Of a DNA stretch of 64,000 bases, positions 1 through 64,000 are shown one piece after another (the stretch's first letter is position 1; every line of letters begins with the position of its first letter). Made by a program: the position numbers and the translations under genes. The stretch comes from an uncultured Gammaproteobacteria bacterium (GTDB lineage: Bacteria > Patescibacteriota > Microgenomatia > Levybacterales > GWA1-39-11). The stretch covers positions 44,115 through 108,114 of the forward strand of contig CAZDED010000004.1 of the NCBI GenBank assembly GCA_964504535.1, read 5' to 3'. The notes beneath the pieces are model-generated. The model did no database searches. It saw only the letters and a program-made list of their open reading frames with translations, and was not told the origin of the DNA.

Positions 1-615
1 GCAAATATATTCGGAAAGGGAATGAAATCTACATCCCTTCAACTTCCCCTTAAGGAATTCCAAAAAGTGTATGATGAGGTTCACGAAACAGGGCTTGTAG
101 ACTTAACCATTGATAAAGAAACACATCCCGTTCTTATTCAAAACATTCACACCCAACCAATCACACATATTCCGCTTCACGCTGATTTTTTCAAAGTAAA
201 TCTTAAAGAAAAAGTAAAAGCCACAATTCCAGTTATTGGAGTTGGTGAACCAAAAGCTGTAACTGACAAAATTGGCGTATTGCTTCAATCTCTTTCTGAA
301 GTTGAGGTAGAAGCACTTCCAGCTGATTTACCGGAACATATTGAGATAAGCGTTGAGGGACTATCTCAGATAGACGATAATTTGACTGTTGCTGATCTTA
401 AAGTGCCAACTGGTGTAGAAATAATGGCCGAGCCAGCAGAAATGGTGTTCCGAATTGCAGAACTTGTCAGTGAAGAAGCTGAAGAACTTGCTGCGGAAGA
501 GGAAGCTGCTTCTGAAGAAGGTGGAGCTGAGGGCGAAAAATCCAGTGAAGAAACCGCAGAGTCATCAGGTAATGAATCAAGCGGTGAATCTTCGGAAGAA
601 AAAGCTTCAGAGTAA
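1..615 (+). CDS. rplY: 50S ribosomal protein L25/general stress protein Ctc, 5'-truncated by the window edge. The frame is open from nt 1; the internal Met at 22 is not the real start.
   Basis: ...ANIFGKG / HADFFKV motifs and an acidic Glu/Ser-rich C-terminal tail typical of Ctc-type L25. The reading frame continues to position 1 without a stop. Confidence 0.75.
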   Translation, partial: ANIFGKGMKSTSLQLPLKEFQKVYDEVHETGLVDLTIDKETHPVLIQNIHTQPITHIPLHADFFKVNLKEKVKATIPVIGVGEPKAVTDKIGVLLQSLSEVEVEALPADLPEHIEISVEGLSQIDDNLTVADLKVPTGVEIMAEPAEMVFRIAELVSEEAEELAAEEEAASEEGGAEGEKSSEETAESSGNESSGESSEEKASE

Positions 616-987
616 CTATCCTCTACTAATAATCTCTTTTTTCAATTCGGTTGCCTTTTTGAAGGTTGGATCCAGCAGTAATGCTTTATTTACAAACTCC
701 TGTGCCTCTTTTTTCTTGTTGTCATTTAAAGCACTTAGTGAAGCATTATATAAAACGTCAGGAATTGTGGGATATTGAGTTGCCACACTACTCCAATACT
801 TATAGTCACGTGCTCGATTTTCATATTGCTCACGAGCTGAAAGAGTTTTACCGCTTAAGAAAACGAGTGTTTGAAGCAAAATGCCGGCAAGAATCAGAAA
901 CAATAGAAAGAAAAAACTCGATAACCTGTAGGCTATTTGACCATTATTCGGTAATAGATCGGTAATTCTGCGGAAATAATTTCTCAT
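616..987 (-). CDS. Hypothetical small membrane protein (single TM, TPR-like C-terminal half).
   Basis: ORF with a hydrophobic segment FFFLLFLILAGILLQTLVF and an LLDP motif; no recognisable family. Confidence 0.35.
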   Translation of the reverse strand: MRNYFRRITDLLPNNGQIAYRLSSFFFLLFLILAGILLQTLVFLSGKTLSAREQYENRARDYKYWSSVATQYPTIPDVLYNASLSALNDNKKKEAQEFVNKALLLDPTFKKATELKKEIISRG

Positions 988-1029
988 TTTCTTATTTTAG
1001 AGGGACAAGAAGCAAACTTCAAGCAAATT

Positions 1030-1266
1030 TTAAAAAATAAACAGATAAACAGTTGAGGCAAACACAAATACCACAGAAAGCAGAAATTGCGCTGTCATTC
1101 CAAAATGCACAGCAGCAGGAAGAGCTATGCTCATCTTATCCTCCATCTTATTTGCCTCTTTTATTTGAAAATAATTAACAAGCGCCACAATGCATCCTGC
1201 GAGTAAGAGAATTATTTTGAATGATATTATTACTGTTCCCATAATATTAATTACTTGTATAACCAT
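1030..1266 (-). CDS. Hypothetical small integral membrane protein.
   Basis: 78-aa ORF with two hydrophobic helices; overlaps the next ORF by 20 nt; weak support. Confidence 0.3.
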   Translation of the reverse strand: MVIQVINIMGTVIISFKIILLLAGCIVALVNYFQIKEANKMEDKMSIALPAAVHFGMTAQFLLSVVFVFASTVYLFIF

Positions 1267-1921
1267 ACGTTACATCGCCTAAGAAGCGATATTTATTATT
1301 TGTAAGTTCTCTGGCCCATAAGGGTTGTGCCTGCTGTTTGCGATCTGAGCCTTGGGCTTGATGAATTTGAGCAGAGAGAAGATTGGCGATAGTTCGGGGT
1401 GAACGAATATCTTTTATAATAAAAATCTCTTTATGAGTTGGTCTATCGAAAGTAACTTCAACGTTTCCAATCCCGAGCAGTTCTGGAATTATACCGTACA
1501 TTTCGACATCAATTTCAGTGCATCTGATTTGCTCTAGTAAAACTGAATTTATAGCGTGAGAGATGAGTGGGTTATAATGTACCTCTATCAATTGCTTTGT
1601 AGTTGCAATATACATATGAAAGCTCCAGTGAATAAGATCCCTTACCGCCAAAAGTCCTGTGATTAAAATGATAAGAAAAAAAGTTCCCGCCGCAAGAACT
1701 GTACTGTGAATGAGTAAAATAAATACAGATGAGCAGGCTGTTGCAATAAACAATCCCACAAAAGACTTTCTAATCAGGCGCAGAACAACTGGCAACCAAT
1801 GCTCCCTACATGCAAAGATTAACTCCTCATCATTGAATAACTTAAACTTCTCAACTTGAGCTTCTGTCAATCTATCTTTGAAGAACAGTTCCGTTTTTTT
1901 CATACTGTCATACAGTATCAA
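1247..1921 (-). CDS. Membrane protein with a bacterial PH domain (bPH_2/YdbT-like, DUF304).
   Basis: Two N-terminal TM helices followed by a PH-like region (GIIPELLGIGNVEVTFDRPT...), as in the YdbS/YdbT family. Confidence 0.5.
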   Translation of the reverse strand: MILYDSMKKTELFFKDRLTEAQVEKFKLFNDEELIFACREHWLPVVLRLIRKSFVGLFIATACSSVFILLIHSTVLAAGTFFLIILITGLLAVRDLIHWSFHMYIATTKQLIEVHYNPLISHAINSVLLEQIRCTEIDVEMYGIIPELLGIGNVEVTFDRPTHKEIFIIKDIRSPRTIANLLSAQIHQAQGSDRKQQAQPLWARELTNNKYRFLGDVTYGYTSN

Positions 1922-1968
1922 TTTATAATTTAAAAATCCGTAAGAAAGATTACAAAAAGAGTGTTAAG

Positions 1969-2661
1969 TTGCTAACATTTTTTTTACCTGATATACTGCA
2001 GCGAGAAATGGACTTGACTCCCAGTGAGAAATTAAAAAAATTTTTCGCTACTTCAAAACCCAGTCACTTTAAAAATGGTGAGATTGTGCTTCGCGCTGGT
2101 GACCAACGATCAGCTGCCTTCTATTTGAAAAGAGGATATGTTAAAGACTCTGCGTCTTCACGTGATGGTCGAGAATTCACACTTTTTATATTCAAACCTG
2201 AAGATATATTCTCCTACTCATGGATTTTTAACAAAATTCATAATGGCCACTCCTTCAGAGCAATGGGAGAATGTACGATACTTGAAAAGAATCGCGAGGC
2301 GTTCTTGCTTTTTCTTGAAACGAATCCCGATGTACAATTTATGATTGCTCAAAATATTGCTATTCGGATGAGAGGGCTTATGCAACGCATGGAACAGATG
2401 GCTTTTGGCAGTGCGACTCAAAAGGTAGCATCGATTATTCATATTCTTGGTGAACGCTTTGGTAAAGACGAAAATGGAAAGATCAATATTCCGCTGAAAT
2501 TAACGCAACAAGATATTGCTGATCTTATAGGAATCAGCCGCGAAACAGCAAGTATTGAAATCAACAAGTTAACAATTCAAAATATTCTTACTCATAATTC
2601 GGGACGCTATAGAATCATTGATCCAAAAAAACTTGTAAAGTATTCACATTTAACTGTCTAA
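1969..2661 (+). CDS. Crp/Fnr family transcriptional regulator.
   Basis: N-terminal cNMP-binding-like fold, C-terminal HTH (LTQQDIADLIGISRETASIEINKL). Confidence 0.75.
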   Translation: MLTFFLPDILQREMDLTPSEKLKKFFATSKPSHFKNGEIVLRAGDQRSAAFYLKRGYVKDSASSRDGREFTLFIFKPEDIFSYSWIFNKIHNGHSFRAMGECTILEKNREAFLLFLETNPDVQFMIAQNIAIRMRGLMQRMEQMAFGSATQKVASIIHILGERFGKDENGKINIPLKLTQQDIADLIGISRETASIEINKLTIQNILTHNSGRYRIIDPKKLVKYSHLTV

Positions 2662-2666
2662 CTAGT

Positions 2667-4430
2667 ATGTGTGGGATATTCGGGTTTGTATCACAAAAAC
2701 AAAAAAATGCATCAGAAATCCTTGAAGGACTCAAGTCTCTCGAATACAGAGGATATGATTCATGGGGAATTGCAATAAAAAAAGACACAAAAATTGAGAT
2801 TGAAAAACATATAGGAAAGATAGGGGAAGCAAAAACATCACTTACTACAACGACTGTAGGAATAGGACATACGAGATGGGCAACTCATGGAGGGGTTACA
2901 GTCAAAAACGCTCACCCTCACCGAGATTGTACCGGTCAGATTGCTCTCCTGCATAATGGTATTATCGAGAATTTTGAGGAACTGAAACACGAACTGATTA
3001 AAAAAGGTCATACATTCGTCTCTCAAACCGATACTGAAGTTGCAGTACATCTTGTTGAAGAAGAGTTAAAGACGAACGGTTTTGCGGTCTCAGTTAGAAA
3101 TGCTTTTAAAAAACTGCATGGAATGAATGCAATTGTGGTCATAAACGCTAAATCCTCTGAAATGATTGCGGCAAAAAATGGTTCCCCACTCGTAGTTGGA
3201 GTAAGTGCTACCGGATACTATTTAGCCTCAGATGCCGCAGGGATTGTTAGGCATACAAAAAAAGTTGTATTCATTGAAGATAATCAGATGGTAATAGTAG
3301 GCAAATCACTCCAAATCATTGATCTACTAACAGAAACCAAAATTATTCCCAAATACACGACGCTTTCATGGAAATTCGAGCAAAGCGAACTGGGAAATTT
3401 CAAACATTACTTCATTAAAGAGGCACATGAAGAACAAAAAGTTATCAACACTATTGCAAGAAACTCACAGAGAGATGCTGAGGAACTTTCAAAATATATC
3501 AGAAATGCAAAAGGTGTATTTCTCGTCGCATGCGGGTCTGCTTCATATGCTGCAATTGGTGCCACATATCTATTCTCAAAAATTGCCCATCTTCATGTTA
3601 ATTTTGCAATTGGATCCGAATTTAAATATAGTGAGGATTTTGTGAATGCTAAAACGCTACTTATCCCAATTTCTCAAAGTGGAGAATCAATCGATGTCAT
3701 TGAACCTGTAACGAGAATGAAGAAAAAAGGTGCCAAAATTGCTTCTATCGTAAATGTAGAGGGTTCTACTCTTTTTCGGATCTCAGATCATGCCGCACTA
3801 CTCAATTCCGGACCTGAAAAAGCAGTTGTTGCAACAAAAAGTTTTACAGCAATGCTCTCAATTCTACTACTAACTGCATTCACTTACGCTGGAAAGGAAA
3901 GTCACGGGAAATATTTGCTTCAAAAAGCTGCGATCAATGTGGGGGACATATTAACACCATCATATATAAAGATAATTGAAAAGTTGGCTCAGCACCTTAA
4001 TAAAAGTGAGCATATTTACATAATCGGTCGGGGATTTTCCTACACCGCAGCTCTGGAAACAGCATTAAAGCTTAAAGAAGGAAGCTTTATTCATGCAGAA
4101 GCTTTTCCTGGCGGAGAATTAAAACATGGAGTTATGGCGCTCATCGAAAAAGGTACACCCGTTGTTGTATTTGCGCCAAATGATGAGACATACGCAGAAA
4201 TTATCTCAAATGCTCAGGAAGTAAAAGCGAGAGGAGCATATGTTGTTGGGATAGGTCCCAACAAAAACAGCGTCTTTGATGACTTTCTAGCAACTGCTGA
4301 TCTTGAAGAAGCAACAATTCTTCCCCAAGTAACAATTGCCCATCTTTTAGGATATTACGTCGCTTTAGCAAGAAAAGTTCCAGATCCTGACAAACCTCGC
4401 AATCTTGCAAAAAGTGTAACAGTAAAATAA
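2667..4430 (+). CDS. glmS: Glutamine--fructose-6-phosphate aminotransferase (isomerising).
   Basis: N-terminal MCGIFG Ntn-amidotransferase start (catalytic Cys2) and two SIS domains; 587 aa; C-terminal ...KSVTVK. Confidence 0.92.
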   Translation: MCGIFGFVSQKQKNASEILEGLKSLEYRGYDSWGIAIKKDTKIEIEKHIGKIGEAKTSLTTTTVGIGHTRWATHGGVTVKNAHPHRDCTGQIALLHNGIIENFEELKHELIKKGHTFVSQTDTEVAVHLVEEELKTNGFAVSVRNAFKKLHGMNAIVVINAKSSEMIAAKNGSPLVVGVSATGYYLASDAAGIVRHTKKVVFIEDNQMVIVGKSLQIIDLLTETKIIPKYTTLSWKFEQSELGNFKHYFIKEAHEEQKVINTIARNSQRDAEELSKYIRNAKGVFLVACGSASYAAIGATYLFSKIAHLHVNFAIGSEFKYSEDFVNAKTLLIPISQSGESIDVIEPVTRMKKKGAKIASIVNVEGSTLFRISDHAALLNSGPEKAVVATKSFTAMLSILLLTAFTYAGKESHGKYLLQKAAINVGDILTPSYIKIIEKLAQHLNKSEHIYIIGRGFSYTAALETALKLKEGSFIHAEAFPGGELKHGVMALIEKGTPVVVFAPNDETYAEIISNAQEVKARGAYVVGIGPNKNSVFDDFLATADLEEATILPQVTIAHLLGYYVALARKVPDPDKPRNLAKSVTVK

Positions 4431-4431
4431 T

Positions 4432-5235
4432 TCAGGGAAGATTTTTTAAATAGGCAAGGGCTCCGTAAAGGCCACCCTGCTCATCAATCTCAGCCATTTT
4501 TACCACGGGAACTTCTGGATAAATCTTACAATGCTTCTTCAGATACTCATTTACTTTTTCAAAATTAATCCGCTGAGGGACTGACCCTCCAAGCACAATA
4601 ATATTTGGTGACCACATGACTGCAACATTATTAAGACCAACTGACACATATTCAGAAATTTCCTCCCATGCATTTTCATCAGTAAGTTCAAAGGGAGAGA
4701 CATCATACCTTTTTTCAATTGCACTTCCAGAAACAATGTTTTCTAGGTAATCTTGTCCATCAGGTCCGCTAATAAGCATGCTTCCGGGCTCAAAGCTGTA
4801 TTCCGTCGCGTCAGCCTTACCATTAGTGATCCGGCATCCCCCAACGCCAGTTGACAACGTCACATATGCAACTATTTTACTCCCTTTCCCTGCCCCATGG
4901 ACTGCCTCTCCCAATCCTACCATCACACAATCATTCTCGATAAATACATCTCCCCAAGCCTCCTTCATTTTTTCAAGAAGTGGGACACCAACCCAAAGGG
5001 GAATTGTTGGATGTTCAAAAAGTGTTCCATTTTTTTTGTTATAAGACCTAACTCCACCAACAACTGCGTGATACTTTTCACCATTAGCAAAATCGGAAGC
5101 AACACTTTTCATTTGCTCCATTGCCTGATCAAAATCGTGATTTGTCGGAAAAAGCTTTACATCATCAATCTTATCCCCAGTATACGAAACAGCAAAACGA
5201 GTCGTTGTGCCACCAATATCGAAAAGTAAAAACAT
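4432..5235 (-). CDS. ROK/BadF-type sugar kinase, possibly glucokinase or GlcNAc kinase.
   Basis: N-terminal FDIGGTTTRFAV ATPase motif and ROK-like LSTGVGGCRI. Lacks the Zn-binding Cys cluster. Adjacent and convergent to glmS. Confidence 0.6.
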   Translation of the reverse strand: MFLLFDIGGTTTRFAVSYTGDKIDDVKLFPTNHDFDQAMEQMKSVASDFANGEKYHAVVGGVRSYNKKNGTLFEHPTIPLWVGVPLLEKMKEAWGDVFIENDCVMVGLGEAVHGAGKGSKIVAYVTLSTGVGGCRITNGKADATEYSFEPGSMLISGPDGQDYLENIVSGSAIEKRYDVSPFELTDENAWEEISEYVSVGLNNVAVMWSPNIIVLGGSVPQRINFEKVNEYLKKHCKIYPEVPVVKMAEIDEQGGLYGALAYLKNLP

Positions 5236-5270
5236 ATGATTTTAGTGTAGCACAGAAGAAAATTTGAAAG

Positions 5271-7382
5271 CTAGGCTTGCGGGCAGGAGGATATCATTAT
5301 TGAATCTTGCGAATTATTTACCTTCCTATATATCTCGTCTGTCACAAAGGGCATTATTGGATGAAGAAGTTTTAAAATTGTAGAGTAAACGAATTCTAAA
5401 GTAGGCTGAGCTTCTGCTCTTCTGTCTTTTGTCGATTCAATATACTTATCGGCAAATTCATGCCATGTGAATTCATAAAGAAGTTCTGAGATGTCATTAA
5501 ATCTATAAGAAGCATATGCTGCGTCAATAGTTTTTATAACCTCATTAAGCTTTGCAACAATAGCCTTGTCGTCTGCATGGTCAGATATTTCACTCTGAGA
5601 ATCGTCAGGTTTAAAATCGATGATAAATCTACCCATATTCCACAATTTATTTGTAAAGCGACGAGCCGCTTCCAATTTTGGATAAGAAAGCGCTTGATCA
5701 TTACCAAGAGCCGTCCCATAGACGAGTGCAAATCTCACTGCATCAGCTCCATATTGATCGACCAGTTCTAGTGGATTTACAACATTTCCCTTACTTTTAC
5801 TCATTTTCTTTCCCAACGGATCATTAACCAATCCGTGAAGAACTACATTTTTAAAAGGAACTTTGCCAGTGGCATAAAGCCCCATCATCATCATACGAGC
5901 AACCCACCAACGAAGAATGTCGTACCCTGTTTCCATAACGGATGTTGGATAAAAGGTTTGGAAATCTCCACTTTGTGTAGTTTGAAGAGTCGCAAATGGC
6001 CATTGCGATGAGGAGAACCACGTGTCAAACGTGTCGTTGTCTTGTTGCCACTCCTCACCAGACGGAACCTCTCCTTCCGTTACCATCCACTCTCCGGTTT
6101 TTTTATTTTTCCAAGCAGGGATTCTGATCCCCCACACAACTTGTCTTGAAATATTCCAATCACGAATGTTTTCTAAAAATTGAAAATACAATTTATCAAA
6201 ACTTGCAGGATATATTTTGGTATCACCTTTTTTTACCGCTTCAATTGCTGGACCAGCTAATGGCTCCATTTTTATGAACCACTGCTCCAACGGAAGCGGC
6301 TCTAAAACATTATTACATTTGTAACAAAGCCCGATTCTATGCTTGTAATTCTCGTCGATATTAATGAGCAAATCGTCTTCTTTAAAGTCTTCAACCATGA
6401 GCTTTCTAACCTGCTTCACATATTGTCCATGATACTTCTCTGCTCTTGCTCTGTATTTTGGACTAACATCTTTTTTCTCGAGAAACCAAGAAAAATCCAT
6501 TTTCCCGTCAAACCCAATAATTGGGGTGACTGGCAATCCATATTTTTTCCCCAACTCAAAATCATGAGGGTCATGCGCTGGAGTAACCTTCATTATTCCC
6601 GTCCCAAATTCTGGATCAACTTCAGAGTCAGCGATAATCTTCATTTTAACTGGTCCCAAAAGTCCCATAATCTCATACTCTTTCCCAATTTCATCTTTAT
6701 ATCTTGGGTCATCAGGATTGACAGCTAACGCTGTGTCTCTAAATTTTGTTTCGGGTCTTACGGTTCCTATAACAAAGGGTCCGTATTTAATTTTATAAAA
6801 AGGACTGGTTCTCTCTTCATACACCACTTCCAAATCTGAAAATGAAGTTCCATCAAAAGTACAATAATTAACTAACCTGTTGTCTCTATATACTAACCCT
6901 TCATCATGGAGTTTTTTAAAATTCTTATATACGATAGCAACGATTTCTGGATCGATTGTGAGTTTTTTTCTCGACCAGTCGAGTGAAAATCCCATTTTTC
7001 GAAGTTGATTTTCCATTACTGGCCTGTTTCCTTGCACAAATTCTAAAATCATTTTGTATAGAGTGTCGCGGTCGTAATCAAACCTACTCTTCCCCTCCAA
7101 TGCTAGCCTTTTTTCAAAAACAAATTGGGTCTCAAATCCTGCATGATCCGCTCCCGGCTCCCAGAGAGTTTTAAACCCTTTCATTCTGTGGTAGCGGACA
7201 AGAATGTCTTCGATAACGTACATGGCGTGCCCGAAATGTAATGGGGCGTTGGCATTTGGGGGCGGAAGAATTATAGAATAGGGCTCCCCCCCTGGATTTA
7301 CCTCGGGCTTGAAGTATCCTTTCTCTTCCCATTCCTTATAAAGAGCATCCTCTACTTTTGTATGATCGTACACTTTGTCCAT
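5271..7382 (-). CDS. valS: Class I aminoacyl-tRNA synthetase, most likely valyl-tRNA synthetase (compact form).
   Basis: PPPNANAPLHFGHA (HIGH region of ValRS/IleRS/LeuRS type, PPPN as in ValRS) and KMSKSKGN. At 703 aa it is shorter than canonical ValRS. Confidence 0.55.
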   Translation of the reverse strand: MDKVYDHTKVEDALYKEWEEKGYFKPEVNPGGEPYSIILPPPNANAPLHFGHAMYVIEDILVRYHRMKGFKTLWEPGADHAGFETQFVFEKRLALEGKSRFDYDRDTLYKMILEFVQGNRPVMENQLRKMGFSLDWSRKKLTIDPEIVAIVYKNFKKLHDEGLVYRDNRLVNYCTFDGTSFSDLEVVYEERTSPFYKIKYGPFVIGTVRPETKFRDTALAVNPDDPRYKDEIGKEYEIMGLLGPVKMKIIADSEVDPEFGTGIMKVTPAHDPHDFELGKKYGLPVTPIIGFDGKMDFSWFLEKKDVSPKYRARAEKYHGQYVKQVRKLMVEDFKEDDLLINIDENYKHRIGLCYKCNNVLEPLPLEQWFIKMEPLAGPAIEAVKKGDTKIYPASFDKLYFQFLENIRDWNISRQVVWGIRIPAWKNKKTGEWMVTEGEVPSGEEWQQDNDTFDTWFSSSQWPFATLQTTQSGDFQTFYPTSVMETGYDILRWWVARMMMMGLYATGKVPFKNVVLHGLVNDPLGKKMSKSKGNVVNPLELVDQYGADAVRFALVYGTALGNDQALSYPKLEAARRFTNKLWNMGRFIIDFKPDDSQSEISDHADDKAIVAKLNEVIKTIDAAYASYRFNDISELLYEFTWHEFADKYIESTKDRRAEAQPTLEFVYSTILKLLHPIMPFVTDEIYRKVNNSQDSIMISSCPQA

Positions 7383-7490
7383 TTCCCAATTCTACCATGA
7401 GGCTAAGTTGGCTTCAACAAACTGATACAGTTAGACTGCTTGCGCCTCTTTTTTTATTTTGCTACATTTTAATTAAGCATTCATCTATAA

Positions 7491-8063
7491 ATGGCCAACG
7501 TAGAAACAACTACATCTGATCGACTAGCTCCAATTTCTACAAATAGACCTCGTTCAAAAACACTTGCTGAACTCGCACCATGTTTTACACCCTTTGGCAG
7601 AGAGAAAGTTTTTGCCGAAGGAAGCGTTTTTGAAATGCCTTCCACCGAGGGCCAGCTTGCTGTTTGGGGGGTTGTGAAGAGATCTCCTGACCACCAACGA
7701 GTAACGGCAATAAATAAAATTCTTGTTGTACCAGATCAAAACGGAGATGAAGTGTGGGTGGTACCTGAACAACCAGGGAAGGAAGACCGTTCGAAACGAT
7801 TTAGATTCATGCAGGATCGCGGACTAGAAATATCTCTTTTTAATGGAAGCGTATTGCAGGCAGAATATGATTTGGACACCGGACAGCTACGAAGCTATTC
7901 AAGCTCAGAACACACAGAAGAGGTTCCTACGGTACTTCCTCCAAAAGAACTCTCCGGAGTTTTAGATACCATGAGTTGCCTCGTATCTGGGATTCCACTC
8001 GAACTAACCACTCTTCAATCGTTAGTTAATTTCCCCCGCGACCACAAACTCGAAAGCTTCTAA
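7491..8063 (+). CDS. Hypothetical protein with no recognisable domain; GC somewhat above local background.
   Basis: 190-aa ORF with uniform coding signal and no family recognised. Confidence 0.4.
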   Translation: MANVETTTSDRLAPISTNRPRSKTLAELAPCFTPFGREKVFAEGSVFEMPSTEGQLAVWGVVKRSPDHQRVTAINKILVVPDQNGDEVWVVPEQPGKEDRSKRFRFMQDRGLEISLFNGSVLQAEYDLDTGQLRSYSSSEHTEEVPTVLPPKELSGVLDTMSCLVSGIPLELTTLQSLVNFPRDHKLESF

Positions 8064-8103
8064 TTTACTTGTAAGATTATCTCCCCCTCTATATACTTTT
8101 CAT

Positions 8104-9360
8104 ATGCAGCGCTTTTCCGGGCTTGAGCTAAAATCAGTTTCTCTAAATACTCTTGTCCAATTTTTGATACGTATCTCTACAAGCATCCCAACCTTGATTG
8201 CGACACTACTTATCGCTTATTTTGCTGGCTATGAAACGCTTGGGAGTTTTACAAAGATAGTGGCATTCGTTTCCATCTTTTATCTGATCTTAGATTTTGG
8301 CATGAATTCCATTTTTATAAAGGAGCACTACGAAAATATTGGTAAGTATTTTGGGAATCTCATCATTCTCCGCCTACTCTTCTCTTTTCTCCTGATACCA
8401 CTCATCGCTTTTCTTGCACAACTACTTCCAGAAAACAAATTGGCAGGCACCGGGTTTTCAGAAATTGAAAAATACGGAATTATAATATACTCTTTGACTC
8501 TTATTGTTATTGGAATAAATATTTCACTCCAAGCATTTCTTCAAAGAAAACTCTCCTATTCTGTTTCTCTTATCCCAAGCGTTCTTTCATCAATTGTTTT
8601 ATTAGTGTTTATTCTTTTTGCCGTATCTCAAAAAAATCTCTCTCTGCTTTTACTTTCATACATCGTTTCTGGATCCGTTCTTGTCTCAACACTCTTTCTT
8701 GTCATGAAGAAAAAGTACAACCTTAACATTAAAAAAACATCAAACTTTAATTCTTTTTCAATGAATCTAGTTATTGCATCACTACCGCTTGGGATGATGC
8801 TTTTTTTCAATTTGCTTTATGCAAAAGCTGACATATTTATATTGTCTATTTATCGCCCAACAGTAGACGTTGGTGTATATGGAATTTCATATAAATTCTT
8901 TGAAATACTATTGGCGTTTCCAGCATATCTTGCAAATAGCGTATATCCTCTCCTTCTTAAAGAAAGCAAGAATCCCAAATCGTATAAACCGTTAATTAAA
9001 CGCTACTCCGCACTTTTCATTTTTCTATCTTTAGGAATTACATTTGGTGCTTTTTTTGGTGCTCCTCTCATGTCAATTATCAAAAATGATTTTTCAAAAT
9101 CAGTGTTACCTTTCCAAATACTTGCCCTCTCTCTTCCGTTCTTTTTTATGACAAGTCTATTGCAATGGCATTTCGTAATAAATAATAAACTGAAATTTCT
9201 TGTTCCCTTGTATGGAGGAGCGCTCCTTCTCAATGTTGTTCTGAACATTATTTTTGTTCCAAAGTATAGTTATAGTGCCGCCGCAATCGCTACGGGAATT
9301 TCTGAAGCCCTAGTTTTTCTCTTCATGCTGTGGTATTTTGTAAGAAGTAAAAAAGCTTAA
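8104..9360 (+). CDS. MOP-superfamily polysaccharide/lipid-linked oligosaccharide flippase (Wzx/MurJ-like).
   Basis: About 12-14 predicted TM helices over 418 aa; typical polysaccharide-biosynthesis-protein organisation; sits next to cell-wall genes. Confidence 0.6.
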   Translation: MQRFSGLELKSVSLNTLVQFLIRISTSIPTLIATLLIAYFAGYETLGSFTKIVAFVSIFYLILDFGMNSIFIKEHYENIGKYFGNLIILRLLFSFLLIPLIAFLAQLLPENKLAGTGFSEIEKYGIIIYSLTLIVIGINISLQAFLQRKLSYSVSLIPSVLSSIVLLVFILFAVSQKNLSLLLLSYIVSGSVLVSTLFLVMKKKYNLNIKKTSNFNSFSMNLVIASLPLGMMLFFNLLYAKADIFILSIYRPTVDVGVYGISYKFFEILLAFPAYLANSVYPLLLKESKNPKSYKPLIKRYSALFIFLSLGITFGAFFGAPLMSIIKNDFSKSVLPFQILALSLPFFFMTSLLQWHFVINNKLKFLVPLYGGALLLNVVLNIIFVPKYSYSAAAIATGISEALVFLFMLWYFVRSKKA

Positions 9361-9409
9361 TATGACAGGCTTTTCGGTTACCACCATCGAAAAAAACTGC
9401 AATGCATAA

Positions 9410-9832
9410 ATGAAACCACATTCAAAACTCATCATTTACGGAGACGGAGGATCTCGGGGGAATCCTGGGGAAGCAGCCTATGGATTTGCCGTCTTTGATG
9501 AGGATAATAATCAGATATATGGAGAAGGAAAAAGAATTGGTGTTAACACCAACAATGTTGCAGAATACTCCGCAGTTATCAATGCATTCCGATGGGTTAT
9601 AGAACACTATCCTAATATTGAAGAGTTAGTCTTTCGTCTAGATTCACTTCTGGTTGCCCGCCAAATGGATGGCAAATTTAAAGTGAAGCACCCCAACATG
9701 CGGGAACTGTTTATTATGGCAAAAAGACTTGAATCACAATTATCAGCTCAAATTATATATTCTCAGATTCCACGCGAACAAAATAAGACAGCTGACCAAT
9801 TAGTGAATGATGCATTGGATTATAAAATTTGA
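9410..9832 (+). CDS. rnhA: Ribonuclease HI.
   Basis: YGDGGSRGNPGEAAYG start, AEYSAV and C-terminal ADQLVNDAL motifs of the RNase H type-1 fold. Confidence 0.8.
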   Translation: MKPHSKLIIYGDGGSRGNPGEAAYGFAVFDEDNNQIYGEGKRIGVNTNNVAEYSAVINAFRWVIEHYPNIEELVFRLDSLLVARQMDGKFKVKHPNMRELFIMAKRLESQLSAQIIYSQIPREQNKTADQLVNDALDYKI

Positions 9833-9987
9833 AGCTGTCTTGGCTACGCTAATGCAGCTGACGGCCTTGTAAATAATGCGCTTGACTTCAAAATTTAACG
9901 GTTCTACTTAATTTGAGTATGTAACCCAATTCCCGCACTACGTTCAAAATACTCGACAAGCGGTAATTATATCTCTACAATTAATGT

Positions 9988-12684
9988 ATGCCGAATATAC
10001 AGTTAGTGGAGGAAAAGGAATCAAAGCTCCCCTTGTTTTGCATATATGGTGACGAAGAATTTCTTCAACAACATCTCGTGAACCAAATTACGAAGAAATT
10101 TCGAATAATTGTTATATCTAGTAAAAAGCCCACCTTTCTTGAAACCCTCCCAGAAATATACTTCCTCACCTATCAGGATGCCACCCTGCTACCGAAGATT
10201 GAAGAGACTATTGACTACGCGCTCGTCCTGTTGGCGGGGGAAAAAGCAGCTACTTTTTTGTCCCCCGTCATGTCAAAGTTTTCACTGGACAAAACAACCG
10301 TACTTTTTACCATTGACGTATTTGCTTTAGTAAAGAATTTGGAAGTTATAAGAGAGCACAAATCCAATCCCAATGTTAGAATCTCACTTCTGGGGGAACT
10401 TCTTGTACAGAAAGAGGGAAGTCAAAAAGGGCAGCTTTCGAAAATTATTGAGAATGTATTGTCAAACCACACAATTGATCTTCACGGAGACAATCTTTCA
10501 TCCATTTATCCAATTTCTGTAAAAGACGCTATTAGTGGAATTCTTAGATTGTTGTTGGGAAATTATAAAAATGGAATTATGCATTTCTTGTTTTATAAAA
10601 ATCCCGAGACAATACTTGCATTTTCACATGTGATTGCGCGAATCGATCCTGACATAAAAATTAATTTTTCCGATGAAAAAACAAATTCACTAACTATTTC
10701 CCGAGATGAAATAAAATCAATTCTCGTGACTCGCCTTCAAATACACGATGCATATATGGATACTGCATTCGAAGGATTTGAAAAAGCGATAACACCAATT
10801 CTCGAAGGAAAGGAATTATTACAGGACACCACAAAAGAAGGCAATCTTTCAAAAAGATCTAAAAAAGCGAAAAGAAGAAAAAAATTAATAGATTCTTTTC
10901 GTTTTACAATTCTCAGCTTGTTCTTTGGCACTTTTCTTTTTCTATTCATCAATCTCTTATGTTTTGGTTTGGGCCTTCTGTACCTTAGACAAGTTGTTCA
11001 AGATATTAAGTCTGACAATTTTAGAAATGTTGAAAAGAATGCAAGAATCTCAAATTACTTTTTAGCTGCTATCAAACCTACGACAAATATTACGTTTGAA
11101 ATAATCGGAAACATTGATGCATTTCAAAAATTAACAAACTCCTACATGTTCATCCAAAAAGCGGGAGAGCTCTCACGACTCACGGGCACAACAATGATAA
11201 CACTGTTTAACGGTAATATATTATCTGAACCAATACTTGCAACACTCACCTCAAATCTTTCGTTCCTATATCAAGAAGGGCAGAGGGTTACATTAGAAAC
11301 GGGGAACAAGGATATAGCTGCAAATCTCAAGCAAACATATTCGAAGCTTCTTAGTTTATCTGAAATTCTACCAACAATTCTTGGGTTCCGTGAAGAAAAA
11401 AACTATTTATTTTTATTTCAAAATAATGAGGAACTCCGCCCAACAGGAGGATTTATTGGTTCAATTGGAGACGCAGTCGTAAAAAACGGCAAAATTGAAA
11501 GCTTAACCATTCAGGACGTATACGAACTTGATGGACAGTTAAGAAACCACATCGAGCCTCCATATATTGTTAGACGATACCTCCAACCACATTTATATCT
11601 GAGAGACAGTAATTTTTCTCTCAACTTCCAGGAGTCAGCAAGCATGTCGGCCTTTCTCTATAATCTTGAAACGGGGAAAAAACCCGATGCGGTAATAGCA
11701 GTTGATCTGGAAGTCTTGAAGGAAATCTTGAAATTATCCGGTCCTATAAAATTGCCCACCTACAATGTCACTGTAACCAGCGATACTGTTTCTGATTTCA
11801 TACAGAGTACAATAAAAGAAAATTTCTTCCCAGGATCAACACAAAAAAGGGACATTCTCAACAATCTTTTTACCCAACTCATCCTAAAAACGACAACCGA
11901 TTCGAAATTCTATATTAAGATTGCAAAACTAATTCCTGACTTATTAGAGAGAAAAGATATTCTCATTTCATTTAGCGATAACTCTGTCCAAAAAGCTTTC
12001 TCTGCAAATGGGTATGGAGGAGAGTACAAGGACAGTAGGGTTAGCAACACAAAAAACATTAATGATTTCTTATATATAAATGAGGCAAATATCGGAGCAA
12101 ATAAAGTTAATGCATATATTTCGAGAGAGGTTACGTATGAAGCTATGCTAGAACAAGGAAGGGTAGCATCAAAAGCAAAATTGCGACTTACAAACACGAG
12201 CCATATAGACGGCTACAAAGTGTACATAAAATTTGCGGTTCCAAAGGGAAGCATCTTAAAGGAAATTTCAATTAATGGGGTAAAGCAACAAACCACTTCT
12301 GCCGTTACGGATTTTAGAATATACGAAGCAAGAAACTTCAAAAAATCAGAAAAATTGGAAGTAGAGCAGTACACTAAGGACAATTTTACGTATTTTGCTT
12401 TTGTTACCGAAGTACTTAAAGCTGAAAAAGCAGATATTGAAATTACTTATGATAATGGCGTATCAAAACCACTATCAACAATTGTAGATTATTCGTTACT
12501 ATACATTAAACAACCCGGAACAAAACCCTATCAAGTAACCACCGTTGTTGATTATCCAGAAGGCTATATACCTGTAAATACTTCTGCTGATTCTTTCGGT
12601 AAAAATTTTCTCGAGCAAACAACAATTGCAACCAAAGACTTCCAGAACAAAATTGAAATTCAAAAGGCTTCTGTGCAAAAATAA
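9988..12684 (+). CDS. Large membrane-anchored protein: ~300-aa cytoplasmic N-domain (Rossmann-like), one TM helix, ~560-aa extracytoplasmic domain (possibly DUF4012-like).
   Basis: 898-aa ORF; TM segment FTILSLFFGTFLFLFINLLCFGLGLLYL around residues 305-335; no catalytic motif recognised. The DUF4012 family assignment is uncertain. Confidence 0.45.
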   Translation: MPNIQLVEEKESKLPLFCIYGDEEFLQQHLVNQITKKFRIIVISSKKPTFLETLPEIYFLTYQDATLLPKIEETIDYALVLLAGEKAATFLSPVMSKFSLDKTTVLFTIDVFALVKNLEVIREHKSNPNVRISLLGELLVQKEGSQKGQLSKIIENVLSNHTIDLHGDNLSSIYPISVKDAISGILRLLLGNYKNGIMHFLFYKNPETILAFSHVIARIDPDIKINFSDEKTNSLTISRDEIKSILVTRLQIHDAYMDTAFEGFEKAITPILEGKELLQDTTKEGNLSKRSKKAKRRKKLIDSFRFTILSLFFGTFLFLFINLLCFGLGLLYLRQVVQDIKSDNFRNVEKNARISNYFLAAIKPTTNITFEIIGNIDAFQKLTNSYMFIQKAGELSRLTGTTMITLFNGNILSEPILATLTSNLSFLYQEGQRVTLETGNKDIAANLKQTYSKLLSLSEILPTILGFREEKNYLFLFQNNEELRPTGGFIGSIGDAVVKNGKIESLTIQDVYELDGQLRNHIEPPYIVRRYLQPHLYLRDSNFSLNFQESASMSAFLYNLETGKKPDAVIAVDLEVLKEILKLSGPIKLPTYNVTVTSDTVSDFIQSTIKENFFPGSTQKRDILNNLFTQLILKTTTDSKFYIKIAKLIPDLLERKDILISFSDNSVQKAFSANGYGGEYKDSRVSNTKNINDFLYINEANIGANKVNAYISREVTYEAMLEQGRVASKAKLRLTNTSHIDGYKVYIKFAVPKGSILKEISINGVKQQTTSAVTDFRIYEARNFKKSEKLEVEQYTKDNFTYFAFVTEVLKAEKADIEITYDNGVSKPLSTIVDYSLLYIKQPGTKPYQVTTVVDYPEGYIPVNTSADSFGKNFLEQTTIATKDFQNKIEIQKASVQK

Positions 12685-12710
12685 GGAGATATCTCTTTTG
12701 TGATACAATC

Positions 12711-14960
12711 ATGTTTACTAAAAAACAGTACTCAAAAGCCCCAATGAAAAAAGCAAAAAAGCATTTAACCCATCCGTTCCGTATGTTTTTAAAAGTTGTT
12801 AAGAAACCATCGATACTTGTTAAAAATAAATGGCTGTTGATAAGCTATGTTCTCTTAGCAATTCCCATTACTCTAGTAGCTGTTGCGATACTTCTCGTCT
12901 TAAAAGACGTGCCGAGGGCAACAGTAATCGGAAGCAATAGCTTTCCTCAGTCAAGCAAGATCTATTCTAGAGATGGCAAATTGCTTTATACGATTTATGC
13001 AAGCAAGAATCAGACATTCGTTTCGTTAAACAGAATCCCAAAATATTTACAGCAAGCAACAATATCAATTGAAGATAAAAATTTCTATAATCACGGTGCA
13101 ATTGACATCAAGGGAATAGCCCGCGCAGCTTATGTGACTCTTTCTCATAAATCAGTTCAAGGTGGATCCACAATTACTCAGCAGCTTGTCAGAAATTCAC
13201 TTCTGACACTTGATCGAACAATCACAAGAAAGGTCAAAGAGGTATTGCTTTCGTTTGTTGTAGAATCGATTTATTCCAAAAATAGAATCTTGGAGATGTA
13301 TCTTAACCAAGTCTCATATGGTGGAACCGCATGGGGAGTAGAAGCAGCGTCACAAATTTATTTCGGCAAAGATGTCTCTAAATTAACTCTTTCAGAAAGC
13401 GCCTTTCTAGCTGGTTTACCACAGGCACCAAGCGTATATTCTCCGTTTGGTTCTCATCCTGAAAATGGGAAAGGGAGACAGCTTCAGGTTCTGCAGGCAA
13501 TGAAAGACTCAGGATACATAACGAAAGAGCAGCAGGAAAAAGCAAAGAACGAAGAACTCGTGTTTAACCAAATTCAGGATACTATAGTTGCTCCGCATTT
13601 TGTATTTTTCATCAAAGATCTTCTTGTACAACAATATGGTGAAAAAATGGTTGAGCAAGGAGGCCTTACTGTCACAACGTCTTTAGACCTTGATGTGCAA
13701 AAAATCGCTGAAGATGCGATTGCCACCGAAGAGGCAACCCTCACGGGTAAAAATTGGTATAACGCCGCAAGCATGGTAACTAGGCCAGGAACTGGGGAGG
13801 TCTTAGCCATGGTTGGGAGTAGAAATTATTTCGATACCGAAAGAGACGGGAATGTGAATGTCGCAATTTCAAAAAGGCAACCAGGATCATCAATCAAACC
13901 TATCAACTATGCGACAGGACTTATAAAAGGGTATACCGCGGCAACCCCATTTGTCGATCAAAAGACATGTTTTCCAAACCCCACTGGCGCTGCTTATTGT
14001 CCTCTCAACTATGACCTTAAGTTTCATGGTGTACAACAAATGAGATATGCTCTGGCAAATTCTTTTAATATTCCCGCTGTCAAAATGCTCAAACTAAATG
14101 GTCTTGAAGCCATGATCTCAACTGCGTCAGCAATGGGTATCAATTCATTTACTGACCCTGAAAGGTATGGACTCTCTCTGACCCTTGGTGGAGGAGAGGT
14201 AACAATGGTGGAGATGACTGAAGCTTATGGCGTATTTGCAAATTCAGGGTACAAAATTGGTCTTCATCCAATACTTAAGGTCACTGACTCGAAGGGAAAG
14301 ACGATACAGCAATATAAGCCAGTAGAAAGCCCCCTTCTGGGGAAAAAGGTTTTGCCAGATGGGGTTGCCTATATTATCTCGAATATCCTTTCTGATAATG
14401 GAGCAAGAAGCGCCTCTTTTGGAAGTAATTCCCCACTTAACATAAAAGGTCAGACAATCTCTGTTAAGACGGGTACAACAAACGACTATAGAGATAACTG
14501 GACAATCGGATACACTCCTTCTTTTGTCGTTGCTACATGGGTTGGCAACAATGACAACAAACCACTCCAGGGAGTAGTTTCAGGTGTTACAGGAGCAGCT
14601 CCGATATGGCACCAAATAATGGCAAAACTCCTAGAGGGAAAACCTGCCGAGACACTTAACAAGCCAGATAATGTTATCGGAGCGACTATTTGCTCAACAT
14701 CAGGCCTGCTGCCACAGCCTGCTGGCTCGCCATATGTATGCCCAACACGATATGAATATTTTATAAAAGGTACAATTCCAAGAACTGTTGATCCTGGACT
14801 CAAAAAAGTCTTTGTCGATAAATCAACTCAAATGCTTGCGCCGGCTGGAAAAACTGATAACGTCGAGGAGAGAGATGCCGCAATCGTAACCGATCCCACG
14901 GGGGATTCATATTGCACGACTTGTCCTCAACCTCAAGAACCTACTCCTACCCCTCACTAG
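12711..14960 (+). CDS. Class A penicillin-binding protein (bifunctional glycosyltransferase GT51 plus transpeptidase), PBP1A-like.
   Basis: GT51 motifs EDKNFYNHGAIDIKGIARA and GGSTITQQLVRN; transpeptidase SxxK (SSIK), SxN and KTGTT motifs; N-terminal TM anchor. Confidence 0.9.
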   Translation: MFTKKQYSKAPMKKAKKHLTHPFRMFLKVVKKPSILVKNKWLLISYVLLAIPITLVAVAILLVLKDVPRATVIGSNSFPQSSKIYSRDGKLLYTIYASKNQTFVSLNRIPKYLQQATISIEDKNFYNHGAIDIKGIARAAYVTLSHKSVQGGSTITQQLVRNSLLTLDRTITRKVKEVLLSFVVESIYSKNRILEMYLNQVSYGGTAWGVEAASQIYFGKDVSKLTLSESAFLAGLPQAPSVYSPFGSHPENGKGRQLQVLQAMKDSGYITKEQQEKAKNEELVFNQIQDTIVAPHFVFFIKDLLVQQYGEKMVEQGGLTVTTSLDLDVQKIAEDAIATEEATLTGKNWYNAASMVTRPGTGEVLAMVGSRNYFDTERDGNVNVAISKRQPGSSIKPINYATGLIKGYTAATPFVDQKTCFPNPTGAAYCPLNYDLKFHGVQQMRYALANSFNIPAVKMLKLNGLEAMISTASAMGINSFTDPERYGLSLTLGGGEVTMVEMTEAYGVFANSGYKIGLHPILKVTDSKGKTIQQYKPVESPLLGKKVLPDGVAYIISNILSDNGARSASFGSNSPLNIKGQTISVKTGTTNDYRDNWTIGYTPSFVVATWVGNNDNKPLQGVVSGVTGAAPIWHQIMAKLLEGKPAETLNKPDNVIGATICSTSGLLPQPAGSPYVCPTRYEYFIKGTIPRTVDPGLKKVFVDKSTQMLAPAGKTDNVEERDAAIVTDPTGDSYCTTCPQPQEPTPTPH

Positions 14961-16197
14961 AATCGATGTTAGAAAAACAAAGTCCAACCATAATCGCAGC
15001 TAGAAGTTGACCCTGTTGTAGAGAAAGAAAATAGTGATCAAAAATTCCACAAATTCCAACACACACCACAATAATTGAAACAAACCAGTAAAAATACTCT
15101 GATTTTTTGGTGCTTAAAGATTTTCTTAAACTAAAAATTAACTTCTTTGTAAAATAAATTAAGACTATCAAACCCATAATCCCAGTCTGAGAAATCCAAT
15201 AGAGATAAATGTTATGAACAGGCTGTAACAGTATTGGACTCAGTGTTTTTTGATACAGAATTTCGCTATAGAAGAAGTTATTTAATCCCGTTCCAAAAAT
15301 AAGATTTGTAAAAAAAACTTTTAGTGCAATTTCTATTAATTCCATTCTTAATATCAAATCTCTAATAAGAGTAACCTCGAATCTTTGAAAAAGGAGAATA
15401 CATATGATAAAAAGTCCCAATAAGATTGCTAGAATACTTCTTACACCTCTTGGTTTTATTTTAAAAAGAAGAATTCCAATTAACAGCAAAATAACTATTC
15501 TTGAAAAGGTTAAGAAGATCCCAATGCCTATTGCTATTAACGCTATGATCTTAATATAGCGCGAGATTGCCCTCCGGAATTCAGTGGAAAAGAGTAACCA
15601 AACAAAAACAAACAGAAGGAAAAAGGCAACAACGTTTGGATGTGGAAACGTTCCATACGCTCTTAATATATCTACACCAGCAATTTGAAATGTTGCAATC
15701 CCTGGAGTTGATGAATTAAAAGTTCGTTCTCCCAAAAAATAAAATAGTCCTCCCAATGAATGCTGCGAGACAAACTGAAAAAAAATGATAACAGTTTCAA
15801 CTAGCGCTCCAAGGATAAAAATAAACAACACACTATCAATATCTTTTCTTTTAAAACATTGAGAAACAAATAGTCCAATGTATATAAATTCCAGAAGCTT
15901 TATAGTTCCGAAAATTGCAGCATAAATGTTTGTGGCAAAATATATCGAACCAATCAAACTAATGATAAAAAACACCCCCAATTTTGATAAAAATAGTTTG
16001 GCAAATCTTGCCCGTAAAGAACGGAATGAAACGACAAAGAGAAAAATGAAACAGATATCGCTTATGTACAAGGTGGGAGAGAGATAATCAATTCGAATTC
16101 CTTGAACGAATGAAAAGTACGGCCAGAAATGTTTACCTAATTGTATTGGGAGAGTTGCGAGTAGTGAAAAAAAAGCTATTCTTTGAAACCGGCTCAC
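14947..16197 (-). CDS. O-antigen ligase/polymerase family (Wzy_C) membrane protein.
   Basis: About 10-12 TM helices; conserved PHPN and VHNIYL motifs typical of the Wzy_C/O-antigen ligase domain. Confidence 0.55.
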   Translation of the reverse strand: MSRFQRIAFFSLLATLPIQLGKHFWPYFSFVQGIRIDYLSPTLYISDICFIFLFVVSFRSLRARFAKLFLSKLGVFFIISLIGSIYFATNIYAAIFGTIKLLEFIYIGLFVSQCFKRKDIDSVLFIFILGALVETVIIFFQFVSQHSLGGLFYFLGERTFNSSTPGIATFQIAGVDILRAYGTFPHPNVVAFFLLFVFVWLLFSTEFRRAISRYIKIIALIAIGIGIFLTFSRIVILLLIGILLFKIKPRGVRSILAILLGLFIICILLFQRFEVTLIRDLILRMELIEIALKVFFTNLIFGTGLNNFFYSEILYQKTLSPILLQPVHNIYLYWISQTGIMGLIVLIYFTKKLIFSLRKSLSTKKSEYFYWFVSIIVVCVGICGIFDHYFLSLQQGQLLAAIMVGLCFSNIDSSEG

Positions 16198-16664
16198 TTC
16201 TTTTTGATGACTAATGTTCTGTCACGATCTTCGCCAATTGATTCTGTCATAACGTCTGCGTCTTCAGAAAGATGCATATGAAGATATCTTCTTTCCCAAG
16301 GCTTTAAACCTCTAACCTGCTTCTCATAACCTGAAGTAATTACTTCTTCTTTCAATTTATCAGCAAGCTCAGATAAATATTGTTCACGCTCAGCCCGATA
16401 GCTACCTATTTCAATGGTTGTTCTCTTAAATTCTCCTAGCTTGTTAGCAACAATAAGATTAACAATTAATTCTAATGAGGCCAGGGTGTTCCCGTGTTTT
16501 CCAATCAGAAGTGCATTATCTTCTGAGGCATCAAGAACAATTGTGTAGCCGTCATCATTGCTCTCCACATTAATGCTTGATTTAACTCCAATTTGAGAAA
16601 GTAATTTTTCTACTTCCTTTTCTATAATTTTAACTTCTTTTTCCATGTTTGGTTTTTTTGTCAC
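16194..16664 (-). CDS. khpB: Jag/KhpB RNA-binding protein (KH + R3H domains).
   Basis: LLIGKHGNTLASLE (KH) and C-terminal R3H-like ERRYLHMHLSED; conserved position downstream of yidC. Confidence 0.8.
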   Translation of the reverse strand: MTKKPNMEKEVKIIEKEVEKLLSQIGVKSSINVESNDDGYTIVLDASEDNALLIGKHGNTLASLELIVNLIVANKLGEFKRTTIEIGSYRAEREQYLSELADKLKEEVITSGYEKQVRGLKPWERRYLHMHLSEDADVMTESIGEDRDRTLVIKKK

Positions 16665-17490
16665 TTACTGCTTTTATAGTTTTTTTTGCATAGAATTTTT
16701 CAGCAAACTTTTGCCATTGCTTTAGGCCACCGAGACCTACTAAAAAGTACTGCTGAAGTATACCAAAAATTGTGAAAGCATTCCAGTACAAAGAGAGTCC
16801 GAAAGGCAGTTGAAAAGAGAATACACCAATCATGATTGGGAATATAAAAAGTGATTGTTTTGCAAACGTTGCTTGAAAGTCATCTTGCTTGCCAGTTGGT
16901 GCAACTTCAGGCGCCATCATCTTTGAAAATATAAGCTGTAGCACAGCAGTTAGAGCAGGGACCAACACTATTAAAGGCATGTCTTTCATGAGATGGGAAG
17001 GGGACTGGGCGAGTGGAATTCCAAAAAAAGTTGTTTCCCAAAGACGGGTCAATTTTAACCCATCAGAATACATAAGACTATTTATTTCTTTAAGTTTTAC
17101 AATAGAATTTGCATTAACTACGGTACTTAACACATGATAAAGACCCCAGATGATAGGTATTTGAATAATGACTGGAAGACATCCCGCAGCTGGATTTACG
17201 CCAAACTCTGAGTATAGCTTCATCATTTCTTCCTGCTGTTTCTTTTTGTCATCCTTATGCTTTGCTTTTAGGTTAGAGATATGGGGAGCCATATCCTGCA
17301 TTTTCTTGCTTGTTTTGATCTGTGAAGCCGTAAAAGGGTAAAGTACTAACCTAATGATAAATGTGAGAAGAATAATCGAAAACCCTAACGCGAATGGTAC
17401 ATGAAGAAATGCAAGAAGTTGATAACATCCAACCAAAAGATTTGTAATCGGTTGAGTTAAAAGTATGGTGAAAATTGCTCCGATATCCAT
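16630..17490 (-). CDS. yidC: Membrane protein insertase YidC/Oxa1 (short form).
   Basis: Five-TM core with a conserved LP..IQIPI.WGLY-like motif; sits in the rnpA-yidC-jag synteny. Confidence 0.85.
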   Translation of the reverse strand: MDIGAIFTILLTQPITNLLVGCYQLLAFLHVPFALGFSIILLTFIIRLVLYPFTASQIKTSKKMQDMAPHISNLKAKHKDDKKKQQEEMMKLYSEFGVNPAAGCLPVIIQIPIIWGLYHVLSTVVNANSIVKLKEINSLMYSDGLKLTRLWETTFFGIPLAQSPSHLMKDMPLIVLVPALTAVLQLIFSKMMAPEVAPTGKQDDFQATFAKQSLFIFPIMIGVFSFQLPFGLSLYWNAFTIFGILQQYFLVGLGGLKQWQKFAEKFYAKKTIKAVSDKKTKHGKRS

Positions 17491-17491
17491 A

Positions 17492-17806
17492 TTATATGTT
17501 TATTTCTTTCAACGCTTTAACTATTGTCTCTTTAGTTTTTTCAGGTTCTGAATCGTTAATTTGTCTTTTTATAAAAAAAACTAAGTCAAATTTTTTATCT
17601 TTGGGCAAAATTTCTCTCAGTATTTCGTTAATTTGTCTCTTAATTCTATTGCGAACGACTGCCCTCTTATCGACTTTTTTCCCTACAACTACCGAACAAT
17701 GCAATTGGTCGTGATTGTTATCATACCTGATAACAAAAAGTGGTGTAGCAAAAATTCGCCTTGGCGCACCCTTCCTAAAGGAAAATCTGTGACTCCTGTC
17801 TAGCAT
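17492..17806 (-). CDS. rnpA: Ribonuclease P protein component.
   Basis: RNase P protein motifs (R..F..V...G..F..........R..VGKKV.KRAV.RNRIKR.I.E) and synteny. Confidence 0.85.
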   Translation of the reverse strand: MLDRSHRFSFRKGAPRRIFATPLFVIRYDNNHDQLHCSVVVGKKVDKRAVVRNRIKRQINEILREILPKDKKFDLVFFIKRQINDSEPEKTKETIVKALKEINI

Positions 17807-17937
17807 TAGAGAGTTTTACGACCCTTTTGTCTTCGTCTTTTAATAAGCTTACTGCCTCCAAGAGTCTTGAGTCTCCCCAAAAAGCCATGCTTTTTCTGTC
17901 CTTTCAGCTTGTTATTTTTTGTCATCCGTTCAGACAT
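17806..17937 (-). CDS. rpmH: 50S ribosomal protein L34. It is not in the supplied ORF track because it falls below the length cut-off.
   Basis: Manual translation of the minus strand gives MSERMTKNNKLKGQKKHGFLGRLKTLGGSKLIKRRRQKGRKTL. Its stop TAA shares one nt with the rnpA ATG (TAATG), the classical rpmH-rnpA overlap. An alternative start lies at 17925. Confidence 0.8.
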   Translation of the reverse strand: MSERMTKNNKLKGQKKHGFLGRLKTLGGSKLIKRRRQKGRKTL

Positions 17938-18023
17938 TTCATTATTATACTGTACGGTGAACCCAAACTCAACATAACTTTTGTCCTATTGAATAAAAAA
18001 TCGTTTTCTTCTACTATGAATAT

Positions 18024-19109
18024 ATGGTTCGCGTTGCAATTAACGGCTATGGCCGCATCGGAAGAGTAGCTCACAGGATAATTATTGAGAAGTTTGGTGA
18101 TGAGATTGAGATTGTAGCGGTTAACGCTGGCTCATCAACAGACATGCAAGGGTGGATGTATTTGCTTAAATTTGACACGATGTACCATGAGCTTGTTCAT
18201 CATGCTCTTTTTATTCAAAAACCAGAAGAAGTTGAGGCAAAATATTCCTTAGAAACAATTGGAGCGCTTGTAGTTGATGAGAAAGTCATCCCATTCTTTT
18301 CAGAAAGAGATCCTTCAAAGCTTCCCTGGAGAGATTTAAATGTTGATGTAGTCATTGAATCAACCGGAGCGTTTACAACCCCTGAAAAGATTCAACCCCA
18401 TATTGATGCTGGTGCAAAATCAGTTATCCTTTCTGCCCCATTTAAAGACGAACAAAGCGCTGCTACCTATGTGCTAGGCGTAAATCTTAATAATCAAGAC
18501 GGTGAAAAACTTGAGAACGTGGTCAGTAACGCTTCTTGTACGACAAATTGCATCGCGCCTGTTGCGGCTATTATTGAAGAAACTTTTGGAATTGAAAAGG
18601 CAATGATGACGACAATTCATGGATACACATCGGACCAAAATGTGCACGATGGAGGACATAAGGACTATAGACGTGCCCGTGCGGCTGCTCAGAATATCAT
18701 CCCTACTTCATCAGGTGCCACAATAGCAGCAGCAAAGGCTATCCCCTCACTACAAGGCATTTTCAATGGGCTAGCAATTCGTGTTCCAGTTGCAGTAGGG
18801 TCTCTATCTGACTTTACATTTTTACTTAAAAGAGATGTCACTGTTGATGAGGTAAATGGGGCACTCAAACAAGCTTCTGAAAATCCTCGCTGGAAGGGCA
18901 TATTTACTGTTACTAACGATCCATTAGTATCAAGTGATATAATCGGTAATTCACACTCCTCTATAGCTGATTTGTCGCTAACACAGGTAGTTGCAGGAAA
19001 TATGTTAAAAATAATTGCATGGTACGACAATGAATTTGGGTATTCTAATAGACTCGTTGAAGAGACTCTAATTCTAGGTCGCAAAGCACAAGGAACTCCT
19101 CAAAGTTAA
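18024..19109 (+). CDS. gap: Glyceraldehyde-3-phosphate dehydrogenase.
   Basis: NGYGRIGR NAD-binding start and SNASCTTNC active-site cysteine motif. Confidence 0.9.
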   Translation: MVRVAINGYGRIGRVAHRIIIEKFGDEIEIVAVNAGSSTDMQGWMYLLKFDTMYHELVHHALFIQKPEEVEAKYSLETIGALVVDEKVIPFFSERDPSKLPWRDLNVDVVIESTGAFTTPEKIQPHIDAGAKSVILSAPFKDEQSAATYVLGVNLNNQDGEKLENVVSNASCTTNCIAPVAAIIEETFGIEKAMMTTIHGYTSDQNVHDGGHKDYRRARAAAQNIIPTSSGATIAAAKAIPSLQGIFNGLAIRVPVAVGSLSDFTFLLKRDVTVDEVNGALKQASENPRWKGIFTVTNDPLVSSDIIGNSHSSIADLSLTQVVAGNMLKIIAWYDNEFGYSNRLVEETLILGRKAQGTPQS

Positions 19110-19115
19110 TTATTT

Positions 19116-19685
19116 ATGAATCCAAAAGATCTTGGCTCTATCCGAAATATTACCATTTCTGGAAGAATAGGGAGTGGAGCAACAACCCTTGCTGCGCATC
19201 TTGCTGAAACATTGCATTGGGAAATGCTTGATGGTGGGAAATTGTTTCGTGAATTTACAAAAGATAATGGATTTGCAAAAGACCGATCAGATCAATTTGA
19301 CCTCGATTATGAAGAGAAGGTAAAAAATAAGTTGAGAAATGAGTCTCATAACATAATTCAAAGTCACCTTGCTGGATTTGATGCCCAAGGAATTGAGGGA
19401 ATATTTAAAATTTTTGTAGTAGTTGAGGAGGACGGCATAGACAAAACAGACGTAAGAATTGACCGATTGGTAAACAGGGACGGAATGCATGTAGAAGATG
19501 CAAAAAATGAAGTAAAAGAACGTGATATTCAAAACCTCGACAAATGGAGAAGACTGTATGCAAATAGTGATCCGAATTGGTTTTATTGGGATAAAAAATA
19601 TTATGACATCATCATAAACACTTTTAAGCTTAATCAGTCAGACGCACTCGCTACCGTTCTTGAGGCAATCGGTTATTCTAGTTAA
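19116..19685 (+). CDS. Cytidylate-kinase-like P-loop NTPase (AAA_17 / Cytidylate_kin2 family).
   Basis: Walker A ISGRIGSGATTLA; about 190 aa with family-typical length and composition. Confidence 0.55.
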   Translation: MNPKDLGSIRNITISGRIGSGATTLAAHLAETLHWEMLDGGKLFREFTKDNGFAKDRSDQFDLDYEEKVKNKLRNESHNIIQSHLAGFDAQGIEGIFKIFVVVEEDGIDKTDVRIDRLVNRDGMHVEDAKNEVKERDIQNLDKWRRLYANSDPNWFYWDKKYYDIIINTFKLNQSDALATVLEAIGYSS

Positions 19686-20047
19686 AATCCAGACACATTT
19701 TCTAAATGTTCGATTGATAAGACTTCATTTCCCCACACCATAACCCCAATTGCATCAATTCTCATTTCGTCCGGTAAATGCGGGTGGAGTATATATTTAT
19801 AAAAGTTTGCTCCTTTAATAAGAAGCTTCAATTTGTGAGCGGAAATGGCCTCAAAAGGAGTCCCATACTTGCTTGAAGATCGAGTTTTAACTTCAACAAA
19901 CACTAAGGTTTGGCCATTTAGAGCGATGATATCAATTTCCCCATATCCCTTCCTAAAATTACGCTCTAGAATTCTATACCCCTTCTTTACTAGAAATTTA
20001 CAGGCTTCGTCTTCTCCAAAAACTGCCGTTGGATTAGTAATTCTCAC
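19682..20047 (-). CDS. YraN-family (UPF0102) predicted endonuclease.
   Basis: GE.A..FL...GY.IL.RN.R...GEIDIIA......LVFVEVK.R motif of the YraN family. Confidence 0.75.
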   Translation of the reverse strand: MRITNPTAVFGEDEACKFLVKKGYRILERNFRKGYGEIDIIALNGQTLVFVEVKTRSSSKYGTPFEAISAHKLKLLIKGANFYKYILHPHLPDEMRIDAIGVMVWGNEVLSIEHLENVSGF

Positions 20048-20092
20048 ATCTCCATTCTACTAACTTCTAACTATTAACTACTAGATAACAAT

Positions 20093-22465
20093 TTATTGCT
20101 GGGTAAAAGTAGGGGTAGGCATAATGATCTTACATGTATCTTTAGTTTCAGTCCCCCGTATGAAATATGCATCATATCCAAAACAATTTTTAACAACAAT
20201 ATCATCCGGCATGGTGATCTCCATAGGCTCATTACTATTGAGCATATTTTCCATAATTCTATGCCACATAGGAGCCGCTCCCGTTATCCCTGAGGCTAAT
20301 GCCTGTGAAAGGGGGGTGTTGTCGTTATTACCAACCCACGTAGCAACCAGTGTGTCAGGAGTAAAACCTACAGTCCAGTTATCTCTCTTGTTATCAGTTG
20401 TTCCTGTTTTTACGGATACTTTTTTATTTGGAATGACTAATGGTGAATTTGTGCCAAACTCTATACTTCTTGCTTTATCATCTGCAAGAATATTTGAAAT
20501 TATGTATGCAATTCCAGCATCGATAACAGAAACTTCTTTTACTTCTTTCTTCGCAATAATTTTTCCATCAGTGTCAGTTATTAGTAAAATTGGATCCAGC
20601 TCAATCTTATTACCTCCATTTGCTATTACTCCATAGGCAGTAGCCAAATCTTTCATTGTTACTTCAGCTGCTCCCAGCGTGATTGATAGACCGTAGTTTT
20701 CAGCAGATCCCCATGACGAAATCCCCATTTGCTTGCCGAACTGCACTATAGCATCAACTCCCATTTTTTGCGCAACTCTGACTGCTGGAATATTAAAAGA
20801 ATTGGCAAATGCAATTCTTAATGGTACTTTTCCGTGAAATTTTCCATCATAGTTAACGGGAGTATACGCTTGCCCTCCCTGATTTGGGATACTAAGAGGA
20901 AGATCCTCCAAGATTGATGCCTCCGTATAACCTTTTGAAAGAGCGAGAGCATAGGTAATTAGCTTTATTGTTGATCCAGGCTGCCGCAATGATGTTGTTA
21001 TATTCACATTTCCATCATGATCAGCATCAAAATAGTCACTGCTACCAACCATCGCCAAAATATCACCAGTCTGAGGGTTTGTAACAAGAGCTGCCCCATT
21101 TCCAATTCCAAGATATCCATTTTTCTGCACTTCGTCTGAGACTACTTCCTCGGCCATTTTCTGAGTATTGATATCAAGTGACGTTGTGACTTGAAGCCCT
21201 CCTCTTTCAACCTCAAACAGACCGTACTTCCGGATCAACAAATCCCTTACATACATAACAAAATGAGGGGCCTGGATTGGAACTTGGGATGATGCAAAAA
21301 TAAGCCTCTCTGAATAGGCTCTTCCTGCCTGATCTTTTGTGATATATCCTTCCGAAACCATTGCAGTAAGTACTTCTTTTTGTCTCTTTTTTCCCAGACT
21401 ACCATCGCCTGCAAAGGGAGAATACTGGCTTGGAGCTTGCGGCAATCCTGCAAGATATGCACTCTCAGAGAGTGTTAGGCTTGAGACATCTTTACCGAAA
21501 TAAATTTGTGATGCCGCCTCAACACCCCACGCAGTCCCACCATAAGGAACATAATTAAAATACAGTTCAAGAATTTGGTTCTTGGTATATTGCTGCTCAG
21601 CCCAGAAGGCAAGAACTAATTCTCTAACTTTTCTTGTGATTGTTGGCTCCGGAGTTAAAAGGGCGGATTTTATAAGTTGCTGTGTAATAGTTGATCCACC
21701 TTGCAACTCTTTTTTAGTTGCGTCAACATATACTGCCCGCGCAATTCCTTTTACATCAAACCCATCGTGCTTGTAAAAATCTTTGTCTTCAATCGCAATT
21801 GTTGCCTCTTGTAACTTTTTTGGGATTTTTTCAAGCCTAACTATTGTACGATTCTGATTGGCATATATTTCATACAGTAAATTTCCGTTTCTGTCCAAGA
21901 TCTTCGTAGTCTTTGGAATATAGTTCACTGACAGATTTGACAGCTTTGGCAAATCTGAAAGGAATAGAAAAAATAATGCAGGCATGAAGAAGAAGATACA
22001 TGCAAATAGAGTACCGAGTCCAACATATTTAAACTTGAGCAATAAAGATGGTTTGGATGATATAACAATGTTCTTTTGTGATCTTTTTAATCTTCTCTGA
22101 GGGAACCTAATTTTAGCAGTTATTTTAAAGGGGAATACAAGAAACGAGGCTAAAAAACGAAGTAATGAAGAAAACTCCTGCAAGACATATGCTAGAAAAA
22201 AACCGATTGCATGAGATAATTTCGAAAATAATACGAAATCTTCTTTCTCATTGCGTCTTATAGTTTTACTTTTTTTGTAATTATATTTTTTATCTTTTCT
22301 CGGAGGCCTTGAGAAGTGATGTATTCCCTTTTTTACCAACCCGACAACGTACTCAATAGGTGAAAAAAGAAGAGAAGAAAAAGAATGGATCGCCGAGTAG
22401 ACGAGATCCCCAATTTTTATGAGGATGAATAGTATTATGTAAAATAAAAATTTAAAAAAAGCCAT
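20093..22465 (-). CDS. Second class A penicillin-binding protein (GT51 + transpeptidase) with an unusual ~180-aa N-terminal extension before the membrane anchor.
   Basis: EDKDFYKHDGFDVKGIARA and GGSTITQQLIKS (GT51); SxxK (STIK) and KTGTT (transpeptidase); paralog of 12711..14960. Confidence 0.88.
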   Translation of the reverse strand: MAFFKFLFYIILFILIKIGDLVYSAIHSFSSLLFSPIEYVVGLVKKGIHHFSRPPRKDKKYNYKKSKTIRRNEKEDFVLFSKLSHAIGFFLAYVLQEFSSLLRFLASFLVFPFKITAKIRFPQRRLKRSQKNIVISSKPSLLLKFKYVGLGTLFACIFFFMPALFFLFLSDLPKLSNLSVNYIPKTTKILDRNGNLLYEIYANQNRTIVRLEKIPKKLQEATIAIEDKDFYKHDGFDVKGIARAVYVDATKKELQGGSTITQQLIKSALLTPEPTITRKVRELVLAFWAEQQYTKNQILELYFNYVPYGGTAWGVEAASQIYFGKDVSSLTLSESAYLAGLPQAPSQYSPFAGDGSLGKKRQKEVLTAMVSEGYITKDQAGRAYSERLIFASSQVPIQAPHFVMYVRDLLIRKYGLFEVERGGLQVTTSLDINTQKMAEEVVSDEVQKNGYLGIGNGAALVTNPQTGDILAMVGSSDYFDADHDGNVNITTSLRQPGSTIKLITYALALSKGYTEASILEDLPLSIPNQGGQAYTPVNYDGKFHGKVPLRIAFANSFNIPAVRVAQKMGVDAIVQFGKQMGISSWGSAENYGLSITLGAAEVTMKDLATAYGVIANGGNKIELDPILLITDTDGKIIAKKEVKEVSVIDAGIAYIISNILADDKARSIEFGTNSPLVIPNKKVSVKTGTTDNKRDNWTVGFTPDTLVATWVGNNDNTPLSQALASGITGAAPMWHRIMENMLNSNEPMEITMPDDIVVKNCFGYDAYFIRGTETKDTCKIIMPTPTFTQQ

Positions 22466-22647
22466 AAGCCCTCCAATAGTTTTTTAATAATTACAACAGA
22501 GGGCAGAAACCTGTTACATCTTGCGATGCTAATTTAGTATTATAGTAATGGATTCTTCGCTTCGCAACTAGTAAATACGTATCAAAGTACTTTAAAAACA
22601 TTCACTTTTAGTTGCATTAATAAAGTTCAGAAGTATACAATGTTTGT

Positions 22648-23622
22648 ATGAAAGTTTTGGTAATCGGTTCCTCTCTTTTTGACGCAATTATATCTTTAGA
22701 AAATAATTCCCACATTACAATTTCTGATAATACGGCGAGTTTTGCACTTGGAGATAAAATCCCGATCGACATTAAAGCATTTTCTATTGGTGGAAATGGA
22801 GCCAATGTAGCATCAACTCTTCATAAATTAGGAGTAACGAATGCCTTTTATACCTATATTGGTCAGGATGCATTATCTCAATTTATAGAGCAGCAGCTAT
22901 CAAAGGAGGGAATAAAGATTTACTGTGAAGATGTCGACTCGAAAGATGGGCCATTATCTCTGATTTTTGATTTTGTTCAGGACAGGACTATTTTCTCTCA
23001 CCACCCAGAACATGACCATGTGTTTGATGAAAGCAAAATTGATGAAAAACCTGAGATCATTTTTCTTACATCGGTTGGAAAAAGATGGGAAGGTGCTTAT
23101 GAAAATGTACTTAATTATGCAAATCGTGAAGGAATTCCCGTTGCTTATTCACCAGGATCCGCACAGATGAAAGATATTAATGAAACGTTTATAAAAGCTG
23201 TCCATCAGTCAAAGATGCTTTTTTGTAATATGGAGGAGGCTCGAATAATAAATCAAAAATTATCTGGTAACCAGATTGGTGATGTTAAAGAATTGCTGCT
23301 TAATTTGAAAAATTATGGTTTTGATCTAATCTCAGTGACAGATGGCCAAAATGGTGCGTATGCAGTCGAAAATGATGGAAAGATATATAAAATCGGGACA
23401 TTAAATCCTGATGGACATGAAAAGACCGGTGCAGGAGATGCTTATGCAGGAGCGTTTTTAGCCTCATTGACAAAAGGCATGTCCATTGCAGAGTGTATGA
23501 AGAGGGGAGTTTTGAACTCTATCGGTGTCATGTCACATGTCGGAGCACATACGGGGCAACTTACTGAGGAGGAAATGGAACAAAAGGCATCTGAGATAGA
23601 GCTTAGCGCTACGCAAATTTAA
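22648..23622 (+). CDS. PfkB-family carbohydrate kinase (ribokinase/adenosine-kinase-like).
   Basis: N-terminal GG motif (SIGGNGANVA) and C-terminal anion-hole motif GAGDAYAGAFLASL. Confidence 0.75.
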   Translation: MKVLVIGSSLFDAIISLENNSHITISDNTASFALGDKIPIDIKAFSIGGNGANVASTLHKLGVTNAFYTYIGQDALSQFIEQQLSKEGIKIYCEDVDSKDGPLSLIFDFVQDRTIFSHHPEHDHVFDESKIDEKPEIIFLTSVGKRWEGAYENVLNYANREGIPVAYSPGSAQMKDINETFIKAVHQSKMLFCNMEEARIINQKLSGNQIGDVKELLLNLKNYGFDLISVTDGQNGAYAVENDGKIYKIGTLNPDGHEKTGAGDAYAGAFLASLTKGMSIAECMKRGVLNSIGVMSHVGAHTGQLTEEEMEQKASEIELSATQI

Positions 23623-23623
23623 T

Positions 23624-24127
23624 ATGAAGATATATCTAGCATCAGATCATGCAGGATTCAATCTTAAAGAAAAAGTTAAAAAAACACTGACGGAAAGTGG
23701 ATACGACATTGAGGATTGCGGAGCTTATGAATTTGAACCCACTGATGATTATCCTGATTACATCAAAAAGGCTGCTGAAAACGTCTCGAGAAACCCAGAA
23801 GACAAAGCTATTATTTTTGGAAGCTCTGGACAAGGTGAAGCAATTGTTGCCAATAAATTTAAAGGTGTAAGAGCAGTTGTTTTTTACACCCCTATTATTC
23901 CTGCTCATGCTGTGGATGTAACTGGCCGCACCAGTAGTGATGCTTTTGAGATGATCCGGCTAACTCGTGAACACAACGATGCAAATGTTTTATCTATCGG
24001 AGCACATATCCTGAGTGAAGCAGATGCTCTCCATGCTATTAAACAATGGCTCGAAGCACCGTTCTCAAATGATGAGAGACACATCAGACGGATCAGGAAA
24101 ATTTCTCAAATAGAAGACCATGAATGA
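23624..24127 (+). CDS. rpiB: Ribose-5-phosphate isomerase B (RpiB/LacAB family).
   Basis: MKIYLASDHAGFNLKE start with catalytic Cys in GYDIEDCGA; start overlaps the upstream stop (ATGA-type coupling). Confidence 0.85.
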   Translation: MKIYLASDHAGFNLKEKVKKTLTESGYDIEDCGAYEFEPTDDYPDYIKKAAENVSRNPEDKAIIFGSSGQGEAIVANKFKGVRAVVFYTPIIPAHAVDVTGRTSSDAFEMIRLTREHNDANVLSIGAHILSEADALHAIKQWLEAPFSNDERHIRRIRKISQIEDHE

Positions 24128-24761
24128 AGTAATACCAAGCCCAGGTACTGAAAATAAAAATTGGGAAGATATTGAAGATAGATTAAACCGCATAAAACCT
24201 TTCGCAAAATCCATTCATATTGATGTTTTAGATGGCAAGTTTGCTCCTAATACTACTTTTTCGGATGCTTCAAAATTTTCAGGCTTTACGAAAGAGACTC
24301 TTTTCGAGGTTCATTTGATGGTCGACAACCCTGTGCAGTATCTAAAAACATGGGCTGATGCAGGATTTAGACGATTTATTGGTCAGATAGAAAAAATGCC
24401 TGATCCCATTGAGTTTGTTGCCCAGGGACAATTACTCGGAGAGGTGGGCATTGCTGTTGATGGCCCAACGGGACTTGAAGTGTTAAACAACCTTAATCTT
24501 AACGATTTAGATTGTTTACTTATAATGACAATTAACGCTGGGTTTTCAGGTCAGGAATTTCAGCCGGAAATGCTTGATAAGGTAAGAACAATGAAAGAAA
24601 AATACCCTTATTTAACGATAGAAGTTGATGGAGGAATAAATGAAAACACAATTGTTGATTCAAAAAAAGCAGGAGCAAGCAGATTTGTCACAACAAGCAC
24701 TCTTTATAAGGCTGATGACATTTCTGAAGAGTTCAAAAAATTAACCTCACTCATCAAATGA
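24120..24761 (+). CDS. rpe: Ribulose-phosphate 3-epimerase.
   Basis: IHIDVLDGKFAPNTTF and VDGGIN motifs of Rpe; overlaps rpiB by 8 nt (operon). Confidence 0.85.
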   Translation: MNEVIPSPGTENKNWEDIEDRLNRIKPFAKSIHIDVLDGKFAPNTTFSDASKFSGFTKETLFEVHLMVDNPVQYLKTWADAGFRRFIGQIEKMPDPIEFVAQGQLLGEVGIAVDGPTGLEVLNNLNLNDLDCLLIMTINAGFSGQEFQPEMLDKVRTMKEKYPYLTIEVDGGINENTIVDSKKAGASRFVTTSTLYKADDISEEFKKLTSLIK

Positions 24762-24770
24762 GTCGGGGTG

Positions 24771-24794
24771 CCGAGGGGAGTTACCCCCTCGACA
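24771..24794. terminator. GC-rich stem-loop (ccgaggggagttaccccctcg) between the convergent rpe and the GC-rich gene; candidate bidirectional terminator.
   Basis: 7-bp perfect stem seen in the sequence; no strong U-tract, so only a candidate. Confidence 0.35.
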
Positions 24795-24813
24795 CCGTTG
24801 GACTGCAAACCCT

Positions 24814-26133
24814 CTAGCGGACAACTACCGTGAATTGCCTCCCCCCGGGACTGGTCGTGATCTGTATGCTGATCACGAAATGTGTTTTGGTCGTGTCAGG
24901 TGCCATTTGCCCGGGAAGGCAATTGGCGTTTCCTTCACAGGGAGCAGATGCGAGGGCAGTGAATGAGAAGTGCCAGCACTTCCCAGACGTAGGACAGGCT
25001 GGCGCCTGTGACATTGGCGCTGGACTTGCTGCATTTCGTGGATATTCCGTCATATCCATAGTGAGCTTGATCGTCACCCCCGTCGCAACGTCTGGCGTGG
25101 TCAGATCGAAAGGAACCACGTCTCCCGGACAAATGACCGAATAGCCTATCGTCAAGGAGTCGCCGTTGGTTGCCGTGTATGTAGTTCCCGAAGTGCTGGT
25201 GCACGAAACGGGCGGCGGTGTAGGAGTGTTCGTTGGTGTAGCACTTGGACTTGGGCTCGGCGTTACTGCCGACTGGGTCGGGGTTGGCGTCGATGTCTTA
25301 GTCGGAGTCGGACTTGGCGAAACCCCGGGCACTGATGTTGAGGTGCTCGTGGCTGTTGCTGTAGCCGTTCCGGTCTGAGTGGCAGTTGCCGACGGGAACA
25401 CTGTTCCCGTAGACGTTGTGCTCGGACTTGGAGACGGAGCTACGGTTCCGGTCTTTGTTGCCGTTTGAGTCGGCGTGATCGTAACAATTCCGGTTGCCGT
25501 CGGAGTGACAGTCCTGGAAAAGATTGCCCTAGGTGACGGCGTGGCTGATGGCATCGGAGTTGATGTCTCACATCCCGTAAGGGCATATGGGGCAACTTGT
25601 ACTTGCGTACTTGCGTATACCTCGCTCCACGCGGCAACCCAGTCTCGATTGAGACCGATGACCATCCCGACGCCGACATTATTGCCGTCGGCAACGAGCT
25701 GATCTGCGACCAATGGGTCTTGCGCCATAGCGCTTACCGACACCTGATCCGCGGCTACGATGCTTGCTGACTGTGCCTGAACTTGAGAGCATTCAGGCGT
25801 ACTGTCTGAAGCAACGAAGGGAATGGTTAGGCGATGCGACATGGTGGCGCTAGGTGGCGTCTGGGACGCTGATGCTCCTTCGGCAATTGCCGGATTGTCC
25901 ATCCTCACAAGAGAGAGGACAAGCATGGCGGCTGCCAAAAAGAGCATCACAACCGGCGGAATGGATCTTCTTGAACGGGTGTGCACAGAACTCCTTCTTT
26001 CCTTTATGGGCTGGCTGAGTGTTTGCAGGTTTTCAAGGAGCGTTTCCGCATCCTTAAAAGCAATCTTTGAGGTGCGAAAACACAACTCAAGGGTATTATA
26101 TAACATCTTCCCGAAGGAAGATGTTTTCTTCAA
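24814..26133 (-). CDS. Secreted/cell-surface protein with a long Thr/Pro/Ser-rich linker and a Cys-containing C-terminal domain; compositionally foreign (GC-rich). The true start is probably an internal Met, for example near 25947.
   Basis: 439-aa ORF, the longest in a ~1.3-kb stretch whose GC and third-position GC are far above the flanks. Signal-peptide-like RSRRSIPPVVMLFLAAAMLVLSLV...AIA|EG; PT-linker (TPTATGIVTITPTQTATKTGTVAPSPSPSTTSTG...). The first 10 codons overlap a terminator hairpin. Confidence 0.55.
   Translation of the reverse strand: MKKTSSFGKMLYNTLELCFRTSKIAFKDAETLLENLQTLSQPIKERRSSVHTRSRRSIPPVVMLFLAAAMLVLSLVRMDNPAIAEGASASQTPPSATMSHRLTIPFVASDSTPECSQVQAQSASIVAADQVSVSAMAQDPLVADQLVADGNNVGVGMVIGLNRDWVAAWSEVYASTQVQVAPYALTGCETSTPMPSATPSPRAIFSRTVTPTATGIVTITPTQTATKTGTVAPSPSPSTTSTGTVFPSATATQTGTATATATSTSTSVPGVSPSPTPTKTSTPTPTQSAVTPSPSPSATPTNTPTPPPVSCTSTSGTTYTATNGDSLTIGYSVICPGDVVPFDLTTPDVATGVTIKLTMDMTEYPRNAASPAPMSQAPACPTSGKCWHFSFTALASAPCEGNANCLPGQMAPDTTKTHFVISIQITTSPGGRQFTVVVR
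26102..26125. terminator. Perfect 10-bp inverted repeat (aacatcttcc-cgaa-ggaagatgtt) followed by T-rich sequence; rho-independent terminator downstream of the beta-lactamase-like gene.
   Basis: Seen directly in the sequence, 33 nt past the stop of the 26158..27015 minus-strand gene. Confidence 0.6.
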
Positions 26134-26157
26134 GAAAGAATAACAGTATTGTGAAAA

Positions 26158-27015
26158 TTATTTGCTTCCGCGGTCTATATAAATAGTTTCAGCTATCTTT
26201 CCGATTGTCTCTTTTGCATAGTCTCCATCAGTAAGATTGCTAGATGTAACTACTAAAATAAATGGGGTCTTTCCATTTGAGACTATTCCTCCGTCGTGAA
26301 TAAAATTTATTCCATCTCCGGTTTTGTGATAGATATGAAGTCCCCGAGGCAAAAGTCGAGAAATTCTATCTTCAAAATCCGTGTTTTCCATATATCCCAT
26401 CATTTCCTTTGTAAGTGCAGGTGTTGCGATTTTATTGGTGTACAACATCTTAAAAAACGTTTGTATGTCTCTGCACGACGTGTCGTTTTCTACCATGTTA
26501 GTAGCACTCATCCCAAGTCTGTATGCGTATGCCTGTATATTGTCTTCCCCAAGCCTGATATTGAGAACGTGTGCCGCGGTATTATCTGATTTCTGAAGAG
26601 CAAGTTGGGCGAGGTACTGGAGTGTATATGTTTTTCCAGGCTCTTCATAACGGATGACACCAGTTCCGTAGTCCTGTATGTCAGATTTTTGTATAACAAC
26701 GGTTTCTTGAAGATCTATCTCTTTTTTTGCTGCAAGAGAGTAAAGGTACCCAACTACCGGCAACTTGTTCATTGATGCTCCAGTCAATACCGTATCTGGA
26801 TGGATACCGAAAGACTCATCAGTAGTAAGATCCGTATAGCAGACATTAAATTCTCCTTTTTTATTCTTGAGAAGATCCGCAACATCCTGGCGTATCACTT
26901 CTGTATCTTTCGCTTTTTGAGTCCCTCCCAACGTCACAACAGGGATAAAAAGGAGATTTCTTCCCAGAATGAGTAGAAAAAATGAGTAGAAAAGAAATAT
27001 TACTGTTTTTCTCAT
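26158..27015 (-). CDS. Class A beta-lactamase-family serine hydrolase (secreted).
   Basis: Signal peptide; SxxK (SMNK), SDN (QKSDNTAAH) and KTG (HKTGDG) triad spacing typical of class A beta-lactamases. Confidence 0.65.
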   Translation of the reverse strand: MRKTVIFLFYSFFLLILGRNLLFIPVVTLGGTQKAKDTEVIRQDVADLLKNKKGEFNVCYTDLTTDESFGIHPDTVLTGASMNKLPVVGYLYSLAAKKEIDLQETVVIQKSDIQDYGTGVIRYEEPGKTYTLQYLAQLALQKSDNTAAHVLNIRLGEDNIQAYAYRLGMSATNMVENDTSCRDIQTFFKMLYTNKIATPALTKEMMGYMENTDFEDRISRLLPRGLHIYHKTGDGINFIHDGGIVSNGKTPFILVVTSSNLTDGDYAKETIGKIAETIYIDRGSK

Positions 27016-27016
27016 A

Positions 27017-28537
27017 TTAGTCTATGGTTTTTGGGCGGTATTGCAATGCTTCTAATATGTGTGCTGAGTCTACCTCTTTACTTCTTTCAAGGTCAGCTAT
27101 TGTCCGAGAAACCTTAAGCACTTTATTAAATGACCGGGCAGAAAGCGCGAGTGTTTTCATGGCATTTTTCATAATCTCTTTTGCATTATCTTTGAGAAGT
27201 AGTAGTTCTTTAAGGTCTTTAGATGACATTTCGCTGTTCATTATAGCCTTTTTTTTAGCAAAGCGTTTTCGCTGTAGATTAACTGCCCCAACAACTCTTG
27301 CCCTAATTTTACTAGAATCCTCATAATCATTCGTGTCGTCTACGAGTTTTTCAACTTTAACTGCTGGAACATCGATATGGATATCTATTCTATCAAGCAG
27401 GGGACCGGATAATTTTTTCTGGTACTTAAGAACTTGGCCTGCCGAACAGGTGCAGACCTTTGTACTGTCTCCAAAAAATCCACAAGGACAAGGATTTGCA
27501 GCTGCAACGAGCATAAAACGGGATGGAAAAACGACCCTCTCCCGCGCTCTTGAGATACTGACGATCCCGTCTTCTAATGGTTGGCGAAGCGCTTCAAGTA
27601 CATATCTTGAAAATTCTGGTAATTCGTCAAGAAAAAGTACCCCTCTGTGAGCCAGAGATATTTCACCAGGCTTTGGGTTTGCACTTCCTCCAATAAGGCC
27701 AATGTGTGAAGTTGTGTGGTGTGGACTCCTAAATGGCCGAGACCTTAAGATGGATTTTCCTTGTAGTAGGCCTGAGATGCTATAAATTTTTGTAACCTCT
27801 AAAGCTTCGTCAAAAGAGAGCGGAGGAAGAATTGAGGGAATTGTTTTGGCAATTAATGTCTTCCCAGCTCCTGGTGGACCTTTTAATAAAATGTTATGCC
27901 CGCCGGCAACAGCAACTTCTACCGCACGCTTTACGTATGCCTGACCCTTAATATCTTTCATGTCAAAATCGTATTCGATTCCATCTTGGTCGGCATCAAA
28001 CTGAATAGGAAGAAGTGGTTCAAGCATTTTGTTTCCGACTAGATGATTGAATAACTCTTTGAGGTTTTTGATGGGGTAAATTGAAATACCTGAAACAACT
28101 TCGGCTTCTCTTTTATTGGCACTTGGGATATAGATATCTTTAATTTTCTTCTCTTTTGCAGCCAAAACGATAGGTAAAACCCCTTTTGACAACCGTAATT
28201 CTCCATTTAGGGAAAGTTCGCCAACAAAAAGCGAACTACTGGAATCAAAATGCAGCTGGCCGGAGGAAAGGAGTATGGAAACAGCAATTGGCAGGTCAAA
28301 GGTTGGACCTTCTTTGGGGAGATCGCCTGGCGCAAGATTGACGGTTACTTTTTTTGTCGGAAAGTCAGCCCCTGAGTTTTTAATGGCCGAGCAAACCCTT
28401 TCCTTTGATTCCTCAACTGCTTTGTCTGGAAGTCCAACGATTTTAAAAGCGGGAAGGCCATTTAAAATATCTGTCTCAACCTCAATTAAAACTCCATCAA
28501 GACCAACAACTGTTGCTGACAAAACTTTACTAACCAT
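27017..28537 (-). CDS. comM: YifB/ComM family Mg-chelatase-like AAA+ ATPase.
   Basis: N-terminal ChlI-like domain (VLSATVVGLDGVLIEVE), Walker A GPPGAGKT, C-terminal Mg_chelatase_C region; 506 aa. Confidence 0.85.
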   Translation of the reverse strand: MVSKVLSATVVGLDGVLIEVETDILNGLPAFKIVGLPDKAVEESKERVCSAIKNSGADFPTKKVTVNLAPGDLPKEGPTFDLPIAVSILLSSGQLHFDSSSSLFVGELSLNGELRLSKGVLPIVLAAKEKKIKDIYIPSANKREAEVVSGISIYPIKNLKELFNHLVGNKMLEPLLPIQFDADQDGIEYDFDMKDIKGQAYVKRAVEVAVAGGHNILLKGPPGAGKTLIAKTIPSILPPLSFDEALEVTKIYSISGLLQGKSILRSRPFRSPHHTTSHIGLIGGSANPKPGEISLAHRGVLFLDELPEFSRYVLEALRQPLEDGIVSISRARERVVFPSRFMLVAAANPCPCGFFGDSTKVCTCSAGQVLKYQKKLSGPLLDRIDIHIDVPAVKVEKLVDDTNDYEDSSKIRARVVGAVNLQRKRFAKKKAIMNSEMSSKDLKELLLLKDNAKEIMKNAMKTLALSARSFNKVLKVSRTIADLERSKEVDSAHILEALQYRPKTID

Positions 28538-28612
28538 ATTTACAGGAACTAGTTACTAGATATTAGTTAATAGTTAATAAAAGTATGAGATATATAAAAG
28601 ACAAAAGCAAAA

Positions 28613-29014
28613 TTATCTATCTTTAAGAGGAATAACAAACTTTAACCCAGACCAGGTTTCATCAATAGCCGCAACTTTTACATCAACAAGTCCCAACGGC
28701 AAACAAACTTCACGAATAACATTTTCATTCATGTCGGTTTTGACACCAGATGAGGCTTTTGGCCAGCTGACCCAAATCGCACCTGTTGGTTTTATTCCCA
28801 TCATGAGCTTCTTAATTTCAGAAATAAGAATTTCTTTTTCTTTCACAAAAATATGGATAAAATCATGATCTTTTCTTACCATTGGAAAAATTTCAACATC
28901 ATCAATTTCTCCGAGTTCTACTATATAAGAGAGTGGCGCGTAAAGAAAAACAACAGAAAAACCTGACTTTATCCCAAGCTTATCTCTCAACGATTTTGAG
29001 GAGTAACCAGCCAT
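28613..29014 (-). CDS. DUF3052-family hypothetical protein.
   Basis: MAGYSSKSLRDKLGIK start and overall pattern resemble DUF3052; moderate recall. Confidence 0.45.
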   Translation of the reverse strand: MAGYSSKSLRDKLGIKSGFSVVFLYAPLSYIVELGEIDDVEIFPMVRKDHDFIHIFVKEKEILISEIKKLMMGIKPTGAIWVSWPKASSGVKTDMNENVIREVCLPLGLVDVKVAAIDETWSGLKFVIPLKDR

Positions 29015-29028
29015 GATCAGAGTATATC

Positions 29029-30810
29029 ATGTGCTACAATTGGGGCACGATGGATGATGTTGATTTAATAAAAAGAAAAATTGATGTAGCTGATCTTATT
29101 GCCACATATATTCCTATAAAAAGAGCAGGTCGCAATTTCAAAGCAAATTGTCCATTTCATAACGAAAAATCTCCCTCATTTGTTATATCCCCTGAAAGAC
29201 AAATCTGGCACTGTTTTGGTTGCGCAAAGGGTGGAGACATATTCACATTTGTTGAAGAATACGAAAGGATGGATTTTTCAGAAGCTTTAAAATTACTTGC
29301 TGAACGTGCGGATGTAAAGCTTCACAAAACGGTTTTTAAGACAAAACAAGACGAAAAAAAGACACGAATTTATGAGATAAATCATCTTGCTTCACAGTTT
29401 TACCACTATCTGCTTACTGATCATGCCTCTGGAAAAAATGCTCTCAAATATGTCACCGATACAAGAGGGCTAACTGAAGCGCTCATCTCAACCTATGGAG
29501 TGGGATATGCTCCCCGACAAGGAAATGCTCTCTGCAATTATCTTATAAAGAAAAAAGGGTATACGCCTGATGAGTTGATTGAGGCTGGTGTTGCAACAAT
29601 GAGAGGCGGCAGGCTCTACGATTTTTTCCAAAATAGACTCATGTTTCCTATCCAAGACTCTCGGGGAAATATTGTCGCTTTCTCTGGACGAGGACTGACA
29701 GATGATGCGATCCCTAAATACATAAACACTAAAGAGACACCAGTATACATAAAGGGGGACACAGTATTTGGCCTTTTCCAGGCGAAAGACAGTATCAAAA
29801 AAGAAAAAAAGGTTCTTCTTATGGAAGGAGAATTTGATGCGATAACAGCATATAAAGAGGGGATAACAAACGCTATTGCTATCAAAGGGACAGCTCTTAC
29901 GGAAAATCAGGTACGACTTCTGAAAAGATTTGCCCAAAAAATAGTGTTTTGTTTTGATACGGATTCCGCCGGCACTGAGGCTCAACGCCGCTCAATTGCT
30001 CTTATAACTCACGAAGGGATAGGGGCAAGTGTTGTTATTCCTCCGGAAGGCAAAGATGCTGATGAAATACTCAGGGAAAATCCAATACTTTTTAAAAAAG
30101 CGTTGAAAAATGAGATCAATATTTATGATTTTATCCTTCAAAGCTCAGTTCAGACTCAGGATCCTGAATCAGTTGAAGGAAAAGAACATATTCTTTCAAG
30201 ATCTCTTTCTTATATTAGGGATATAGATAATGAAATTGTTAAAGAGCATTACCTCAAAAAACTCGCCGAGCTTCTCAATACTTCTTATGAATCAGTAGTG
30301 AAGGAAGCTGAGAGGACAAAAGCCCCACAGCCAAAAGTTGAGGCTCCCATTCTTTCTGTCAACAAACTTTCTCGCCAAGAAATGCTTGAAAATCATCTCT
30401 TAACTCTTGCGTTGCAGTCAGCACGACCGAAGGAGTCGATTACAATCATTGCCAGCATATTAGAAGCTGTTGAACCCAAAACACCAGCAGTAAGGGAAAT
30501 ATACAGGGTTCTTAAGCAATTCTTTATAACCAATGAGGAGCTCAATGTAGCAGAAATCACTAAATTGTTGCCCGAAGAATTTATCCCAATTTTTGATCTT
30601 TATTTCCTTAACCCGATTCCAAATCTTCCAACTGATGAAAGTTATACTCATGAAATAGAAAAAACGGCAAAGATTCTAAAGCAAGGTCTTATAAAGGAAC
30701 GCCTTCAGGAGCTATCAGAAGAAATGAAAATTGCAGAAAAGAAAGAGGATGAGGAAGGGCTACAGGCTCTTCGGGTTGAGTTCAACACACTAGCTTCAAG
30801 GTTCAAATAA
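29029..30810 (+). CDS. dnaG: DNA primase.
   Basis: CHC2 zinc finger (CPFHNEKSPSF...WHCFGC) and TOPRIM domain (EGEFDAITA, DTD). Confidence 0.9.
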   Translation: MCYNWGTMDDVDLIKRKIDVADLIATYIPIKRAGRNFKANCPFHNEKSPSFVISPERQIWHCFGCAKGGDIFTFVEEYERMDFSEALKLLAERADVKLHKTVFKTKQDEKKTRIYEINHLASQFYHYLLTDHASGKNALKYVTDTRGLTEALISTYGVGYAPRQGNALCNYLIKKKGYTPDELIEAGVATMRGGRLYDFFQNRLMFPIQDSRGNIVAFSGRGLTDDAIPKYINTKETPVYIKGDTVFGLFQAKDSIKKEKKVLLMEGEFDAITAYKEGITNAIAIKGTALTENQVRLLKRFAQKIVFCFDTDSAGTEAQRRSIALITHEGIGASVVIPPEGKDADEILRENPILFKKALKNEINIYDFILQSSVQTQDPESVEGKEHILSRSLSYIRDIDNEIVKEHYLKKLAELLNTSYESVVKEAERTKAPQPKVEAPILSVNKLSRQEMLENHLLTLALQSARPKESITIIASILEAVEPKTPAVREIYRVLKQFFITNEELNVAEITKLLPEEFIPIFDLYFLNPIPNLPTDESYTHEIEKTAKILKQGLIKERLQELSEEMKIAEKKEDEEGLQALRVEFNTLASRFK

Positions 30811-31008
30811 AGTTTAGTTGTCAATTTCCAATTTCCAGTTCTTAGTAAGTTTTCAGTGATTATTGACTCAACATTAACACATTGTAAACTGAGAATTGTG
30901 AATTGAGAACTTGCCTATCCCCTAGCTTCGGTGTATAATAAACTTCATTCTTTCACGTGGTAGCTTTTTCTTCGGGAATTGCTGTTTTCTGCGTAAGAGT
31001 ACAATATT

Positions 31009-32097
31009 ATGCGTGTAGGTGCTGTTAAAAACGAACACATTGAGGAGCTACTAGCCTCAGCAAAGAAAAAAGGGTACATTACCCAAGAAGAAATTCTTCA
31101 GAAATTTCCAAAACCAGAACACTTCCTAGAAGAGCTTGATTATTTATATGATCAACTTCTTAAAAAAGAGATTGATATCTTCGAAACAATAGAGCAGGAA
31201 AAAGAAACCCATAAATCCATTGAAGATCTAGAAAAAGAACTTGAAGCACTCAACCTTATCCAAGGTGGAACAGTGTCAGATCCTGTCCGCATGTACCTGA
31301 AAGAAATAGGTCGCATTCCACTTTTGACATTTGAACAAGAGGTTGATCTTGCTAAAAGACTTGAAGCTGGGGATGAATCAGCTCGTAAAAAACTCGTTGA
31401 ATCAAATCTTCGTCTTGTTGTATCAATTGCTAAAAAATATGTAGGTCGTGGAATGACACTTTTGGATCTTATCCAAGAAGGAAATCAAGGACTTATAAGA
31501 GCAGTTGAGAAATATGACTGGAAGAAAGGATTTAAATTTTCAACATATGCCACATGGTGGATCAGACAAGCTATTACTCGCGCAATTGCAGATCAGGCTC
31601 GTACCATTCGTATTCCGGTTCATATGGTAGAAAATATAAATAGAACCATGCGCGTACAGCGTCGCCTCATGCAAGAAATAGGTCGCCAACCAACTCCTGA
31701 AGAAATTGCTAAAGAGCTAGAGACAGATCCTGAAAAAGTACGGGAAATCCTCAAGATCTCCCAACAACCAGCGTCCCTTGACACTCCAGTGGGAGACGAA
31801 GAGGACTCATACCTAGGAGACTTTATTTATGACACAACAGCTCCAACACTTTTTGATACAGCTTCGCGTGGGTTACTTAAAGAACAATTAAATTCTGTTC
31901 TTGGAACGCTCTCTGACCGCGAGCGTAGAGTACTTGAAGAAAGATTTGGTCTAAAAGACGGAAAACCAAAGACACTTGAGGAGGTTGGACGAATGTTTGC
32001 GGTTACAAGGGAGCGTATCCGACAAATTGAAGCAAAAGCATTAAGAAAATTAAGACATCCGTCTAGAGGAAACAAACTACGCGACTATCTAGAATAG
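31009..32097 (+). CDS. rpoD: RNA polymerase primary sigma factor (sigma-70 family).
   Basis: Region 2 ([29 protein letters not shown]), region 3 and region 4 HTH; directly downstream of dnaG (macromolecular-synthesis operon). Confidence 0.9.
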
Positions 32098-32134
32098 ATT
32101 AATTTAGACTATTTGTTGCTTATCCCTTGTTCGT

Positions 32135-32854
32135 ATGTTAACCTTAAATATGGGTTATGCTGGAAAATATGACGACAGGGTTAAGGCTCAAGAGTTAAGA
32201 AAGCAAGGCCTCTCATATAACGAAATTCTTCAACAGATAAAAGTTTCAAAAGATACATTAAGCAGATGGTGTAAGGACATAATTCTCACCAAAAATCAAA
32301 AAGAAAGACTTTTAAAGAATAAGTCTTTTGGCCAAAAAAAGGGTTCACAGATTGCTGCAGACAATAAGAGGTCTAGAAGGGTAATTCATACTTCAGAAAT
32401 CTTCGAAAAATCAAAAAAAGAACTTGGTAATTTAAGTAAAAGAGACAGGTTTATATTTGGGATGGCTCTTTATGCTGGAGAGGGTAACAAATCCGACGGA
32501 AAAGCAGCTTTCGTAAATGCCAATCCACACTACATTCAATTTATGAAAACATGGTTTCAAGAATTTTGCAAAATTACAGACGATGAATTTAGAGGTTCTA
32601 TCTGGCTTCATGAGGGCAATAACGAAATAAAAGCAAAAGAATATTGGTCAAAAATATCAGGGATTCCTCTTTTACAGTTGCATAAAACTTATATCGTAAA
32701 ACGAAAAGAAAATAGTAGAAAGATAAGAAAGAATATTCACGAAAATGGCGTCTTTACAATTAAATTTTATAAGAGTGACACGCAACGAAAAATAATGGGG
32801 TGGATTTCAGCATTTCTAGGTGATAAAATAGCTAGCACTCAAGGAATTGAGTGA
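32135..32854 (+). CDS. Hypothetical DNA-binding protein: N-terminal resolvase-type HTH plus a C-terminal region with a LAGLIDADG-like motif (possible free-standing homing-endonuclease-like protein).
   Basis: HTH LSYNEILQQIKVSKDTLSRWCK; motif FIFGMALYAGEGNKSDG resembles LAGLIDADG (LAGFVDGDG); ends 13 nt upstream of the intron-containing tRNA. Confidence 0.35.
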   Translation: MLTLNMGYAGKYDDRVKAQELRKQGLSYNEILQQIKVSKDTLSRWCKDIILTKNQKERLLKNKSFGQKKGSQIAADNKRSRRVIHTSEIFEKSKKELGNLSKRDRFIFGMALYAGEGNKSDGKAAFVNANPHYIQFMKTWFQEFCKITDDEFRGSIWLHEGNNEIKAKEYWSKISGIPLLQLHKTYIVKRKENSRKIRKNIHENGVFTIKFYKSDTQRKIMGWISAFLGDKIASTQGIE

Positions 32855-32866
32855 ATTGACAACTAA

Positions 32867-33155
32867 TCCGTGATAGCTCAATGGTAGAGCAGGAAGCTGT
32901 ATAGAAATGCAGCTCCCGATAGAAATATCGAGATGAATAACTGGGCTAATTCGGGGAAATCCCAAAAGGACAATCCCGAGCTAAATTCCCAAGCGAAGCT
33001 GAGGACTTGTCCTGAGTCAGCCGAAGGATAAATGTGTAGAGACTATATACCCAGGACCTAATTCGAAAGATATGGTCATAAGATAGTCCAAGCCTTTTAG
33101 TAATAGAAGGGTTCTTGTAACTTCAAGGTTCTAGGTTCGAATCCTAGTCGCGGAG
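32867..33155 (+). tRNA. tRNA-Asn (anticodon GUU inferred), interrupted in the anticodon loop by a group I intron. Exon 1 is 32867..32900 and exon 2 is 33118..33155. No encoded CCA.
   Basis: Acceptor TCCGTGA/TCGCGGA (U1-A72, G73, as in bacterial tRNA-Asn), D-arm GCTC-AATGGTA-GAGC, anticodon stem GGAAG/CTTCA, T-arm CTAGG-TTCGAAT-CCTAG. Loop after splicing is CU-GUU-AA. Confidence 0.7.
32901..33117 (+). ncRNA. Group I self-splicing intron (~217 nt, compact IC3-like tRNA-intron type) inside the tRNA anticodon loop.
   Basis: P1 has exon ...GCUGU paired with intron GCAGC (U·G at the 5' splice site). P element aattcggggaaatccc, Q caatcccgagc, R gtgtagagacta, S aagatagtcc (GACUA/UAGUC P7 pairing). 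Terminal omega-G at 33117. Resembles Azoarcus/Anabaena tRNA introns (GAAGG.GUAGAGACUA). Confidence 0.75.
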
Positions 33156-34643
33156 CACCTTACGTCTTATTATAACGTGTTGATTTGAGTTCAATACGGC
33201 AAATATAGGCGTGTATTTGACCTCAAAAATTTCCTTGTTTTTTATTAAAATCTCCTCAAAAAAGAAGCGTAAATAATGCCTTTTTAAGAAATCTGGAGCC
33301 TGTGTATATGCTTTTTTAATATTTCTCGTAAAATATAGCACCTCTTGTATTAAATTTATGTCAATTTTATTGCCACCTTCGAGCTCATTCATTGACTGTT
33401 GTAGACTATTTAACTGCAATTCTATCTCATCATATTTGCGCTTAAAGGTATCTCGAGAAATAGACCCGTCAATCATCATGTCTTCCAACTTTTCTCTACG
33501 TAACTCGTAAGCCATTCTTTGATTTTGTATTGCTTGTTTCCTCCCGGCTAGTCCCTGTCTATTTCTCTCAACCAATTCTTTCGTCTTTAAAACAACTCTA
33601 TCTATAAACTTTTGCGTAAACTGAATTTTAGATAATTCTTTTTTAACTAATTTTTCCAAATCACCCACTTCTACATACGGAGCAGGACAACCATTTCTTC
33701 CTCTCTTTTGACAGTGATAATATGCTATTTTCCCTTTTTGTTTAGTAAATCTTTTATGCTTATGCCATTCAGCTGTATATCTCTGACCACACTCACCACA
33801 CTGGATAAAACCTCTCAAAAGAAAATTATGAACACGCCTTCTTATGAGAAAGTTCCTATGCTTTGCCAATACATACTGGCATGTATCAAAAAGTTCCTTA
33901 GAAAGTATTGGTTGGTGCTTTCCTATTTTAGCCTCACCATGCCATCTAATAAGACCGTAATAGAAAGGGTTTCTAAGGATTGTGTTTATTACGCTATGAC
34001 TCAAAAGAGCACCGCTCTTAGCCAATACATTTCTTTCACACAGCCAATCCTGTATCTCCATTATCGAATACCCGCCGGTTGCATACAGCTCAAACATCTC
34101 TTTAATTATCGGAAACATATAAGGGTCTGGTTCGCAAGACTTTCTTTCTCCGTCTCCGCCCACACTCCTATAACCTAGCGGTGGAGGTGTTGGCTGCCAA
34201 CCTTCTCTAAATTTCTGCATGAGGGCATCTTTCGTTCTTGCTCCATTTACTTCACTTTCCCATTGAGCGATGCTTGCAAATATATTTGGAATAATGCTAT
34301 TTGTACCTGTAAGGTCTCCTTCGTTCACAGACAATAGTTTTATGTCTCTATTCTTGAAATCTGTATAGAGTTGTGCAAAGTCAGCGACGTTCCTAGCGAA
34401 TCTATCAATCTTATAAATAATAAGTGCTTCAACCGGCTCGTCTTTTAACTGTGCAAGCATTTCCTGAAGCGCAGGTCTAACAGTAGTTCTTGCACTTCTT
34501 CCATCGTCTGTGAATATTCTCTTTACTTCATACCCATTAAGCTTTGCGTAGTTGGTACAAGCCAGTCTCTGATTTTCAACAGAAAAGCCTTCTCTTGCCT
34601 GCTCGTCTGTAGAAACTCGTAGGTAAATGTAACAATTTTTCAT
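33144..34643 (-). mobile_element. Large serine recombinase/integrase (resolvase catalytic domain + recombinase domain + zinc ribbon + coiled coil). Its 3' end overlaps the 3' exon of the tRNA.
   Basis: YIYLRVSTDEQ catalytic Ser motif, IYKIDRFARN, C-terminal CxxC..C zinc-ribbon (CGECGQRY...CQKRGRNGC). The probable start is the internal Met at 34643, since the ORF-track start at 34715 adds an unlikely 24-aa leader. Confidence 0.85.
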
Positions 34644-34698
34644 ATTAGTATTTAGTTCAAATTTAAAATAATGTAAGCCTATAATTATCTTATAGGAA

Positions 34699-35157
34699 TT
34701 AGTTGAGTCGTTCAACCTTGCTTAATCTTAATCCTTTCCTTCTCAAAAAATCGTCAACACTCTCAATGCTATTGGCATCATTTTTATCTTTTCTTTTTAT
34801 ATAAGTATTCTTAGTAGGAAGCTCCCTTCCTTCATTACCTGGAACTTTACTTCCAACCTGATAGGAACTCCCATTCCACTCCCTTTCAAGCTCTTTCGTT
34901 ACAAAATAAGTATTTGGCTTGTTAAAACCTGTGCGCTTTTTGGATAGTATTCCTGCTTTTATCAATTCGTCTATTAAATTTCTTATATGTCTATCTGATA
35001 AGCCCATATTCTGAGCAAGTGTTAATTGACTAGGATAACAATAATCCTTTTTACCAGCGTATTTAAGGAGTATGCAGTATAGAAATCTGGCTTGATAAGT
35101 TAGCTGTGATTCAAGAAAAATGTTGTTATCAATCATTGTAAAGTTCTTTCTTTTCAT
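34699..35157 (-). CDS. Winged-helix DNA-binding protein of the phage/plasmid replisome-organiser (DnaD-N-like / replication initiator) type.
   Basis: FLYCILLKYAG...YPSQLTLAQNMGLSDRHIRNLIDELIKAGIL pattern typical of mobile-element replication/regulatory wHTH proteins. Confidence 0.5.
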   Translation of the reverse strand: MKRKNFTMIDNNIFLESQLTYQARFLYCILLKYAGKKDYCYPSQLTLAQNMGLSDRHIRNLIDELIKAGILSKKRTGFNKPNTYFVTKELEREWNGSSYQVGSKVPGNEGRELPTKNTYIKRKDKNDANSIESVDDFLRRKGLRLSKVERLN

Positions 35158-35340
35158 ATTTATTCTTATTTATTTTTCTGTAAAAACGATTAAGAACGGT
35201 TCTAAGCCATGCTCAATCACAACAATCTCCCTCTTTTCATCTTGAGAAGAACATTTTGAATGAGTGATTTTGTAGTATTCGCCAACCAACTGGTATATTT
35301 TTTTCTTCAACAATGATATTTTCTTTGTTTCTTTCATAAA

Positions 35341-35592
35341 TTAAGAGTAGATGATTTGTTTTAAATCCTTTTGTGCTCCATAAAATCTATGGGGCTCAAC
35401 TTTAGACTTGTGAGAAAGAAAATCTTCTGTTAATTTTTTTCTTTCTTTAGTTTCTTTGAAAACAAAAATAACACGCTTTAGATTTTCTTTATTAGTTGAA
35501 ATCAATTCACAAGATTGAGAGAGTAGAAAGCTTGCTAGAAGGAAAGAATCGGTTGTAAACTTTTTTTGATTATCCATTTTTTTGATTTTCAT
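35341..35592 (-). CDS. Hypothetical small island protein.
   Basis: 83-aa ORF with no recognisable domain. Confidence 0.3.
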   Translation of the reverse strand: MKIKKMDNQKKFTTDSFLLASFLLSQSCELISTNKENLKRVIFVFKETKERKKLTEDFLSHKSKVEPHRFYGAQKDLKQIIYS

Positions 35593-35762
35593 TTTTATTC
35601 TTTTGTGTTTTTATCTCCCGTCTGATTTGGGCAAAAAGTAAGTTAACCCATTGTTCGGCAAACTCATCTATTTTTTTATCCTCATTGTCTCCATTCATAA
35701 TCTATAGCCAGTATGACGTACTGAGTGAGTAATTTGGCTTCAAAATATCAGGGGAGATTAAT

Positions 35763-36545
35763 TCACAAACCGGAGGAAATTGAGATGCTTTTGCTTAAAT
35801 CGCTTATGGTTTTTCTAATATTTGAGTCTGACGGAATAAAATTATCAGGTAAATCATTAATGTTTGCGTAGTTTTTACTTAAAGCGCCAGCTATTTTAGA
35901 GGTGTTATATTCCATGAGTGAAAGAATAATTATCTCTAAATCCCTTTTGATTATTTGTTCTTTTCTAACCCTATTTAGTGGATACTTTTCGAGTTTTTTC
36001 TGAACAGAAGATATCAGAACCCAATTTTTCTCTATGAACTCGATAAGCCCATTCTGAGTTGTATCTTTGTAAAAATTGATGCTTGCTACGCCTTTTGATG
36101 ATGTGTCGATTTCGATTTTCGCTTTATGCTTGAATTCATCTTTAGAAACAATATCTTCCATAGGGCGATAAGGGGCTGAGTCTCCAAAGTATAAGTAATC
36201 ACGCAGAAAATCGATATACCTTTTCGGGTCTAGTTTATATTTTGAACACAAATCCACAACTACATAATGGTCTGAGGTAAATGGTTTGTCGTCATCAAGC
36301 CAATCAATCCATTCGTCGTACTTTCCTTCGTAACTAGTCGTTCTCCACTTTTCAGGAACGTTTAGTTCTTTTCGCAACAAACGAATGTCCTGCCTAAAAT
36401 TACTATCAAGAACTAACCGAAGAATATTTAGAATCATTTCTTGATATTCATAAACCTGGCGTGGAGAACGTGTACTAACCCAATCCAAAAGTGGTGCTAA
36501 ATCTTTAAATAACTCCTTATCTTTGATTTCTTTCTTTATCTTCAT
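35763..36545 (-). CDS. Hypothetical protein (island cargo).
   Basis: 260-aa ORF with no family recognised. Confidence 0.4.
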   Translation of the reverse strand: MKIKKEIKDKELFKDLAPLLDWVSTRSPRQVYEYQEMILNILRLVLDSNFRQDIRLLRKELNVPEKWRTTSYEGKYDEWIDWLDDDKPFTSDHYVVVDLCSKYKLDPKRYIDFLRDYLYFGDSAPYRPMEDIVSKDEFKHKAKIEIDTSSKGVASINFYKDTTQNGLIEFIEKNWVLISSVQKKLEKYPLNRVRKEQIIKRDLEIIILSLMEYNTSKIAGALSKNYANINDLPDNFIPSDSNIRKTISDLSKSISISSGL

Positions 36546-36628
36546 TTTTATAACGTATTATATATTTTGGATTCATAATACAAAGTTATTGTAACAGGAG
36601 AATTATTATTCTGAAGGAGAAGAAACTT

Positions 36629-37135
36629 TTATTGCCACTGCCAAAAACCAAAGCGCTGTTCACAACTTGCAGCTATTTTCATGAGTTTATATTTATAAGG
36701 ATTAAATATTTCGCCTTTATCATTAACAAAATCGCTAAACAAGAATGAAGATGTCTCCCCAGATGGAATAGTATATCTTTGACTTTCAGGATTGTAGGGG
36801 GCTTTGTAATCGCTGTTTAGTGTGAAGTAACATCCCTTCCAGTCCTTGGCTTCTGCATTTGTGACATCAATATGCCCATCTTTAACAGTAACGTCACCAA
36901 CGAGGTCAGAAGTGTCCTTTACCTCCTGTGGAGAGTTTGTGGTCGATTTTGTTGATGTTGAATCAAACAAAACACCGATAAATCCTATAAATAAACAAAT
37001 AACAAAAAAGCCTATTATTGCATGCTTCAGTGAGTAGCCTTTCTTCTTTTTTGTCGGTTGCACTTCATTTCGCACCTGCGAACGATATTCCTCTTCTTCC
37101 CTTATTCTTTTCTTCTCATCTTCTGATAAAGCCAT
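36629..37135 (-). CDS. Hypothetical single-pass membrane protein with an extracytoplasmic domain.
   Basis: N-terminal charged region, TM helix AIIGFFVICLFIGFIGVLF, ~100-aa C-terminal domain. Confidence 0.4.
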   Translation of the reverse strand: MALSEDEKKRIREEEEYRSQVRNEVQPTKKKKGYSLKHAIIGFFVICLFIGFIGVLFDSTSTKSTTNSPQEVKDTSDLVGDVTVKDGHIDVTNAEAKDWKGCYFTLNSDYKAPYNPESQRYTIPSGETSSFLFSDFVNDKGEIFNPYKYKLMKIAASCEQRFGFWQWQ

Positions 37136-37237
37136 ATATATCTAAAGTATAAATATATCTGAGCATATTGCAAGCACAAAATATGGCATTCGTACCATAG
37201 TTCTAAACATGGCATAAAAGCCATACTAGGCATTAGC

Positions 37238-37444
37238 ATGGCGACTATTTATAAAAAGGTTGGAAATAATATTCGCAAACTTCGTAAGCGAGCTGGACTA
37301 TCACAGGAAGACGTTTCATCTAAAGCAAAAATAGACCTTACCACTGTAAACGAGATAGAAGGTGGACTACGAAATCCATCGCTAAAAACATTACACAAAA
37401 TATCTAACGCATTAAAAGCAGACCTCAAGGAGCTATTTAACTAG
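37238..37444 (+). CDS. XRE-family (Cro/C1-type) HTH transcriptional regulator.
   Basis: IRKLRKRAGLSQEDVSSKAKIDLTTVNEIEGG canonical HTH_3. Confidence 0.8.
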   Translation: MATIYKKVGNNIRKLRKRAGLSQEDVSSKAKIDLTTVNEIEGGLRNPSLKTLHKISNALKADLKELFN

Positions 37445-37566
37445 TTCGGCTTTTTTTCAAAATTCCATCGAAGTTGTCATAGCCTCACGGTTGCTTCAAC
37501 AATAAACCCAAGTCCGATGACTTTTATTCACTATTAATCCTTACTATTCTTATTCTAGGTATACAT

Positions 37567-40500
37567 TTGTACTACAATAAAATAATGGATAACAACCCAA
37601 AATGGCACGTAGATGAAATGATAATGGCTTTAAATGCCAACATTGAATATTTAGAAAAGGAAGGCAGTGAGAATATAAGAATAAAAAATGGTAAATTATT
37701 TACACAGTTAGCAGAAAGCTATATTTATGAATTTGAGCTTGAATTTTTACAGGAAATTGAACTTGAAAGAGAAATAGAGGTACGTGTTGGTTCCGATTCT
37801 GGAAGTGGTAAAGTCGTTTCTGTTAATGACAATTTAATTCAGGTTGAGATTGATTCTTTTTTAGGTCAAGATATACCTCAAGCGCATTTAATTATTTCCA
37901 GCTTGTATATCCTAAAGCTTCTAAGAGATAAATTAGCAGAATCCAAAGAAACAAAATCCAATGGTTCAATAGCAGAAAAGCTTTTTGGAATGCAACCATT
38001 CAGTTTCGGGTCCGACTTAGAATATCAACTTCCCCCAAGACCACTTAAGGATTCAATTGATGAATATAAGGAAGCAGCACTAAGACTATCGCTAGGTAGT
38101 GAGCTGAGCTTTATATGGGGTCCGCCCGGAACTGGAAAAACAGAGTTAATCTCCCGAATCATTGAGGCACTTATAGGAAAAGGGCTTAGCGTATTGTTAA
38201 TTTCTCATACTAATATGGCTACTGATGAAGCCCTATTGAAGACTGTGAAGTTTTTAATAGATTCTCCGGAATATAAACTTGGACAGATTATTAGGATTGG
38301 TAAAATTCATCACCAAGATTTATTGAAAACCGATTATTCTAGAATCATCCCGGAAATGGCAGCTGAAGCTGCTAGTAAGCCTATCCATGATGAAATCGGC
38401 ACACTTCAAATATTAGCAGACCAACTTAAAATAGAAATTGATGGAATAAATGAAATCCTATCTGATTCAAAATCATACGAAAACTATCAATCACTAATTA
38501 AATCGGCAACTTCTCAGCTTGATAAAACAAATCAAAAAATAACTGAGCTTGAACAGTTTTTAAAAGATACAGATGATGAAATATCTATCACAAACATTAA
38601 AATTGAGAAATTTCAAAACTCTAATCGACTATCCCAAATTTTTTCAGGACAAAGTTTAAGCAAATTAACAGATGTTAAGACACAACTACTAAAAAGTAGG
38701 GCTGCTCTAGAGGATAATATTGCTACGAATGAAAGAACCAAAAATTCTATTATTCAGGATATTGATAGTTCAAAAACAAAAGCTAACATCTTAAATGAAA
38801 AAATAGGTAGTATTGATTTTAGTAAAGCAGAAGAGGAATTATCTCGCAAGAATGATAATCACTTGAATTTGACCACCCAAATTAAAGAACTGTTATCTCA
38901 ACTTACTAACATAACAGAGCACATAATAACTGAAGCAAAGGTCATAGCAACAACGCTTACAAAAAGTTATAGCGACAAATTAGTTCTTAGCAGAGAATAC
39001 GACTGCGTTATTGTGGATGAGGCATCCATGGCTCCTTTGCCAGCACTATATTTTGCTGCCTCTATTGCCAAACAAAAGGCAATAATTATAGGCGACTTTT
39101 TCCAACTCCCACCTGTAACTAAGCACAAAGTACTCAAAAACAGAGGGAAAACTGAAGAGCAATATATGGCAGAGCAAGCCTTAGTAGATAAATGGCTTAA
39201 GGGTGATATTTTTGCAAATGCTGGTATCTCAGAACTAATAAAAAAAGGGGAATTACCGGATTATCTAAGACAGCTTAAGCGACAATACAGAATGCATCCT
39301 CAAATAGCTGAGCTCATAAATACGCTTGTCTATAATAAATACGGTAATTTTGGACTAGAATCCGCTGATATAACTCAATCTAATGGTGAAGGTGGGGAAA
39401 ATGGACCTAGGGTAATAGATGTTGAACCCCTCAAGGATTTTAGGGTGGGGATTTATAATACTAACTCCTTAAATATATATCCTGGAAATACTGACTCAGG
39501 CTCATATTACAACTTATTTCATGCACTTCTAGCAGTTGAGTTAGCAAAAACTGCGGTACGAAATGGTTATGAAACGATTGGTATTATTTCTCCATTCAGG
39601 GCACAGGCAAACCTTATAACCAAAATGGTTAAAGATGAAAAATCTTTTGATGAAACCTTAAAAGGTATTGATGTTGATACCGTACATAAGTTTCAGGGTG
39701 GAGAAAAACAGTTAATTATTTTTGACATTACGACTCCTAAGTCCACTAAATTAACTAATGATGATAAAGAAGGTGGAGATGATGAAAAACTCATAAATGT
39801 AGCTTTCTCACGAGCAAAATACAAATGCATTGTTATAGGCGACATAGAAAAAATCAGAAAGAATCAGAATGAGTCTTCTCTTCTAGTACAGTACATAGAT
39901 TTTGTTGTAAAAAAAGGCTATCCAATAATCGATGCTGGCGTAATGGTGAAAAACTACTTTCACTCAGAACAAACTGAAGATTGGTTAGCTAAAATAGTTA
40001 ATGCTAGTGATATCGAAGCAGAAAAAGACGATAGTGATATCTATAACCAAAGTGAGTTTTATAAAACGTTCTTTTCTGAAATACTAAAAACTAAACAAGA
40101 GCTTATCATTCATTCTCCATATATTACTCGCTATAGAACAGCACAATTACTTCCCATATTTGATTTCTTAAGGAAAAAGAACGTTAATATTTTTGTTATT
40201 ACACGACCTTATTTTGCACATAAAGATTCAATGAAAGATGACTCACTAGCAATGCAGCGGGAAATGGAAAAATTGGGAGTGGTTGTCTTGCCATGGGGCG
40301 GAAGTATTCATGATAAATTTGCAATTATTGATAGAGAAACTTTATGGGAAGGCAGCCTAAATATATTATCTCAGAATGAAAGCAGAGAAAGAATGAGAAG
40401 ATTTAGAGGAAAGGAATCCTCGAAACAGATGTTGGATTTTTATGGTATTAAGAAGAATATTGGAGAAATTGGGAATAATAACTTAAAGAAGTGTAGGGTG

Positions 40501-40809
40501 TGTGAGGGTCCAGGAAATTGGTTTTGGACGGAGAAAGGGATGTTTGGAATTTGGACACACTGCTTAATCGGAGGACATAAGGAAGGAAAACCACCAAGAA
40601 CTCAAGAAGATAGAGAGAGAAAAAAAGAAGAAAATAAAGAACTCAGAAAGAAAGCTAGAGAGATAAATTATGAAGGTGTTCCTCTGTGTCAAAATACAAT
40701 TCATGGTTCAGAAAAAATAGAAATGGTTAGAAGAAAAGGAAGGTGGGGAAAAGATATATGGGGATGCCCTAAATATCCTGCGTGTAAATTCTTGTTGCCT
40801 GTCAAATAA
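37567..40809 (+). CDS. Superfamily-1B (Upf1/DNA2-like; AAA_11 + AAA_12) helicase fused to a single-HKD PLD-family nuclease domain and a C-terminal topoisomerase-type C4 zinc ribbon; candidate defence/anti-mobile-element effector.
   Basis: Walker A GPPGTGKT; motif II VIVDEASM; III IIIGDFFQLPPV; IV RQYRMHPQIAELIN; VI NVAFSRAKYKCIVIGD; ~220-aa coiled-coil insertion between motifs Ia and II. PLD HxK(x)4D = SIHDKFAIID; zinc ribbon GKDIWGCPKYPACKF. Confidence 0.7.
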   Translation: MYYNKIMDNNPKWHVDEMIMALNANIEYLEKEGSENIRIKNGKLFTQLAESYIYEFELEFLQEIELEREIEVRVGSDSGSGKVVSVNDNLIQVEIDSFLGQDIPQAHLIISSLYILKLLRDKLAESKETKSNGSIAEKLFGMQPFSFGSDLEYQLPPRPLKDSIDEYKEAALRLSLGSELSFIWGPPGTGKTELISRIIEALIGKGLSVLLISHTNMATDEALLKTVKFLIDSPEYKLGQIIRIGKIHHQDLLKTDYSRIIPEMAAEAASKPIHDEIGTLQILADQLKIEIDGINEILSDSKSYENYQSLIKSATSQLDKTNQKITELEQFLKDTDDEISITNIKIEKFQNSNRLSQIFSGQSLSKLTDVKTQLLKSRAALEDNIATNERTKNSIIQDIDSSKTKANILNEKIGSIDFSKAEEELSRKNDNHLNLTTQIKELLSQLTNITEHIITEAKVIATTLTKSYSDKLVLSREYDCVIVDEASMAPLPALYFAASIAKQKAIIIGDFFQLPPVTKHKVLKNRGKTEEQYMAEQALVDKWLKGDIFANAGISELIKKGELPDYLRQLKRQYRMHPQIAELINTLVYNKYGNFGLESADITQSNGEGGENGPRVIDVEPLKDFRVGIYNTNSLNIYPGNTDSGSYYNLFHALLAVELAKTAVRNGYETIGIISPFRAQANLITKMVKDEKSFDETLKGIDVDTVHKFQGGEKQLIIFDITTPKSTKLTNDDKEGGDDEKLINVAFSRAKYKCIVIGDIEKIRKNQNESSLLVQYIDFVVKKGYPIIDAGVMVKNYFHSEQTEDWLAKIVNASDIEAEKDDSDIYNQSEFYKTFFSEILKTKQELIIHSPYITRYRTAQLLPIFDFLRKKNVNIFVITRPYFAHKDSMKDDSLAMQREMEKLGVVVLPWGGSIHDKFAIIDRETLWEGSLNILSQNESRERMRRFRGKESSKQMLDFYGIKKNIGEIGNNNLKKCRVCEGPGNWFWTEKGMFGIWTHCLIGGHKEGKPPRTQEDRERKKEENKELRKKAREINYEGVPLCQNTIHGSEKIEMVRRKGRWGKDIWGCPKYPACKFLLPVK

Positions 40810-40913
40810 TAAATCAAGGGCATAGTTTCCGAAGCATTTTCAGTTCAAATACCACAAACTTCGGATACTTTTATCATCTTTCGTTCTAATAATTTATACG
40901 CCATAATTTAGTT

Positions 40914-41132
40914 ATGGACATAGCAAAAGCAAGAAAAATATTGGAAGAGGACGGAAAGAAATTAACAGACGAACAGGTGCAACAATACATAACAACCGCA
41001 GAATTATTATCAACAATGGCGTTTGACGCATGGAACAAATTAACTCCTGAGGAACGAAAGAGGTGGAGGAAAAAGAAACAAACAAAATCCAACAGAAAAA
41101 GGATTACCAGCAAACCTCTTACGAATCGTTGA
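40914..41132 (+). CDS. Hypothetical small basic protein.
   Basis: 72-aa ORF; Lys/Arg-rich C-terminus; weak support. Confidence 0.25.
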   Translation: MDIAKARKILEEDGKKLTDEQVQQYITTAELLSTMAFDAWNKLTPEERKRWRKKKQTKSNRKRITSKPLTNR

Positions 41133-41152
41133 ACCCTAGGATTTTTTGCAGA

Positions 41153-41617
41153 CTACAAACCCAAGAGCTGCTTCTTTTTTGCTTGAAATTCTTCTTCTGT
41201 AATTATGCCCTTTTCTTTAAGTCCTGCTAATTTCTCGATTTCATCTAAAGGGCTTGCAACAGCGCTTGTTGGGCTGCCACTAATCCGTTCTTCGATTAGC
41301 AATTTTGCTTCCTCAAATTTACCATTATTGCCACCATTTGCATGAAAATTGATACTATTCTCATCTTTAGTGGACTGGAACATGCCACCTTTTGCTTCAG
41401 AACCACCAGCGAGAGTAAGCTGTATGTATCCCGCTAGCATTCCTGCTTTCTTAAGCTGAACGGCAACGATACTTTTGTATGGGATTGATTTGTCTCCCCT
41501 CAGCATACCTCCACCAAGCAAAAATCCTTTAACGCCTCTTTTTATAATTACTCCTGTTGAAGTTAAAACCAACGTCCCGTTATACCCCTTGAATTCTTTT
41601 ATATTTTCGTCTGACAT
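41153..41617 (-). CDS. DUF4429 (PH-like) + SHOCT-domain protein.
   Basis: C-terminal SHOCT motif LKEKGIITEEEFQAKKKQLLGL; N-terminal GYIQLTLAGG PH-like region. Confidence 0.55.
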   Translation of the reverse strand: MSDENIKEFKGYNGTLVLTSTGVIIKRGVKGFLLGGGMLRGDKSIPYKSIVAVQLKKAGMLAGYIQLTLAGGSEAKGGMFQSTKDENSINFHANGGNNGKFEEAKLLIEERISGSPTSAVASPLDEIEKLAGLKEKGIITEEEFQAKKKQLLGL

Positions 41618-41665
41618 ATTGCTTGAGTATATTTAATTCTGTATTTTAATACAACAACTTTTCAA

Positions 41666-41935
41666 CTAAGAGTCCATTCTCTTGAAAATATCTTTAAGCT
41701 TTTTCCCAATCTCTATATACTCATTCTTTTTTGCCTGCTGACTAATTTCATCAATATACCTTGAAGATAGTCTCACCAAGCAACTTGCCCCAAAAACAAG
41801 TGCCTCATCCAAGTCTTTTTTTGCAATTTCTTTATGATTGTCCGTACTCATAAAAGAAATTACATCTAAAGGGTTCAAATGATTTTTTCTATTGCAATGG
41901 ATGTATCCTCTTGAAGTAAGCTCTATGTCATTCAA
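41666..41935 (-). CDS. Hypothetical protein (TTG start in the ORF track; uncertain).
   Basis: 89-aa ORF abutting the upstream 178-aa ORF in a different frame. Confidence 0.25.
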   Translation of the reverse strand: MNDIELTSRGYIHCNRKNHLNPLDVISFMSTDNHKEIAKKDLDEALVFGASCLVRLSSRYIDEISQQAKKNEYIEIGKKLKDIFKRMDS

Positions 41936-41937
41936 TG

Positions 41938-42474
41938 TTATTTTGTACTTTTTTTCTTGGATTTGATTGCTTCAGCAAGAATAACCAACATTTTATCAAC
42001 GTCCATACCTATCCATGAATGAAGGTCTGTGCCCGAAGGACGGTGAGTAAATTCCTTTTTTACTTTTTTATATTTCCTATCAATGTCTTTTATATCTTCT
42101 ACAGAAAAGCCTAACAAACCAACCGGATTGAGCCCAAGCCTACGAACAAACTCTAACTCCTCGTGCATCTGCACTGACAGAAAACGCTTGAATTTTCGGG
42201 CAAGCCTCCTTTTGCCAAATGCGACCATATACTCAATAGCAACTGTGTCTTCAATCATTGCTCGTACTAAATCTAATGCCTTATCTCCAAATAATTCATT
42301 TTTTGTAGCTAAAAATCTCACAGAAAGTAAAGAAAATACATTTCTTCTATATATGCCTTCAAAAATATTAAGAAACTGATTTCCGTCAGGAGGGTGGTGA
42401 TTTGTTGCAAGTGGATTTACTAAGTCCAACAACTCATCAACGGTCGCAAGTAGTTCATCGGTAGTGCCTTTCAT
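41938..42474 (-). CDS. Hypothetical protein.
   Basis: 178-aa ORF with no family recognised. Confidence 0.35.
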   Translation of the reverse strand: MKGTTDELLATVDELLDLVNPLATNHHPPDGNQFLNIFEGIYRRNVFSLLSVRFLATKNELFGDKALDLVRAMIEDTVAIEYMVAFGKRRLARKFKRFLSVQMHEELEFVRRLGLNPVGLLGFSVEDIKDIDRKYKKVKKEFTHRPSGTDLHSWIGMDVDKMLVILAEAIKSKKKSTK

Positions 42475-42544
42475 TTGAGGTTATTATAACCTATTAAAAA
42501 CGGCTCGCTTTTTTACAATAGTTCGTAGTGATTTGAACTAAATC

Positions 42545-43726
42545 GTGTTATACTTCGATGAATTCCTGCCCAAAGGCAGGTTTTTTTGTATGAATTGGGT
42601 TCCCATAACTTCTATCTTTACAATTTTAGCTTTCTACGTTGCATGGGCTGCATTTTACATTGAAAGAACTAGTAAGCTCCGTGGAAAAAGAGAAGAAAAA
42701 ATAGATATTCTTAAGTCAATTGAAAAGGAACTATCACTTATGGGTAGTTGGCTAGGTGAGAACTATAACGATGCAAATTACACTCAACTACAAGACCCAT
42801 GGCACCCATTTCATATGGTATATGGGCTTGTAAGGAATGATGCGATTAAAAACGCGATATCTTTGAAATCCGTATCGCTTCTTTCAAATGATTTGCTTGA
42901 GGCACTCGTCGCTTTTAATCAAAAGATGGGAGGGTTTGAGCAGCACGTCAATAGAATGGTCCAATTTAATACTTCAGACCCCATCATAGCAACAAAGGCT
43001 TTCTATTATTACGACAGCACTTTTGCTAAATATTCAAGACCTAAGAAATGGCTAGAGTTTGAAAAGCTTGCAAAGAAACTGTTTACGGGCAAAAGATTAC
43101 TCCCAGAAGAAATCCATCTTGTTGGGAGCGTAAGAATCCTAAAAGACCTTCATGTTATTGGGATTGGAGATGAAAATAATCCTACGCACTTACGGTTTTC
43201 CTATGTAATAGTTAGAGACATGGTAAGGGTCGAGTTAGCTGAAGTTTCTAGGGAAAAATTGTTTAGGCAGCCACGGTTATTTTCAATGCTTGATGCACTC
43301 GTGGCATTCTCCTTTGTTGCGCTTCTTGTCGCGATTCCTGTTTTCACAGTGGAAGGAGGTGTATTGATAAAAAATATGAATTCTATTTCATTTTTATTAC
43401 CGTTAATTTCAATAATCGCTGTTAGTATATTTCTAGGATTGATAAAGTATGCTTCAATCGCTAGCAAGTATATTGGCACCCCATGGCAATCTAAATTTGC
43501 CGAAATTTGGAATGATACACTTAATTTTCTCTTAGCGGGGCTCGTTGGATATTACTTTGTTTTGGTAAGACTGCCAAAACTATTGGCGGGAGAGAGTGTC
43601 GGTTTAAGCGATTTCGTGTTGTTCTTTATATTCGCAATGGGTATGTTCGGACATTTATGTGTATTATCTAAAAATACGACCGAAGGCGTTCAGGCTATAA
43701 TGGAAAAGATTATTGGAAGACACTAA
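42545..43726 (+). CDS. Hypothetical polytopic membrane protein.
   Basis: One N-terminal TM helix plus ~4 C-terminal TM helices flanking a ~200-aa soluble domain. Confidence 0.4.
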   Translation: MLYFDEFLPKGRFFCMNWVPITSIFTILAFYVAWAAFYIERTSKLRGKREEKIDILKSIEKELSLMGSWLGENYNDANYTQLQDPWHPFHMVYGLVRNDAIKNAISLKSVSLLSNDLLEALVAFNQKMGGFEQHVNRMVQFNTSDPIIATKAFYYYDSTFAKYSRPKKWLEFEKLAKKLFTGKRLLPEEIHLVGSVRILKDLHVIGIGDENNPTHLRFSYVIVRDMVRVELAEVSREKLFRQPRLFSMLDALVAFSFVALLVAIPVFTVEGGVLIKNMNSISFLLPLISIIAVSIFLGLIKYASIASKYIGTPWQSKFAEIWNDTLNFLLAGLVGYYFVLVRLPKLLAGESVGLSDFVLFFIFAMGMFGHLCVLSKNTTEGVQAIMEKIIGRH

Positions 43727-44423
43727 TCCTTTGATACAATTCAGCACTATGGCTCACATGGTACCATCAAAATATTCCGCAGCATCAGAATTGCGCGCAA
43801 TCGCTCTTGGAAGAGTTGCAAAGAGCTTGCCCTGCTATGGCGCTCTACCGGTGCCAATAATGAGGCTTTTGGTCGACGAACAGCTATTACTGGAATCTGT
43901 AAAGAGAACCACATTCAAGGGAAAGGTGGAAATTATAGACTTACGCGGAGAAAATACTGAATATCTCGACGAGGAAGAACCTGCAACAATTGCATATAAT
44001 GACTATAGCTTTGTAATGGCACCGGCATATAAAGCGTTTGAAGGATACCTAATTTTTCTTTCTGATACCTTTGGGCTTCCAACTGAAACTTACAAAAACA
44101 GAATCGGAGGGCTCTATGATTGGGAAGCAAATGCAGCAGCTGAAAAGGAAATAGTTGAAGCTCTTGAAGCCAAGCTTGGTACTGACAAAGAAGGAAAAGA
44201 CCGTTGGAGAGAATTAAGCATGGTTCTACGAACATATCGACATAATCCTGCACATTTTTTAGGAGACAAAGTCGGAACATTCGAGCAAGCAGAGGATTGT
44301 GCAAAAGCGATATTGAATACAATAAATCAAATGACAAAGTATTTAATCGATAAGGAAGTTTTGCACGATGGCGACAAGGAAGACGAAGCAATTTGTGATG
44401 TTAATAATGAGCAGGTTCGCTAA
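43713..44423 (+). CDS. Hypothetical protein.
   Basis: 236-aa ORF overlapping the upstream gene by 14 nt; no family recognised. Confidence 0.4.
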   Translation: MEDTNPLIQFSTMAHMVPSKYSAASELRAIALGRVAKSLPCYGALPVPIMRLLVDEQLLLESVKRTTFKGKVEIIDLRGENTEYLDEEEPATIAYNDYSFVMAPAYKAFEGYLIFLSDTFGLPTETYKNRIGGLYDWEANAAAEKEIVEALEAKLGTDKEGKDRWRELSMVLRTYRHNPAHFLGDKVGTFEQAEDCAKAILNTINQMTKYLIDKEVLHDGDKEDEAICDVNNEQVR

Positions 44424-44510
44424 TTTCTTTTGAAAGCTTTTTTATCTCTTCCCATCTCTGCCTTAGTTCTCCAGTCTGGCTAGAATTTTGGAACGTGAGT
44501 ATAATATTGT

Positions 44511-44573
44511 CAGGGATGGGGAGCACCACTTTTTAGCCTCAATTTTGTCATACCCCGAGTAGGACGATCGAAC
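44511..44573. repeat. Copy A of a ~60-bp direct repeat; contains ggagcacc, identical to the 3' end of the tRNA-Asn gene (candidate decayed att site).
   Basis: Alignment by eye: ggggagcacc-ac-tttttagcctcaatttt-g-tcataccccgag...cgaacc versus copy B. Confidence 0.5.
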
Positions 44574-44578
44574 CTAAT

Positions 44579-45289
44579 TTATTGAAGATCGTCAAAAAAT
44601 TCTTGTTCTTTCTCTCCTAATGGTTTTATAACAGTTAGGAAATTTATGCTTAGTCCCTTCAATCCAGTCTGAACACGAAAGTCATCGCCACAGTCTCCTT
44701 CTGAGATAGGATATTCAGCTAACGCAGATCTGTTCAGTCCGATCACAACACCTCTGCTTTTTCTTGCTTCAAGAACAGCTTCACGAATTGTTTCTTCAGA
44801 TAAATTAAATGATGAGAGAGCTGTCCTTGCTTCTCTTGTAAGGAGATTATCATATTCATATTCCTCTACCAGATTGGATGCTACATGAGCATGCGGTTCG
44901 ATTGGTAATGAAAGGTGGCTCAAGAAACGATGTCCTTGTGCATTAGTTTCAGCAGAACCTTCACTGACAGAAATTGCGTAATCTGTACCATAATTTGCGA
45001 CATCTGACCCCTCAGGCAGTTCCTCGTATGGGAAATTACTCGCTGGAGTGAAGTATACATCTCCGATTTGTGGTACTTCAGGCATACCTGCATATTGAGG
45101 ATTTGTACAACCTGGGATCACGCCCCTCTGTAGAAGTACTTTCACGGTCTCGATGCTTGTTCCATGATAGGCGATACAATCCTCAGAAATTAACGGTTCT
45201 TTAGATAATCGTACAAGCAAGCCTTTTCGATATTCAACTGATTGATATTCAGCCGCTGGTATTACTCTGTTATCAGATTCATTAATCAT
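44579..45289 (-). CDS. Hypothetical protein.
   Basis: 236-aa ORF between the two repeat copies. Confidence 0.4.
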   Translation of the reverse strand: MINESDNRVIPAAEYQSVEYRKGLLVRLSKEPLISEDCIAYHGTSIETVKVLLQRGVIPGCTNPQYAGMPEVPQIGDVYFTPASNFPYEELPEGSDVANYGTDYAISVSEGSAETNAQGHRFLSHLSLPIEPHAHVASNLVEEYEYDNLLTREARTALSSFNLSEETIREAVLEARKSRGVVIGLNRSALAEYPISEGDCGDDFRVQTGLKGLSINFLTVIKPLGEKEQEFFDDLQ

Positions 45290-45397
45290 GCTCCGAATTA
45301 TACATAATTATTCATATAATAGGTTCTGACATTTTCTATCAGGGGGAGCAAATGATTTTCGATTGACGTCGTTTTTATTTACTGCTAAAATCCCTCC

Positions 45398-45652
45398 ATG
45401 ACTGAAATTACTCCAAGCTGTCCTGCAGGAAGTGGAGAGTGCCCCGTTGAATGTCCTATTTATTTCGCTGCAGTAAACTCTATGCCTCCCATTGAGGAAA
45501 TCGACCCATATATGATGCGCTTGTCTTTGCTATTTGCCGATGCATTTAATCATGAAATTAAGGTTGTTGATATAGCAAATGTGTTAAGTAGATGCATGAA
45601 AGAAACAGGAAGGAATTACCTTCAAGAATTGAGTGATAATAATCAACTCTAG
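45398..45652 (+). CDS. Hypothetical small protein.
   Basis: 84-aa ORF, Cys-rich N-terminus (CPAGSGECPVECP). Confidence 0.3.
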   Translation: MTEITPSCPAGSGECPVECPIYFAAVNSMPPIEEIDPYMMRLSLLFADAFNHEIKVVDIANVLSRCMKETGRNYLQELSDNNQL

Positions 45653-45663
45653 TTTTAAACTGG

Positions 45664-45736
45664 CGGGAGTCCTAGCGGGGGAGCAATGTATTTTTAGCCT
45701 CAATTTTTCTTCAACCCCAGTTGGATGCTCGAACCA
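45664..45736. repeat. Copy B of the ~60-bp direct repeat; its 5' part (gagtcctagcgggggagca) resembles the T-stem/acceptor 3' strand of the tRNA-Asn (candidate attR-like remnant).
   Basis: Shares tttttagcctcaatttt, accccag and cgaacc with copy A in the same orientation. Confidence 0.5.
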
Positions 45737-46060
45737 TTTGTTATAATGTCTTCATCTGTGAAGTACAACGAATACAAAATTAATACCATTGTTTGGTTGT
45801 ATCCCAGCATGGCTGGGTGGCACTTTGTAACAATTCCGGAAGATGTGTCTGATGATATAAATCATCAATTTGGAGATAGAAAAAGAGGGTGGGGCTCTCT
45901 ACCAGTTAAAGCAACAATCGGAAAGACCACATGGGAAACATCCATCTTTCCAGACAAAAAAACAAATACGTATCTTTTACCTGTCAAAAAAGGAGTGAGG
46001 AAAAAGGAATACATTAAAGCAGATACTAATGTATTATTAGTACTTGAAATAAAAGCCTAG
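45725..46060 (+). CDS. DUF1905-family protein (YdeI/OmpD-associated). The true start is probably the internal Met MSSSVKYN.
   Basis: Family-typical ~100-aa beta-rich pattern (WHFVTIPEDVSDDI...LPVKA). Confidence 0.5.
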   Translation: MLEPFVIMSSSVKYNEYKINTIVWLYPSMAGWHFVTIPEDVSDDINHQFGDRKRGWGSLPVKATIGKTTWETSIFPDKKTNTYLLPVKKGVRKKEYIKADTNVLLVLEIKA

Positions 46061-46094
46061 TGGCTTTCAAAGATCTGGTACAATACCAACATAT

Positions 46095-46502
46095 ATGAAA
46101 ATAGAAGATAGAACAAAAGATAATCCATGGAAATTGAAAACCCCCCCACTTTCCTCAGAATACGAAATGTATATTGACGAAAAAGAAGGTTCAAAAGTCA
46201 TCGTATGCGTAGTTGGTAAAACAACATTGCTTTATGACTACGATGCAATTGCCGATTTATACCAGATGCTAAAGTCTCATGGAGATTGGATGGAATTAGG
46301 TGGAGCAGACGAGCAGAAGCCAACAAAAGAAGGGACTGTTGAAGACTGGGGACGTTCTTCTAAAAACCCTAAAGGTGGTTGGTATGGTTTGAAAAAAGGA
46401 CTTCGTGGAAGATTTGGCGTATACATGCCACCACTACTTGAAACGCTTGGATTAGCTGAGCTTGAGCATAACCCAAGGAATAATAGAATGAAAGCTAAAT
46501 AA
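46095..46502 (+). CDS. Hypothetical protein.
   Basis: 135-aa ORF with no family recognised. Confidence 0.35.
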   Translation: MKIEDRTKDNPWKLKTPPLSSEYEMYIDEKEGSKVIVCVVGKTTLLYDYDAIADLYQMLKSHGDWMELGGADEQKPTKEGTVEDWGRSSKNPKGGWYGLKKGLRGRFGVYMPPLLETLGLAELEHNPRNNRMKAK

Positions 46503-46522
46503 CGCTTCTAGCTAAATCAGGA

Positions 46523-46762
46523 CTATTTATCTTCTGGCAGTGCATCAAACTCTTTGCGTTTTTCATCCATCCATTTTTGCATTGCTTCAGGGTCTTTCAT
46601 TTTCTCTTTCATTTGTTCCATCGCTTTCAAATGTGCGTCATCTCCTTTTTGGAACATCTCTGCTCCATGTTGTTGGCTGAGTTTGGCCATTTCATCAAAT
46701 GTTTCAGCATGAAACTCCATATCACAAGCACCTGCCAACTGATTACATGTCATTGTCTTCAT
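46523..46762 (-). CDS. DUF1059-family small metal-binding protein.
   Basis: MKTMTCNQLAGACDMEF start typical of DUF1059. Confidence 0.55.
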   Translation of the reverse strand: MKTMTCNQLAGACDMEFHAETFDEMAKLSQQHGAEMFQKGDDAHLKAMEQMKEKMKDPEAMQKWMDEKRKEFDALPEDK

Positions 46763-46907
46763 AAATTTTTACCTCCTTCCCATAAACATTATACATTAGG
46801 ACGGATTTTGGAGAGCTGTAGCAGCATAATAGGTTCTGAACGATTTCATTAAGTGGGGCAAAACAGAAGCTCTTTATCATACTTCTTCAATTTGATATCA
46901 TATAACT

Positions 46908-47333
46908 ATGGCGACAATAAATCCCTGGATCAACTTCAATGGTAATGCTGAGGAAGCATTTACTTTTTACAAATCAGTATTTGGCGGTGAATTTACGAAA
47001 GTGGTACGTTTTAAAGATATCGCAACTGAAGAATTCCCAGTAGATGAAAAAGAAGAAAATAAAATTATGTATATCTCTTTGCCCATCGGTAAAGAGAATA
47101 TGCTAATAGCAAATGATGTTCCTGAAATTATGGGACGAGTAAATGAGCAGGAGAACAGAAGCAAGATTTCAATAAATGCGGAAAGTAAAGAAGAGGCGGA
47201 CAAATTGTTTACTGGTTTATCTGAGGGCGGAGAAGTAGAAGGACCCATGGGAGACAGTCCTTGGGACTCATATGCGGGCATGTTTCGGGATAAATACGGC
47301 ATTGAATGGATAATAGAATTTTCTAACAAATAA
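46908..47333 (+). CDS. VOC (glyoxalase/bleomycin-resistance) family protein, PhnB-like.
   Basis: Characteristic NFNGNAEEAFTFYKSVFGGEF N-terminus of PhnB-like VOC proteins. Confidence 0.6.
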   Translation: MATINPWINFNGNAEEAFTFYKSVFGGEFTKVVRFKDIATEEFPVDEKEENKIMYISLPIGKENMLIANDVPEIMGRVNEQENRSKISINAESKEEADKLFTGLSEGGEVEGPMGDSPWDSYAGMFRDKYGIEWIIEFSNK

Positions 47334-47334
47334 C

Positions 47335-47835
47335 ATGAGTCGACTTATTACATGCATCTGGTTTTCCAACAATGACGGGGAAGAGGCAGCAAATTACTAC
47401 ATAGACACTTTCAATTCTGCTCCAGGTAATCACGAGGGAAAAATTGGAGACATCACAAAATCACCTAAGGCATCTGAAGAAGTTTCTGGTAGACCTGAAG
47501 GGTCAATTTTGACTGCAGAATATGAGTTGGATGGAATAAGTTTTATGGCTCTTAATGGTGGCCCCGTTGATCAATTCAAACTTAACGGCGCAACATCTTA
47601 CATTATTGAATGTGAGACGCAGGAAGAAATTGACTACTTCTGGGAAAAACTTTCCGCAATTGCCGAGGCAGAGCAGTGCGGATGGTGCACAGATAAATTC
47701 GGGGTCACATGGCAAGTAGTCCCAAGGATTTTAGATGAGATGATGCGCGATCCTGAAAAAGCTGACGCTGTAACAAATGTCTTTATGCCAATGAAAAAAC
47801 TTGACCTTGAAGCAATCCGAAAAGCTGGTGAATAA
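47335..47835 (+). CDS. VOC-superfamily protein of the 3-demethylubiquinone-9 3-methyltransferase-like (PhnB-like) type.
   Basis: CIWFSNNDGEEAANYYIDTF start and C-terminal WGVTWQVVP pattern typical of the family. Confidence 0.55.
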   Translation: MSRLITCIWFSNNDGEEAANYYIDTFNSAPGNHEGKIGDITKSPKASEEVSGRPEGSILTAEYELDGISFMALNGGPVDQFKLNGATSYIIECETQEEIDYFWEKLSAIAEAEQCGWCTDKFGVTWQVVPRILDEMMRDPEKADAVTNVFMPMKKLDLEAIRKAGE

Positions 47836-47892
47836 AGCTGTTCTGACGTTGTCTGCCCTCAAAGTACTAATTTAATATGTGAAGCAATTGAT

Positions 47893-48225
47893 TTGCACTG
47901 CTATAATAAACAAGACATGACAAAAAATCCTCTTATTAATTCAGCTAGTGCACTAGGATATATTATCCTTGTGAGCACAGCTCTTAACTACATGTCGACC
48001 ATCAACAAAGGCAAACCTGATACTATGTTTGCTCCTATTGCATTCTTGTCTTTGTTCACTTTTTCAGCAGCTCTGATGGGTTACTTCTTTCTCTATCAAC
48101 CAGTGCAACTCTATATTGATGGGAAGAAAAAAGAAGCAACAAAGCTTTTTACACGAACACTGTTATATTTTGGAATCGTCCCTGTTATTCTTTTTGCTTT
48201 GTTTACTCTTGGCATCCTCCACTAA
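47893..48225 (+). CDS. Hypothetical small membrane protein (3 TM).
   Basis: Hydrophobic 110-aa ORF. Confidence 0.35.
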   Translation: MHCYNKQDMTKNPLINSASALGYIILVSTALNYMSTINKGKPDTMFAPIAFLSLFTFSAALMGYFFLYQPVQLYIDGKKKEATKLFTRTLLYFGIVPVILFALFTLGILH

Positions 48226-48462
48226 GCCCCACACACACTTTTTTACAACCAATCTCGAATTTGATACTAATCACATAAATTTTTATGTTTGGATAGTAGA
48301 ATTGATATATGAAAATAAATAAAGAGTGGCATACTAAAAATAGGATGGTAAAAAATCCGACTCTTGATGAGAGAGTGGGGTGGCACCTTCAGCATGCAAA
48401 ACATTGCATCTGCCACCCATTGGGAGGTAAAATTTTAGAAGAGATAAAGAAAAGAGGTATTC

Positions 48463-48840
48463 ATGTCTAAAAAAATAATTATTGACACGGTGGGTTGGGG
48501 AGTTATGCTTTGGCTCATAGGCTATCTTCTTGGAATTATTCTGTTCTTTTTTATTCCCTCTTCGTTATTAGGATGGGTTATCATGCCAATAGGAATAACA
48601 ATTACTCTTTGGGTTTTGTTGAAAAAAATTACCAACAATTCGATAAAGCATTATCTCCTGCTTGGAGTTGCTTGGACTACAATTGCGGTCGTTTGCGATT
48701 ATTTTTTATTAGTAAAAGTATTTAAGCCAGTTGACGGCTATTATAAATTGGATGTTTATATTTATTACTTTACGACCTTACTCCTACCAGCTATTGTCGG
48801 GTGGATGAAAATATTAAAAAAAGAAAACTTTCAGCTGTAA
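48463..48840 (+). CDS. Hypothetical small membrane protein (4 TM); preceded by a GC-rich hairpin and a good SD.
   Basis: Hydrophobic 125-aa ORF; aaagagg SD 8 nt upstream of the ATG. Confidence 0.4.
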   Translation: MSKKIIIDTVGWGVMLWLIGYLLGIILFFFIPSSLLGWVIMPIGITITLWVLLKKITNNSIKHYLLLGVAWTTIAVVCDYFLLVKVFKPVDGYYKLDVYIYYFTTLLLPAIVGWMKILKKENFQL

Positions 48841-48844
48841 TTAT

Positions 48845-49306
48845 TTATTTGAAACCTCTAACTTTGGGGCTTACGAGGGCTCTAAAGATATCTCCCTTAC
48901 TTACTATTCCAAGAACGTGTTTTTTGTCATCAACAACCGGTAGCCGTCCTACTTCTTTTAATTTCATGATAGATTCTGCTTTCAGAATAGGATCATCCAA
49001 ATGAATATAAGTAACTCTTTTACTCATGACTTCTTTCACTTTCTTTTGAAGTACCGGCTTTATTTTTTTCTCCATCGCTTCAAAATCACGTTCATGGACA
49101 TAATCCACCATCAGATCTGAAACACTCGGAAACATTTCTGAAATGATGTCTTGCTCGGAAATAAATCCAACCAATTTCTTGTATTTCCCTTCAACTACTG
49201 GAAGACCTTTGTGATGTTTACCAAAGATTAATTTAGCTGCGTCATTTAATGTGGCGTTGGGAGTAGTACTAACGAATTTCTTTTTGAAAATATCTTTTAC
49301 TTTCAA
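48845..49306 (-). CDS. CBS-domain pair protein.
   Basis: Two CBS repeats (GLPVVEG...VGFISEQDI and GRLPVVDDKKHVLGIVSKGDI). Confidence 0.7.
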   Translation of the reverse strand: MKVKDIFKKKFVSTTPNATLNDAAKLIFGKHHKGLPVVEGKYKKLVGFISEQDIISEMFPSVSDLMVDYVHERDFEAMEKKIKPVLQKKVKEVMSKRVTYIHLDDPILKAESIMKLKEVGRLPVVDDKKHVLGIVSKGDIFRALVSPKVRGFK

Positions 49307-49396
49307 GCTTGTAATATTATACTCCTACTACACAATAGGCTGCTTGATCATATGTGCCTCTTCTATTTTTGGCCGTGAGGGTATATAATAACTCTC

Positions 49397-49543
49397 ATGG
49401 CAAAAAGAGCAACGGGAGTTGGAAAAAGAGGACGCATCCACTCACCAAAAACAAAAAAAAGAATGGCTATCAAAGAAGCAATGCTTAAAGCATTGGCTGT
49501 CAAAAGAGGATTTACTGGCAAAAGAAAAGATAAAAAATCCTAA
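49397..49543 (+). CDS. Candidate 48-aa highly basic small protein not in the ORF track (possibly ribosome- or nucleic-acid-associated).
   Basis: Manual translation gives MAKRATGVGKRGRIHSPKTKKRMAIKEAMLKALAVKRGFTGKRKDKKS. It is preceded by a good -10-like gtatataat, with ggcaaaaagag near the start. Confidence 0.3.
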   Translation: MAKRATGVGKRGRIHSPKTKKRMAIKEAMLKALAVKRGFTGKRKDKKS

Positions 49544-49614
49544 CTGACCCATATTCTCCTTCGCAATTTTCTTTCACAGATTTTTTAAAAACCTCTTTTA
49601 GTGTACTATTAAAT

Positions 49615-50073
49615 ATGATGTCTAATAAAATAGTACGGCTTTTTGTTTTTATTCTTATGTGCCAGGGGGCTGGACTGGTTGGCTCCATTTTCACTTTTGA
49701 TTCTATTAACACTTGGTACTCTACCTTACAAAAACCTTTCTTCAATCCTCCTAACTACATTTTTGGGCCTGTCTGGACACTTCTTTATACGATGATGGGA
49801 ATTTCACTATTTCTTGTCTGGGGGAAGAAGAAGACAAATCTTAGGTGGTTTTGGGTGCAATTAGCCCTTAACACTTTATGGTCAATCGTTTTTTTTGGAC
49901 TAAAAAATCCCAGCGCTGCACTAGTTGTAGTAGTTTTTCTCTGGATTAGTATTTTTAAGACAATTATTAGTTTCAAAAAGATCAATAGGGCATCTTCTTA
50001 CCTTTTGTATCCATACCTTGCTTGGGTAACTTTTGCTTCTATTCTCAATGCAGCCATAATGCTTCTTAACTAG
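49615..50073 (+). CDS. tspO: TspO/MBR family tryptophan-rich sensory protein.
   Basis: Five-TM pattern with FNPP..IFGPVWTLLY and W-rich motifs (LAWVTFASILN). Confidence 0.75.
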   Translation: MMSNKIVRLFVFILMCQGAGLVGSIFTFDSINTWYSTLQKPFFNPPNYIFGPVWTLLYTMMGISLFLVWGKKKTNLRWFWVQLALNTLWSIVFFGLKNPSAALVVVVFLWISIFKTIISFKKINRASSYLLYPYLAWVTFASILNAAIMLLN

Positions 50074-50206
50074 TGACCAGTTGCTCAAAATGAACACTCA
50101 CAAATGGAAGAAAAAACACAAGATCAATCCAACAATTATTAACTCAGCGTAAGAAAGAAACAATTAGAGTTTACAATATGACTACGCTAAATGTTAGAGC
50201 TTATAC

Positions 50207-50746
50207 TCAATAGTGCTCCATAAGCGACAAAATTTTCCTTACTGTATTTAAATTTCTCATCGTCATTTCTTTATAGACTTTCTTTCCTATCAATTTATTA
50301 AATGAACTTTTCGTAAGTCCTGAAAGAGTAGTGCCCATATAAAGTACTCCTGGTCCTTTGTCTAAAAAATCTATCCCTTCTTTTACATCAACCTGACCAT
50401 AGACTTCATCAACTGTAGTCGGACTTATGATAAAGCTCACATAGCATCTCAGGTCTTCCTCTTTTCTCCAAGAAGTTGGAATTTTTTTTAAAATATCTTT
50501 AAATTGAGAAAGAGAGACAACAACAATTTTTACAGCATATCTGAATCTATCCTCAACAACCTTTTCTAATCGTGCACAAATACTTCCCGTATTTTTCTCA
50601 GGAGTTTCAAAGATGACATTCCCACTATTTATATATGTGACGACATTTGTAAATCCCTCTTTTTCGAAAGACTCTTTGAGGTCTGCCATTTTTACTTGAG
50701 TGTTTCCTCCCACATTTATTCCCCGAAGTAGTGCAACATATTTCAT
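50207..50746 (-). CDS. DUF1697-family protein.
   Basis: MKYVALLRGINVGGN start diagnostic of DUF1697. Confidence 0.65.
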   Translation of the reverse strand: MKYVALLRGINVGGNTQVKMADLKESFEKEGFTNVVTYINSGNVIFETPEKNTGSICARLEKVVEDRFRYAVKIVVVSLSQFKDILKKIPTSWRKEEDLRCYVSFIISPTTVDEVYGQVDVKEGIDFLDKGPGVLYMGTTLSGLTKSSFNKLIGKKVYKEMTMRNLNTVRKILSLMEHY

Positions 50747-50787
50747 GAAAGTAGTGTATCACTTTTTACCAACCCAATCCCACAAAA

Positions 50788-51339
50788 CTAATTACTGAGA
50801 GGATATTGAACGACAGGATTTACAGAAAGAGTCTTTGACATGTATCCTTCGATATATGCATGGACACGCTCGGGCATATAGATGTTGCTCAATTGAATTT
50901 CATTCCCGTAGCCACTGATAGTTGAGGAGCCCAACAATATAGTACCGTGCTGCAATAATCTTCCCAACATGTTCCTTTTTATTGACATCGTTCCAATATT
51001 TGAGAGATCATATACCTTCTCTTTTGATGAGAATATTCCTTCGGATTGGATCAGCCATTTATCAACAAATCGTGAATGTTTACCAGACCAACGAAGAAAT
51101 ATTAGTACGATAACCATTGTCTGTATCAACATCTGAATAGCACTAGCGACAATCAGAATTATAGTCCTTAACAATGGATGTCCGGAAGGGAGCAGTAGTA
51201 GAGCTATGGCAAAAGCAATAAAAACGACCTCGCTTGAAACAACAAGTATTATAATTTTTAAAACTAATATACTTGTGGCTTCGCGAAGCGGCACGCCATG
51301 AAGTAGGTCTTTTTTCATTTTGTGTATTGTAGGATGCAT
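50788..51339 (-). CDS. Membrane protein with a bacterial PH domain (bPH_2, YdbS-like).
   Basis: Two TM helices then a PH-like region (YDLSNIGTMSIKRNMLGRLLQHGTILL). Confidence 0.5.
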   Translation of the reverse strand: MHPTIHKMKKDLLHGVPLREATSILVLKIIILVVSSEVVFIAFAIALLLLPSGHPLLRTIILIVASAIQMLIQTMVIVLIFLRWSGKHSRFVDKWLIQSEGIFSSKEKVYDLSNIGTMSIKRNMLGRLLQHGTILLGSSTISGYGNEIQLSNIYMPERVHAYIEGYMSKTLSVNPVVQYPLSN

Positions 51340-51477
51340 TCAACGAGGCGTATGTGATTTAAATCACACATTATAAGACTTAATTCTCTCTTTTTTTAGC
51401 TCATGGAAATAATTTCTAACAAATTATATATAGGATTTGTTAACAACTTGATATATAATTATAAATAATAAATAAAT

Positions 51478-51864
51478 ATGAAAAGGTCACCCGTTGTACA
51501 TTTTGAAATACCTTTCAAGGATTCTAATAGAGTAGTTGAATTCTACTCAAAAGTTTTTGGATGGGAGATGACCCAAATGGGAGAGAGTATGGCAAATTAC
51601 ATTCTTGCAGAAACGACAGAGACCGAGAATATGGCCTCCACAAAACCAGGAGAGATCAATGGTGGATTTTTTGAGTCCTCTGAGGAGAACAATAAATATC
51701 CACTCGTAACAATAAAAGTAGAGAATATGGAAGAGGCTATGGAGGAAGTACAAGCTGCCGGGGGTAAAATCCTCAGTGGTCCACATGATATTCCAGGTGT
51801 CGGTAAGTATACTTCGATAATGGATTCTGAAGACAATAGAGTATCTCTTCTTCAAGCATTTTAG
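51478..51864 (+). CDS. VOC/glyoxalase-family protein.
   Basis: VVHFEIPFKD...FYSKVFGWEM N-terminus of the glyoxalase fold. Confidence 0.6.
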   Translation: MKRSPVVHFEIPFKDSNRVVEFYSKVFGWEMTQMGESMANYILAETTETENMASTKPGEINGGFFESSEENNKYPLVTIKVENMEEAMEEVQAAGGKILSGPHDIPGVGKYTSIMDSEDNRVSLLQAF

Positions 51865-51944
51865 GATATTTTTTAGCGTGGATGAATTTTTAAACCTGAC
51901 AAATTTAACCCTTGACTTAATTAAGCGAATGGTTTATTATATCC

Positions 51945-52265
51945 TTGATGGATACATATGCTGCTCTTGCAGAACCCAGACGACGCGAAATATTAGAGCT
52001 TCTAGCAAAGAGTGGGAGACTTACGGCAACTGATATTTCTAATAATTTCAAAATTTCTCCTCCTGCCATTTCACAACACCTAAAAGTTTTGCGAGAAGCA
52101 AAACTAGTTGACATGGAAAAGCAAGCACAAAGTAGAATTTACACAATTAATACAAAAAATTTACATGAAATAGAGATTTGGATTGATAAAATAAATAAGA
52201 TGTGGAATCAGAAGTTTAATAGACTAGAAAGGGTTCTTAATAAATTGAAAAATGGAAAACAATAA
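51945..52265 (+). CDS. ArsR/SmtB-family transcriptional regulator.
   Basis: LAEPRRREILELLAKSGRLTATDISNNFKISPPAISQHLKVLREAKLV (HTH_20). Confidence 0.85.
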   Translation: MMDTYAALAEPRRREILELLAKSGRLTATDISNNFKISPPAISQHLKVLREAKLVDMEKQAQSRIYTINTKNLHEIEIWIDKINKMWNQKFNRLERVLNKLKNGKQ

Positions 52266-52686
52266 AATCACAATCCAAACAATGATAAATGCACCAATAG
52301 CAAAAGTGTGGGAACTCTGGAATCAACCAGAACACATCACAGGTTGGGCTTTCGCATCAGACACATGGGAAGCTCCACATGCAGAAAATGATCTTCGTGT
52401 TGGCGGAAAATTTATGACCCGCATGCAGGAGAAGGGCACTGACAACGGATTTAATTTCGGAGGAGTCTATACAAATGTTATAGAATACAAAACCATTGAG
52501 TATGATATGTCAAAAGAACTTAACGATGTAAATAGCCGTCACGTTGCAATAGATTTTGAAGAGACACCAACTGGAGTTAAGGTTACACAAACCTTTGATC
52601 CTGAGAATGAGAATCCAATTGAGATGCAGAGACAGGGATGGCAAACAATTCTTGATAATTTCAAGAAATATGTAGAGAACAATTAA
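52252..52686 (+). CDS. SRPBCC-superfamily protein (AHSA1/activator of Hsp90 ATPase-like), commonly paired with ArsR.
   Basis: TMINAPIAKVWELWNQPEHITGW N-terminus; overlaps the ArsR stop by 14 nt. Confidence 0.7.
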   Translation: MENNKITIQTMINAPIAKVWELWNQPEHITGWAFASDTWEAPHAENDLRVGGKFMTRMQEKGTDNGFNFGGVYTNVIEYKTIEYDMSKELNDVNSRHVAIDFEETPTGVKVTQTFDPENENPIEMQRQGWQTILDNFKKYVENN

Positions 52687-52690
52687 CTCT

Positions 52691-53044
52691 ATGCAAAAAT
52701 TTGATACCGTTGATGAGTATATCAACTCACTTCCAGACAAAACAAAAAAGGAACTTACAAAATTAAGAAATAAAATTAAAGAAATAGTACCTGATGCTGT
52801 TGAGAGCATGACTTATGGCATGCCTGGATACAAATTAAATAATAAGCCGCTTGTTTATTTTGCAGGATGGAAAGATCATATCGGCTTTTATCCAACTCCA
52901 AATGGCATGGAGCAATTTGACAAAGAACTTGCGCCTTACAAGACCGGCAAAGGAACAGCACAATTTCCATTAGACAATCCTCTGCCTTTTGGTTTGATCA
53001 CAAGAATTGTTAAATATAGAGAAGAGGAGACCAAAAACAAATAA
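52691..53044 (+). CDS. DUF1801 (YdhG-like) protein.
   Basis: VDEYINSLPD...GMPGYKLNNKPLVYFAGWKDHIGFYP pattern of DUF1801. Confidence 0.65.
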   Translation: MQKFDTVDEYINSLPDKTKKELTKLRNKIKEIVPDAVESMTYGMPGYKLNNKPLVYFAGWKDHIGFYPTPNGMEQFDKELAPYKTGKGTAQFPLDNPLPFGLITRIVKYREEETKNK

Positions 53045-53069
53045 GAAGATTACTTGTTCTCACTGACCT

Positions 53070-53495
53070 ATGCACCATAAGGTCTTAATCCGTTATAATA
53101 AAATTATGTTAAATCTAAATTCAATAATGCTAGGAACCATGCAACCAAAAATCATGGCAAAATTTTATGAGGAAGTTTTTGGAAGAACCCCTGATATGAC
53201 CGAAGGGGATTGGGCCGGATGGCAAGTTGGTAGCAGTTTCTTTTCAGTTGGAGAGCATTCTGAGATGAAAGGTGAGTCAAAAGAGGGAGGACGTGTGATG
53301 TTCAATCTTGAAACAACCGAAGTTAGAGACGAATTCAAAAGAATCTCAAAAATTGAAGGAATAAAGGTCATAAAAGAACCATATGACATGGGCGGGATGG
53401 AAATAGCTACATTTGCAGATCCTGATGGAAATTATTTTCAACTTATGTCGCCTTGGGGTGATGAGGTAGAAGAAAAAGTAACCCTCCCTAACTAA
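53070..53495 (+). CDS. VOC/glyoxalase-family protein; likely start at the internal Met (MLNLNS, about 53106).
   Basis: MQPKIMAKFYEEVFGRTPDM... glyoxalase-fold N-terminus; the fourth VOC paralog in this region. Confidence 0.55.
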   Translation: MHHKVLIRYNKIMLNLNSIMLGTMQPKIMAKFYEEVFGRTPDMTEGDWAGWQVGSSFFSVGEHSEMKGESKEGGRVMFNLETTEVRDEFKRISKIEGIKVIKEPYDMGGMEIATFADPDGNYFQLMSPWGDEVEEKVTLPN

Positions 53496-54007
53496 TCTTT
53501 CTTTTTACCTGCCATATATTCTCTCCGTAGTCTAAATCTCGTTGCAATGTCTTGTGCTTCTTCAAGTTCACCTGGGGTAGATACAGCAAGACCTTGTCCT
53601 CTTAAATAATCGTCTACAGCTTTTTTAAAATCCTCTTCAAGCGCATTTGGCTCATCTGTGGCAAGAGAGCTTGGATCATTTGGATCATATGCAAAATTTA
53701 CAATTTCTCCTCCATCAACTAACGTATGCCTTCCAGCAATTCTGAATTTTGAAGTTCCTCTCTCAGATGATCCGAGTCTGTATTCAAGATCCTCATATTT
53801 ATTTCCTTTTATCTTGGCAGCAATTTCTTGTACGTTCAGTGAACGTGCTATTGCACCTGCGTCTGAGTCTGGATTAACAATATCGTGATACATACCGGCG
53901 ATTGCATCCATTCTTTCCTGGGTAAGATCGGAAAGTCTCATACCATAAACTGGCAACTCGGGGGCGTTACTTTCCGGATTCGTTGGTTGATCTCCTGCTT
54001 CTGGCAT
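53492..54007 (-). CDS. Hypothetical protein.
   Basis: 171-aa ORF with no family recognised; GC slightly elevated. Confidence 0.35.
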   Translation of the reverse strand: MPEAGDQPTNPESNAPELPVYGMRLSDLTQERMDAIAGMYHDIVNPDSDAGAIARSLNVQEIAAKIKGNKYEDLEYRLGSSERGTSKFRIAGRHTLVDGGEIVNFAYDPNDPSSLATDEPNALEEDFKKAVDDYLRGQGLAVSTPGELEEAQDIATRFRLRREYMAGKKKD

Positions 54008-54023
54008 CTTAATTAAGAGGGTA

Positions 54024-54284
54024 CTATTCTGATTGCACTGATTTTGCTAATTTTTTGTGGGCAGTAACGAGTCCTAATGTTATAAAAGCAAGATAAACTA
54101 TCCCTGTAAAGCATGTAGAAACCATATGGGAGGGATTGGCTATAACAAGCCCTGTGCCTGTTATTAAAGTCAGACCTACGAGTCCGTATGAAATATTAAG
54201 CTTTGCTTTGTTGGGATGAAGAAGAGTACCCCCCGTATAAATAATGCTTATAATTGCGATCACGACATGAATAACTATTGCCAT
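54024..54284 (-). CDS. Small membrane protein (3 TM) at the distal end of the quinol oxidase operon.
   Basis: 86-aa hydrophobic ORF, 4 nt from cyoE. Confidence 0.4.
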   Translation of the reverse strand: MAIVIHVVIAIISIIYTGGTLLHPNKAKLNISYGLVGLTLITGTGLVIANPSHMVSTCFTGIVYLAFITLGLVTAHKKLAKSVQSE

Positions 54285-54287
54285 AAT

Positions 54288-55142
54288 TTATATATGAAAG
54301 AAAGAGTCTACAGATAGCATAATACAAAACGCCAACAAATTCAAAAGAGAAAACCCAAACATTTTTTTTGCCCATTTTATTTCGTCTTTAGCATTAAAAC
54401 CCTTCACTCCAATATACAACCATACTAGACTCACGAGAGAAATAATTATTAGATACGGATACCCTGCATATCCGAGAAAGGTAAAAAGAGAAGTTATTAC
54501 AATAAATGCGCAAATATAAAAAAGAATCTGTATCTTAGTATTCTTAATTCCTCTCACAATCGGGAGAACAGGGATGCCTGCGTCTTTATAGTCGCTCATC
54601 CTATAAATTGCGATCGAGTAAAAATGGGGCATTTGCCATGCAACCAAAACAGCAAACAGTAGAAGGGCGGGGACATCAAAGTTATTTGTAACTGCCACAT
54701 ATCCAACAACCGGCGGAACTGCCCCTGAGATACTTCCGACAAGTGTACCGTATTCAGATTTCCTTTTCCAAATACTGTACACGACAACATAAAAGAAAAA
54801 TCCCAGGCAAGCAGTAAGCGCAGTTATTGTATTAATATTAATAAGAAAAAGAACTCCCAATACCCCCAAGACTGTCCCAAACGTCAAGGCATTTTTGACA
54901 GGAATAGTTCTTTTAGCCAGTGCTCTTTTTTTGGTACGATCCATTTTTCTGTCGATTGTGCGATCTATATAATTATTAAAAACACACCCTGAGGCAATCA
55001 CCAAAGACAAACCTGAAGCCATCTCAAACATTGTAGATATATTTACATTTCCGCGTGCAGCAAATAAAAAACCGGCAAGTGCGGCTATGATGTTTCCCCT
55101 AATTATTCCGGGTTTTGTGAGGAGATAATAATTTCTTAGCAC
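54288..55142 (-). CDS. cyoE: Protoheme IX farnesyltransferase (heme O synthase).
   Basis: UbiA-family prenyltransferase topology with conserved NxxxDxxxD-like motif (NNYIDRTIDRKMDRT); operon position after the oxidase subunits. Confidence 0.8.
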   Translation of the reverse strand: MLRNYYLLTKPGIIRGNIIAALAGFLFAARGNVNISTMFEMASGLSLVIASGCVFNNYIDRTIDRKMDRTKKRALAKRTIPVKNALTFGTVLGVLGVLFLININTITALTACLGFFFYVVVYSIWKRKSEYGTLVGSISGAVPPVVGYVAVTNNFDVPALLLFAVLVAWQMPHFYSIAIYRMSDYKDAGIPVLPIVRGIKNTKIQILFYICAFIVITSLFTFLGYAGYPYLIIISLVSLVWLYIGVKGFNAKDEIKWAKKMFGFSLLNLLAFCIMLSVDSFFHI

Positions 55143-55546
55143 TATTTAGATATCCCTTCGTCATACTGGATATAATCTTGAATGACTTCATTGGGCATCA
55201 TATTGTAATTGAGATGAGTCATGATCCATATCGACCCAATAACTACAAGGGCGACAATCGAAAGAGCAGAGAGGAACACAGCAAGATTCCAACGAGGTCC
55301 ATTTTCTTTATCTAAATGAAGGAAAAAGATTGACTGCACTACAAATTGTAAAAGAGCCAGAAAAATAATAACTCCAATCGTAATATCTTTTGGAATTAAA
55401 TTTTGCGTTACTACTAAATAGGAAGAGAGTGTTAGAAGTCCCGAAAGTGAAAATCCAATAACATATGATTCAAGTGTTCCTTCTTTTTTATGTGCCTTCA
55501 TGATAATCCTCCCATCAAATAAACTATCGTAAATATAAATATCCAA
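55142..55546 (-). CDS. cyoD: Cytochrome o/aa3 quinol oxidase subunit IV.
   Basis: Three-TM, ~130-aa protein with YVIGFSLSGLLTLSSY pattern; operon position. Confidence 0.7.
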   Translation of the reverse strand: MDIYIYDSLFDGRIIMKAHKKEGTLESYVIGFSLSGLLTLSSYLVVTQNLIPKDITIGVIIFLALLQFVVQSIFFLHLDKENGPRWNLAVFLSALSIVALVVIGSIWIMTHLNYNMMPNEVIQDYIQYDEGISK

Positions 55547-56070
55547 ACAATATCAAGAAAGTGCCAAAATAGTCCCGCCATTGAAATTTTCTGAAGGTTA
55601 GTCTGAGTTAGTCCACGCTTCCTAACATACAGTAGAATTATTGCTATCCAGATACATCCTATTAATATATGGAGACCGTGGGTTCCGGTGAGGGCAAAAA
55701 AGGAAGACAAGAAAGCGCTTTTTGTCCAATCGCTTCCCTCGGATATAAGATGAGCAAACTCATAAAGCTCCATACCTACAAAAACCAACCCCAGGCTCAC
55801 TGTTACAAGAAGCAACATGACTGTTTTTCTCACATTATTGGCACGAGCTGCCATCATCGCTAGTCCACAAATAAATGAACTTATTAGAAGAATAAATGTC
55901 TCCACCAATACAAATGGCGGGTTGAATATTTCCTTAATTGTTATCCCTCCAAACGTGCTGTCTCTCAGAACGGCATAAACAGCAAAAAGAACCGCAAACA
56001 TCAAAAGATCAGTCATGAGATAAATCCAAAAGCCAAAAAGGGCACTGTCGTCTTTTTTATGTTCTTGCAT
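55498..56070 (-). CDS. cyoC: Quinol oxidase subunit III. The start is trimmed to the internal Met at 56070; the ORF-track start at 56136 would overlap cyoB by 80 nt.
   Basis: Five-TM heme-copper oxidase subunit III pattern (HGLHILIG, FWHFLDIVWIFIFT). Confidence 0.75.
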   Translation of the reverse strand: MQEHKKDDSALFGFWIYLMTDLLMFAVLFAVYAVLRDSTFGGITIKEIFNPPFVLVETFILLISSFICGLAMMAARANNVRKTVMLLLVTVSLGLVFVGMELYEFAHLISEGSDWTKSAFLSSFFALTGTHGLHILIGCIWIAIILLYVRKRGLTQTNLQKISMAGLFWHFLDIVWIFIFTIVYLMGGLS

Positions 56071-58030
56071 GGTGTTTCCTTTCTTCAATTTCTCGTACTT
56101 GTGCTGCAGTAACTGTATATTCCGTGTGGTCATCAAAAGTACGAAGTATCACACAAATAACTCCACCTATTACGCAAACGATCGTCAACCAAAACATGTG
56201 CCAAATCATTGCAAATCCAAAAAGAAAAACGAAGACGGCAGTATAAATTCCAAGTCCGGTATTTTTCGGCATCACGATATCTTCATATTCTTTGTGCTTA
56301 TTGTGGCTTCCATTTTTCTTCATTTCCCAAAATGCATCACGAGAGGTAACCTCTGGAATTTTTGCAAAATTATAAAAGGGTGGTGGAGAGGAGGTAGCCC
56401 ACTCCAAATTCCTCCCATCCCATGGATCTCCGGTGGTGTCCATGTTTTGTTTTCTTTGTTTTACGCTAATAACTATTTGGGCCACCTGCAAGAGTGCGCC
56501 TGCTGTCAAAACCAAAAACCCAAGTCCTGCGATGATAAATAGTATCTGCCAACCCGGATTATCATAATGGTCAAGCCTTCTTGTAGCACCCATTAGTCCC
56601 AATACATAAAGCGGCACAAAAGACATAAGAAACCCAACTAACCAACACCAAAACGCATACCTGCCAAGTTTTTCATTCAACCTAAATCCGGTTATTTTAG
56701 GAAACCAAAAAGTAATGCCGGCAAATATTCCAAACAAAGCACCTCCAATTATCATCGTGTGGAAGTGAGCGACGAGAAACAAACTATTGTGAAGCTGGAA
56801 ATCAGCAGGGGGCATCGCCAATATTACACCAGCCATCCCTCCAACGGTAAAAGTTGCTAAAAATCCAAAAAACCAAAGGAACGGCGTAGCAACCCGTATC
56901 CTACCTTTATACATTGTTGATATCCAATTAAATATCTGGACCCCTGCAGGAATTGCAATAAGACTTGTCATAATTCCAAAAAATGCATTAACATTTGCCC
57001 CAGCCCCCATGGTAAAGAAGTGATGCAGCCACACAACAAGACCAATTGAGGCAATGCCGCATCCGGCAAGAACCATTGATGTGTATCCCGAAAGTCTTTT
57101 CTTGGAGAAAGTCGTCACAACTTCCGAATAAATCCCGAAAGAGGGGAGAATCAAAACGTACACCTCTGGGTGACCCCACATCCATATTAAATTCGTGTAC
57201 ATCATGGCACTTCCCCCAAAATCTGTCGTAAAAAAGTGCATTCCAAAAACTCTATCAAGAGACAGCAATGTAATTGTTGCAGTCAAAATAGGAAATATCG
57301 AGACCACAAGGATCATGCTAAATAATGATGTCCATACAAAAAGTGGCATTCGAGAGAGCGTCATCCCCGGTGCTCTTTTTTTCATAATTGTCATAATAAA
57401 ATTTATTGCACCAATTAGCGTCCCGAGGCCAGATACCTGAAGAGACCATATCCAAAAATCCACACCAACCCCCGGACTAAATTGCAGCTCAGAAAGAGGA
57501 GCAATAGCAAGCCAACCGGTTGCAGCAAATTCTCCACCAAAAACAAAAAACAGATTTATCATGATGCACCCCGCAACATACAACCAAAAACCCAACGTGT
57601 TAAGAAAAGGGGAAGCCAAATCTCTTGCTCCAATCTGAAGGGGAATAATGTAGTTAAGTAGCCCAAAAAGAAATCCCATCGTTACAAAAAACACCATAAT
57701 AACGCCATGTGCTGTAAATATCTGCTGAAAATGATCTGCTGTCAGATAGCCTTGAGAGGAACCTACGGCGATAGCCTGCTGTGCCCATATCATTCCAGCA
57801 TCCATGGCTCCCCTCACTAACATAAGAGCTGCCATAACAAAATACATGATTCCAATTTTTTTAGGGTCTGTTGAAGTGAACCATTCATTCCATAGCCATT
57901 TCCACCTTTTTAGTTTTGTGATAAAAATAACGACCATCCCCATCATTGCGGTCATGGCAACTGTCCCGCCAATTGTGAACCATTCGTGGGGAAGAGAAGC
58001 AAGCGTTAATTTTCCAAAAATAAATTCCAT
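56057..58030 (-). CDS. cyoB: Heme-copper quinol oxidase subunit I.
   Basis: 657 aa with ~15 TM helices; conserved His ligands (WFFGHPEVY-like GHPEVYVLILP, HHFFTMG, VAHFHTMI). Confidence 0.9.
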   Translation of the reverse strand: MEFIFGKLTLASLPHEWFTIGGTVAMTAMMGMVVIFITKLKRWKWLWNEWFTSTDPKKIGIMYFVMAALMLVRGAMDAGMIWAQQAIAVGSSQGYLTADHFQQIFTAHGVIMVFFVTMGFLFGLLNYIIPLQIGARDLASPFLNTLGFWLYVAGCIMINLFFVFGGEFAATGWLAIAPLSELQFSPGVGVDFWIWSLQVSGLGTLIGAINFIMTIMKKRAPGMTLSRMPLFVWTSLFSMILVVSIFPILTATITLLSLDRVFGMHFFTTDFGGSAMMYTNLIWMWGHPEVYVLILPSFGIYSEVVTTFSKKRLSGYTSMVLAGCGIASIGLVVWLHHFFTMGAGANVNAFFGIMTSLIAIPAGVQIFNWISTMYKGRIRVATPFLWFFGFLATFTVGGMAGVILAMPPADFQLHNSLFLVAHFHTMIIGGALFGIFAGITFWFPKITGFRLNEKLGRYAFWCWLVGFLMSFVPLYVLGLMGATRRLDHYDNPGWQILFIIAGLGFLVLTAGALLQVAQIVISVKQRKQNMDTTGDPWDGRNLEWATSSPPPFYNFAKIPEVTSRDAFWEMKKNGSHNKHKEYEDIVMPKNTGLGIYTAVFVFLFGFAMIWHMFWLTIVCVIGGVICVILRTFDDHTEYTVTAAQVREIEERKHHART

Positions 58031-58031
58031 A

Positions 58032-58895
58032 TTAGTGATTCATTGTTCCCATATATTTCGTGATAATTTTATTATACAAACCTTCTTCGGTTGATGAGTA
58101 AAAGAGTGGAGGAGTGTTCTCTGATGGCACCATCAACTTTTCATATTCATTATCGTCTAACTTTTTCGGGGAGTTTTTGACTACTTGTATCCATGAGTCA
58201 AATTCATTTTGGGTCACTGATTTTGCCATAAATTTCATACCAGAAAATCCCCGGCCACTTATTTCAGCAGCCGATCCTTTATACTCTCCCGTTGCATCTG
58301 CTATAAGTCTTAATTTGGTACCCATTCCGGTCATGGTGTACATTTGTCCACCAAGGGAAGGTATCCAAAATGAATTCATGGGCGCATCTGAAGTCAACTC
58401 AAAATTGATAGGGGTTTTTTCAGGAAACTCTAAATAATTTACCGTTGCAATGTCTTTCTCGGGATAGATAAATAACCACTTCCACTGAAGAGAAATCACC
58501 TGAACTGTAAGAGGTTTTTTGTCAGATTCTAGCGCCCGCATGGGGTCAAGACGGTGGGTTGCTCTCCAATTGTTGACCCCAAGGATAATTACGACAACTG
58601 TAGGGATCGCCCACCACGCAAAAACCAACAACCTGCTCCTATTCCAGTCTGGGTCATAGGTAGATTTTTTTGATTCATTATATTTCCTTGATACAAAATA
58701 CTCGAGCATAAAAATAGGGATGACAACAAGCAGCATAATTCCGACAGCAAATAGTGCAAGATTTCTTTCATGTGTTGCTATAAAACCTTTAGGGTTAAGA
58801 AGAGCAAAGTCTTCTCCGGTCATAAACCCAATAAAAATTATTCCCAACACCAAAAGCGCAGGCATAATAATATAAAGATGGTGTTTTTTTAACAT
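58032..58895 (-). CDS. cyoA: Quinol oxidase subunit II, with no CuA site.
   Basis: Two N-terminal TM helices and a cupredoxin-like domain lacking the CxExCGxxH CuA motif (SFWIPSLGGQMYTMTGMGTKL), as in bo3/aa3 quinol oxidases. Confidence 0.8.
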   Translation of the reverse strand: MLKKHHLYIIMPALLVLGIIFIGFMTGEDFALLNPKGFIATHERNLALFAVGIMLLVVIPIFMLEYFVSRKYNESKKSTYDPDWNRSRLLVFAWWAIPTVVVIILGVNNWRATHRLDPMRALESDKKPLTVQVISLQWKWLFIYPEKDIATVNYLEFPEKTPINFELTSDAPMNSFWIPSLGGQMYTMTGMGTKLRLIADATGEYKGSAAEISGRGFSGMKFMAKSVTQNEFDSWIQVVKNSPKKLDDNEYEKLMVPSENTPPLFYSSTEEGLYNKIITKYMGTMNH

Positions 58896-59279
58896 AAATT
58901 TCTAGTGCTAGATTAATTGTATCATTCCTCATTACCAGATTTATGATCCATATCACAGAATTTTCGTAGTAAAAATGATAGAAGCGGAGCTTGTATCACT
59001 CCGTGATATAATTCCCCTACACCCGAGAGCGAAAAGCATGCTCTTTACGTGTAAAAAGTTTTTAGCACATTAAAAATCTAGTTACGAAAAAGTGATCTTA
59101 ATTATGATTTAGTGTTCCTATTTAGGTACCGGCGTACACGGTGTTTGACTAGGGGCACTAATTCGAAAGAAAGGAGAAGAGCCCTTGGCAGTACGACCAC
59201 GGGTGGAGCCTTCTCCGCCCACAGATCATAGACACGTCACGGCCAGTACGGCCACAAATGCTCATGAAAGGAGCAACTC

Positions 59280-60404
59280 TTGGCAAATGCACAAGGTCTA
59301 ACAACCGATGGGGCTGGAGAAAGCACTACGTCAAGCTCTTTCAGTCACCTAGTCAAAACGGAGCGGGTAAAAGAACTTCTTCGTTCACACGACAGGAGCT
59401 TCTACGCCCACTTCGTGTTCATCTTCATCTGCGTCACGCTGGACCTTTGGGCAACCGCCTTCTGGGTTTCGCGCGCCGTGGAAGCCATAGCCCTCGGAAG
59501 CACCACGGGAATCCTCTCCGGATGGATTGGCCAGCTCGGCCACGACGCCGGACATGGACAGGCCCCAAAAGGCAACATGCCCCTCCAAAGGGTTTTCCAA
59601 CTATTCCTCGGGCCTGTGTGCCTTGGGTTTAGTTCGACTTGGTGGATCAACAAACACGTAATCCACCACAAGTATTCCAACTGGGAGGGAAAGGACGGGG
59701 ACCTCAACATCCCACTTCCTTTCACGGCCAATCAGGCACGGGAACGCGGAAAGACAGCAGATTCTTTCCGTATCAAGAACGCAAGGTGGATCTTCCCCTT
59801 GATCTTGCCCCTACAGGCCATCAACGCCCGGATTTCAAGTATTTTCTACGTTTTCAAGTCGAAAGACAGACTGCGTGGAAAGGTTCTTCAGTTGGGCGGC
59901 ATCGCCTCCCATCTCGCTCTGTACGGACTGCTGTTGTACGTGATCGTACAACACGCAGGCTGGCACAACGCCCTGTGGTTTGCGGCCTTTCACCAAGGGG
60001 TTCACGGGTTTTACAACGCCTGTGTGTTCGCGACGAACCACAAAGGCATGCCCGTTTTTCCTCCCAACCAAAAGCCTGAGTGGCTTGACCTCCAAATCCT
60101 AACCTCACGCAACGTGAGGGTCGACTGGGAAATTTTCCACTTGAGGCACGGGTGGATCCTCGAGCGAATAGTGGACGAACTGGTCACATGGCTGTACGGA
60201 GGCCTTAACTACCAGATCGAACACCACCTGTTCCCAACGATGCCCCGGGCAAACCTGCGAAAGGTACGCCCACTCGTAATTGAGTTCTGCCGCCAACACG
60301 GTTACGACTACTACGAGACGGGGGTCATCAGGTCCTACAGGGAAGTTCTCCAGAACTTCGAGAACGTGAGGATTGAACTCCTCGACAGTCCGATGGGTGC
60401 GTAG
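59280..60404 (+). CDS. Membrane fatty-acid/sphingolipid desaturase of the front-end (Q-x2-HH) type, without a cytochrome b5 domain; compositionally foreign (GC-rich), TTG start.
   Basis: Three His boxes (HDAGH, HVIHH, QIEHHLFP) with the expected TM topology. The whole ~59.1-60.4-kb stretch is strongly GC-enriched versus the flanks. SD aaaggag lies 8 nt upstream of the TTG. Confidence 0.7.
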   Translation: MANAQGLTTDGAGESTTSSSFSHLVKTERVKELLRSHDRSFYAHFVFIFICVTLDLWATAFWVSRAVEAIALGSTTGILSGWIGQLGHDAGHGQAPKGNMPLQRVFQLFLGPVCLGFSSTWWINKHVIHHKYSNWEGKDGDLNIPLPFTANQARERGKTADSFRIKNARWIFPLILPLQAINARISSIFYVFKSKDRLRGKVLQLGGIASHLALYGLLLYVIVQHAGWHNALWFAAFHQGVHGFYNACVFATNHKGMPVFPPNQKPEWLDLQILTSRNVRVDWEIFHLRHGWILERIVDELVTWLYGGLNYQIEHHLFPTMPRANLRKVRPLVIEFCRQHGYDYYETGVIRSYREVLQNFENVRIELLDSPMGA

Positions 60405-60473
60405 GTCGCACATTCGTAACTAGTTAGTTTTTTTTGGGAGTTTTTGACTATGTAAAATAAAAATTCCCAAACC

Positions 60474-61025
60474 CTAATGAGTGGGGGAGAGATATTCTTC
60501 TTTGACCTCTTTTTTGTATTCTTGCAACAGCTTCTTTATCTTTGGAGAGATCACATAATCACAATATCCCTGAGTCTTATTGTTATCATAAAAATTCTGG
60601 TGGTATTCCTCAGCGGTGTAGAAAGTTTCAAATGGGACAATTTCTGTAATGATGGGGTCACCGTAGAGACCTGAATCAGCAATTTCATCGCGTACTTTTA
60701 AGGCTTTCTCTTTTTGTGTATTGTCGTGGTAAAAAATTGCAGAGCGATATTGCGTCCCCTCATCAGCTCCTTGCCTATTTAACGTCGTGGGGTCGTGGAG
60801 GTTAAAAAATATCTCAATTAATTTCTCATAAGAAATAATAGAGGGGTCAAATTCCATCTGTATCGCTTCAGCATGCCCGGTTGCCCCGGTTGTGACCTGC
60901 TCATATGTAGAGTTTTCTCTCGCACCCCCTGCATATCCAGAGACAACATCCTCAACACCCCTGAGTCTTTTGAAGATTGCCTCGGTGCACCAAAAGCATC
61001 CGCCTGCTAGTGTTGCTTTTTCCAT
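60474..61025 (-). CDS. msrA: Peptide methionine sulfoxide reductase A.
   Basis: GCFWCTE active-site motif at the N-terminus. Confidence 0.9.
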   Translation of the reverse strand: MEKATLAGGCFWCTEAIFKRLRGVEDVVSGYAGGARENSTYEQVTTGATGHAEAIQMEFDPSIISYEKLIEIFFNLHDPTTLNRQGADEGTQYRSAIFYHDNTQKEKALKVRDEIADSGLYGDPIITEIVPFETFYTAEEYHQNFYDNNKTQGYCDYVISPKIKKLLQEYKKEVKEEYLSPTH

Positions 61026-61071
61026 AATCTATTCTAACACGCTCAGCTCAAAACTTTGATATAATAATATT

Positions 61072-62070
61072 ATGCTCAAGGAAATATTTTCCTACCTCGG
61101 AAAAAATCAGTTTATAGCAGGAATTCTCTTTCTCTTAACCCTTTTCCTGGCTTACCAACTAAAAGAAATTCTTATCGTTATTTTTATCGCCTATATTATC
61201 GTTGCAGCGCTTAGTCCTGTTGTTGAATTTTTACAGCGAAGGAAAATTCCAAGAACAGTTGCTGTTCTTATAACATTTTTTACAACCTTGCTTTTTTTCA
61301 TATTGCTTATTGCCCCGTTAGTGCCATTTCTTATCTCCCAGATCACGCAACTTACCAAAAGTTTTCCTGTTTATCTTCATCGTGCAGCGGAGGCTATTGG
61401 AGTACAGCTTGATATCCGCGAAGTGGGGCAGATAGTAACCCCTCAGCAGCTAGGTCAAAACGCCTTTGCTCTTGCCGGAGGGGTTTTTGGTGGGTTTTTT
61501 GCACTGGTAACTGCCATTGCTATAAGTTTTTACCTTTTACTTTCCTACAACAAAGCGAAGGGTGCTGTTGCAGGTCTTTTCCCTAAAACACAAAAAGAGC
61601 GTGCTGTTGCCGTTATTGACCAGGTCAACAACAAGCTGGGGGCATGGCTTCAGGGACAATTTCTTCTGTCTCTTTCCATCGGCCTTCTTACCTGGACCAC
61701 CCTAACCATGCTTCAGATGCCGTTTGCGCTTCCCCTGGCTGTTCTTGCCGGTCTTTTTGAAATAGTACCAACTGTAGGACCGATTCTCTCAGCAGTGCCT
61801 GCAATCGTTGTTGCACTCACAATATCTCCCAACATGGCAATAATTGTAGTTGTTTCATATATGGTTATTCAGATGATAGAAAACCATCTTCTTGTCCCGC
61901 GCATCATGCAGCGGGCAGTGGGACTTAACCCGGTAATTGTTATCATCGGTGTTATTGTGGGAGATAGATTACTGGGAATTCCCGGTGCACTTCTGTCTGT
62001 TCCCTTTATTTCTCTCTTGTTTTTGATTTATAAAAACCTCGACGAATTTTTAGACGATAAATCCTCCTAA
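61072..62070 (+). CDS. AI-2E family transporter (PerM/UPF0118).
   Basis: Eight-TM pattern with LAGLFEIVPTVGPILSAVPAIVVAL signature region. Confidence 0.75.
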   Translation: MLKEIFSYLGKNQFIAGILFLLTLFLAYQLKEILIVIFIAYIIVAALSPVVEFLQRRKIPRTVAVLITFFTTLLFFILLIAPLVPFLISQITQLTKSFPVYLHRAAEAIGVQLDIREVGQIVTPQQLGQNAFALAGGVFGGFFALVTAIAISFYLLLSYNKAKGAVAGLFPKTQKERAVAVIDQVNNKLGAWLQGQFLLSLSIGLLTWTTLTMLQMPFALPLAVLAGLFEIVPTVGPILSAVPAIVVALTISPNMAIIVVVSYMVIQMIENHLLVPRIMQRAVGLNPVIVIIGVIVGDRLLGIPGALLSVPFISLLFLIYKNLDEFLDDKSS

Positions 62071-62088
62071 AAAGGTCTTGACAAAAAG

Positions 62089-62097
62089 TTATCCACA
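62089..62097 (+). promoter_or_regulatory. Consensus DnaA box (TTATCCACA) in the dnaA promoter region, next to a -35-like TTGACA at 62077..62082.
   Basis: Exact 9-mer seen in the sequence, 60 nt upstream of the dnaA ATG; the classical autoregulation arrangement. Confidence 0.6.
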
Positions 62098-62157
62098 TTA
62101 CATACTGTACATCCCTTGTCCTAATTTTTCTGCTCCTGCCAATACTTTTCTACAATT

Positions 62158-63492
62158 ATGCATGAGCTCTGGAAACAAATACTTGCTGAGTTACAAATTG
62201 AGGTATCGCAACCTAGATTTGTTGCGTTTTTTAAATCCACGCAGTTAATTTCTTTAGAAAATGGAGTAGCAACAATAGGTACCCCAAACACAATGACAGC
62301 AGATCTTCTCGAAAAGAACTATTACGCACTTATCAAAAATGTTTTAGAGAAAAAAACCGGAGAAAAAATCAGCCTCATTTTCACCATCAATAGACCCGTT
62401 GAGGACAAGACAAAAGATGTGGGACCTCTTTTTACCGAGCGTCCGGTCGCAGCCACGAAGGGCAGACCACCACGCATAAAAACCGACTATACATTTGATA
62501 CGCTAGCGGTAAGCGACAGCAATCAATTAGCCTATACCGCTTCTTACGCAGTGGCTACAGAACCAGGAGGAAAATATAATCCTCTTTTTTTATATGGCAG
62601 TGTTGGGGTAGGAAAAACACACCTTATGCATGCTATCGCCAACACGGTTTTTGACAACAACAACGATGCAACAATTGTGTATCTTTCGACAGAAGAGTTC
62701 ACCAACGAGATGGTTGAGGCCATACAAACAAAGAGCACCTCAAAGCTTCGGCGAAGGTTTCGAAACATCGACCTCTTGCTTCTAGACGACATACAGTTTT
62801 TAAGCGGAAAAGAAAAAGTTCAAGAGGAGCTTTTTCATACCTTCAATACCTTGGTCGACAACAAAAGTCAGGTGATATTTTCATCAGATAGACCGCCAAG
62901 CGAAATCAAAAAGATCGAAGCACGTCTAGCATCAAGGTTTGAGTCGGGTCTTACAATTGACATTGAGTCTCCGGATTTGGAATTAAGAACGGCAATACTA
63001 CTTATAAAGAGCCAGAAGCACGGTCTTGACCTGACAACAGAACTTGCACAAAGAGCAGCGGCAAAAATCACAGAGCCCCGCGCCCTTGAAGGGTTTCTTC
63101 TCAAGCTCAACACAATGATGTCTATGTCGGGCGCAGTGGAGATCACAACCCAATTGATAGACAAATGCCTTGGAAATATTCGCGAAGTAAGACCAACCAT
63201 CCATCCCGATGATGTCATACGGGTAGTGTGTGACTACTACGACATAAAAACAACCCAACTAAAGGGAGCAAAAAGAGATGCTTCCCTGGTTCGTGCCCGC
63301 CATCTTTGCATGTTTCTTCTGAAAGAAGATCTGAGAACCACTCTTGTTGACATAGGCAACCTACTTGGAGGACGCGACCACACAACTATCATGCACGGTG
63401 TGTCGCGCATCAACAATCTTCGTGAAAATGACCCCCTCATTAAAGATGACATAGAGCAGATCAGGGAGAGGCTTGCAAACGATCTGTTATAA
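62158..63492 (+). CDS. dnaA: Chromosomal replication initiator protein DnaA.
   Basis: N-terminal MHELWKQILAEL..., AAA+ Walker A GSVGVGKTHL, box VII/sensor motifs and a C-terminal DNA-binding domain (HTTIMHGV). Confidence 0.95.
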   Translation: MHELWKQILAELQIEVSQPRFVAFFKSTQLISLENGVATIGTPNTMTADLLEKNYYALIKNVLEKKTGEKISLIFTINRPVEDKTKDVGPLFTERPVAATKGRPPRIKTDYTFDTLAVSDSNQLAYTASYAVATEPGGKYNPLFLYGSVGVGKTHLMHAIANTVFDNNNDATIVYLSTEEFTNEMVEAIQTKSTSKLRRRFRNIDLLLLDDIQFLSGKEKVQEELFHTFNTLVDNKSQVIFSSDRPPSEIKKIEARLASRFESGLTIDIESPDLELRTAILLIKSQKHGLDLTTELAQRAAAKITEPRALEGFLLKLNTMMSMSGAVEITTQLIDKCLGNIREVRPTIHPDDVIRVVCDYYDIKTTQLKGAKRDASLVRARHLCMFLLKEDLRTTLVDIGNLLGGRDHTTIMHGVSRINNLRENDPLIKDDIEQIRERLANDLL

Positions 63493-63699
63493 AATATGTG
63501 GATAACTTCGACAGTTTCTTGTGGATAAATACGTTATAACTTATGACTAACTTCATCTTTTCAACAAAGGCTGGTGAGGCTGTTAATTTTACACAACTTA
63601 TCCACAAAGTTGTCAGATACTTATCAACATTTTTGTACGCACGGTCGATTGCTTTTGTCCACTTATCCACCTATACTACTACTGCTACTATTTAATATT
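63493..63699. promoter_or_regulatory. Candidate oriC: dnaA-dnaN intergenic region with at least 5 DnaA boxes and an AT-rich unwinding stretch.
   Basis: Perfect boxes at 63497..63505 and 63520..63528 (TGTGGATAA) and 63598..63606 (TTATCCACA). One-mismatch boxes at 63621..63629 and 63663..63671. AT-rich ctatactactactgctactatttaatatt lies directly before dnaN. Confidence 0.65.
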
Positions 63700-64000
63700 A
63701 TGCACGTAACTATCCTTCCAGAAAATCTTACAAAATACCTTCCTCTTATTAACAAAGTACTTCCATCCCACTCTCAAATACCAATACTTTCGAATGTTTG
63801 TCTTCTTGCAAACAGCGAAGGGTTTTTTGTAAAAGCAACGGATTTAGAATTGGGAACCCAAATAAAAATTCCGGCAAAAATTGAAAGCGAAGGCGCAACA
63901 ACAATCCCTGGTAAAGAGTTTTTGGAGACCATCAATTCACTTCCAAAAGACAAGATAACGATTAGTTTGGAAAAAGATACAGTTGTTGTGGTGTGTCGCG
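63700..64000 (+). CDS. dnaN: DNA polymerase III beta subunit (sliding clamp), 3'-truncated by the window edge.
   Basis: MHVTILPENLTKYLPLINKVLPSHSQIPILSNVCLLANSEGFFVKATDLE... typical DnaN N-terminus; follows dnaA/oriC. Confidence 0.85.
   Translation, partial: MHVTILPENLTKYLPLINKVLPSHSQIPILSNVCLLANSEGFFVKATDLELGTQIKIPAKIESEGATTIPGKEFLETINSLPKDKITISLEKDTVVVVCR

Follow-up and report, generated by a model that had tools for sequence, protein, structure and literature searches.

A Upf1/DNA2-like helicase fused to a single-HKD PLD nuclease and zinc ribbons on a serine-recombinase island: a probable single-gene defence protein distantly related to type II Mokosh

Comparison with the described Mokosh systems

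Type I Mokosh is composed of MkoA, which carries a Ser/Thr kinase (STK) and a helicase, together with the PLD protein MkoB, and type II Mokosh is composed of a single protein, MkoC, of the E. coli YjhR family (Millman et al. 2022). In the published type II protein the helicase is N-terminal and the PLD domain C-terminal, and defence requires the ATP site as well as the PLD site. The E. coli type II system protected only against an ssDNA phage and was monomeric in solution, which is consistent with an ssDNA target and with a resting state that is inactive. No Mokosh protein structure was found in a PDB search. [quoted passage not shown] 2024, PMC11090510).

The gene described here is located in a window (the whole stretch of DNA analysed) of 64,000 nucleotides.

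37585..40809, forward strand: helicase–PLD–zinc-ribbon gene, 1074 aa from an ATG start (Pfam, PADLOC, homologues, motif conservation, AF2 model)

The sequence-only reading had given the protein 1080 residues. An intact reading frame of that length was present from TTG 37567 to 40809 on the forward strand, but ATG 37585 is the likely start, which gives 1074 residues; both starts were chosen by gene callers among identical metagenome contigs. A chance ORF is excluded because more than 645 full-length homologues were found. These homologues belong to an unnamed family of more than 645 clusters, mostly from CPR and uncultured bacteria. The protein was composed of a Upf1/DNA2-like SF1B helicase, a single-HKD PLD nuclease and two zinc ribbons, in that order. 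The Pfam matches were AAA_11 (2.5e-31), AAA_12 (2.2e-27) and then PLDc_2 (1.9e-7; 31.5 bits, above the 27-bit cut-off), the domain series that defines type II Mokosh, and the folds were confirmed by Foldseek. The ATP-binding motif and the HKD active site required in type II Mokosh were both intact. The Ser/Thr kinase domain of type I MkoA was absent from the Pfam matches.

The relationship to Mokosh that had been proposed was borne out, with MkoA (4e-63) and MkoC (9e-45) as the best PADLOC matches. The MkoA model (PDLC03920) scored 212 bits and aligned residues 116–771 with profile positions 576–1097 of 1112, which is only the helicase half of the profile. The MkoC model (PDLC03924) scored 151 bits, with its best stretch at positions 856–1108 of 1136. 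This pattern was repeated in four divergent family members, and the MkoC model gave 131–158 bits across the family, whereas genuine MkoC proteins of Arsenophonus and Vibrio gave 1387–1414 bits over positions 1–1135. When the protein was compared by hhalign with an MkoC profile built from 4 sequences, the probability was 99.85 and the E-value 9e-31, and residues 449–926 were colinear with MkoC 647–1126. The homology was confined to RecA1b, RecA2, the linker and the PLD domain; the N-terminal 448 residues did not align with MkoC in hhalign, and neither PADLOC nor hhalign gave a full-length match to the MkoC profile. BLASTP against E. coli YjhR gave an E-value of 2e-14.

Both MkoC and the present protein are single polypeptides in which a Upf1-like SF1 helicase is followed by a C-terminal single-HKD PLD domain. 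They are 21–24% identical by BLASTP, a large spacer separates motif II from Walker A in each, and both occur on plasmids, on islands and in defence loci. Fused MkoC had been described in the sequence-only reading as having an N-terminal PLD domain, which was wrong, as that domain is C-terminal in E. coli YjhR and in full-length MkoC of Arsenophonus and Vibrio; since MkoC has the same helicase-then-PLD order, the order is no difference. Nevertheless, the MkoC model covered only the last 22–40% of itself on this family, the N-terminal half was unlike, and the helicase core scored higher on MkoA models. MkoC stops right after the PLD domain, whereas in this family a further 130 or so residues follow, in which the two zinc ribbons lie. 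MkoC is found in Proteobacteria, whereas this family is found in CPR and other uncultured phyla. The different N-terminal half, the helicase core nearer to MkoA and the tandem TopA-like zinc ribbons are the real differences from MkoC.

The likeness to type I Mokosh consisted of the helicase core, for which MkoA was the best PADLOC match, and of a PLD domain that was weakly MkoB-like. There was no separate MkoB-type PLD gene, since the nuclease is fused to the helicase, and the neighbouring ORFs had no PLD or PADLOC match. PADLOC and DefenseFinder would be expected to leave the protein uncalled because the top model, MkoA, alone makes no system. Most likely, the protein is a distant cousin of the single-gene type II Mokosh and not a new kind of system.

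Helicase, nuclease and zinc-ribbon domains

37597..37950, forward strand: N-terminal helix/beta-barrel/helix, residues 5–122 (AF2 secondary structure; Foldseek to IGHMBP2, UPF1 and DNA2; CnuH description)
38119..38142, forward strand: Walker A GPPGTGKT with K185 (invariant in 30/30, kept in 109/110)
38350..38907, forward strand: antiparallel coiled-coil insert of about 185 residues (256–441) within RecA1 (AF2 model)
38908..39924, forward strand: remainder of RecA1 and RecA2, colinear with MkoC (Pfam, motif conservation, hhalign)
39013..39030, forward strand: motif II VDEASM (motif conservation)

An AF2 model of the 1074-aa protein with a pLDDT of 83 was used for the fold comparisons, and residue invariance was scored over 30 sequences and motif retention over 110 homologues. 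The helicase half, predicted earlier as Upf1-like SF1B, was confirmed by Pfam, motifs and Foldseek, with two RecA domains, SF1 motifs, a 1B barrel and a stalk. In the model, residues 5–122 form the stalked 1B/OB barrel that characterises Upf1/DNA2-like helicases. The best Foldseek matches of the model were SETX, UPF1, IGHMBP2 and DNA2, and the best PDB sequence match was DNA2 (1.5e-20). The helices of the insert spanned residues 256–345, 358–407 and 412–441, and the insert as modelled occupies the position of Upf1 domain 1C. The coiled coil had been regarded as a distinguishing feature, a view that did not hold, as the stretch from Walker A to motif II is about 400 residues long in MkoC and CnuH helicases carry coiled-coil inserts at the same place. 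CnuH shares the helicase layout and the pairing with a nuclease effector; it was compared by description only, and differs in that the present protein has a single HKD and zinc ribbons. McrB, McrC, AAA_5 and DUF2357 were absent from the island genes (Pfam, PADLOC) and from eight homologue contexts.

40036..40419, forward strand: single-HKD PLD nuclease domain, residues 818–945 (Pfam PLDc_2; PDB profile; Foldseek; motif in 109/110)
40303..40335, forward strand: SIHDKFAIIDR (motif conservation)
40309..40332, forward strand: HxK(x4)D motif, H909/K911/D916 (kept in 109/110)
40351..40362, forward strand: GSLN (motif conservation)
40492..40578, forward strand: zinc ribbon 1, CxxC...CxxxxH, residues 970–998 (ligand conservation; TopA match)
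40687..40785, forward strand: zinc ribbon 2, topoisomerase type, residues 1035–1067 (ligands; weak Pfam match; TopA match)

The single-HKD PLD domain with its SIHDKFAIID motif was likewise confirmed. One HxK(x4)D(x6)GSxN motif was present on a Nuc fold, as in Nuc and Zucchini. This motif, Walker A and DEASM were each kept in 109–110 of the 110 homologues, so that HKD and Walker A are conserved among orthologues (109/110), and the catalytic residues and zinc ligands together were kept in 103–110 of 110. In profile searches of the PDB, PLD6/Zucchini was the best match (2.8e-7), with NucT at 6e-4. Foldseek on the domain returned Nuc (1byr, TM 0.73 on target), Zucchini, NucT (6ehi) and PLD3/4; Nuc, Zucchini and NucT are dimeric single-HKD nucleases, and PLD3/4 are ssDNA/RNA exonucleases. 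Nuc and NucT have one HKD per chain, so that their active site forms across a dimer; they differ from the present protein in being stand-alone enzymes of about 155 aa without motor or zinc ribbons.

A topoisomerase zinc ribbon had been claimed at the C-terminus. It was present, but there were two ribbons, and the Pfam match (Zn_ribbon_Top1, 0.0055) was below its cut-off. The C-terminal profile matched the zinc-ribbon region 712–793 of E. coli TopA with an E-value of 1.1e-6. In ribbon 1, which was found in 108 of 110 homologues, C970, C973 and C993 were invariant and H998 near-invariant over 30 sequences; in ribbon 2, C1035, C1061 and C1067 were invariant or nearly so over the same number. By ligand and profile, the C-terminal zinc ribbon is real and double despite the sub-cut-off Pfam score.

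The substrate could be RNA, as it is for Upf1-like helicases and for Zucchini. The defence role would then be the same, with the motor threading transcripts of a phage or element, or RNA/DNA hybrids, and the PLD domain cutting ssRNA. Such a protein would be a prokaryotic analogue of MOV10L1 and PLD6 in piRNA biogenesis. The helicase fold was nearest to the RNA helicases SETX, UPF1 and IGHMBP2, and PLD6/Zucchini led the PDB profile matches of the PLD domain; Mokosh has been linked to MOV10L1/PLD6 by Cury et al., and Upf1-like CnuH systems have been argued by the CoCoNuT authors to target RNA (PMC11090510). The likeness to MOV10L1 and PLD6/Zucchini, a Upf1-like helicase paired with a single-HKD nuclease, is at the domain level only. 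In the animal piRNA pathway these are two individual eukaryotic proteins, and their RNA processing takes place on mitochondria. However, DNA2 was an equally good match by sequence and fold, the PLD fold was equally near to the DNases Nuc and NucT, the C-terminal module matched the ssDNA-binding zinc ribbons of TopA, and the phage restricted by E. coli Mokosh II has an ssDNA genome. An RNA target is considered rather unlikely, and ssDNA would be the preferred substrate.

The island, its sister strains and the family neighbourhoods

33189..46866: strain-variable island of about 13.7 kb, extent approximate (blastn against sister strain L082; gene tables)
32867..33156, forward strand: tRNA-Asn(GUU), interrupted by a 217-nt group I intron (32901–33117)
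33144..34715, reverse strand: large serine recombinase, the island integrase (Pfam Resolvase, Recombinase and Zn_ribbon_recom; PHROG integrase 1e-108)
34699..35157, reverse strand: HTH_36 replication-initiator-like protein of the island (Pfam, PHROG searches)
37183..37224: two operator-like palindromes ATGGC-N6-GCCAT, 26 bp apart (motif count)
37238..37444, forward strand: XRE-family HTH protein, 68 aa (Pfam HTH_3 2e-13; PADLOC 'Control_protein' 4.5e-14)

The location of the gene on a mobile island was confirmed, and the integrase was a large serine recombinase. The island is directly 3' of tRNA-Asn(GUU), and the 3' end of the recombinase gene overlaps the 3' end of the tRNA gene by 13 nt. Homology between the window and L082 in blastn ended at 33188 and restarted at 46867. 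The helicase gene is near dnaG and sigA. PADLOC gave no match for any other gene of the island.

Among the 24 contigs read with 100%-identical SigA, 14 had an island-free layout (L082 and L083) and hence no helicase gene. Two other layouts (L084 and L086) carried a related serine-recombinase/DUF5659/XRE element with N6_Mtase/Eco57I and an S subunit (RM) as cargo. The contexts varied elsewhere, and the view that this is not a core gene stood. The helicase gene is accessory, exchangeable island cargo in a Levybacteria-like CPR bacterium.

The XRE gene sits upstream of the helicase gene, and the two had been read as a module. An XRE was found in only 2/8 family contexts, and XREs 40% identical to that of the window were present in L005 and in the sister element L084, there beside RM cargo. 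The palindromes lie in the divergent promoter region between a 168-aa gene and the XRE gene; both are upstream of XRE, with none upstream of the helicase gene. ATGGC-N6-GCCAT was the window's only perfect site, with 6 matches against 1.3 expected. The XRE is an island backbone gene and no conserved helicase partner, and probably serves the island itself as a switch or controller protein.

Homologues at 40–47% identity were distributed patchily, in CPR, Omnitrophica and other uncultured phyla, and MAGs of Bacillota and Planctomycetota contained full-length relatives at 25–28% identity. A search of IMG/VR viral contigs gave no relatives. The core-family neighbourhoods were compared in a small sample of eight contexts, as raw counts without background control. 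The helicase gene was carried by serine-recombinase islands in four of them, two of these also with an HTH_36 replication-initiator-like gene and two with a DUF5659 gene. In one context, OLD/UvrD (Gabija-like), AbiEi, SoFic, HigB, TraG and integrase genes surrounded the helicase gene; in another, an AAA_15/21 + DUF4435 (PARIS-like) gene followed it directly; in another, it was 33 nt downstream of an Mrr_cat/NA-iREase1 gene. Two of the eight (P0046 and P0020) had housekeeping flanks without defence or mobile genes. The contexts compared showed neither a conserved partner gene nor conserved synteny among homologues. The neighbours of more distant helicase–PLD relatives included type I RM, BREX, type IIG and DRT genes.

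These neighbourhoods bear on two further explanations. The protein may serve the island itself, as a replication or transfer helicase-nuclease or as an exclusion or addiction function with which serine-recombinase elements compete against rivals. The four serine-recombinase contexts, with their HTH_36 and DUF5659 genes, point in this direction, as does the structurally closest PLD protein, Nuc, which is encoded by plasmid pKM101. However, the element recombinases were only 23–31% identical and no backbone gene co-varied with the helicase; the sister element found at this site functions with RM as cargo and no helicase, and the helicase gene also occurs without nearby element genes and within a classic defence cluster. 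Service to the island is regarded as improbable. A housekeeping DNA2/AddAB-like helicase-nuclease for repair or replication in CPR bacteria is very improbable. In its favour, DNA2 was the top PDB sequence match, dnaG and sigA are nearby, and CPR genomes lack many standard repair proteins. Nevertheless, the gene was absent from identical-SigA strains with otherwise syntenic flanks, the relatives were patchy, divergent and without conserved synteny, and the nuclease is of the PLD type, in contrast to the PD-(D/E)xK type of DNA2. DNA2 and Nhi also have an SF1B Upf1/DNA2-like motor fused to a nuclease, but theirs is N-terminal and of a different fold. No Nhi family model matched the protein in PADLOC at E ≤ 0.01; PADLOC-DB v2.0.0 presumably contains such a model.

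Candidate mechanism and significance

The protein is a good candidate for a single-protein defence or anti-MGE effector, as had been proposed, and a single-gene defence is probable. Protection against phage would have its support in the genomic context, namely the carriage on an island and the defence genes beside relatives. The favoured reading, that of a single-polypeptide helicase-nuclease acting in immunity or against mobile elements, distantly related to MkoC and carried as serine-recombinase-island cargo at tRNA-Asn, is judged fairly probable. The Upf1/DNA2-like motor (1B barrel, stalk, RecA1/2), together with the tandem zinc ribbons of TopA type, would engage the invader's exposed single-stranded nucleic acid; this may be the genome of an ssDNA phage, an intermediate of replication or recombination, or a strand that enters by conjugation. 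ATP hydrolysis (K185, motif II DEAS) would power 5'-to-3' translocation. As a single HKD is half an active site, the PLD domain would have to pair with another HKD, and by analogy with Nuc and Zucchini we infer dimerisation, either of two protomers on the substrate or via the long coiled coil. The paired domains would cut nucleic acid via a phosphohistidine intermediate. The XRE would act as an autoregulated island repressor, and the helicase gene may be read through from the XRE promoter or may have its own promoter.

A broader proposal is tentative and somewhat doubtful: the family may be a third Mokosh-like type, derived from an ancestral helicase–PLD fusion in common with MkoC that gained ssDNA-sensing zinc ribbons, and may be a principal helicase-nuclease defence of CPR/Patescibacteria that pipelines miss. 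In these reduced genomes it would be one of several defence cassettes, helicase–PLD or RM, that replace one another on serine-recombinase islands at hot spots formed by tRNA genes. In practical terms the gain is modest, a candidate for addition to the DefenseFinder and PADLOC models and not a new principle. The sister strains represent a natural experiment, as the site is found without an island, with the helicase-nuclease island or with a related RM island, and these three states at one chromosomal site would, if the protein is a working defence, show cassette-like exchange of defence cargo. Mokosh-type immunity would in that case gain a branch whose additional module for nucleic-acid binding, the TopA-like zinc ribbons, might show what a Mokosh-type system senses, and CPR bacteria, in which few defence systems have been described, would gain a widespread single-gene system.

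Domain architecture and family of the helicase–PLD protein

The sequence-only reading had described two ORFs, an XRE regulator and a helicase fused to a PLD nuclease and a topoisomerase-type zinc ribbon, and both were present:

37238–37444, + strand, XRE/HTH_3 protein of 68 aa (Pfam)
37567–40809, + strand, helicase–PLD ORF; the likely start codon, ATG at 37585, gives 1074 aa

The helicase–PLD protein matched AAA_11 and AAA_12 (Upf1-like SF1B) in Pfam. PLDc_2 scored above the Pfam cut-off, and Zn_ribbon_Top1 scored below the threshold. The proposed domain assignment was correct, except that the C-terminus carried two zinc ribbons instead of one (CxxC..C..H at residues 970–998 and C..C..C at residues 1035–1067). 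In a PDB sequence search, the nearest solved sequences were DNA2, UPF1, IGHMBP2, and SEN1. Among the solved structures, a profile of the C-terminal 299 residues matched PLD6 at 2.8e-7 and E. coli TopA at 1.1e-6, the latter over its zinc-ribbon region (residues 712–793). An AF2 model was built from 30 homologues, with a mean pLDDT of 83, and contained the following elements:

residues 5–122, helix, β-barrel, and helix, which make up the 1B barrel and stalk in Upf1/DNA2-like helicases
residues 179–186, Walker A motif of RecA1
residues 256–441, antiparallel coiled coil of 185 residues at the position of domain 1C
after the coiled coil, the remainder of RecA1, then RecA2
residues 790–806, linker of low confidence
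residues 818–945, α/β PLD domain
end of the chain, after the PLD domain, two small ribbons

The top Foldseek matches of the model were SETX, UPF1, IGHMBP2, and DNA2. When the C-terminal 299 residues were modelled separately, the nearest folds in Foldseek were Nuc (1byr, TM 0.73 on the target), Zucchini/PLD6, NucT, and PLD3/4.

At least 645 proteins were similar to the helicase–PLD protein at E ≤ 1e-10 (protein database, 8000 candidates scored). Nearly all of the best 120 were 1040–1090 aa long and shared the same architecture at 40–66% identity; the named members came from Gracilibacteria, Saccharibacteria, Omnitrophica, and MAGs labelled only 'bacterium'. The Walker A motif, motif II, the HxK(x4)D..GSxN motif, and the zinc ligands were invariant or nearly so in a 30-sequence alignment. 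The Walker A, motif II, HKD, and zinc motifs were kept in 103–110 of 110 full-length members, one of which had the HKD histidine replaced by arginine.

When the C-terminal 299 residues were compared with a 50%-identity cluster library, the number of matching clusters rose from 25 at ≤ 1e-30 to 326 at ≤ 1e-10 and to 1161 at ≤ 1e-3; many of the matches were proteins of 1000–1300 aa with the PLD domain at the same position. The relatives were graded with domain HMMs built from the family alignment. The full architecture was found at 25–28% identity in Bacillota, Planctomycetota, and Hydrogenedentota MAGs; the Actinomycetota relatives had helicase and PLD domains without ribbons, and Bacillus and related genera had helicase-only proteins with the same barrel. 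Among the matches listed in a GTDB genome scan with the full-length alignment, all relatives were at most 28% identical. An IMG/VR scan found no relatives, and a plasmid tblastn search returned MkoA-like helicase matches without a full-length relative.

Helicase-only relatives were inspected at eight loci (L019–L024 and L027–L028; Peribacillus, Bacillus, Guptibacillus, Carbobacillus, Cellulosilyticum, and Roseburia; about 29–32% identity). They kept the N-terminal barrel and lacked the coiled coil, PLD domain, and zinc ribbons, and no adjoining PLD ORF was detected there with the family HMM. In a metagenome scan with the C-terminal profile, most of 80 loci encoded a PLD protein of about 150 aa standing on its own; the matches that covered the PLD segment alone (L096–L167) were 35–47% identical to the PLD domain of the helicase–PLD protein. 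Many PLD-only relatives in the 50% cluster library were likewise stand-alone proteins of about 150–160 aa. The nuclease domain of the fusion may have originated from such proteins.

The island and its variation among sister strains

The helicase–PLD gene was located in an island that extended over about 33189–46866 by blastn, arranged as follows:

upstream of the island: dnaG, sigA, tRNA-Asn
island, in gene order: large serine recombinase, HTH_36 replication-initiator-like gene, DUF5659, two unknowns, XRE, helicase–PLD
downstream of helicase–PLD, within the island: SHOCT/DUF4429, DUF5677, further unknowns

The SigA of the window belonged to a Candidatus Levybacteria cluster at 90% identity, which makes the host a CPR bacterium. 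Sister strains were represented by 24 contigs carrying a SigA identical to that of the window. Island-free layouts (L082 and L083) stood for 14 of these contigs, and one layout (L085) was the same as in the window. In two others (L084 and L086), a related element occupied the same site, with a serine recombinase of 31% identity, DUF5659, and an XRE protein of 40% identity. Its XRE-adjacent cargo (L084, element at 12018–20943) was an N6_Mtase/Eco57I protein (722 aa) with a specificity subunit (493 aa), and the replacement of helicase–PLD by this RM cassette looks like an exchange of defence cargo. A further contig (L087) had different content again, including a Fic protein. Because layouts with identical SigA differ at this site, the helicase–PLD gene is strain-variable cargo; therefore, a core repair helicase was rejected for the lineage of the window, the gene being absent from the island-free sister strains.

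The remaining island genes gave no defence match to PADLOC and PHROG, in which only the integrase and the replication-initiator-like protein were recognised. Those downstream of helicase–PLD could be further uncharacterised cargo:

41153–41617, − strand, SHOCT/DUF4429 gene
41938–42474, − strand, DUF5677 gene
42545–44423, + strand, two overlapping genes, of 393 aa and 236 aa
44579–45289, − strand, 236-aa gene

The neighbouring tRNA-Asn(GUU) gene (32867–33156, + strand) was interrupted by a group I intron of 217 nt (32901–33117; Rfam RF00028, 58 bits) inserted between positions 35 and 36 of the anticodon, and was missed by default ARAGORN. The intron is strain-specific, since exons 1 and 2 joined together equalled exactly the uninterrupted tRNA-Asn of L082, L084, and L087, and it is presumably mobile, in a CPR bacterium. 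In L082 (11180–11546), a partial, disrupted 5′ half of tRNA-Asn was followed by an 82-aa GIY-YIG ORF and an intact tRNA-Asn, which hints at earlier activity of a homing endonuclease or an intron at this gene. Between sigA and tRNA-Asn, the window carried an ORF of 239 aa that matched HTH_23 weakly (32135–32854, + strand) in a region inserted relative to L082 (32106–32797 had no counterpart there); other strains had different ORFs of 163 and 281 aa at this position. Elsewhere in the window, a GC peak of 0.50 at 24001–26000, compared with about 0.37 elsewhere, coincided with a 439-aa ORF (24814–26133, − strand); in sister strains this ORF matched no Pfam family, and its length ranged from 406 to 443 aa between strains.

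Neighbourhoods of homologues and the XRE gene

Several homologues also resided in islands. A 65%-identical homologue (P0002) lay in another serine-recombinase island with XRE on the opposite strand, P0091 in a serine-recombinase/HTH_36 island adjoining smpB, and P0110 (Saccharibacteria) in a serine-recombinase/DUF5659 island, directly followed by an AAA_15/21 and DUF4435 protein (PARIS domains). The recombinases of the elements, including that of the window, shared only 23–31% identity, and none of the neighbouring genes was conserved. P0065 was flanked on one side by an OLD-TOPRIM ATPase with a UvrD helicase (Gabija-like) and RadC, and on the other by TraG, an integrase, AbiEi, and SoFic. P0073 was located 33 nt after an Mrr_cat/NA-iREase1 gene, and P0046 and P0020 were flanked by housekeeping genes. 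The 102 pooled neighbours of 12 more distant loci included type I RM, BREX (PglX, PglZ, and BrxD), type IIG, DRT, and other systems in PADLOC. Tracing nine large neighbours gave a single placement, a type I hsdR two genes upstream of the helicase–PLD target in L039, with a 308-aa ORF between them. These contexts, a small sample without a control, point to a self-contained defence-type gene.

In a Saccharibacteria MAG (L078, JACAFG010000001.1), a 679-aa AAA_15/AAA_21/SMC_N and DUF4435 protein (12809–14848), whose domains are those of a fused PARIS system, lay right after the helicase–PLD homologue. Two Mtd_N genes, of a type found in diversity-generating retroelements, were located nearby.

XRE and the helicase had been proposed as one module. 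This two-gene system was dropped, because no conserved partner gene was found up- or downstream of the homologues. Two ATGGC-N6-GCCAT palindromes lay 26 bp apart upstream of XRE, in a region of divergent promoters; one was the sole perfect copy in 64 kb, and none occurred in the 140-nt interval preceding the helicase–PLD gene. A promoter and terminator scan around both genes performed no better than on shuffled sequences. XRE is probably a backbone regulator of the island element, because it is also present in the RM-carrying sister element.

Relation to Mokosh and predicted mechanism

The best PADLOC models for the helicase–PLD protein were MkoA, which scored 212 bits over the helicase part alone, and MkoC, which scored 151 bits. 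An N-terminal PLD domain had been attributed to fused MkoC, which was contradicted by Millman et al., where type II Mokosh has an N-terminal helicase and a C-terminal PLD domain. The same helicase-to-PLD order was found in E. coli yjhR remnants and in full-length MkoC from Arsenophonus, Vibrio, Pseudomonas, and Agrobacterium plasmids. Every E. coli yjhR locus examined was truncated or disrupted by an IS element, and among the matches listed for the K-12 YjhR fragment there were only fragments of up to 588 aa; full-length MkoC sequences for comparison were taken from plasmids.

On the MkoC model, genuine MkoC (Arsenophonus and Vibrio) scored 1387–1414 bits end to end, and four diverse helicase–PLD family members scored 131–158 bits on its last 22–40%; the same four scored 189–227 bits on MkoA. 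Profile–profile comparison of the family with MkoC gave a probability of 99.85% (E 9e-31), with the alignment restricted to residues 449–926 against MkoC 647–1126 and colinear through the RecA2–PLD linker. The N-terminal halves did not align, and MkoC ended just past the PLD domain, whereas the family added a double zinc ribbon. On these sequence comparisons, the family is read as a separate lineage that probably has the ancestral helicase–PLD fusion in common with MkoC. The suggested Mokosh-like defence gene was partly supported: the observation itself was confirmed and type II Mokosh-like working is predicted, but the protein fell outside MkoC by family-profile membership.

CoCoNuT CnuH helicases have an OB barrel, stalk, and coiled-coil insert (PMC11090510), resembling the OB/1B barrel, stalk, and coiled-coil insert described here; CoCoNuT was rejected because its defining McrBC-like partners were absent from the island. 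Nhi and Hachiman HamB were also rejected as identities of the protein, as were Gabija GajB, with only Walker A-level matches, and the PLuB helicase, whose score of 104 bits fell short of the cut-off of 999.

In Nuc and Zucchini, the active site is formed by the pairing of two single-HKD domains. For the helicase–PLD protein, we infer that the zinc ribbons and the Upf1-like motor would take hold of single-stranded nucleic acid, that 5′-to-3′ translocation would be powered by ATP, and that cleavage would require two single-HKD PLD domains to pair into one active site, as in Nuc and Zucchini. The only phage that E. coli Mokosh II restricts is an ssDNA phage, and the protein is a monomer in solution; this fits a mechanism in which the helicase–PLD protein may target ssDNA and be activated by assembly.

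Follow-up and report, generated by a model that had tools for sequence, protein, structure and literature searches.

Patescibacteria (CPR) are believed to assemble their membranes out of lipids taken from their hosts; very little is known of how these membranes are tailored. The locus described here raises the question of how a GC-rich fatty-acid desaturase gene came to lie near dnaA in a low-GC genome assigned to this group, and of what keeps the composition of the gene so different from that of its surroundings. The window, that is, the whole stretch of DNA analysed, comprised 64,000 nucleotides. An earlier note on this DNA had regarded the gene as a recent, horizontally acquired insertion of a single gene.

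A windowed scan showed that the GC content increased from approximately 0.35 to 0.50–0.60 over roughly 59120–60410 and then decreased to 0.34, and the only long open reading frame (ORF) of this stretch was the coding sequence (CDS) of the desaturase (Table 1). The GC content of this CDS was 0.545, with 0.56, 0.40 and 0.675 at the first, second and third codon positions (GC1, GC2 and GC3), respectively. The 46 other ORFs of the window had a mean GC3 of 0.321 (sd 0.042, maximum 0.429), thereby placing the desaturase at z = 8.4; windowed GC (1125 nt) reached z = 6.3 at the gene, and the frequency of C at third positions was 0.41 vs 0.17 in background genes. The description of the gene in the earlier note as an outlier in GC and GC3 relative to its neighbours was thus confirmed, and deviating composition, one of the criteria of a genomic island, was found in the desaturase gene. 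The sole other GC-rich stretch of the window (24814–26133) was rejected as a parallel case; its GC is high because of the amino-acid composition of the low-complexity protein that it encodes, which is rich in Thr, Pro, Ser and Ala (GC2 0.60). Independent assemblies (L125–L128) contained identical junctions, and one of them, L125, matched the window at 100% identity along 12 kb; an assembly chimera is thereby excluded.

As judged from its sequence, the CDS specifies a complete di-iron fatty-acid desaturase of the membrane type, with boxes of the front-end type (Q-x2-HH). The protein matched Pfam PF00487 (FA_desaturase) over residues 71–346 with 92.6 bits (cut-off 29.7, E = 4.3e-26), and its His boxes (H88-D-A-G-H92, H126-V-I-H-H130 and Q312-I-E-H-H316) were invariant or nearly so in 19 relatives, in agreement with the earlier proposal of a membrane desaturase with three His boxes and a Q-x2-HH third box. 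The alignment showed that the eight His and the Gln were retained in every allele of the locus, and that Q312 was invariant among all aligned alleles and outgroups; Gln as the first residue of the third His box is a feature of the front-end subfamily (PMC4404247). The AF2 model had a pLDDT of 88.6 and a pTM of 0.85, and Foldseek comparison with the PDB gave TM scores of 0.63–0.66 for a chain of 8xks/8xqw (the tool gives no chain name), 0.43–0.46 for AlkB and 0.31–0.35 for SCD1. The N-terminal 70 residues were variable and partly disordered. The protein resembles front-end/Delta6-FADS-like desaturases, which have the same three boxes, eight His and Gln-led third box (QIEHH), and its predicted fold is helical and membrane-embedded and may be of the desaturase/AlkB type; it differs from the eukaryotic members in the absence of the N-terminal cytochrome b5, PF00487 being the sole Pfam domain detected. 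Bacterial relatives likewise have no b5 fusion, and a front-end-like mechanism therefore remains compatible. No NCBIfam model matched the protein, no PDB chain matched it in a sequence search at E ≤ 1, and no electron-donor gene was identified near the locus. No account of this gene or locus was found in the literature on desaturases in Saccharibacteria, Patescibacteria or CPR. With O2 and an electron donor, the enzyme would desaturate scavenged acyl chains, thereby controlling membrane fluidity.

Table 1. Coordinates of the elements at the desaturase locus, given as positions in the window
Feature	Position	Strand	Description
cyoA (quinol oxidase subunit II)	58032–58895	−	Pfam COX_ARM and COX2; left-hand neighbour in this genome, not constant
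Extended −10 box	59004–59012	+	TGATATAAT (TGnTATAAT); transcript start probably near 59019
Leader core	59018–59166	+	145 nt; P1, linker and P3; from RNAalifold consensus and covariance model
Leader 3' part	59167–59279	+	Candidate expression platform: P4, GGCC hairpin, mini-hairpin and Shine–Dalgarno sequence (SD)
P4	59173–59179 with 59210–59216	+	Predicted pairing of SD-like GGAGAAG with anti-SD-like CUUCUCC
GGCC hairpin	59241–59253	+	
GCUC/GAGC mini-hairpin	59260–59274	+	Overlaps the true SD
SD	59267–59273	+	AAAGGAG
Desaturase CDS	59280–60404	+	374 aa; TTG start, TAG stop; replaceable cassette rich in GC and third-position C
3' junction	60397–60428	+	Inverted repeat GTGCG-TAG-GT-CGCAC across the stop codon, then ATTCGTAACTAGTTAG
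Intergenic hairpin	60429–60473		UUUGGGAGUUUUU ... AAAAAUUCCCAAA; between convergent desaturase and msrA; read from the sequence, kept in relatives; probable bidirectional terminator
msrA (PMSR)	60474–61025	−	Pfam PF01625, E = 2e-65; conserved right-hand flank

The same slot, upstream of the convergent msrA and near AI-2E–dnaA–dnaN, held a desaturase in all 10 distinct related loci examined, and the DnaA proteins of the related genomes recovered were 63–98% identical. The lineage sharing this slot is assigned to Patescibacteria (CPR) through one NCBI label, 'Candidatus Levybacteria bacterium', in a RpoD cluster formed at a threshold of at least 90%. The msrA gene adjoined the desaturase in 8 of the 10 loci, and the opposite side was variable: truB or other genes, not cyoA, lay upstream of the leader in L003, L089, L096 and L005, in L002 and L005 the 3–10 kb obtained on the upstream side of the desaturase contained no called cyo genes, and CyoA was mosaic, with 54% amino-acid identity between the window and L089. 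The quinol oxidase operon was close to the desaturase in most recovered loci, adjoining it in some and separated from it by truB or other genes in others; the neighbourhood to which the earlier note had drawn attention therefore exists in the window, where the cyo genes adjoin the desaturase, but its immediate adjacency is not conserved in relatives. An empty site in close relatives, another criterion of a genomic island, was not found among the 10 loci. Only weak, chance-level repeats flanked the desaturase, with none resembling att sites, and neither an integrase nor a recombinase was present at the locus, the nearest recombinase ORF (33144–34715) being 25 kb away.

These observations bear on the possibility that a foreign desaturase was recently inserted once, from a GC-rich donor, into a genome previously without one. 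The GC3 outlier value agrees with such an event, as do the incongruence of the allele with its flanking genes and the high GC of the Actinomycetota and Chloroflexota that are the nearest named outsiders among the matches listed, but a slot filled in every related locus and devoid of att-like repeats and adjacent mobility genes does not. The homologues argue against it as well. The closest homologues of the window desaturase (47–71% amino-acid identity) all originated from the same lineage and the same locus, whereas the best named outsiders among the matches listed were proteins of Actinomycetota and Dehalococcoidia at 30–39% identity. Annotated as 'acyl-CoA desaturase / fatty acid desaturase family protein', these outsiders share the family and the box pattern and were the best non-CPR matches among those listed. 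No external homologue exceeding 39% identity was found among 5.8 billion proteins, and a contig scan with the clade alignment returned, among the matches listed, distant Actinomycetota and Chloroflexota loci at the same 30–39%. A donor clade outside the lineage, which the earlier note had expected a homologue search to identify, did not emerge from these searches. Together with the conserved leader and the saturated synonymous sites described below, this evidence makes a recent single insertion very improbable.

The distribution of alleles indicates that horizontal exchange does occur at the slot, in another form. The flanks of L003 and L089 were 94.3% identical in DNA over 6.9 kb and 95.6% over 9.9 kb, and homology was lost solely between 9940–11185 of L003 and 7068–8318 of L089. 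The encoded proteins were 98% (DnaA), 100% (AI-2E) and 98% (CyoA) identical, and the desaturases only 32%. Similarly, between the window and its near relatives, amino-acid identity was 84–95% for MsrA, 91–96% for AI-2E and 33–50% for the desaturase; DNA homology ended at 59235–59295 and restarted at 60169–60486, the most variable part being about 59295–60170. The desaturase alleles of the six near relatives (those with MsrA at 84–95%) were mutually 31–50% identical. The nearest distinct allele to that of the window was found in L001 (70% amino-acid identity), though the L001 DnaA was 64% identical. The window allele and the L003-type allele both came from runs with neighbouring accessions (SRR12487035, SRR12487045 and SRR12487046). 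The desaturase tree was strongly incongruent with the flanking genes. The horizontal acquisition proposed earlier thus stands insofar as alleles have been replaced horizontally at the slot, and fails as a recent single-gene insertion.

Most alleles clustered in a simple NJ tree, which was built without support values and only from sequences retrieved by likeness to the window protein, and they were set apart from 100 outside homologues; a C-terminal SPMGA motif was present in most alleles of the lineage. The L089-type allele returned itself and two relatives at 33–34% identity and formed a long basal branch in the tree, and it could represent a separate acquisition. An intragenic mosaic between alleles was considered and rejected; sliding identity followed the conservation profile of the family, with no clear breakpoint.

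Conserved flanking frames around a divergent CDS, and a divergence that is strongest in the N-terminal 100 aa, the least conserved part of the desaturase, would also be expected if a vertically inherited gene had diverged in place, without replacement, through fast evolution or targeted mutagenesis. We consider this extremely improbable, given that the flanks of L003 and L089 are approximately 5% apart in DNA while their CDSs differ by several indels and are unalignable by blastn, that the window allele has a closer counterpart in a distant genome than in any near relative, and that no DGR-like template repeat was seen at the locus. The comparisons instead indicate that the CDS is swapped whole, between conserved 5' and 3' frames.

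The 5' frame consists of a promoter and a leader of approximately 260 nt upstream of the CDS. The motif TG.TATA.T was found at the equivalent position in 11 of 11 distinct loci, 159–299 nt upstream of the start codon; a generic −35/−10 scan missed this extended −10 box because no −35 accompanies it. The fold of the leader (−86.3 kcal/mol) had z = −3.6 relative to shuffles. Its core comprises P1, a two-part hairpin in which AGCG....GCATGCU is invariant, and P3, a long hairpin of 23 bp, with a conserved linker (UUAGUUACGAA) between them. The RNAalifold consensus of the core, based on 10 distinct sequences, contained 34 pairs, 13 of which had changes on both sides, and 95.9% of the cells were paired; the observed value was reached by 0 of 500 shuffles, and slid controls were 37–45% paired. 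A covariance model of the core (R1) detected a single copy at each locus, invariably upstream of the desaturase and on the same strand, at 88–150 bits (135 bits in the window), and the position of R1 was constant whatever the upstream gene or allele. Neither the window nor 369 kb of related loci contained further copies, R1 was absent from 80 of 80 Actinomycetota and Chloroflexota desaturase loci (928 kb), and no leader match was obtained among the 4227 families of Rfam 15, either at the gathering threshold or with the limit relaxed to E ≤ 1. Pattern scanning of metagenomes for the leader yielded 26 stretches, of which three were real (L099, L107 and L123).

The 3' part of the leader was conserved in the window, L003, L089, L093, L129, L132 and L001, and was missing from the L002/L007 group, in which the CDS begins directly after the core. 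The SD (GAAAGGAG) is located 6 nt ahead of the TTG, a layout kept in L003, L093, L129 and L132, and the two copies of a direct repeat (59150–59176 and 59247–59273) contain a decoy SD and the true SD, respectively. The predicted ensemble of the window had the SD approximately 50% paired and the start codon approximately 99% paired; SD exposure showed no trend in silico between 5 and 45 °C. An upstream ORF of 38 codons within the leader, with its TTG at 59185, was unsupported, its frame and length not being conserved; that it is open in several loci weighs little because stops are rare in any GC-rich sequence. All three features named in the earlier description, a TTG start, a strong SD and a structured leader, are present. 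The GC-rich leader had also been taken as a sign of import, and this interpretation was contradicted: the leader is a conserved element of the host lineage, with one R1 copy per locus and 90.7% identity between the window and L129, and such vertical conservation counts against a recent insertion. The leader may steer translation initiation upon some signal, with temperature as the first candidate, and it is a candidate new family of regulatory RNA.

The anomalous composition was common to the whole set of alleles. All had a GC3 of 0.53–0.68, with flanks at GC 0.37–0.42, and the bias was of the NNC>>NNU type throughout; in the outgroup homologues, the GC of the gene matched that of its own genome. 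In the near-relative group, whose alleles disagree with their flanks, the GC3 of the alleles was 0.59–0.68; alleles whose divergence roughly matches that of the genome had 0.53–0.56. Between the window and L001, four-fold-site identity was 0.30 in the desaturase and 0.25–0.34 in the flanking genes, that is, saturated, and the GC3 of synonymous sites was 0.67 and 0.57 in the two desaturases and 0.33–0.45 in the flanks. Copies of the same allele were either 98.7–100% identical or at least 15% divergent. Since the four-fold sites are saturated and GC3 is nevertheless high, the GC content is probably maintained and is not the remnant of a recent import, and the proposal that high GC marks a recent arrival was not upheld. 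We infer that the gene sustains its high GC3, which is mostly due to C-ending codons; selection acting on the composition of codons or mRNA, or supply from a GC-richer reservoir, could be responsible. An ancient entry of the desaturase family into the lineage, from a terrabacterial source of higher GC, is probable.

Such a reservoir might exist within the same CPR group, as a sub-lineage of higher GC that shares the leader and flanks and from which alleles reach low-GC relatives faster than amelioration proceeds. This would account for precise homologous replacement and persistent GC without selection, and for the higher GC3 of flank-discordant alleles of near relatives than of genome-concordant alleles. 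We regard it as distinctly unlikely: the GC of the flanks matched such a source in none of the 10 distinct loci, and the window–L001 pair has been fully turned over at synonymous sites with both copies still GC-rich.

At the 3' frame, the inverted repeat across the stop codon was a perfect 18-bp palindrome in L003, and ...GCG TAG GTCGCAC... was present even in the most divergent allele (L089); the remainder of the junction was common to the window, L003, L093, L129, L132 and L001. This junction may serve in crossover, in RNA stability or in protein binding. The adjacent hairpin was missed by a simple terminator scan because its stem has too few G-C pairs.

An inverted repeat conserved exactly at the 3' boundary, as well as the GC richness of every allele, greatest in the flank-discordant alleles of near relatives, and the absence of close relatives of the L089 allele, would suit repeated, independent capture of desaturase genes at one site from external GC-rich donors, such as the actinobacterial hosts of an episymbiont. 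In this site-specific, integron-like process, recombination would take place at the stop-codon palindrome, and the alleles would be GC-rich as they are young. The locus does resemble integron cassettes in having a promoterless single CDS behind a fixed promoter and leader with an inverted repeat at its 3' end, but it contains no integrase, cassette array, attI or attC, and the repeat has only 5–9 bp per arm. We judge repeated capture quite improbable, in view of the distance of the nearest recombinase ORF, the lack of external homologues above the identity limit given, the clustering of most alleles with their shared SPMGA ending, and a codon bias that is NNC-specific rather than generally GC-rich. 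Furthermore, the conserved junctions are located within the ends of the CDS; they contain the SD, start codon and final codons, as recombination between homologous loci predicts.

The explanation that we favour, and hold to be likely, is a fixed, dnaA-proximal slot in which divergent GC-rich desaturase alleles are swapped behind a conserved structured leader. The slot is framed on the 5' side by the lineage-specific promoter and leader and on the 3' side by the stop-codon junction and the hairpin shared with msrA; exchange would proceed via homologous recombination through these conserved frames, and the alleles would be drawn from an old pool circulating inside the lineage. A tentative and rather unlikely reading is a dedicated 'plug-in' module of episymbiotic CPR bacteria, in which a lineage-specific riboregulator of a new RNA class drives the resident allele, alleles of differing specificity are swapped by recombination when strains move to other bacterial hosts and hence to other scavenged lipids, and selection on the mRNA, favouring C-ending codons and high GC, keeps the cassette distinct from the genome despite full synonymous turnover.

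The favoured arrangement can be compared with several known systems. At capsule and O-antigen loci, allelic replacement is framed by conserved genes, and the present locus similarly has deeply divergent alternatives at one slot and sharp homology breaks at conserved flanks of genomes that are nearly identical elsewhere. Its cargo, however, is a single cytoplasm-facing metabolic enzyme and not a pathway for surface antigens, the unit of exchange corresponds almost exactly to one CDS, and the alleles share an anomalous base composition. The desaturase Des of Bacillus subtilis (DesK/DesR) and the cold-induced desaturases of cyanobacteria are O2-dependent membrane enzymes that adjust the fluidity of existing lipids; expression of these genes is under tight control, with cold as the classical cue, via a two-component system or mRNA stability. 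Compared by description, the only conserved regulatory element at the present locus is the long structured 5' leader. Cis-regulatory leader RNAs include riboswitches, RNA thermometers and the thermosensor in the cspA 5'UTR; the leader is similar to these in its long conserved 5'UTR with covarying helices, its single downstream gene family, its SD-like/anti-SD-like helix and the predicted partial occlusion of the SD and start codon, and it differs in matching no Rfam family and in showing no predicted temperature response. In the Actinomycetota and Chloroflexota loci, the gene follows the composition of its genome and R1 is absent, whereas the CPR alleles form a group of their own in the NJ tree.

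A gene rich in GC and in third-position C within a 38% GC genome, persisting after synonymous randomisation, provides a natural test of selection on composition vs amelioration, and warns that recent transfer cannot be reliably deduced from compositional outliers. With this leader, the locus also contains a previously undescribed structured RNA. The swapping of 32%-identical alleles between 95%-identical genomes is unusual for a metabolic enzyme and offers a handle on adaptation to host or niche at the strain level. Positional conservation, the nearby quinol oxidase operon and a structured RNA of its own point to regulated, O2-dependent remodelling of scavenged lipids in this lineage.

A desaturase gene was found at the same place in all 10 distinct related loci, which were drawn from the contigs of the nearest desaturase homologues and those of the window's closest DnaA relatives. 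The gene lies upstream of a convergent msrA in eight of the 10, with the AI-2E transporter gene, dnaA and dnaN close by and the quinol oxidase (cyo) operon usually on the opposite side; it occupies a fixed slot. The earlier note had read it as a recent insertion from a foreign donor, adjacent to the cyo operon. The insertion reading has partial support only: deviating composition and discordance between flanks and allele (the desaturase version in the slot of each genome) agree with it, but the slot is filled in every locus. The donor claim is not supported by homology: the nearest homologues are metagenomic proteins (47–71% identity) from the same slot, and the best named outside relatives reach 30–39% among the matches listed. 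Adjacency holds in the window, and L093, L001 and L132 likewise have no truB separating cyoA from the desaturase leader; it fails in L003, L089, L096 and L005, where truB intervenes. The stretch is not a chimera, since across 12 kb the window shows 100% identity to a Logan contig from an independent assembly, and its junctions were found again in three further assemblies. The sole taxonomic label obtained for the host is 'Candidatus Levybacteria bacterium' (Patescibacteria/CPR), carried by an NCBI protein in its RpoD cluster at ≥90%. The literature documents cyo operons for several CPR groups, and the present desaturase locus was not described in the CPR literature searched. A homologue with 34% identity lies on contig L078 (a MAG labelled 'Candidatus Woesearchaeota archaeon', of the DPANN, also ultra-small symbionts).

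The desaturase protein matched the Pfam profile FA_desaturase (E 4e-26), and its His boxes HDAGH (88–92), HVIHH (126–130) and QIEHH (312–316) were conserved in an alignment of 19 relatives, thereby bearing out the proposed membrane desaturase with a Q-x2-HH third box. The proposed TTG start was likewise kept in five allele types. The Gln opening the third box is a reported hallmark of front-end desaturases (PMC4404247). The eight His residues and this Gln are retained in every locus allele, and each allele therefore looks functional. The AlphaFold2 model was confident (pLDDT 88.6); its best PDB structure match was a subunit in the 8xks/8xqw complexes (TM 0.66), followed by AlkB and SCD1. NCBIfam and PDB sequence searches with the protein gave no match. 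Judged from its sequence, the product is a predicted intact di-iron enzyme, and it is a new subfamily within a known family.

Coordinates of the features in the window and in two other contigs
Feature	Position	Strand	Description
Second GC-rich stretch	24814-26133	-	GC 0.55, GC2 0.60; 439-aa low-complexity protein rich in Thr/Pro/Ser/Ala
Group I intron match (Rfam RF00028)	32891-33110	+	58 bits, E 4e-12; outside any tRNA/rRNA
Large serine recombinase ORF	33144-34715	-	Resolvase, Recombinase and Zn_ribbon_recom domains
cyo operon	54288-58895
TGnTATAAT	59004-59012	+	In every locus; followed by the conserved leader
Leader core	59018-59166	+	145 nt; two-part hairpin with invariant AGCG....GCAUGCU, plus 23-bp hairpin
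Leader 3' part	59167-59279	+	Shine-Dalgarno (SD)-like strand pairs with anti-SD-like strand; small hairpin overlaps SD
Candidate upstream ORF	59185-59301	+	38 codons; TTG within leader, overlaps desaturase start out of frame
Desaturase CDS	59280-60404	+	374 aa, TTG start; sole long ORF in the GC-rich stretch
Inverted repeat across desaturase stop	60397-60411; L003 11089-11110		In L003 an 18-bp perfect palindrome (GTGCGACCTAGGTCGCAC)
Desaturase homologue in L078	6001-6963

Identity matrices placed the desaturase in strong conflict with its flanking proteins. Among the window, L003 and L089, amino acid identity is 95–98% for DnaA and 96–100% for the AI-2E transporter vs 32–50% for the desaturase; among six near relatives (window/L125, L003, L089, L093, L129 and L132), it is 84–95% for MsrA vs 31–50%. 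Between the window and L001, DnaA shares 64% and the desaturase 70%. The cleanest pair is L003 and L089, whose flanks of 6.9 and 9.9 kb share 94.3% and 95.6% DNA identity, respectively; the only gap in homology opens ~40–60 nt ahead of the start codon and closes at the msrA 3' end. Homology between the window and its near relatives stops at 59235–59295 and returns at 60169–60486. Conservation at the 3' junction covers the final codons, the stop and 25 nt beyond it, and takes in the palindrome that spans the stop; after this inverted repeat most loci have stops in several frames (GTAACTAGTTAG), and a hairpin shared with msrA comes after the junction. In-place divergence was rejected because it cannot yield ~5% difference in flanking DNA and >50% in the CDS; replacement of the CDS by recombination via the conserved frames on either side would be the economical reading. 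No att-like repeats or nearby recombinase were found at the locus. A neighbour-joining tree that included 100 outside homologues clustered most alleles and placed the L089 type on a long basal branch; this allele had no relative above 34% among 5.8 billion proteins searched. The window-type and L003-type alleles come from runs with neighbouring accession numbers. The cyo operon is mosaic too: CyoA of the window is 54–55% identical to that of L003 and L089, though DnaA is 95–96% identical, and CyoA identity is 74% between the window and L093 and 98% between L003 and L089.

The compositional anomaly claimed earlier was real. GC in 200-nt windows rises from ~0.35 to 0.50–0.60 at roughly 59120–60410 and then returns to 0.34 (z = 6.3 in 1125-nt windows). 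The gene has a GC of 0.545 (GC1/GC2/GC3 0.56/0.40/0.675), and its GC3 lies at z = 8.4 against the 46 other long ORFs (mean 0.321, sd 0.042, maximum 0.429). The excess is mainly C (C3 0.41 vs 0.17 background; G3 0.26 vs 0.17), as the shares among synonymous codons of TAC (0.92 vs 0.32), CAC (0.89 vs 0.40), AAC (0.88 vs 0.33) and TTC (0.78 vs 0.22) illustrate; GAA/GAG and CAA/CAG usage is scarcely shifted. The sole other GC-rich stretch within the 64-kb window was rejected as a parallel, its high GC stemming from amino acid composition; its protein has a hydrophobic N-terminal segment and matches no Pfam family.

This codon bias is common to all alleles, and desaturase GC3 is 0.53–0.68 in every related locus, with flank GC of 0.37–0.42. 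Four-fold sites of the window allele and that of L001, its nearest distinct relative, are 0.30 identical, which is random (flanking genes 0.25–0.34), and synonymous-site GC3 is 0.67 and 0.57, respectively, vs 0.33–0.45 in the flanks. In Actinomycetota, Chloroflexota and the DPANN MAG, by comparison, the GC of the homologue equals that of the genome carrying it. The C3/GC3 bias is persistent, and the composition is maintained rather than a residue of import: either selection or bias acts on the gene, or alleles keep coming from a GC-richer reservoir with the same frames; no such genome was found among the related loci recovered.

A conserved leader RNA with predicted structure precedes the desaturase. 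Compensatory changes occur in 13 of the 34 pairs of its core and 95.9% of cells pair, a level reached by 0/500 shuffles (slid controls, 37–45%). A covariance model found a single copy in each locus, in every case preceding the desaturase, and no further copy in the window, in 369 kb of related DNA or in 928 kb surrounding the Actinomycetota and Chloroflexota homologues; Rfam gave no match. The leader of the window is 90.7% identical to that of L129 and about 80% to those of L003 and L089; it tracks the genome, not the allele. The context of the SD-like strand is near-repeated at the true SD. In predicted ensembles about half of the SD is paired and pairing of the start codon is nearly complete, with no temperature trend. 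The candidate upstream ORF, whose stop overlaps the main start (TTGA) in L129 and L132, is probably not real because its frame and length are not conserved. Contigs L129, L130 and L131, from three different runs, share a start point 22 nt ahead of the -10 box of the leader, suggesting that strain variation upstream of the leader interrupts assembly at this point.

Elsewhere, a conserved cluster just past dnaN (L003, L089, L093, L096, L125 and L129) encodes a TraG-like P-loop ATPase, TraC-like and PrgI-like (type IV secretion-like) proteins and an M23 peptidase. The group I intron match and the adjoining recombinase ORF may belong to a mobile element. ARAGORN detected neither tRNA nor tmRNA genes anywhere in the 64 kb.

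We propose that the desaturase, of probably ancient origin from GC-richer Terrabacteria, would use O2 and an electron donor on scavenged acyl chains for fluidity control, that the leader would exert translational control with temperature as the first candidate signal, and that alleles would be exchanged by homologous recombination. The locus architecture and the leader are new forms of kinds already known. Three features are unusual: the replacement of 32%-identical alleles between ~95%-identical genomes, the leader as a new RNA motif, and a compositional anomaly that outlasts synonymous saturation; the allele turnover may represent adaptation to differing host lipids.
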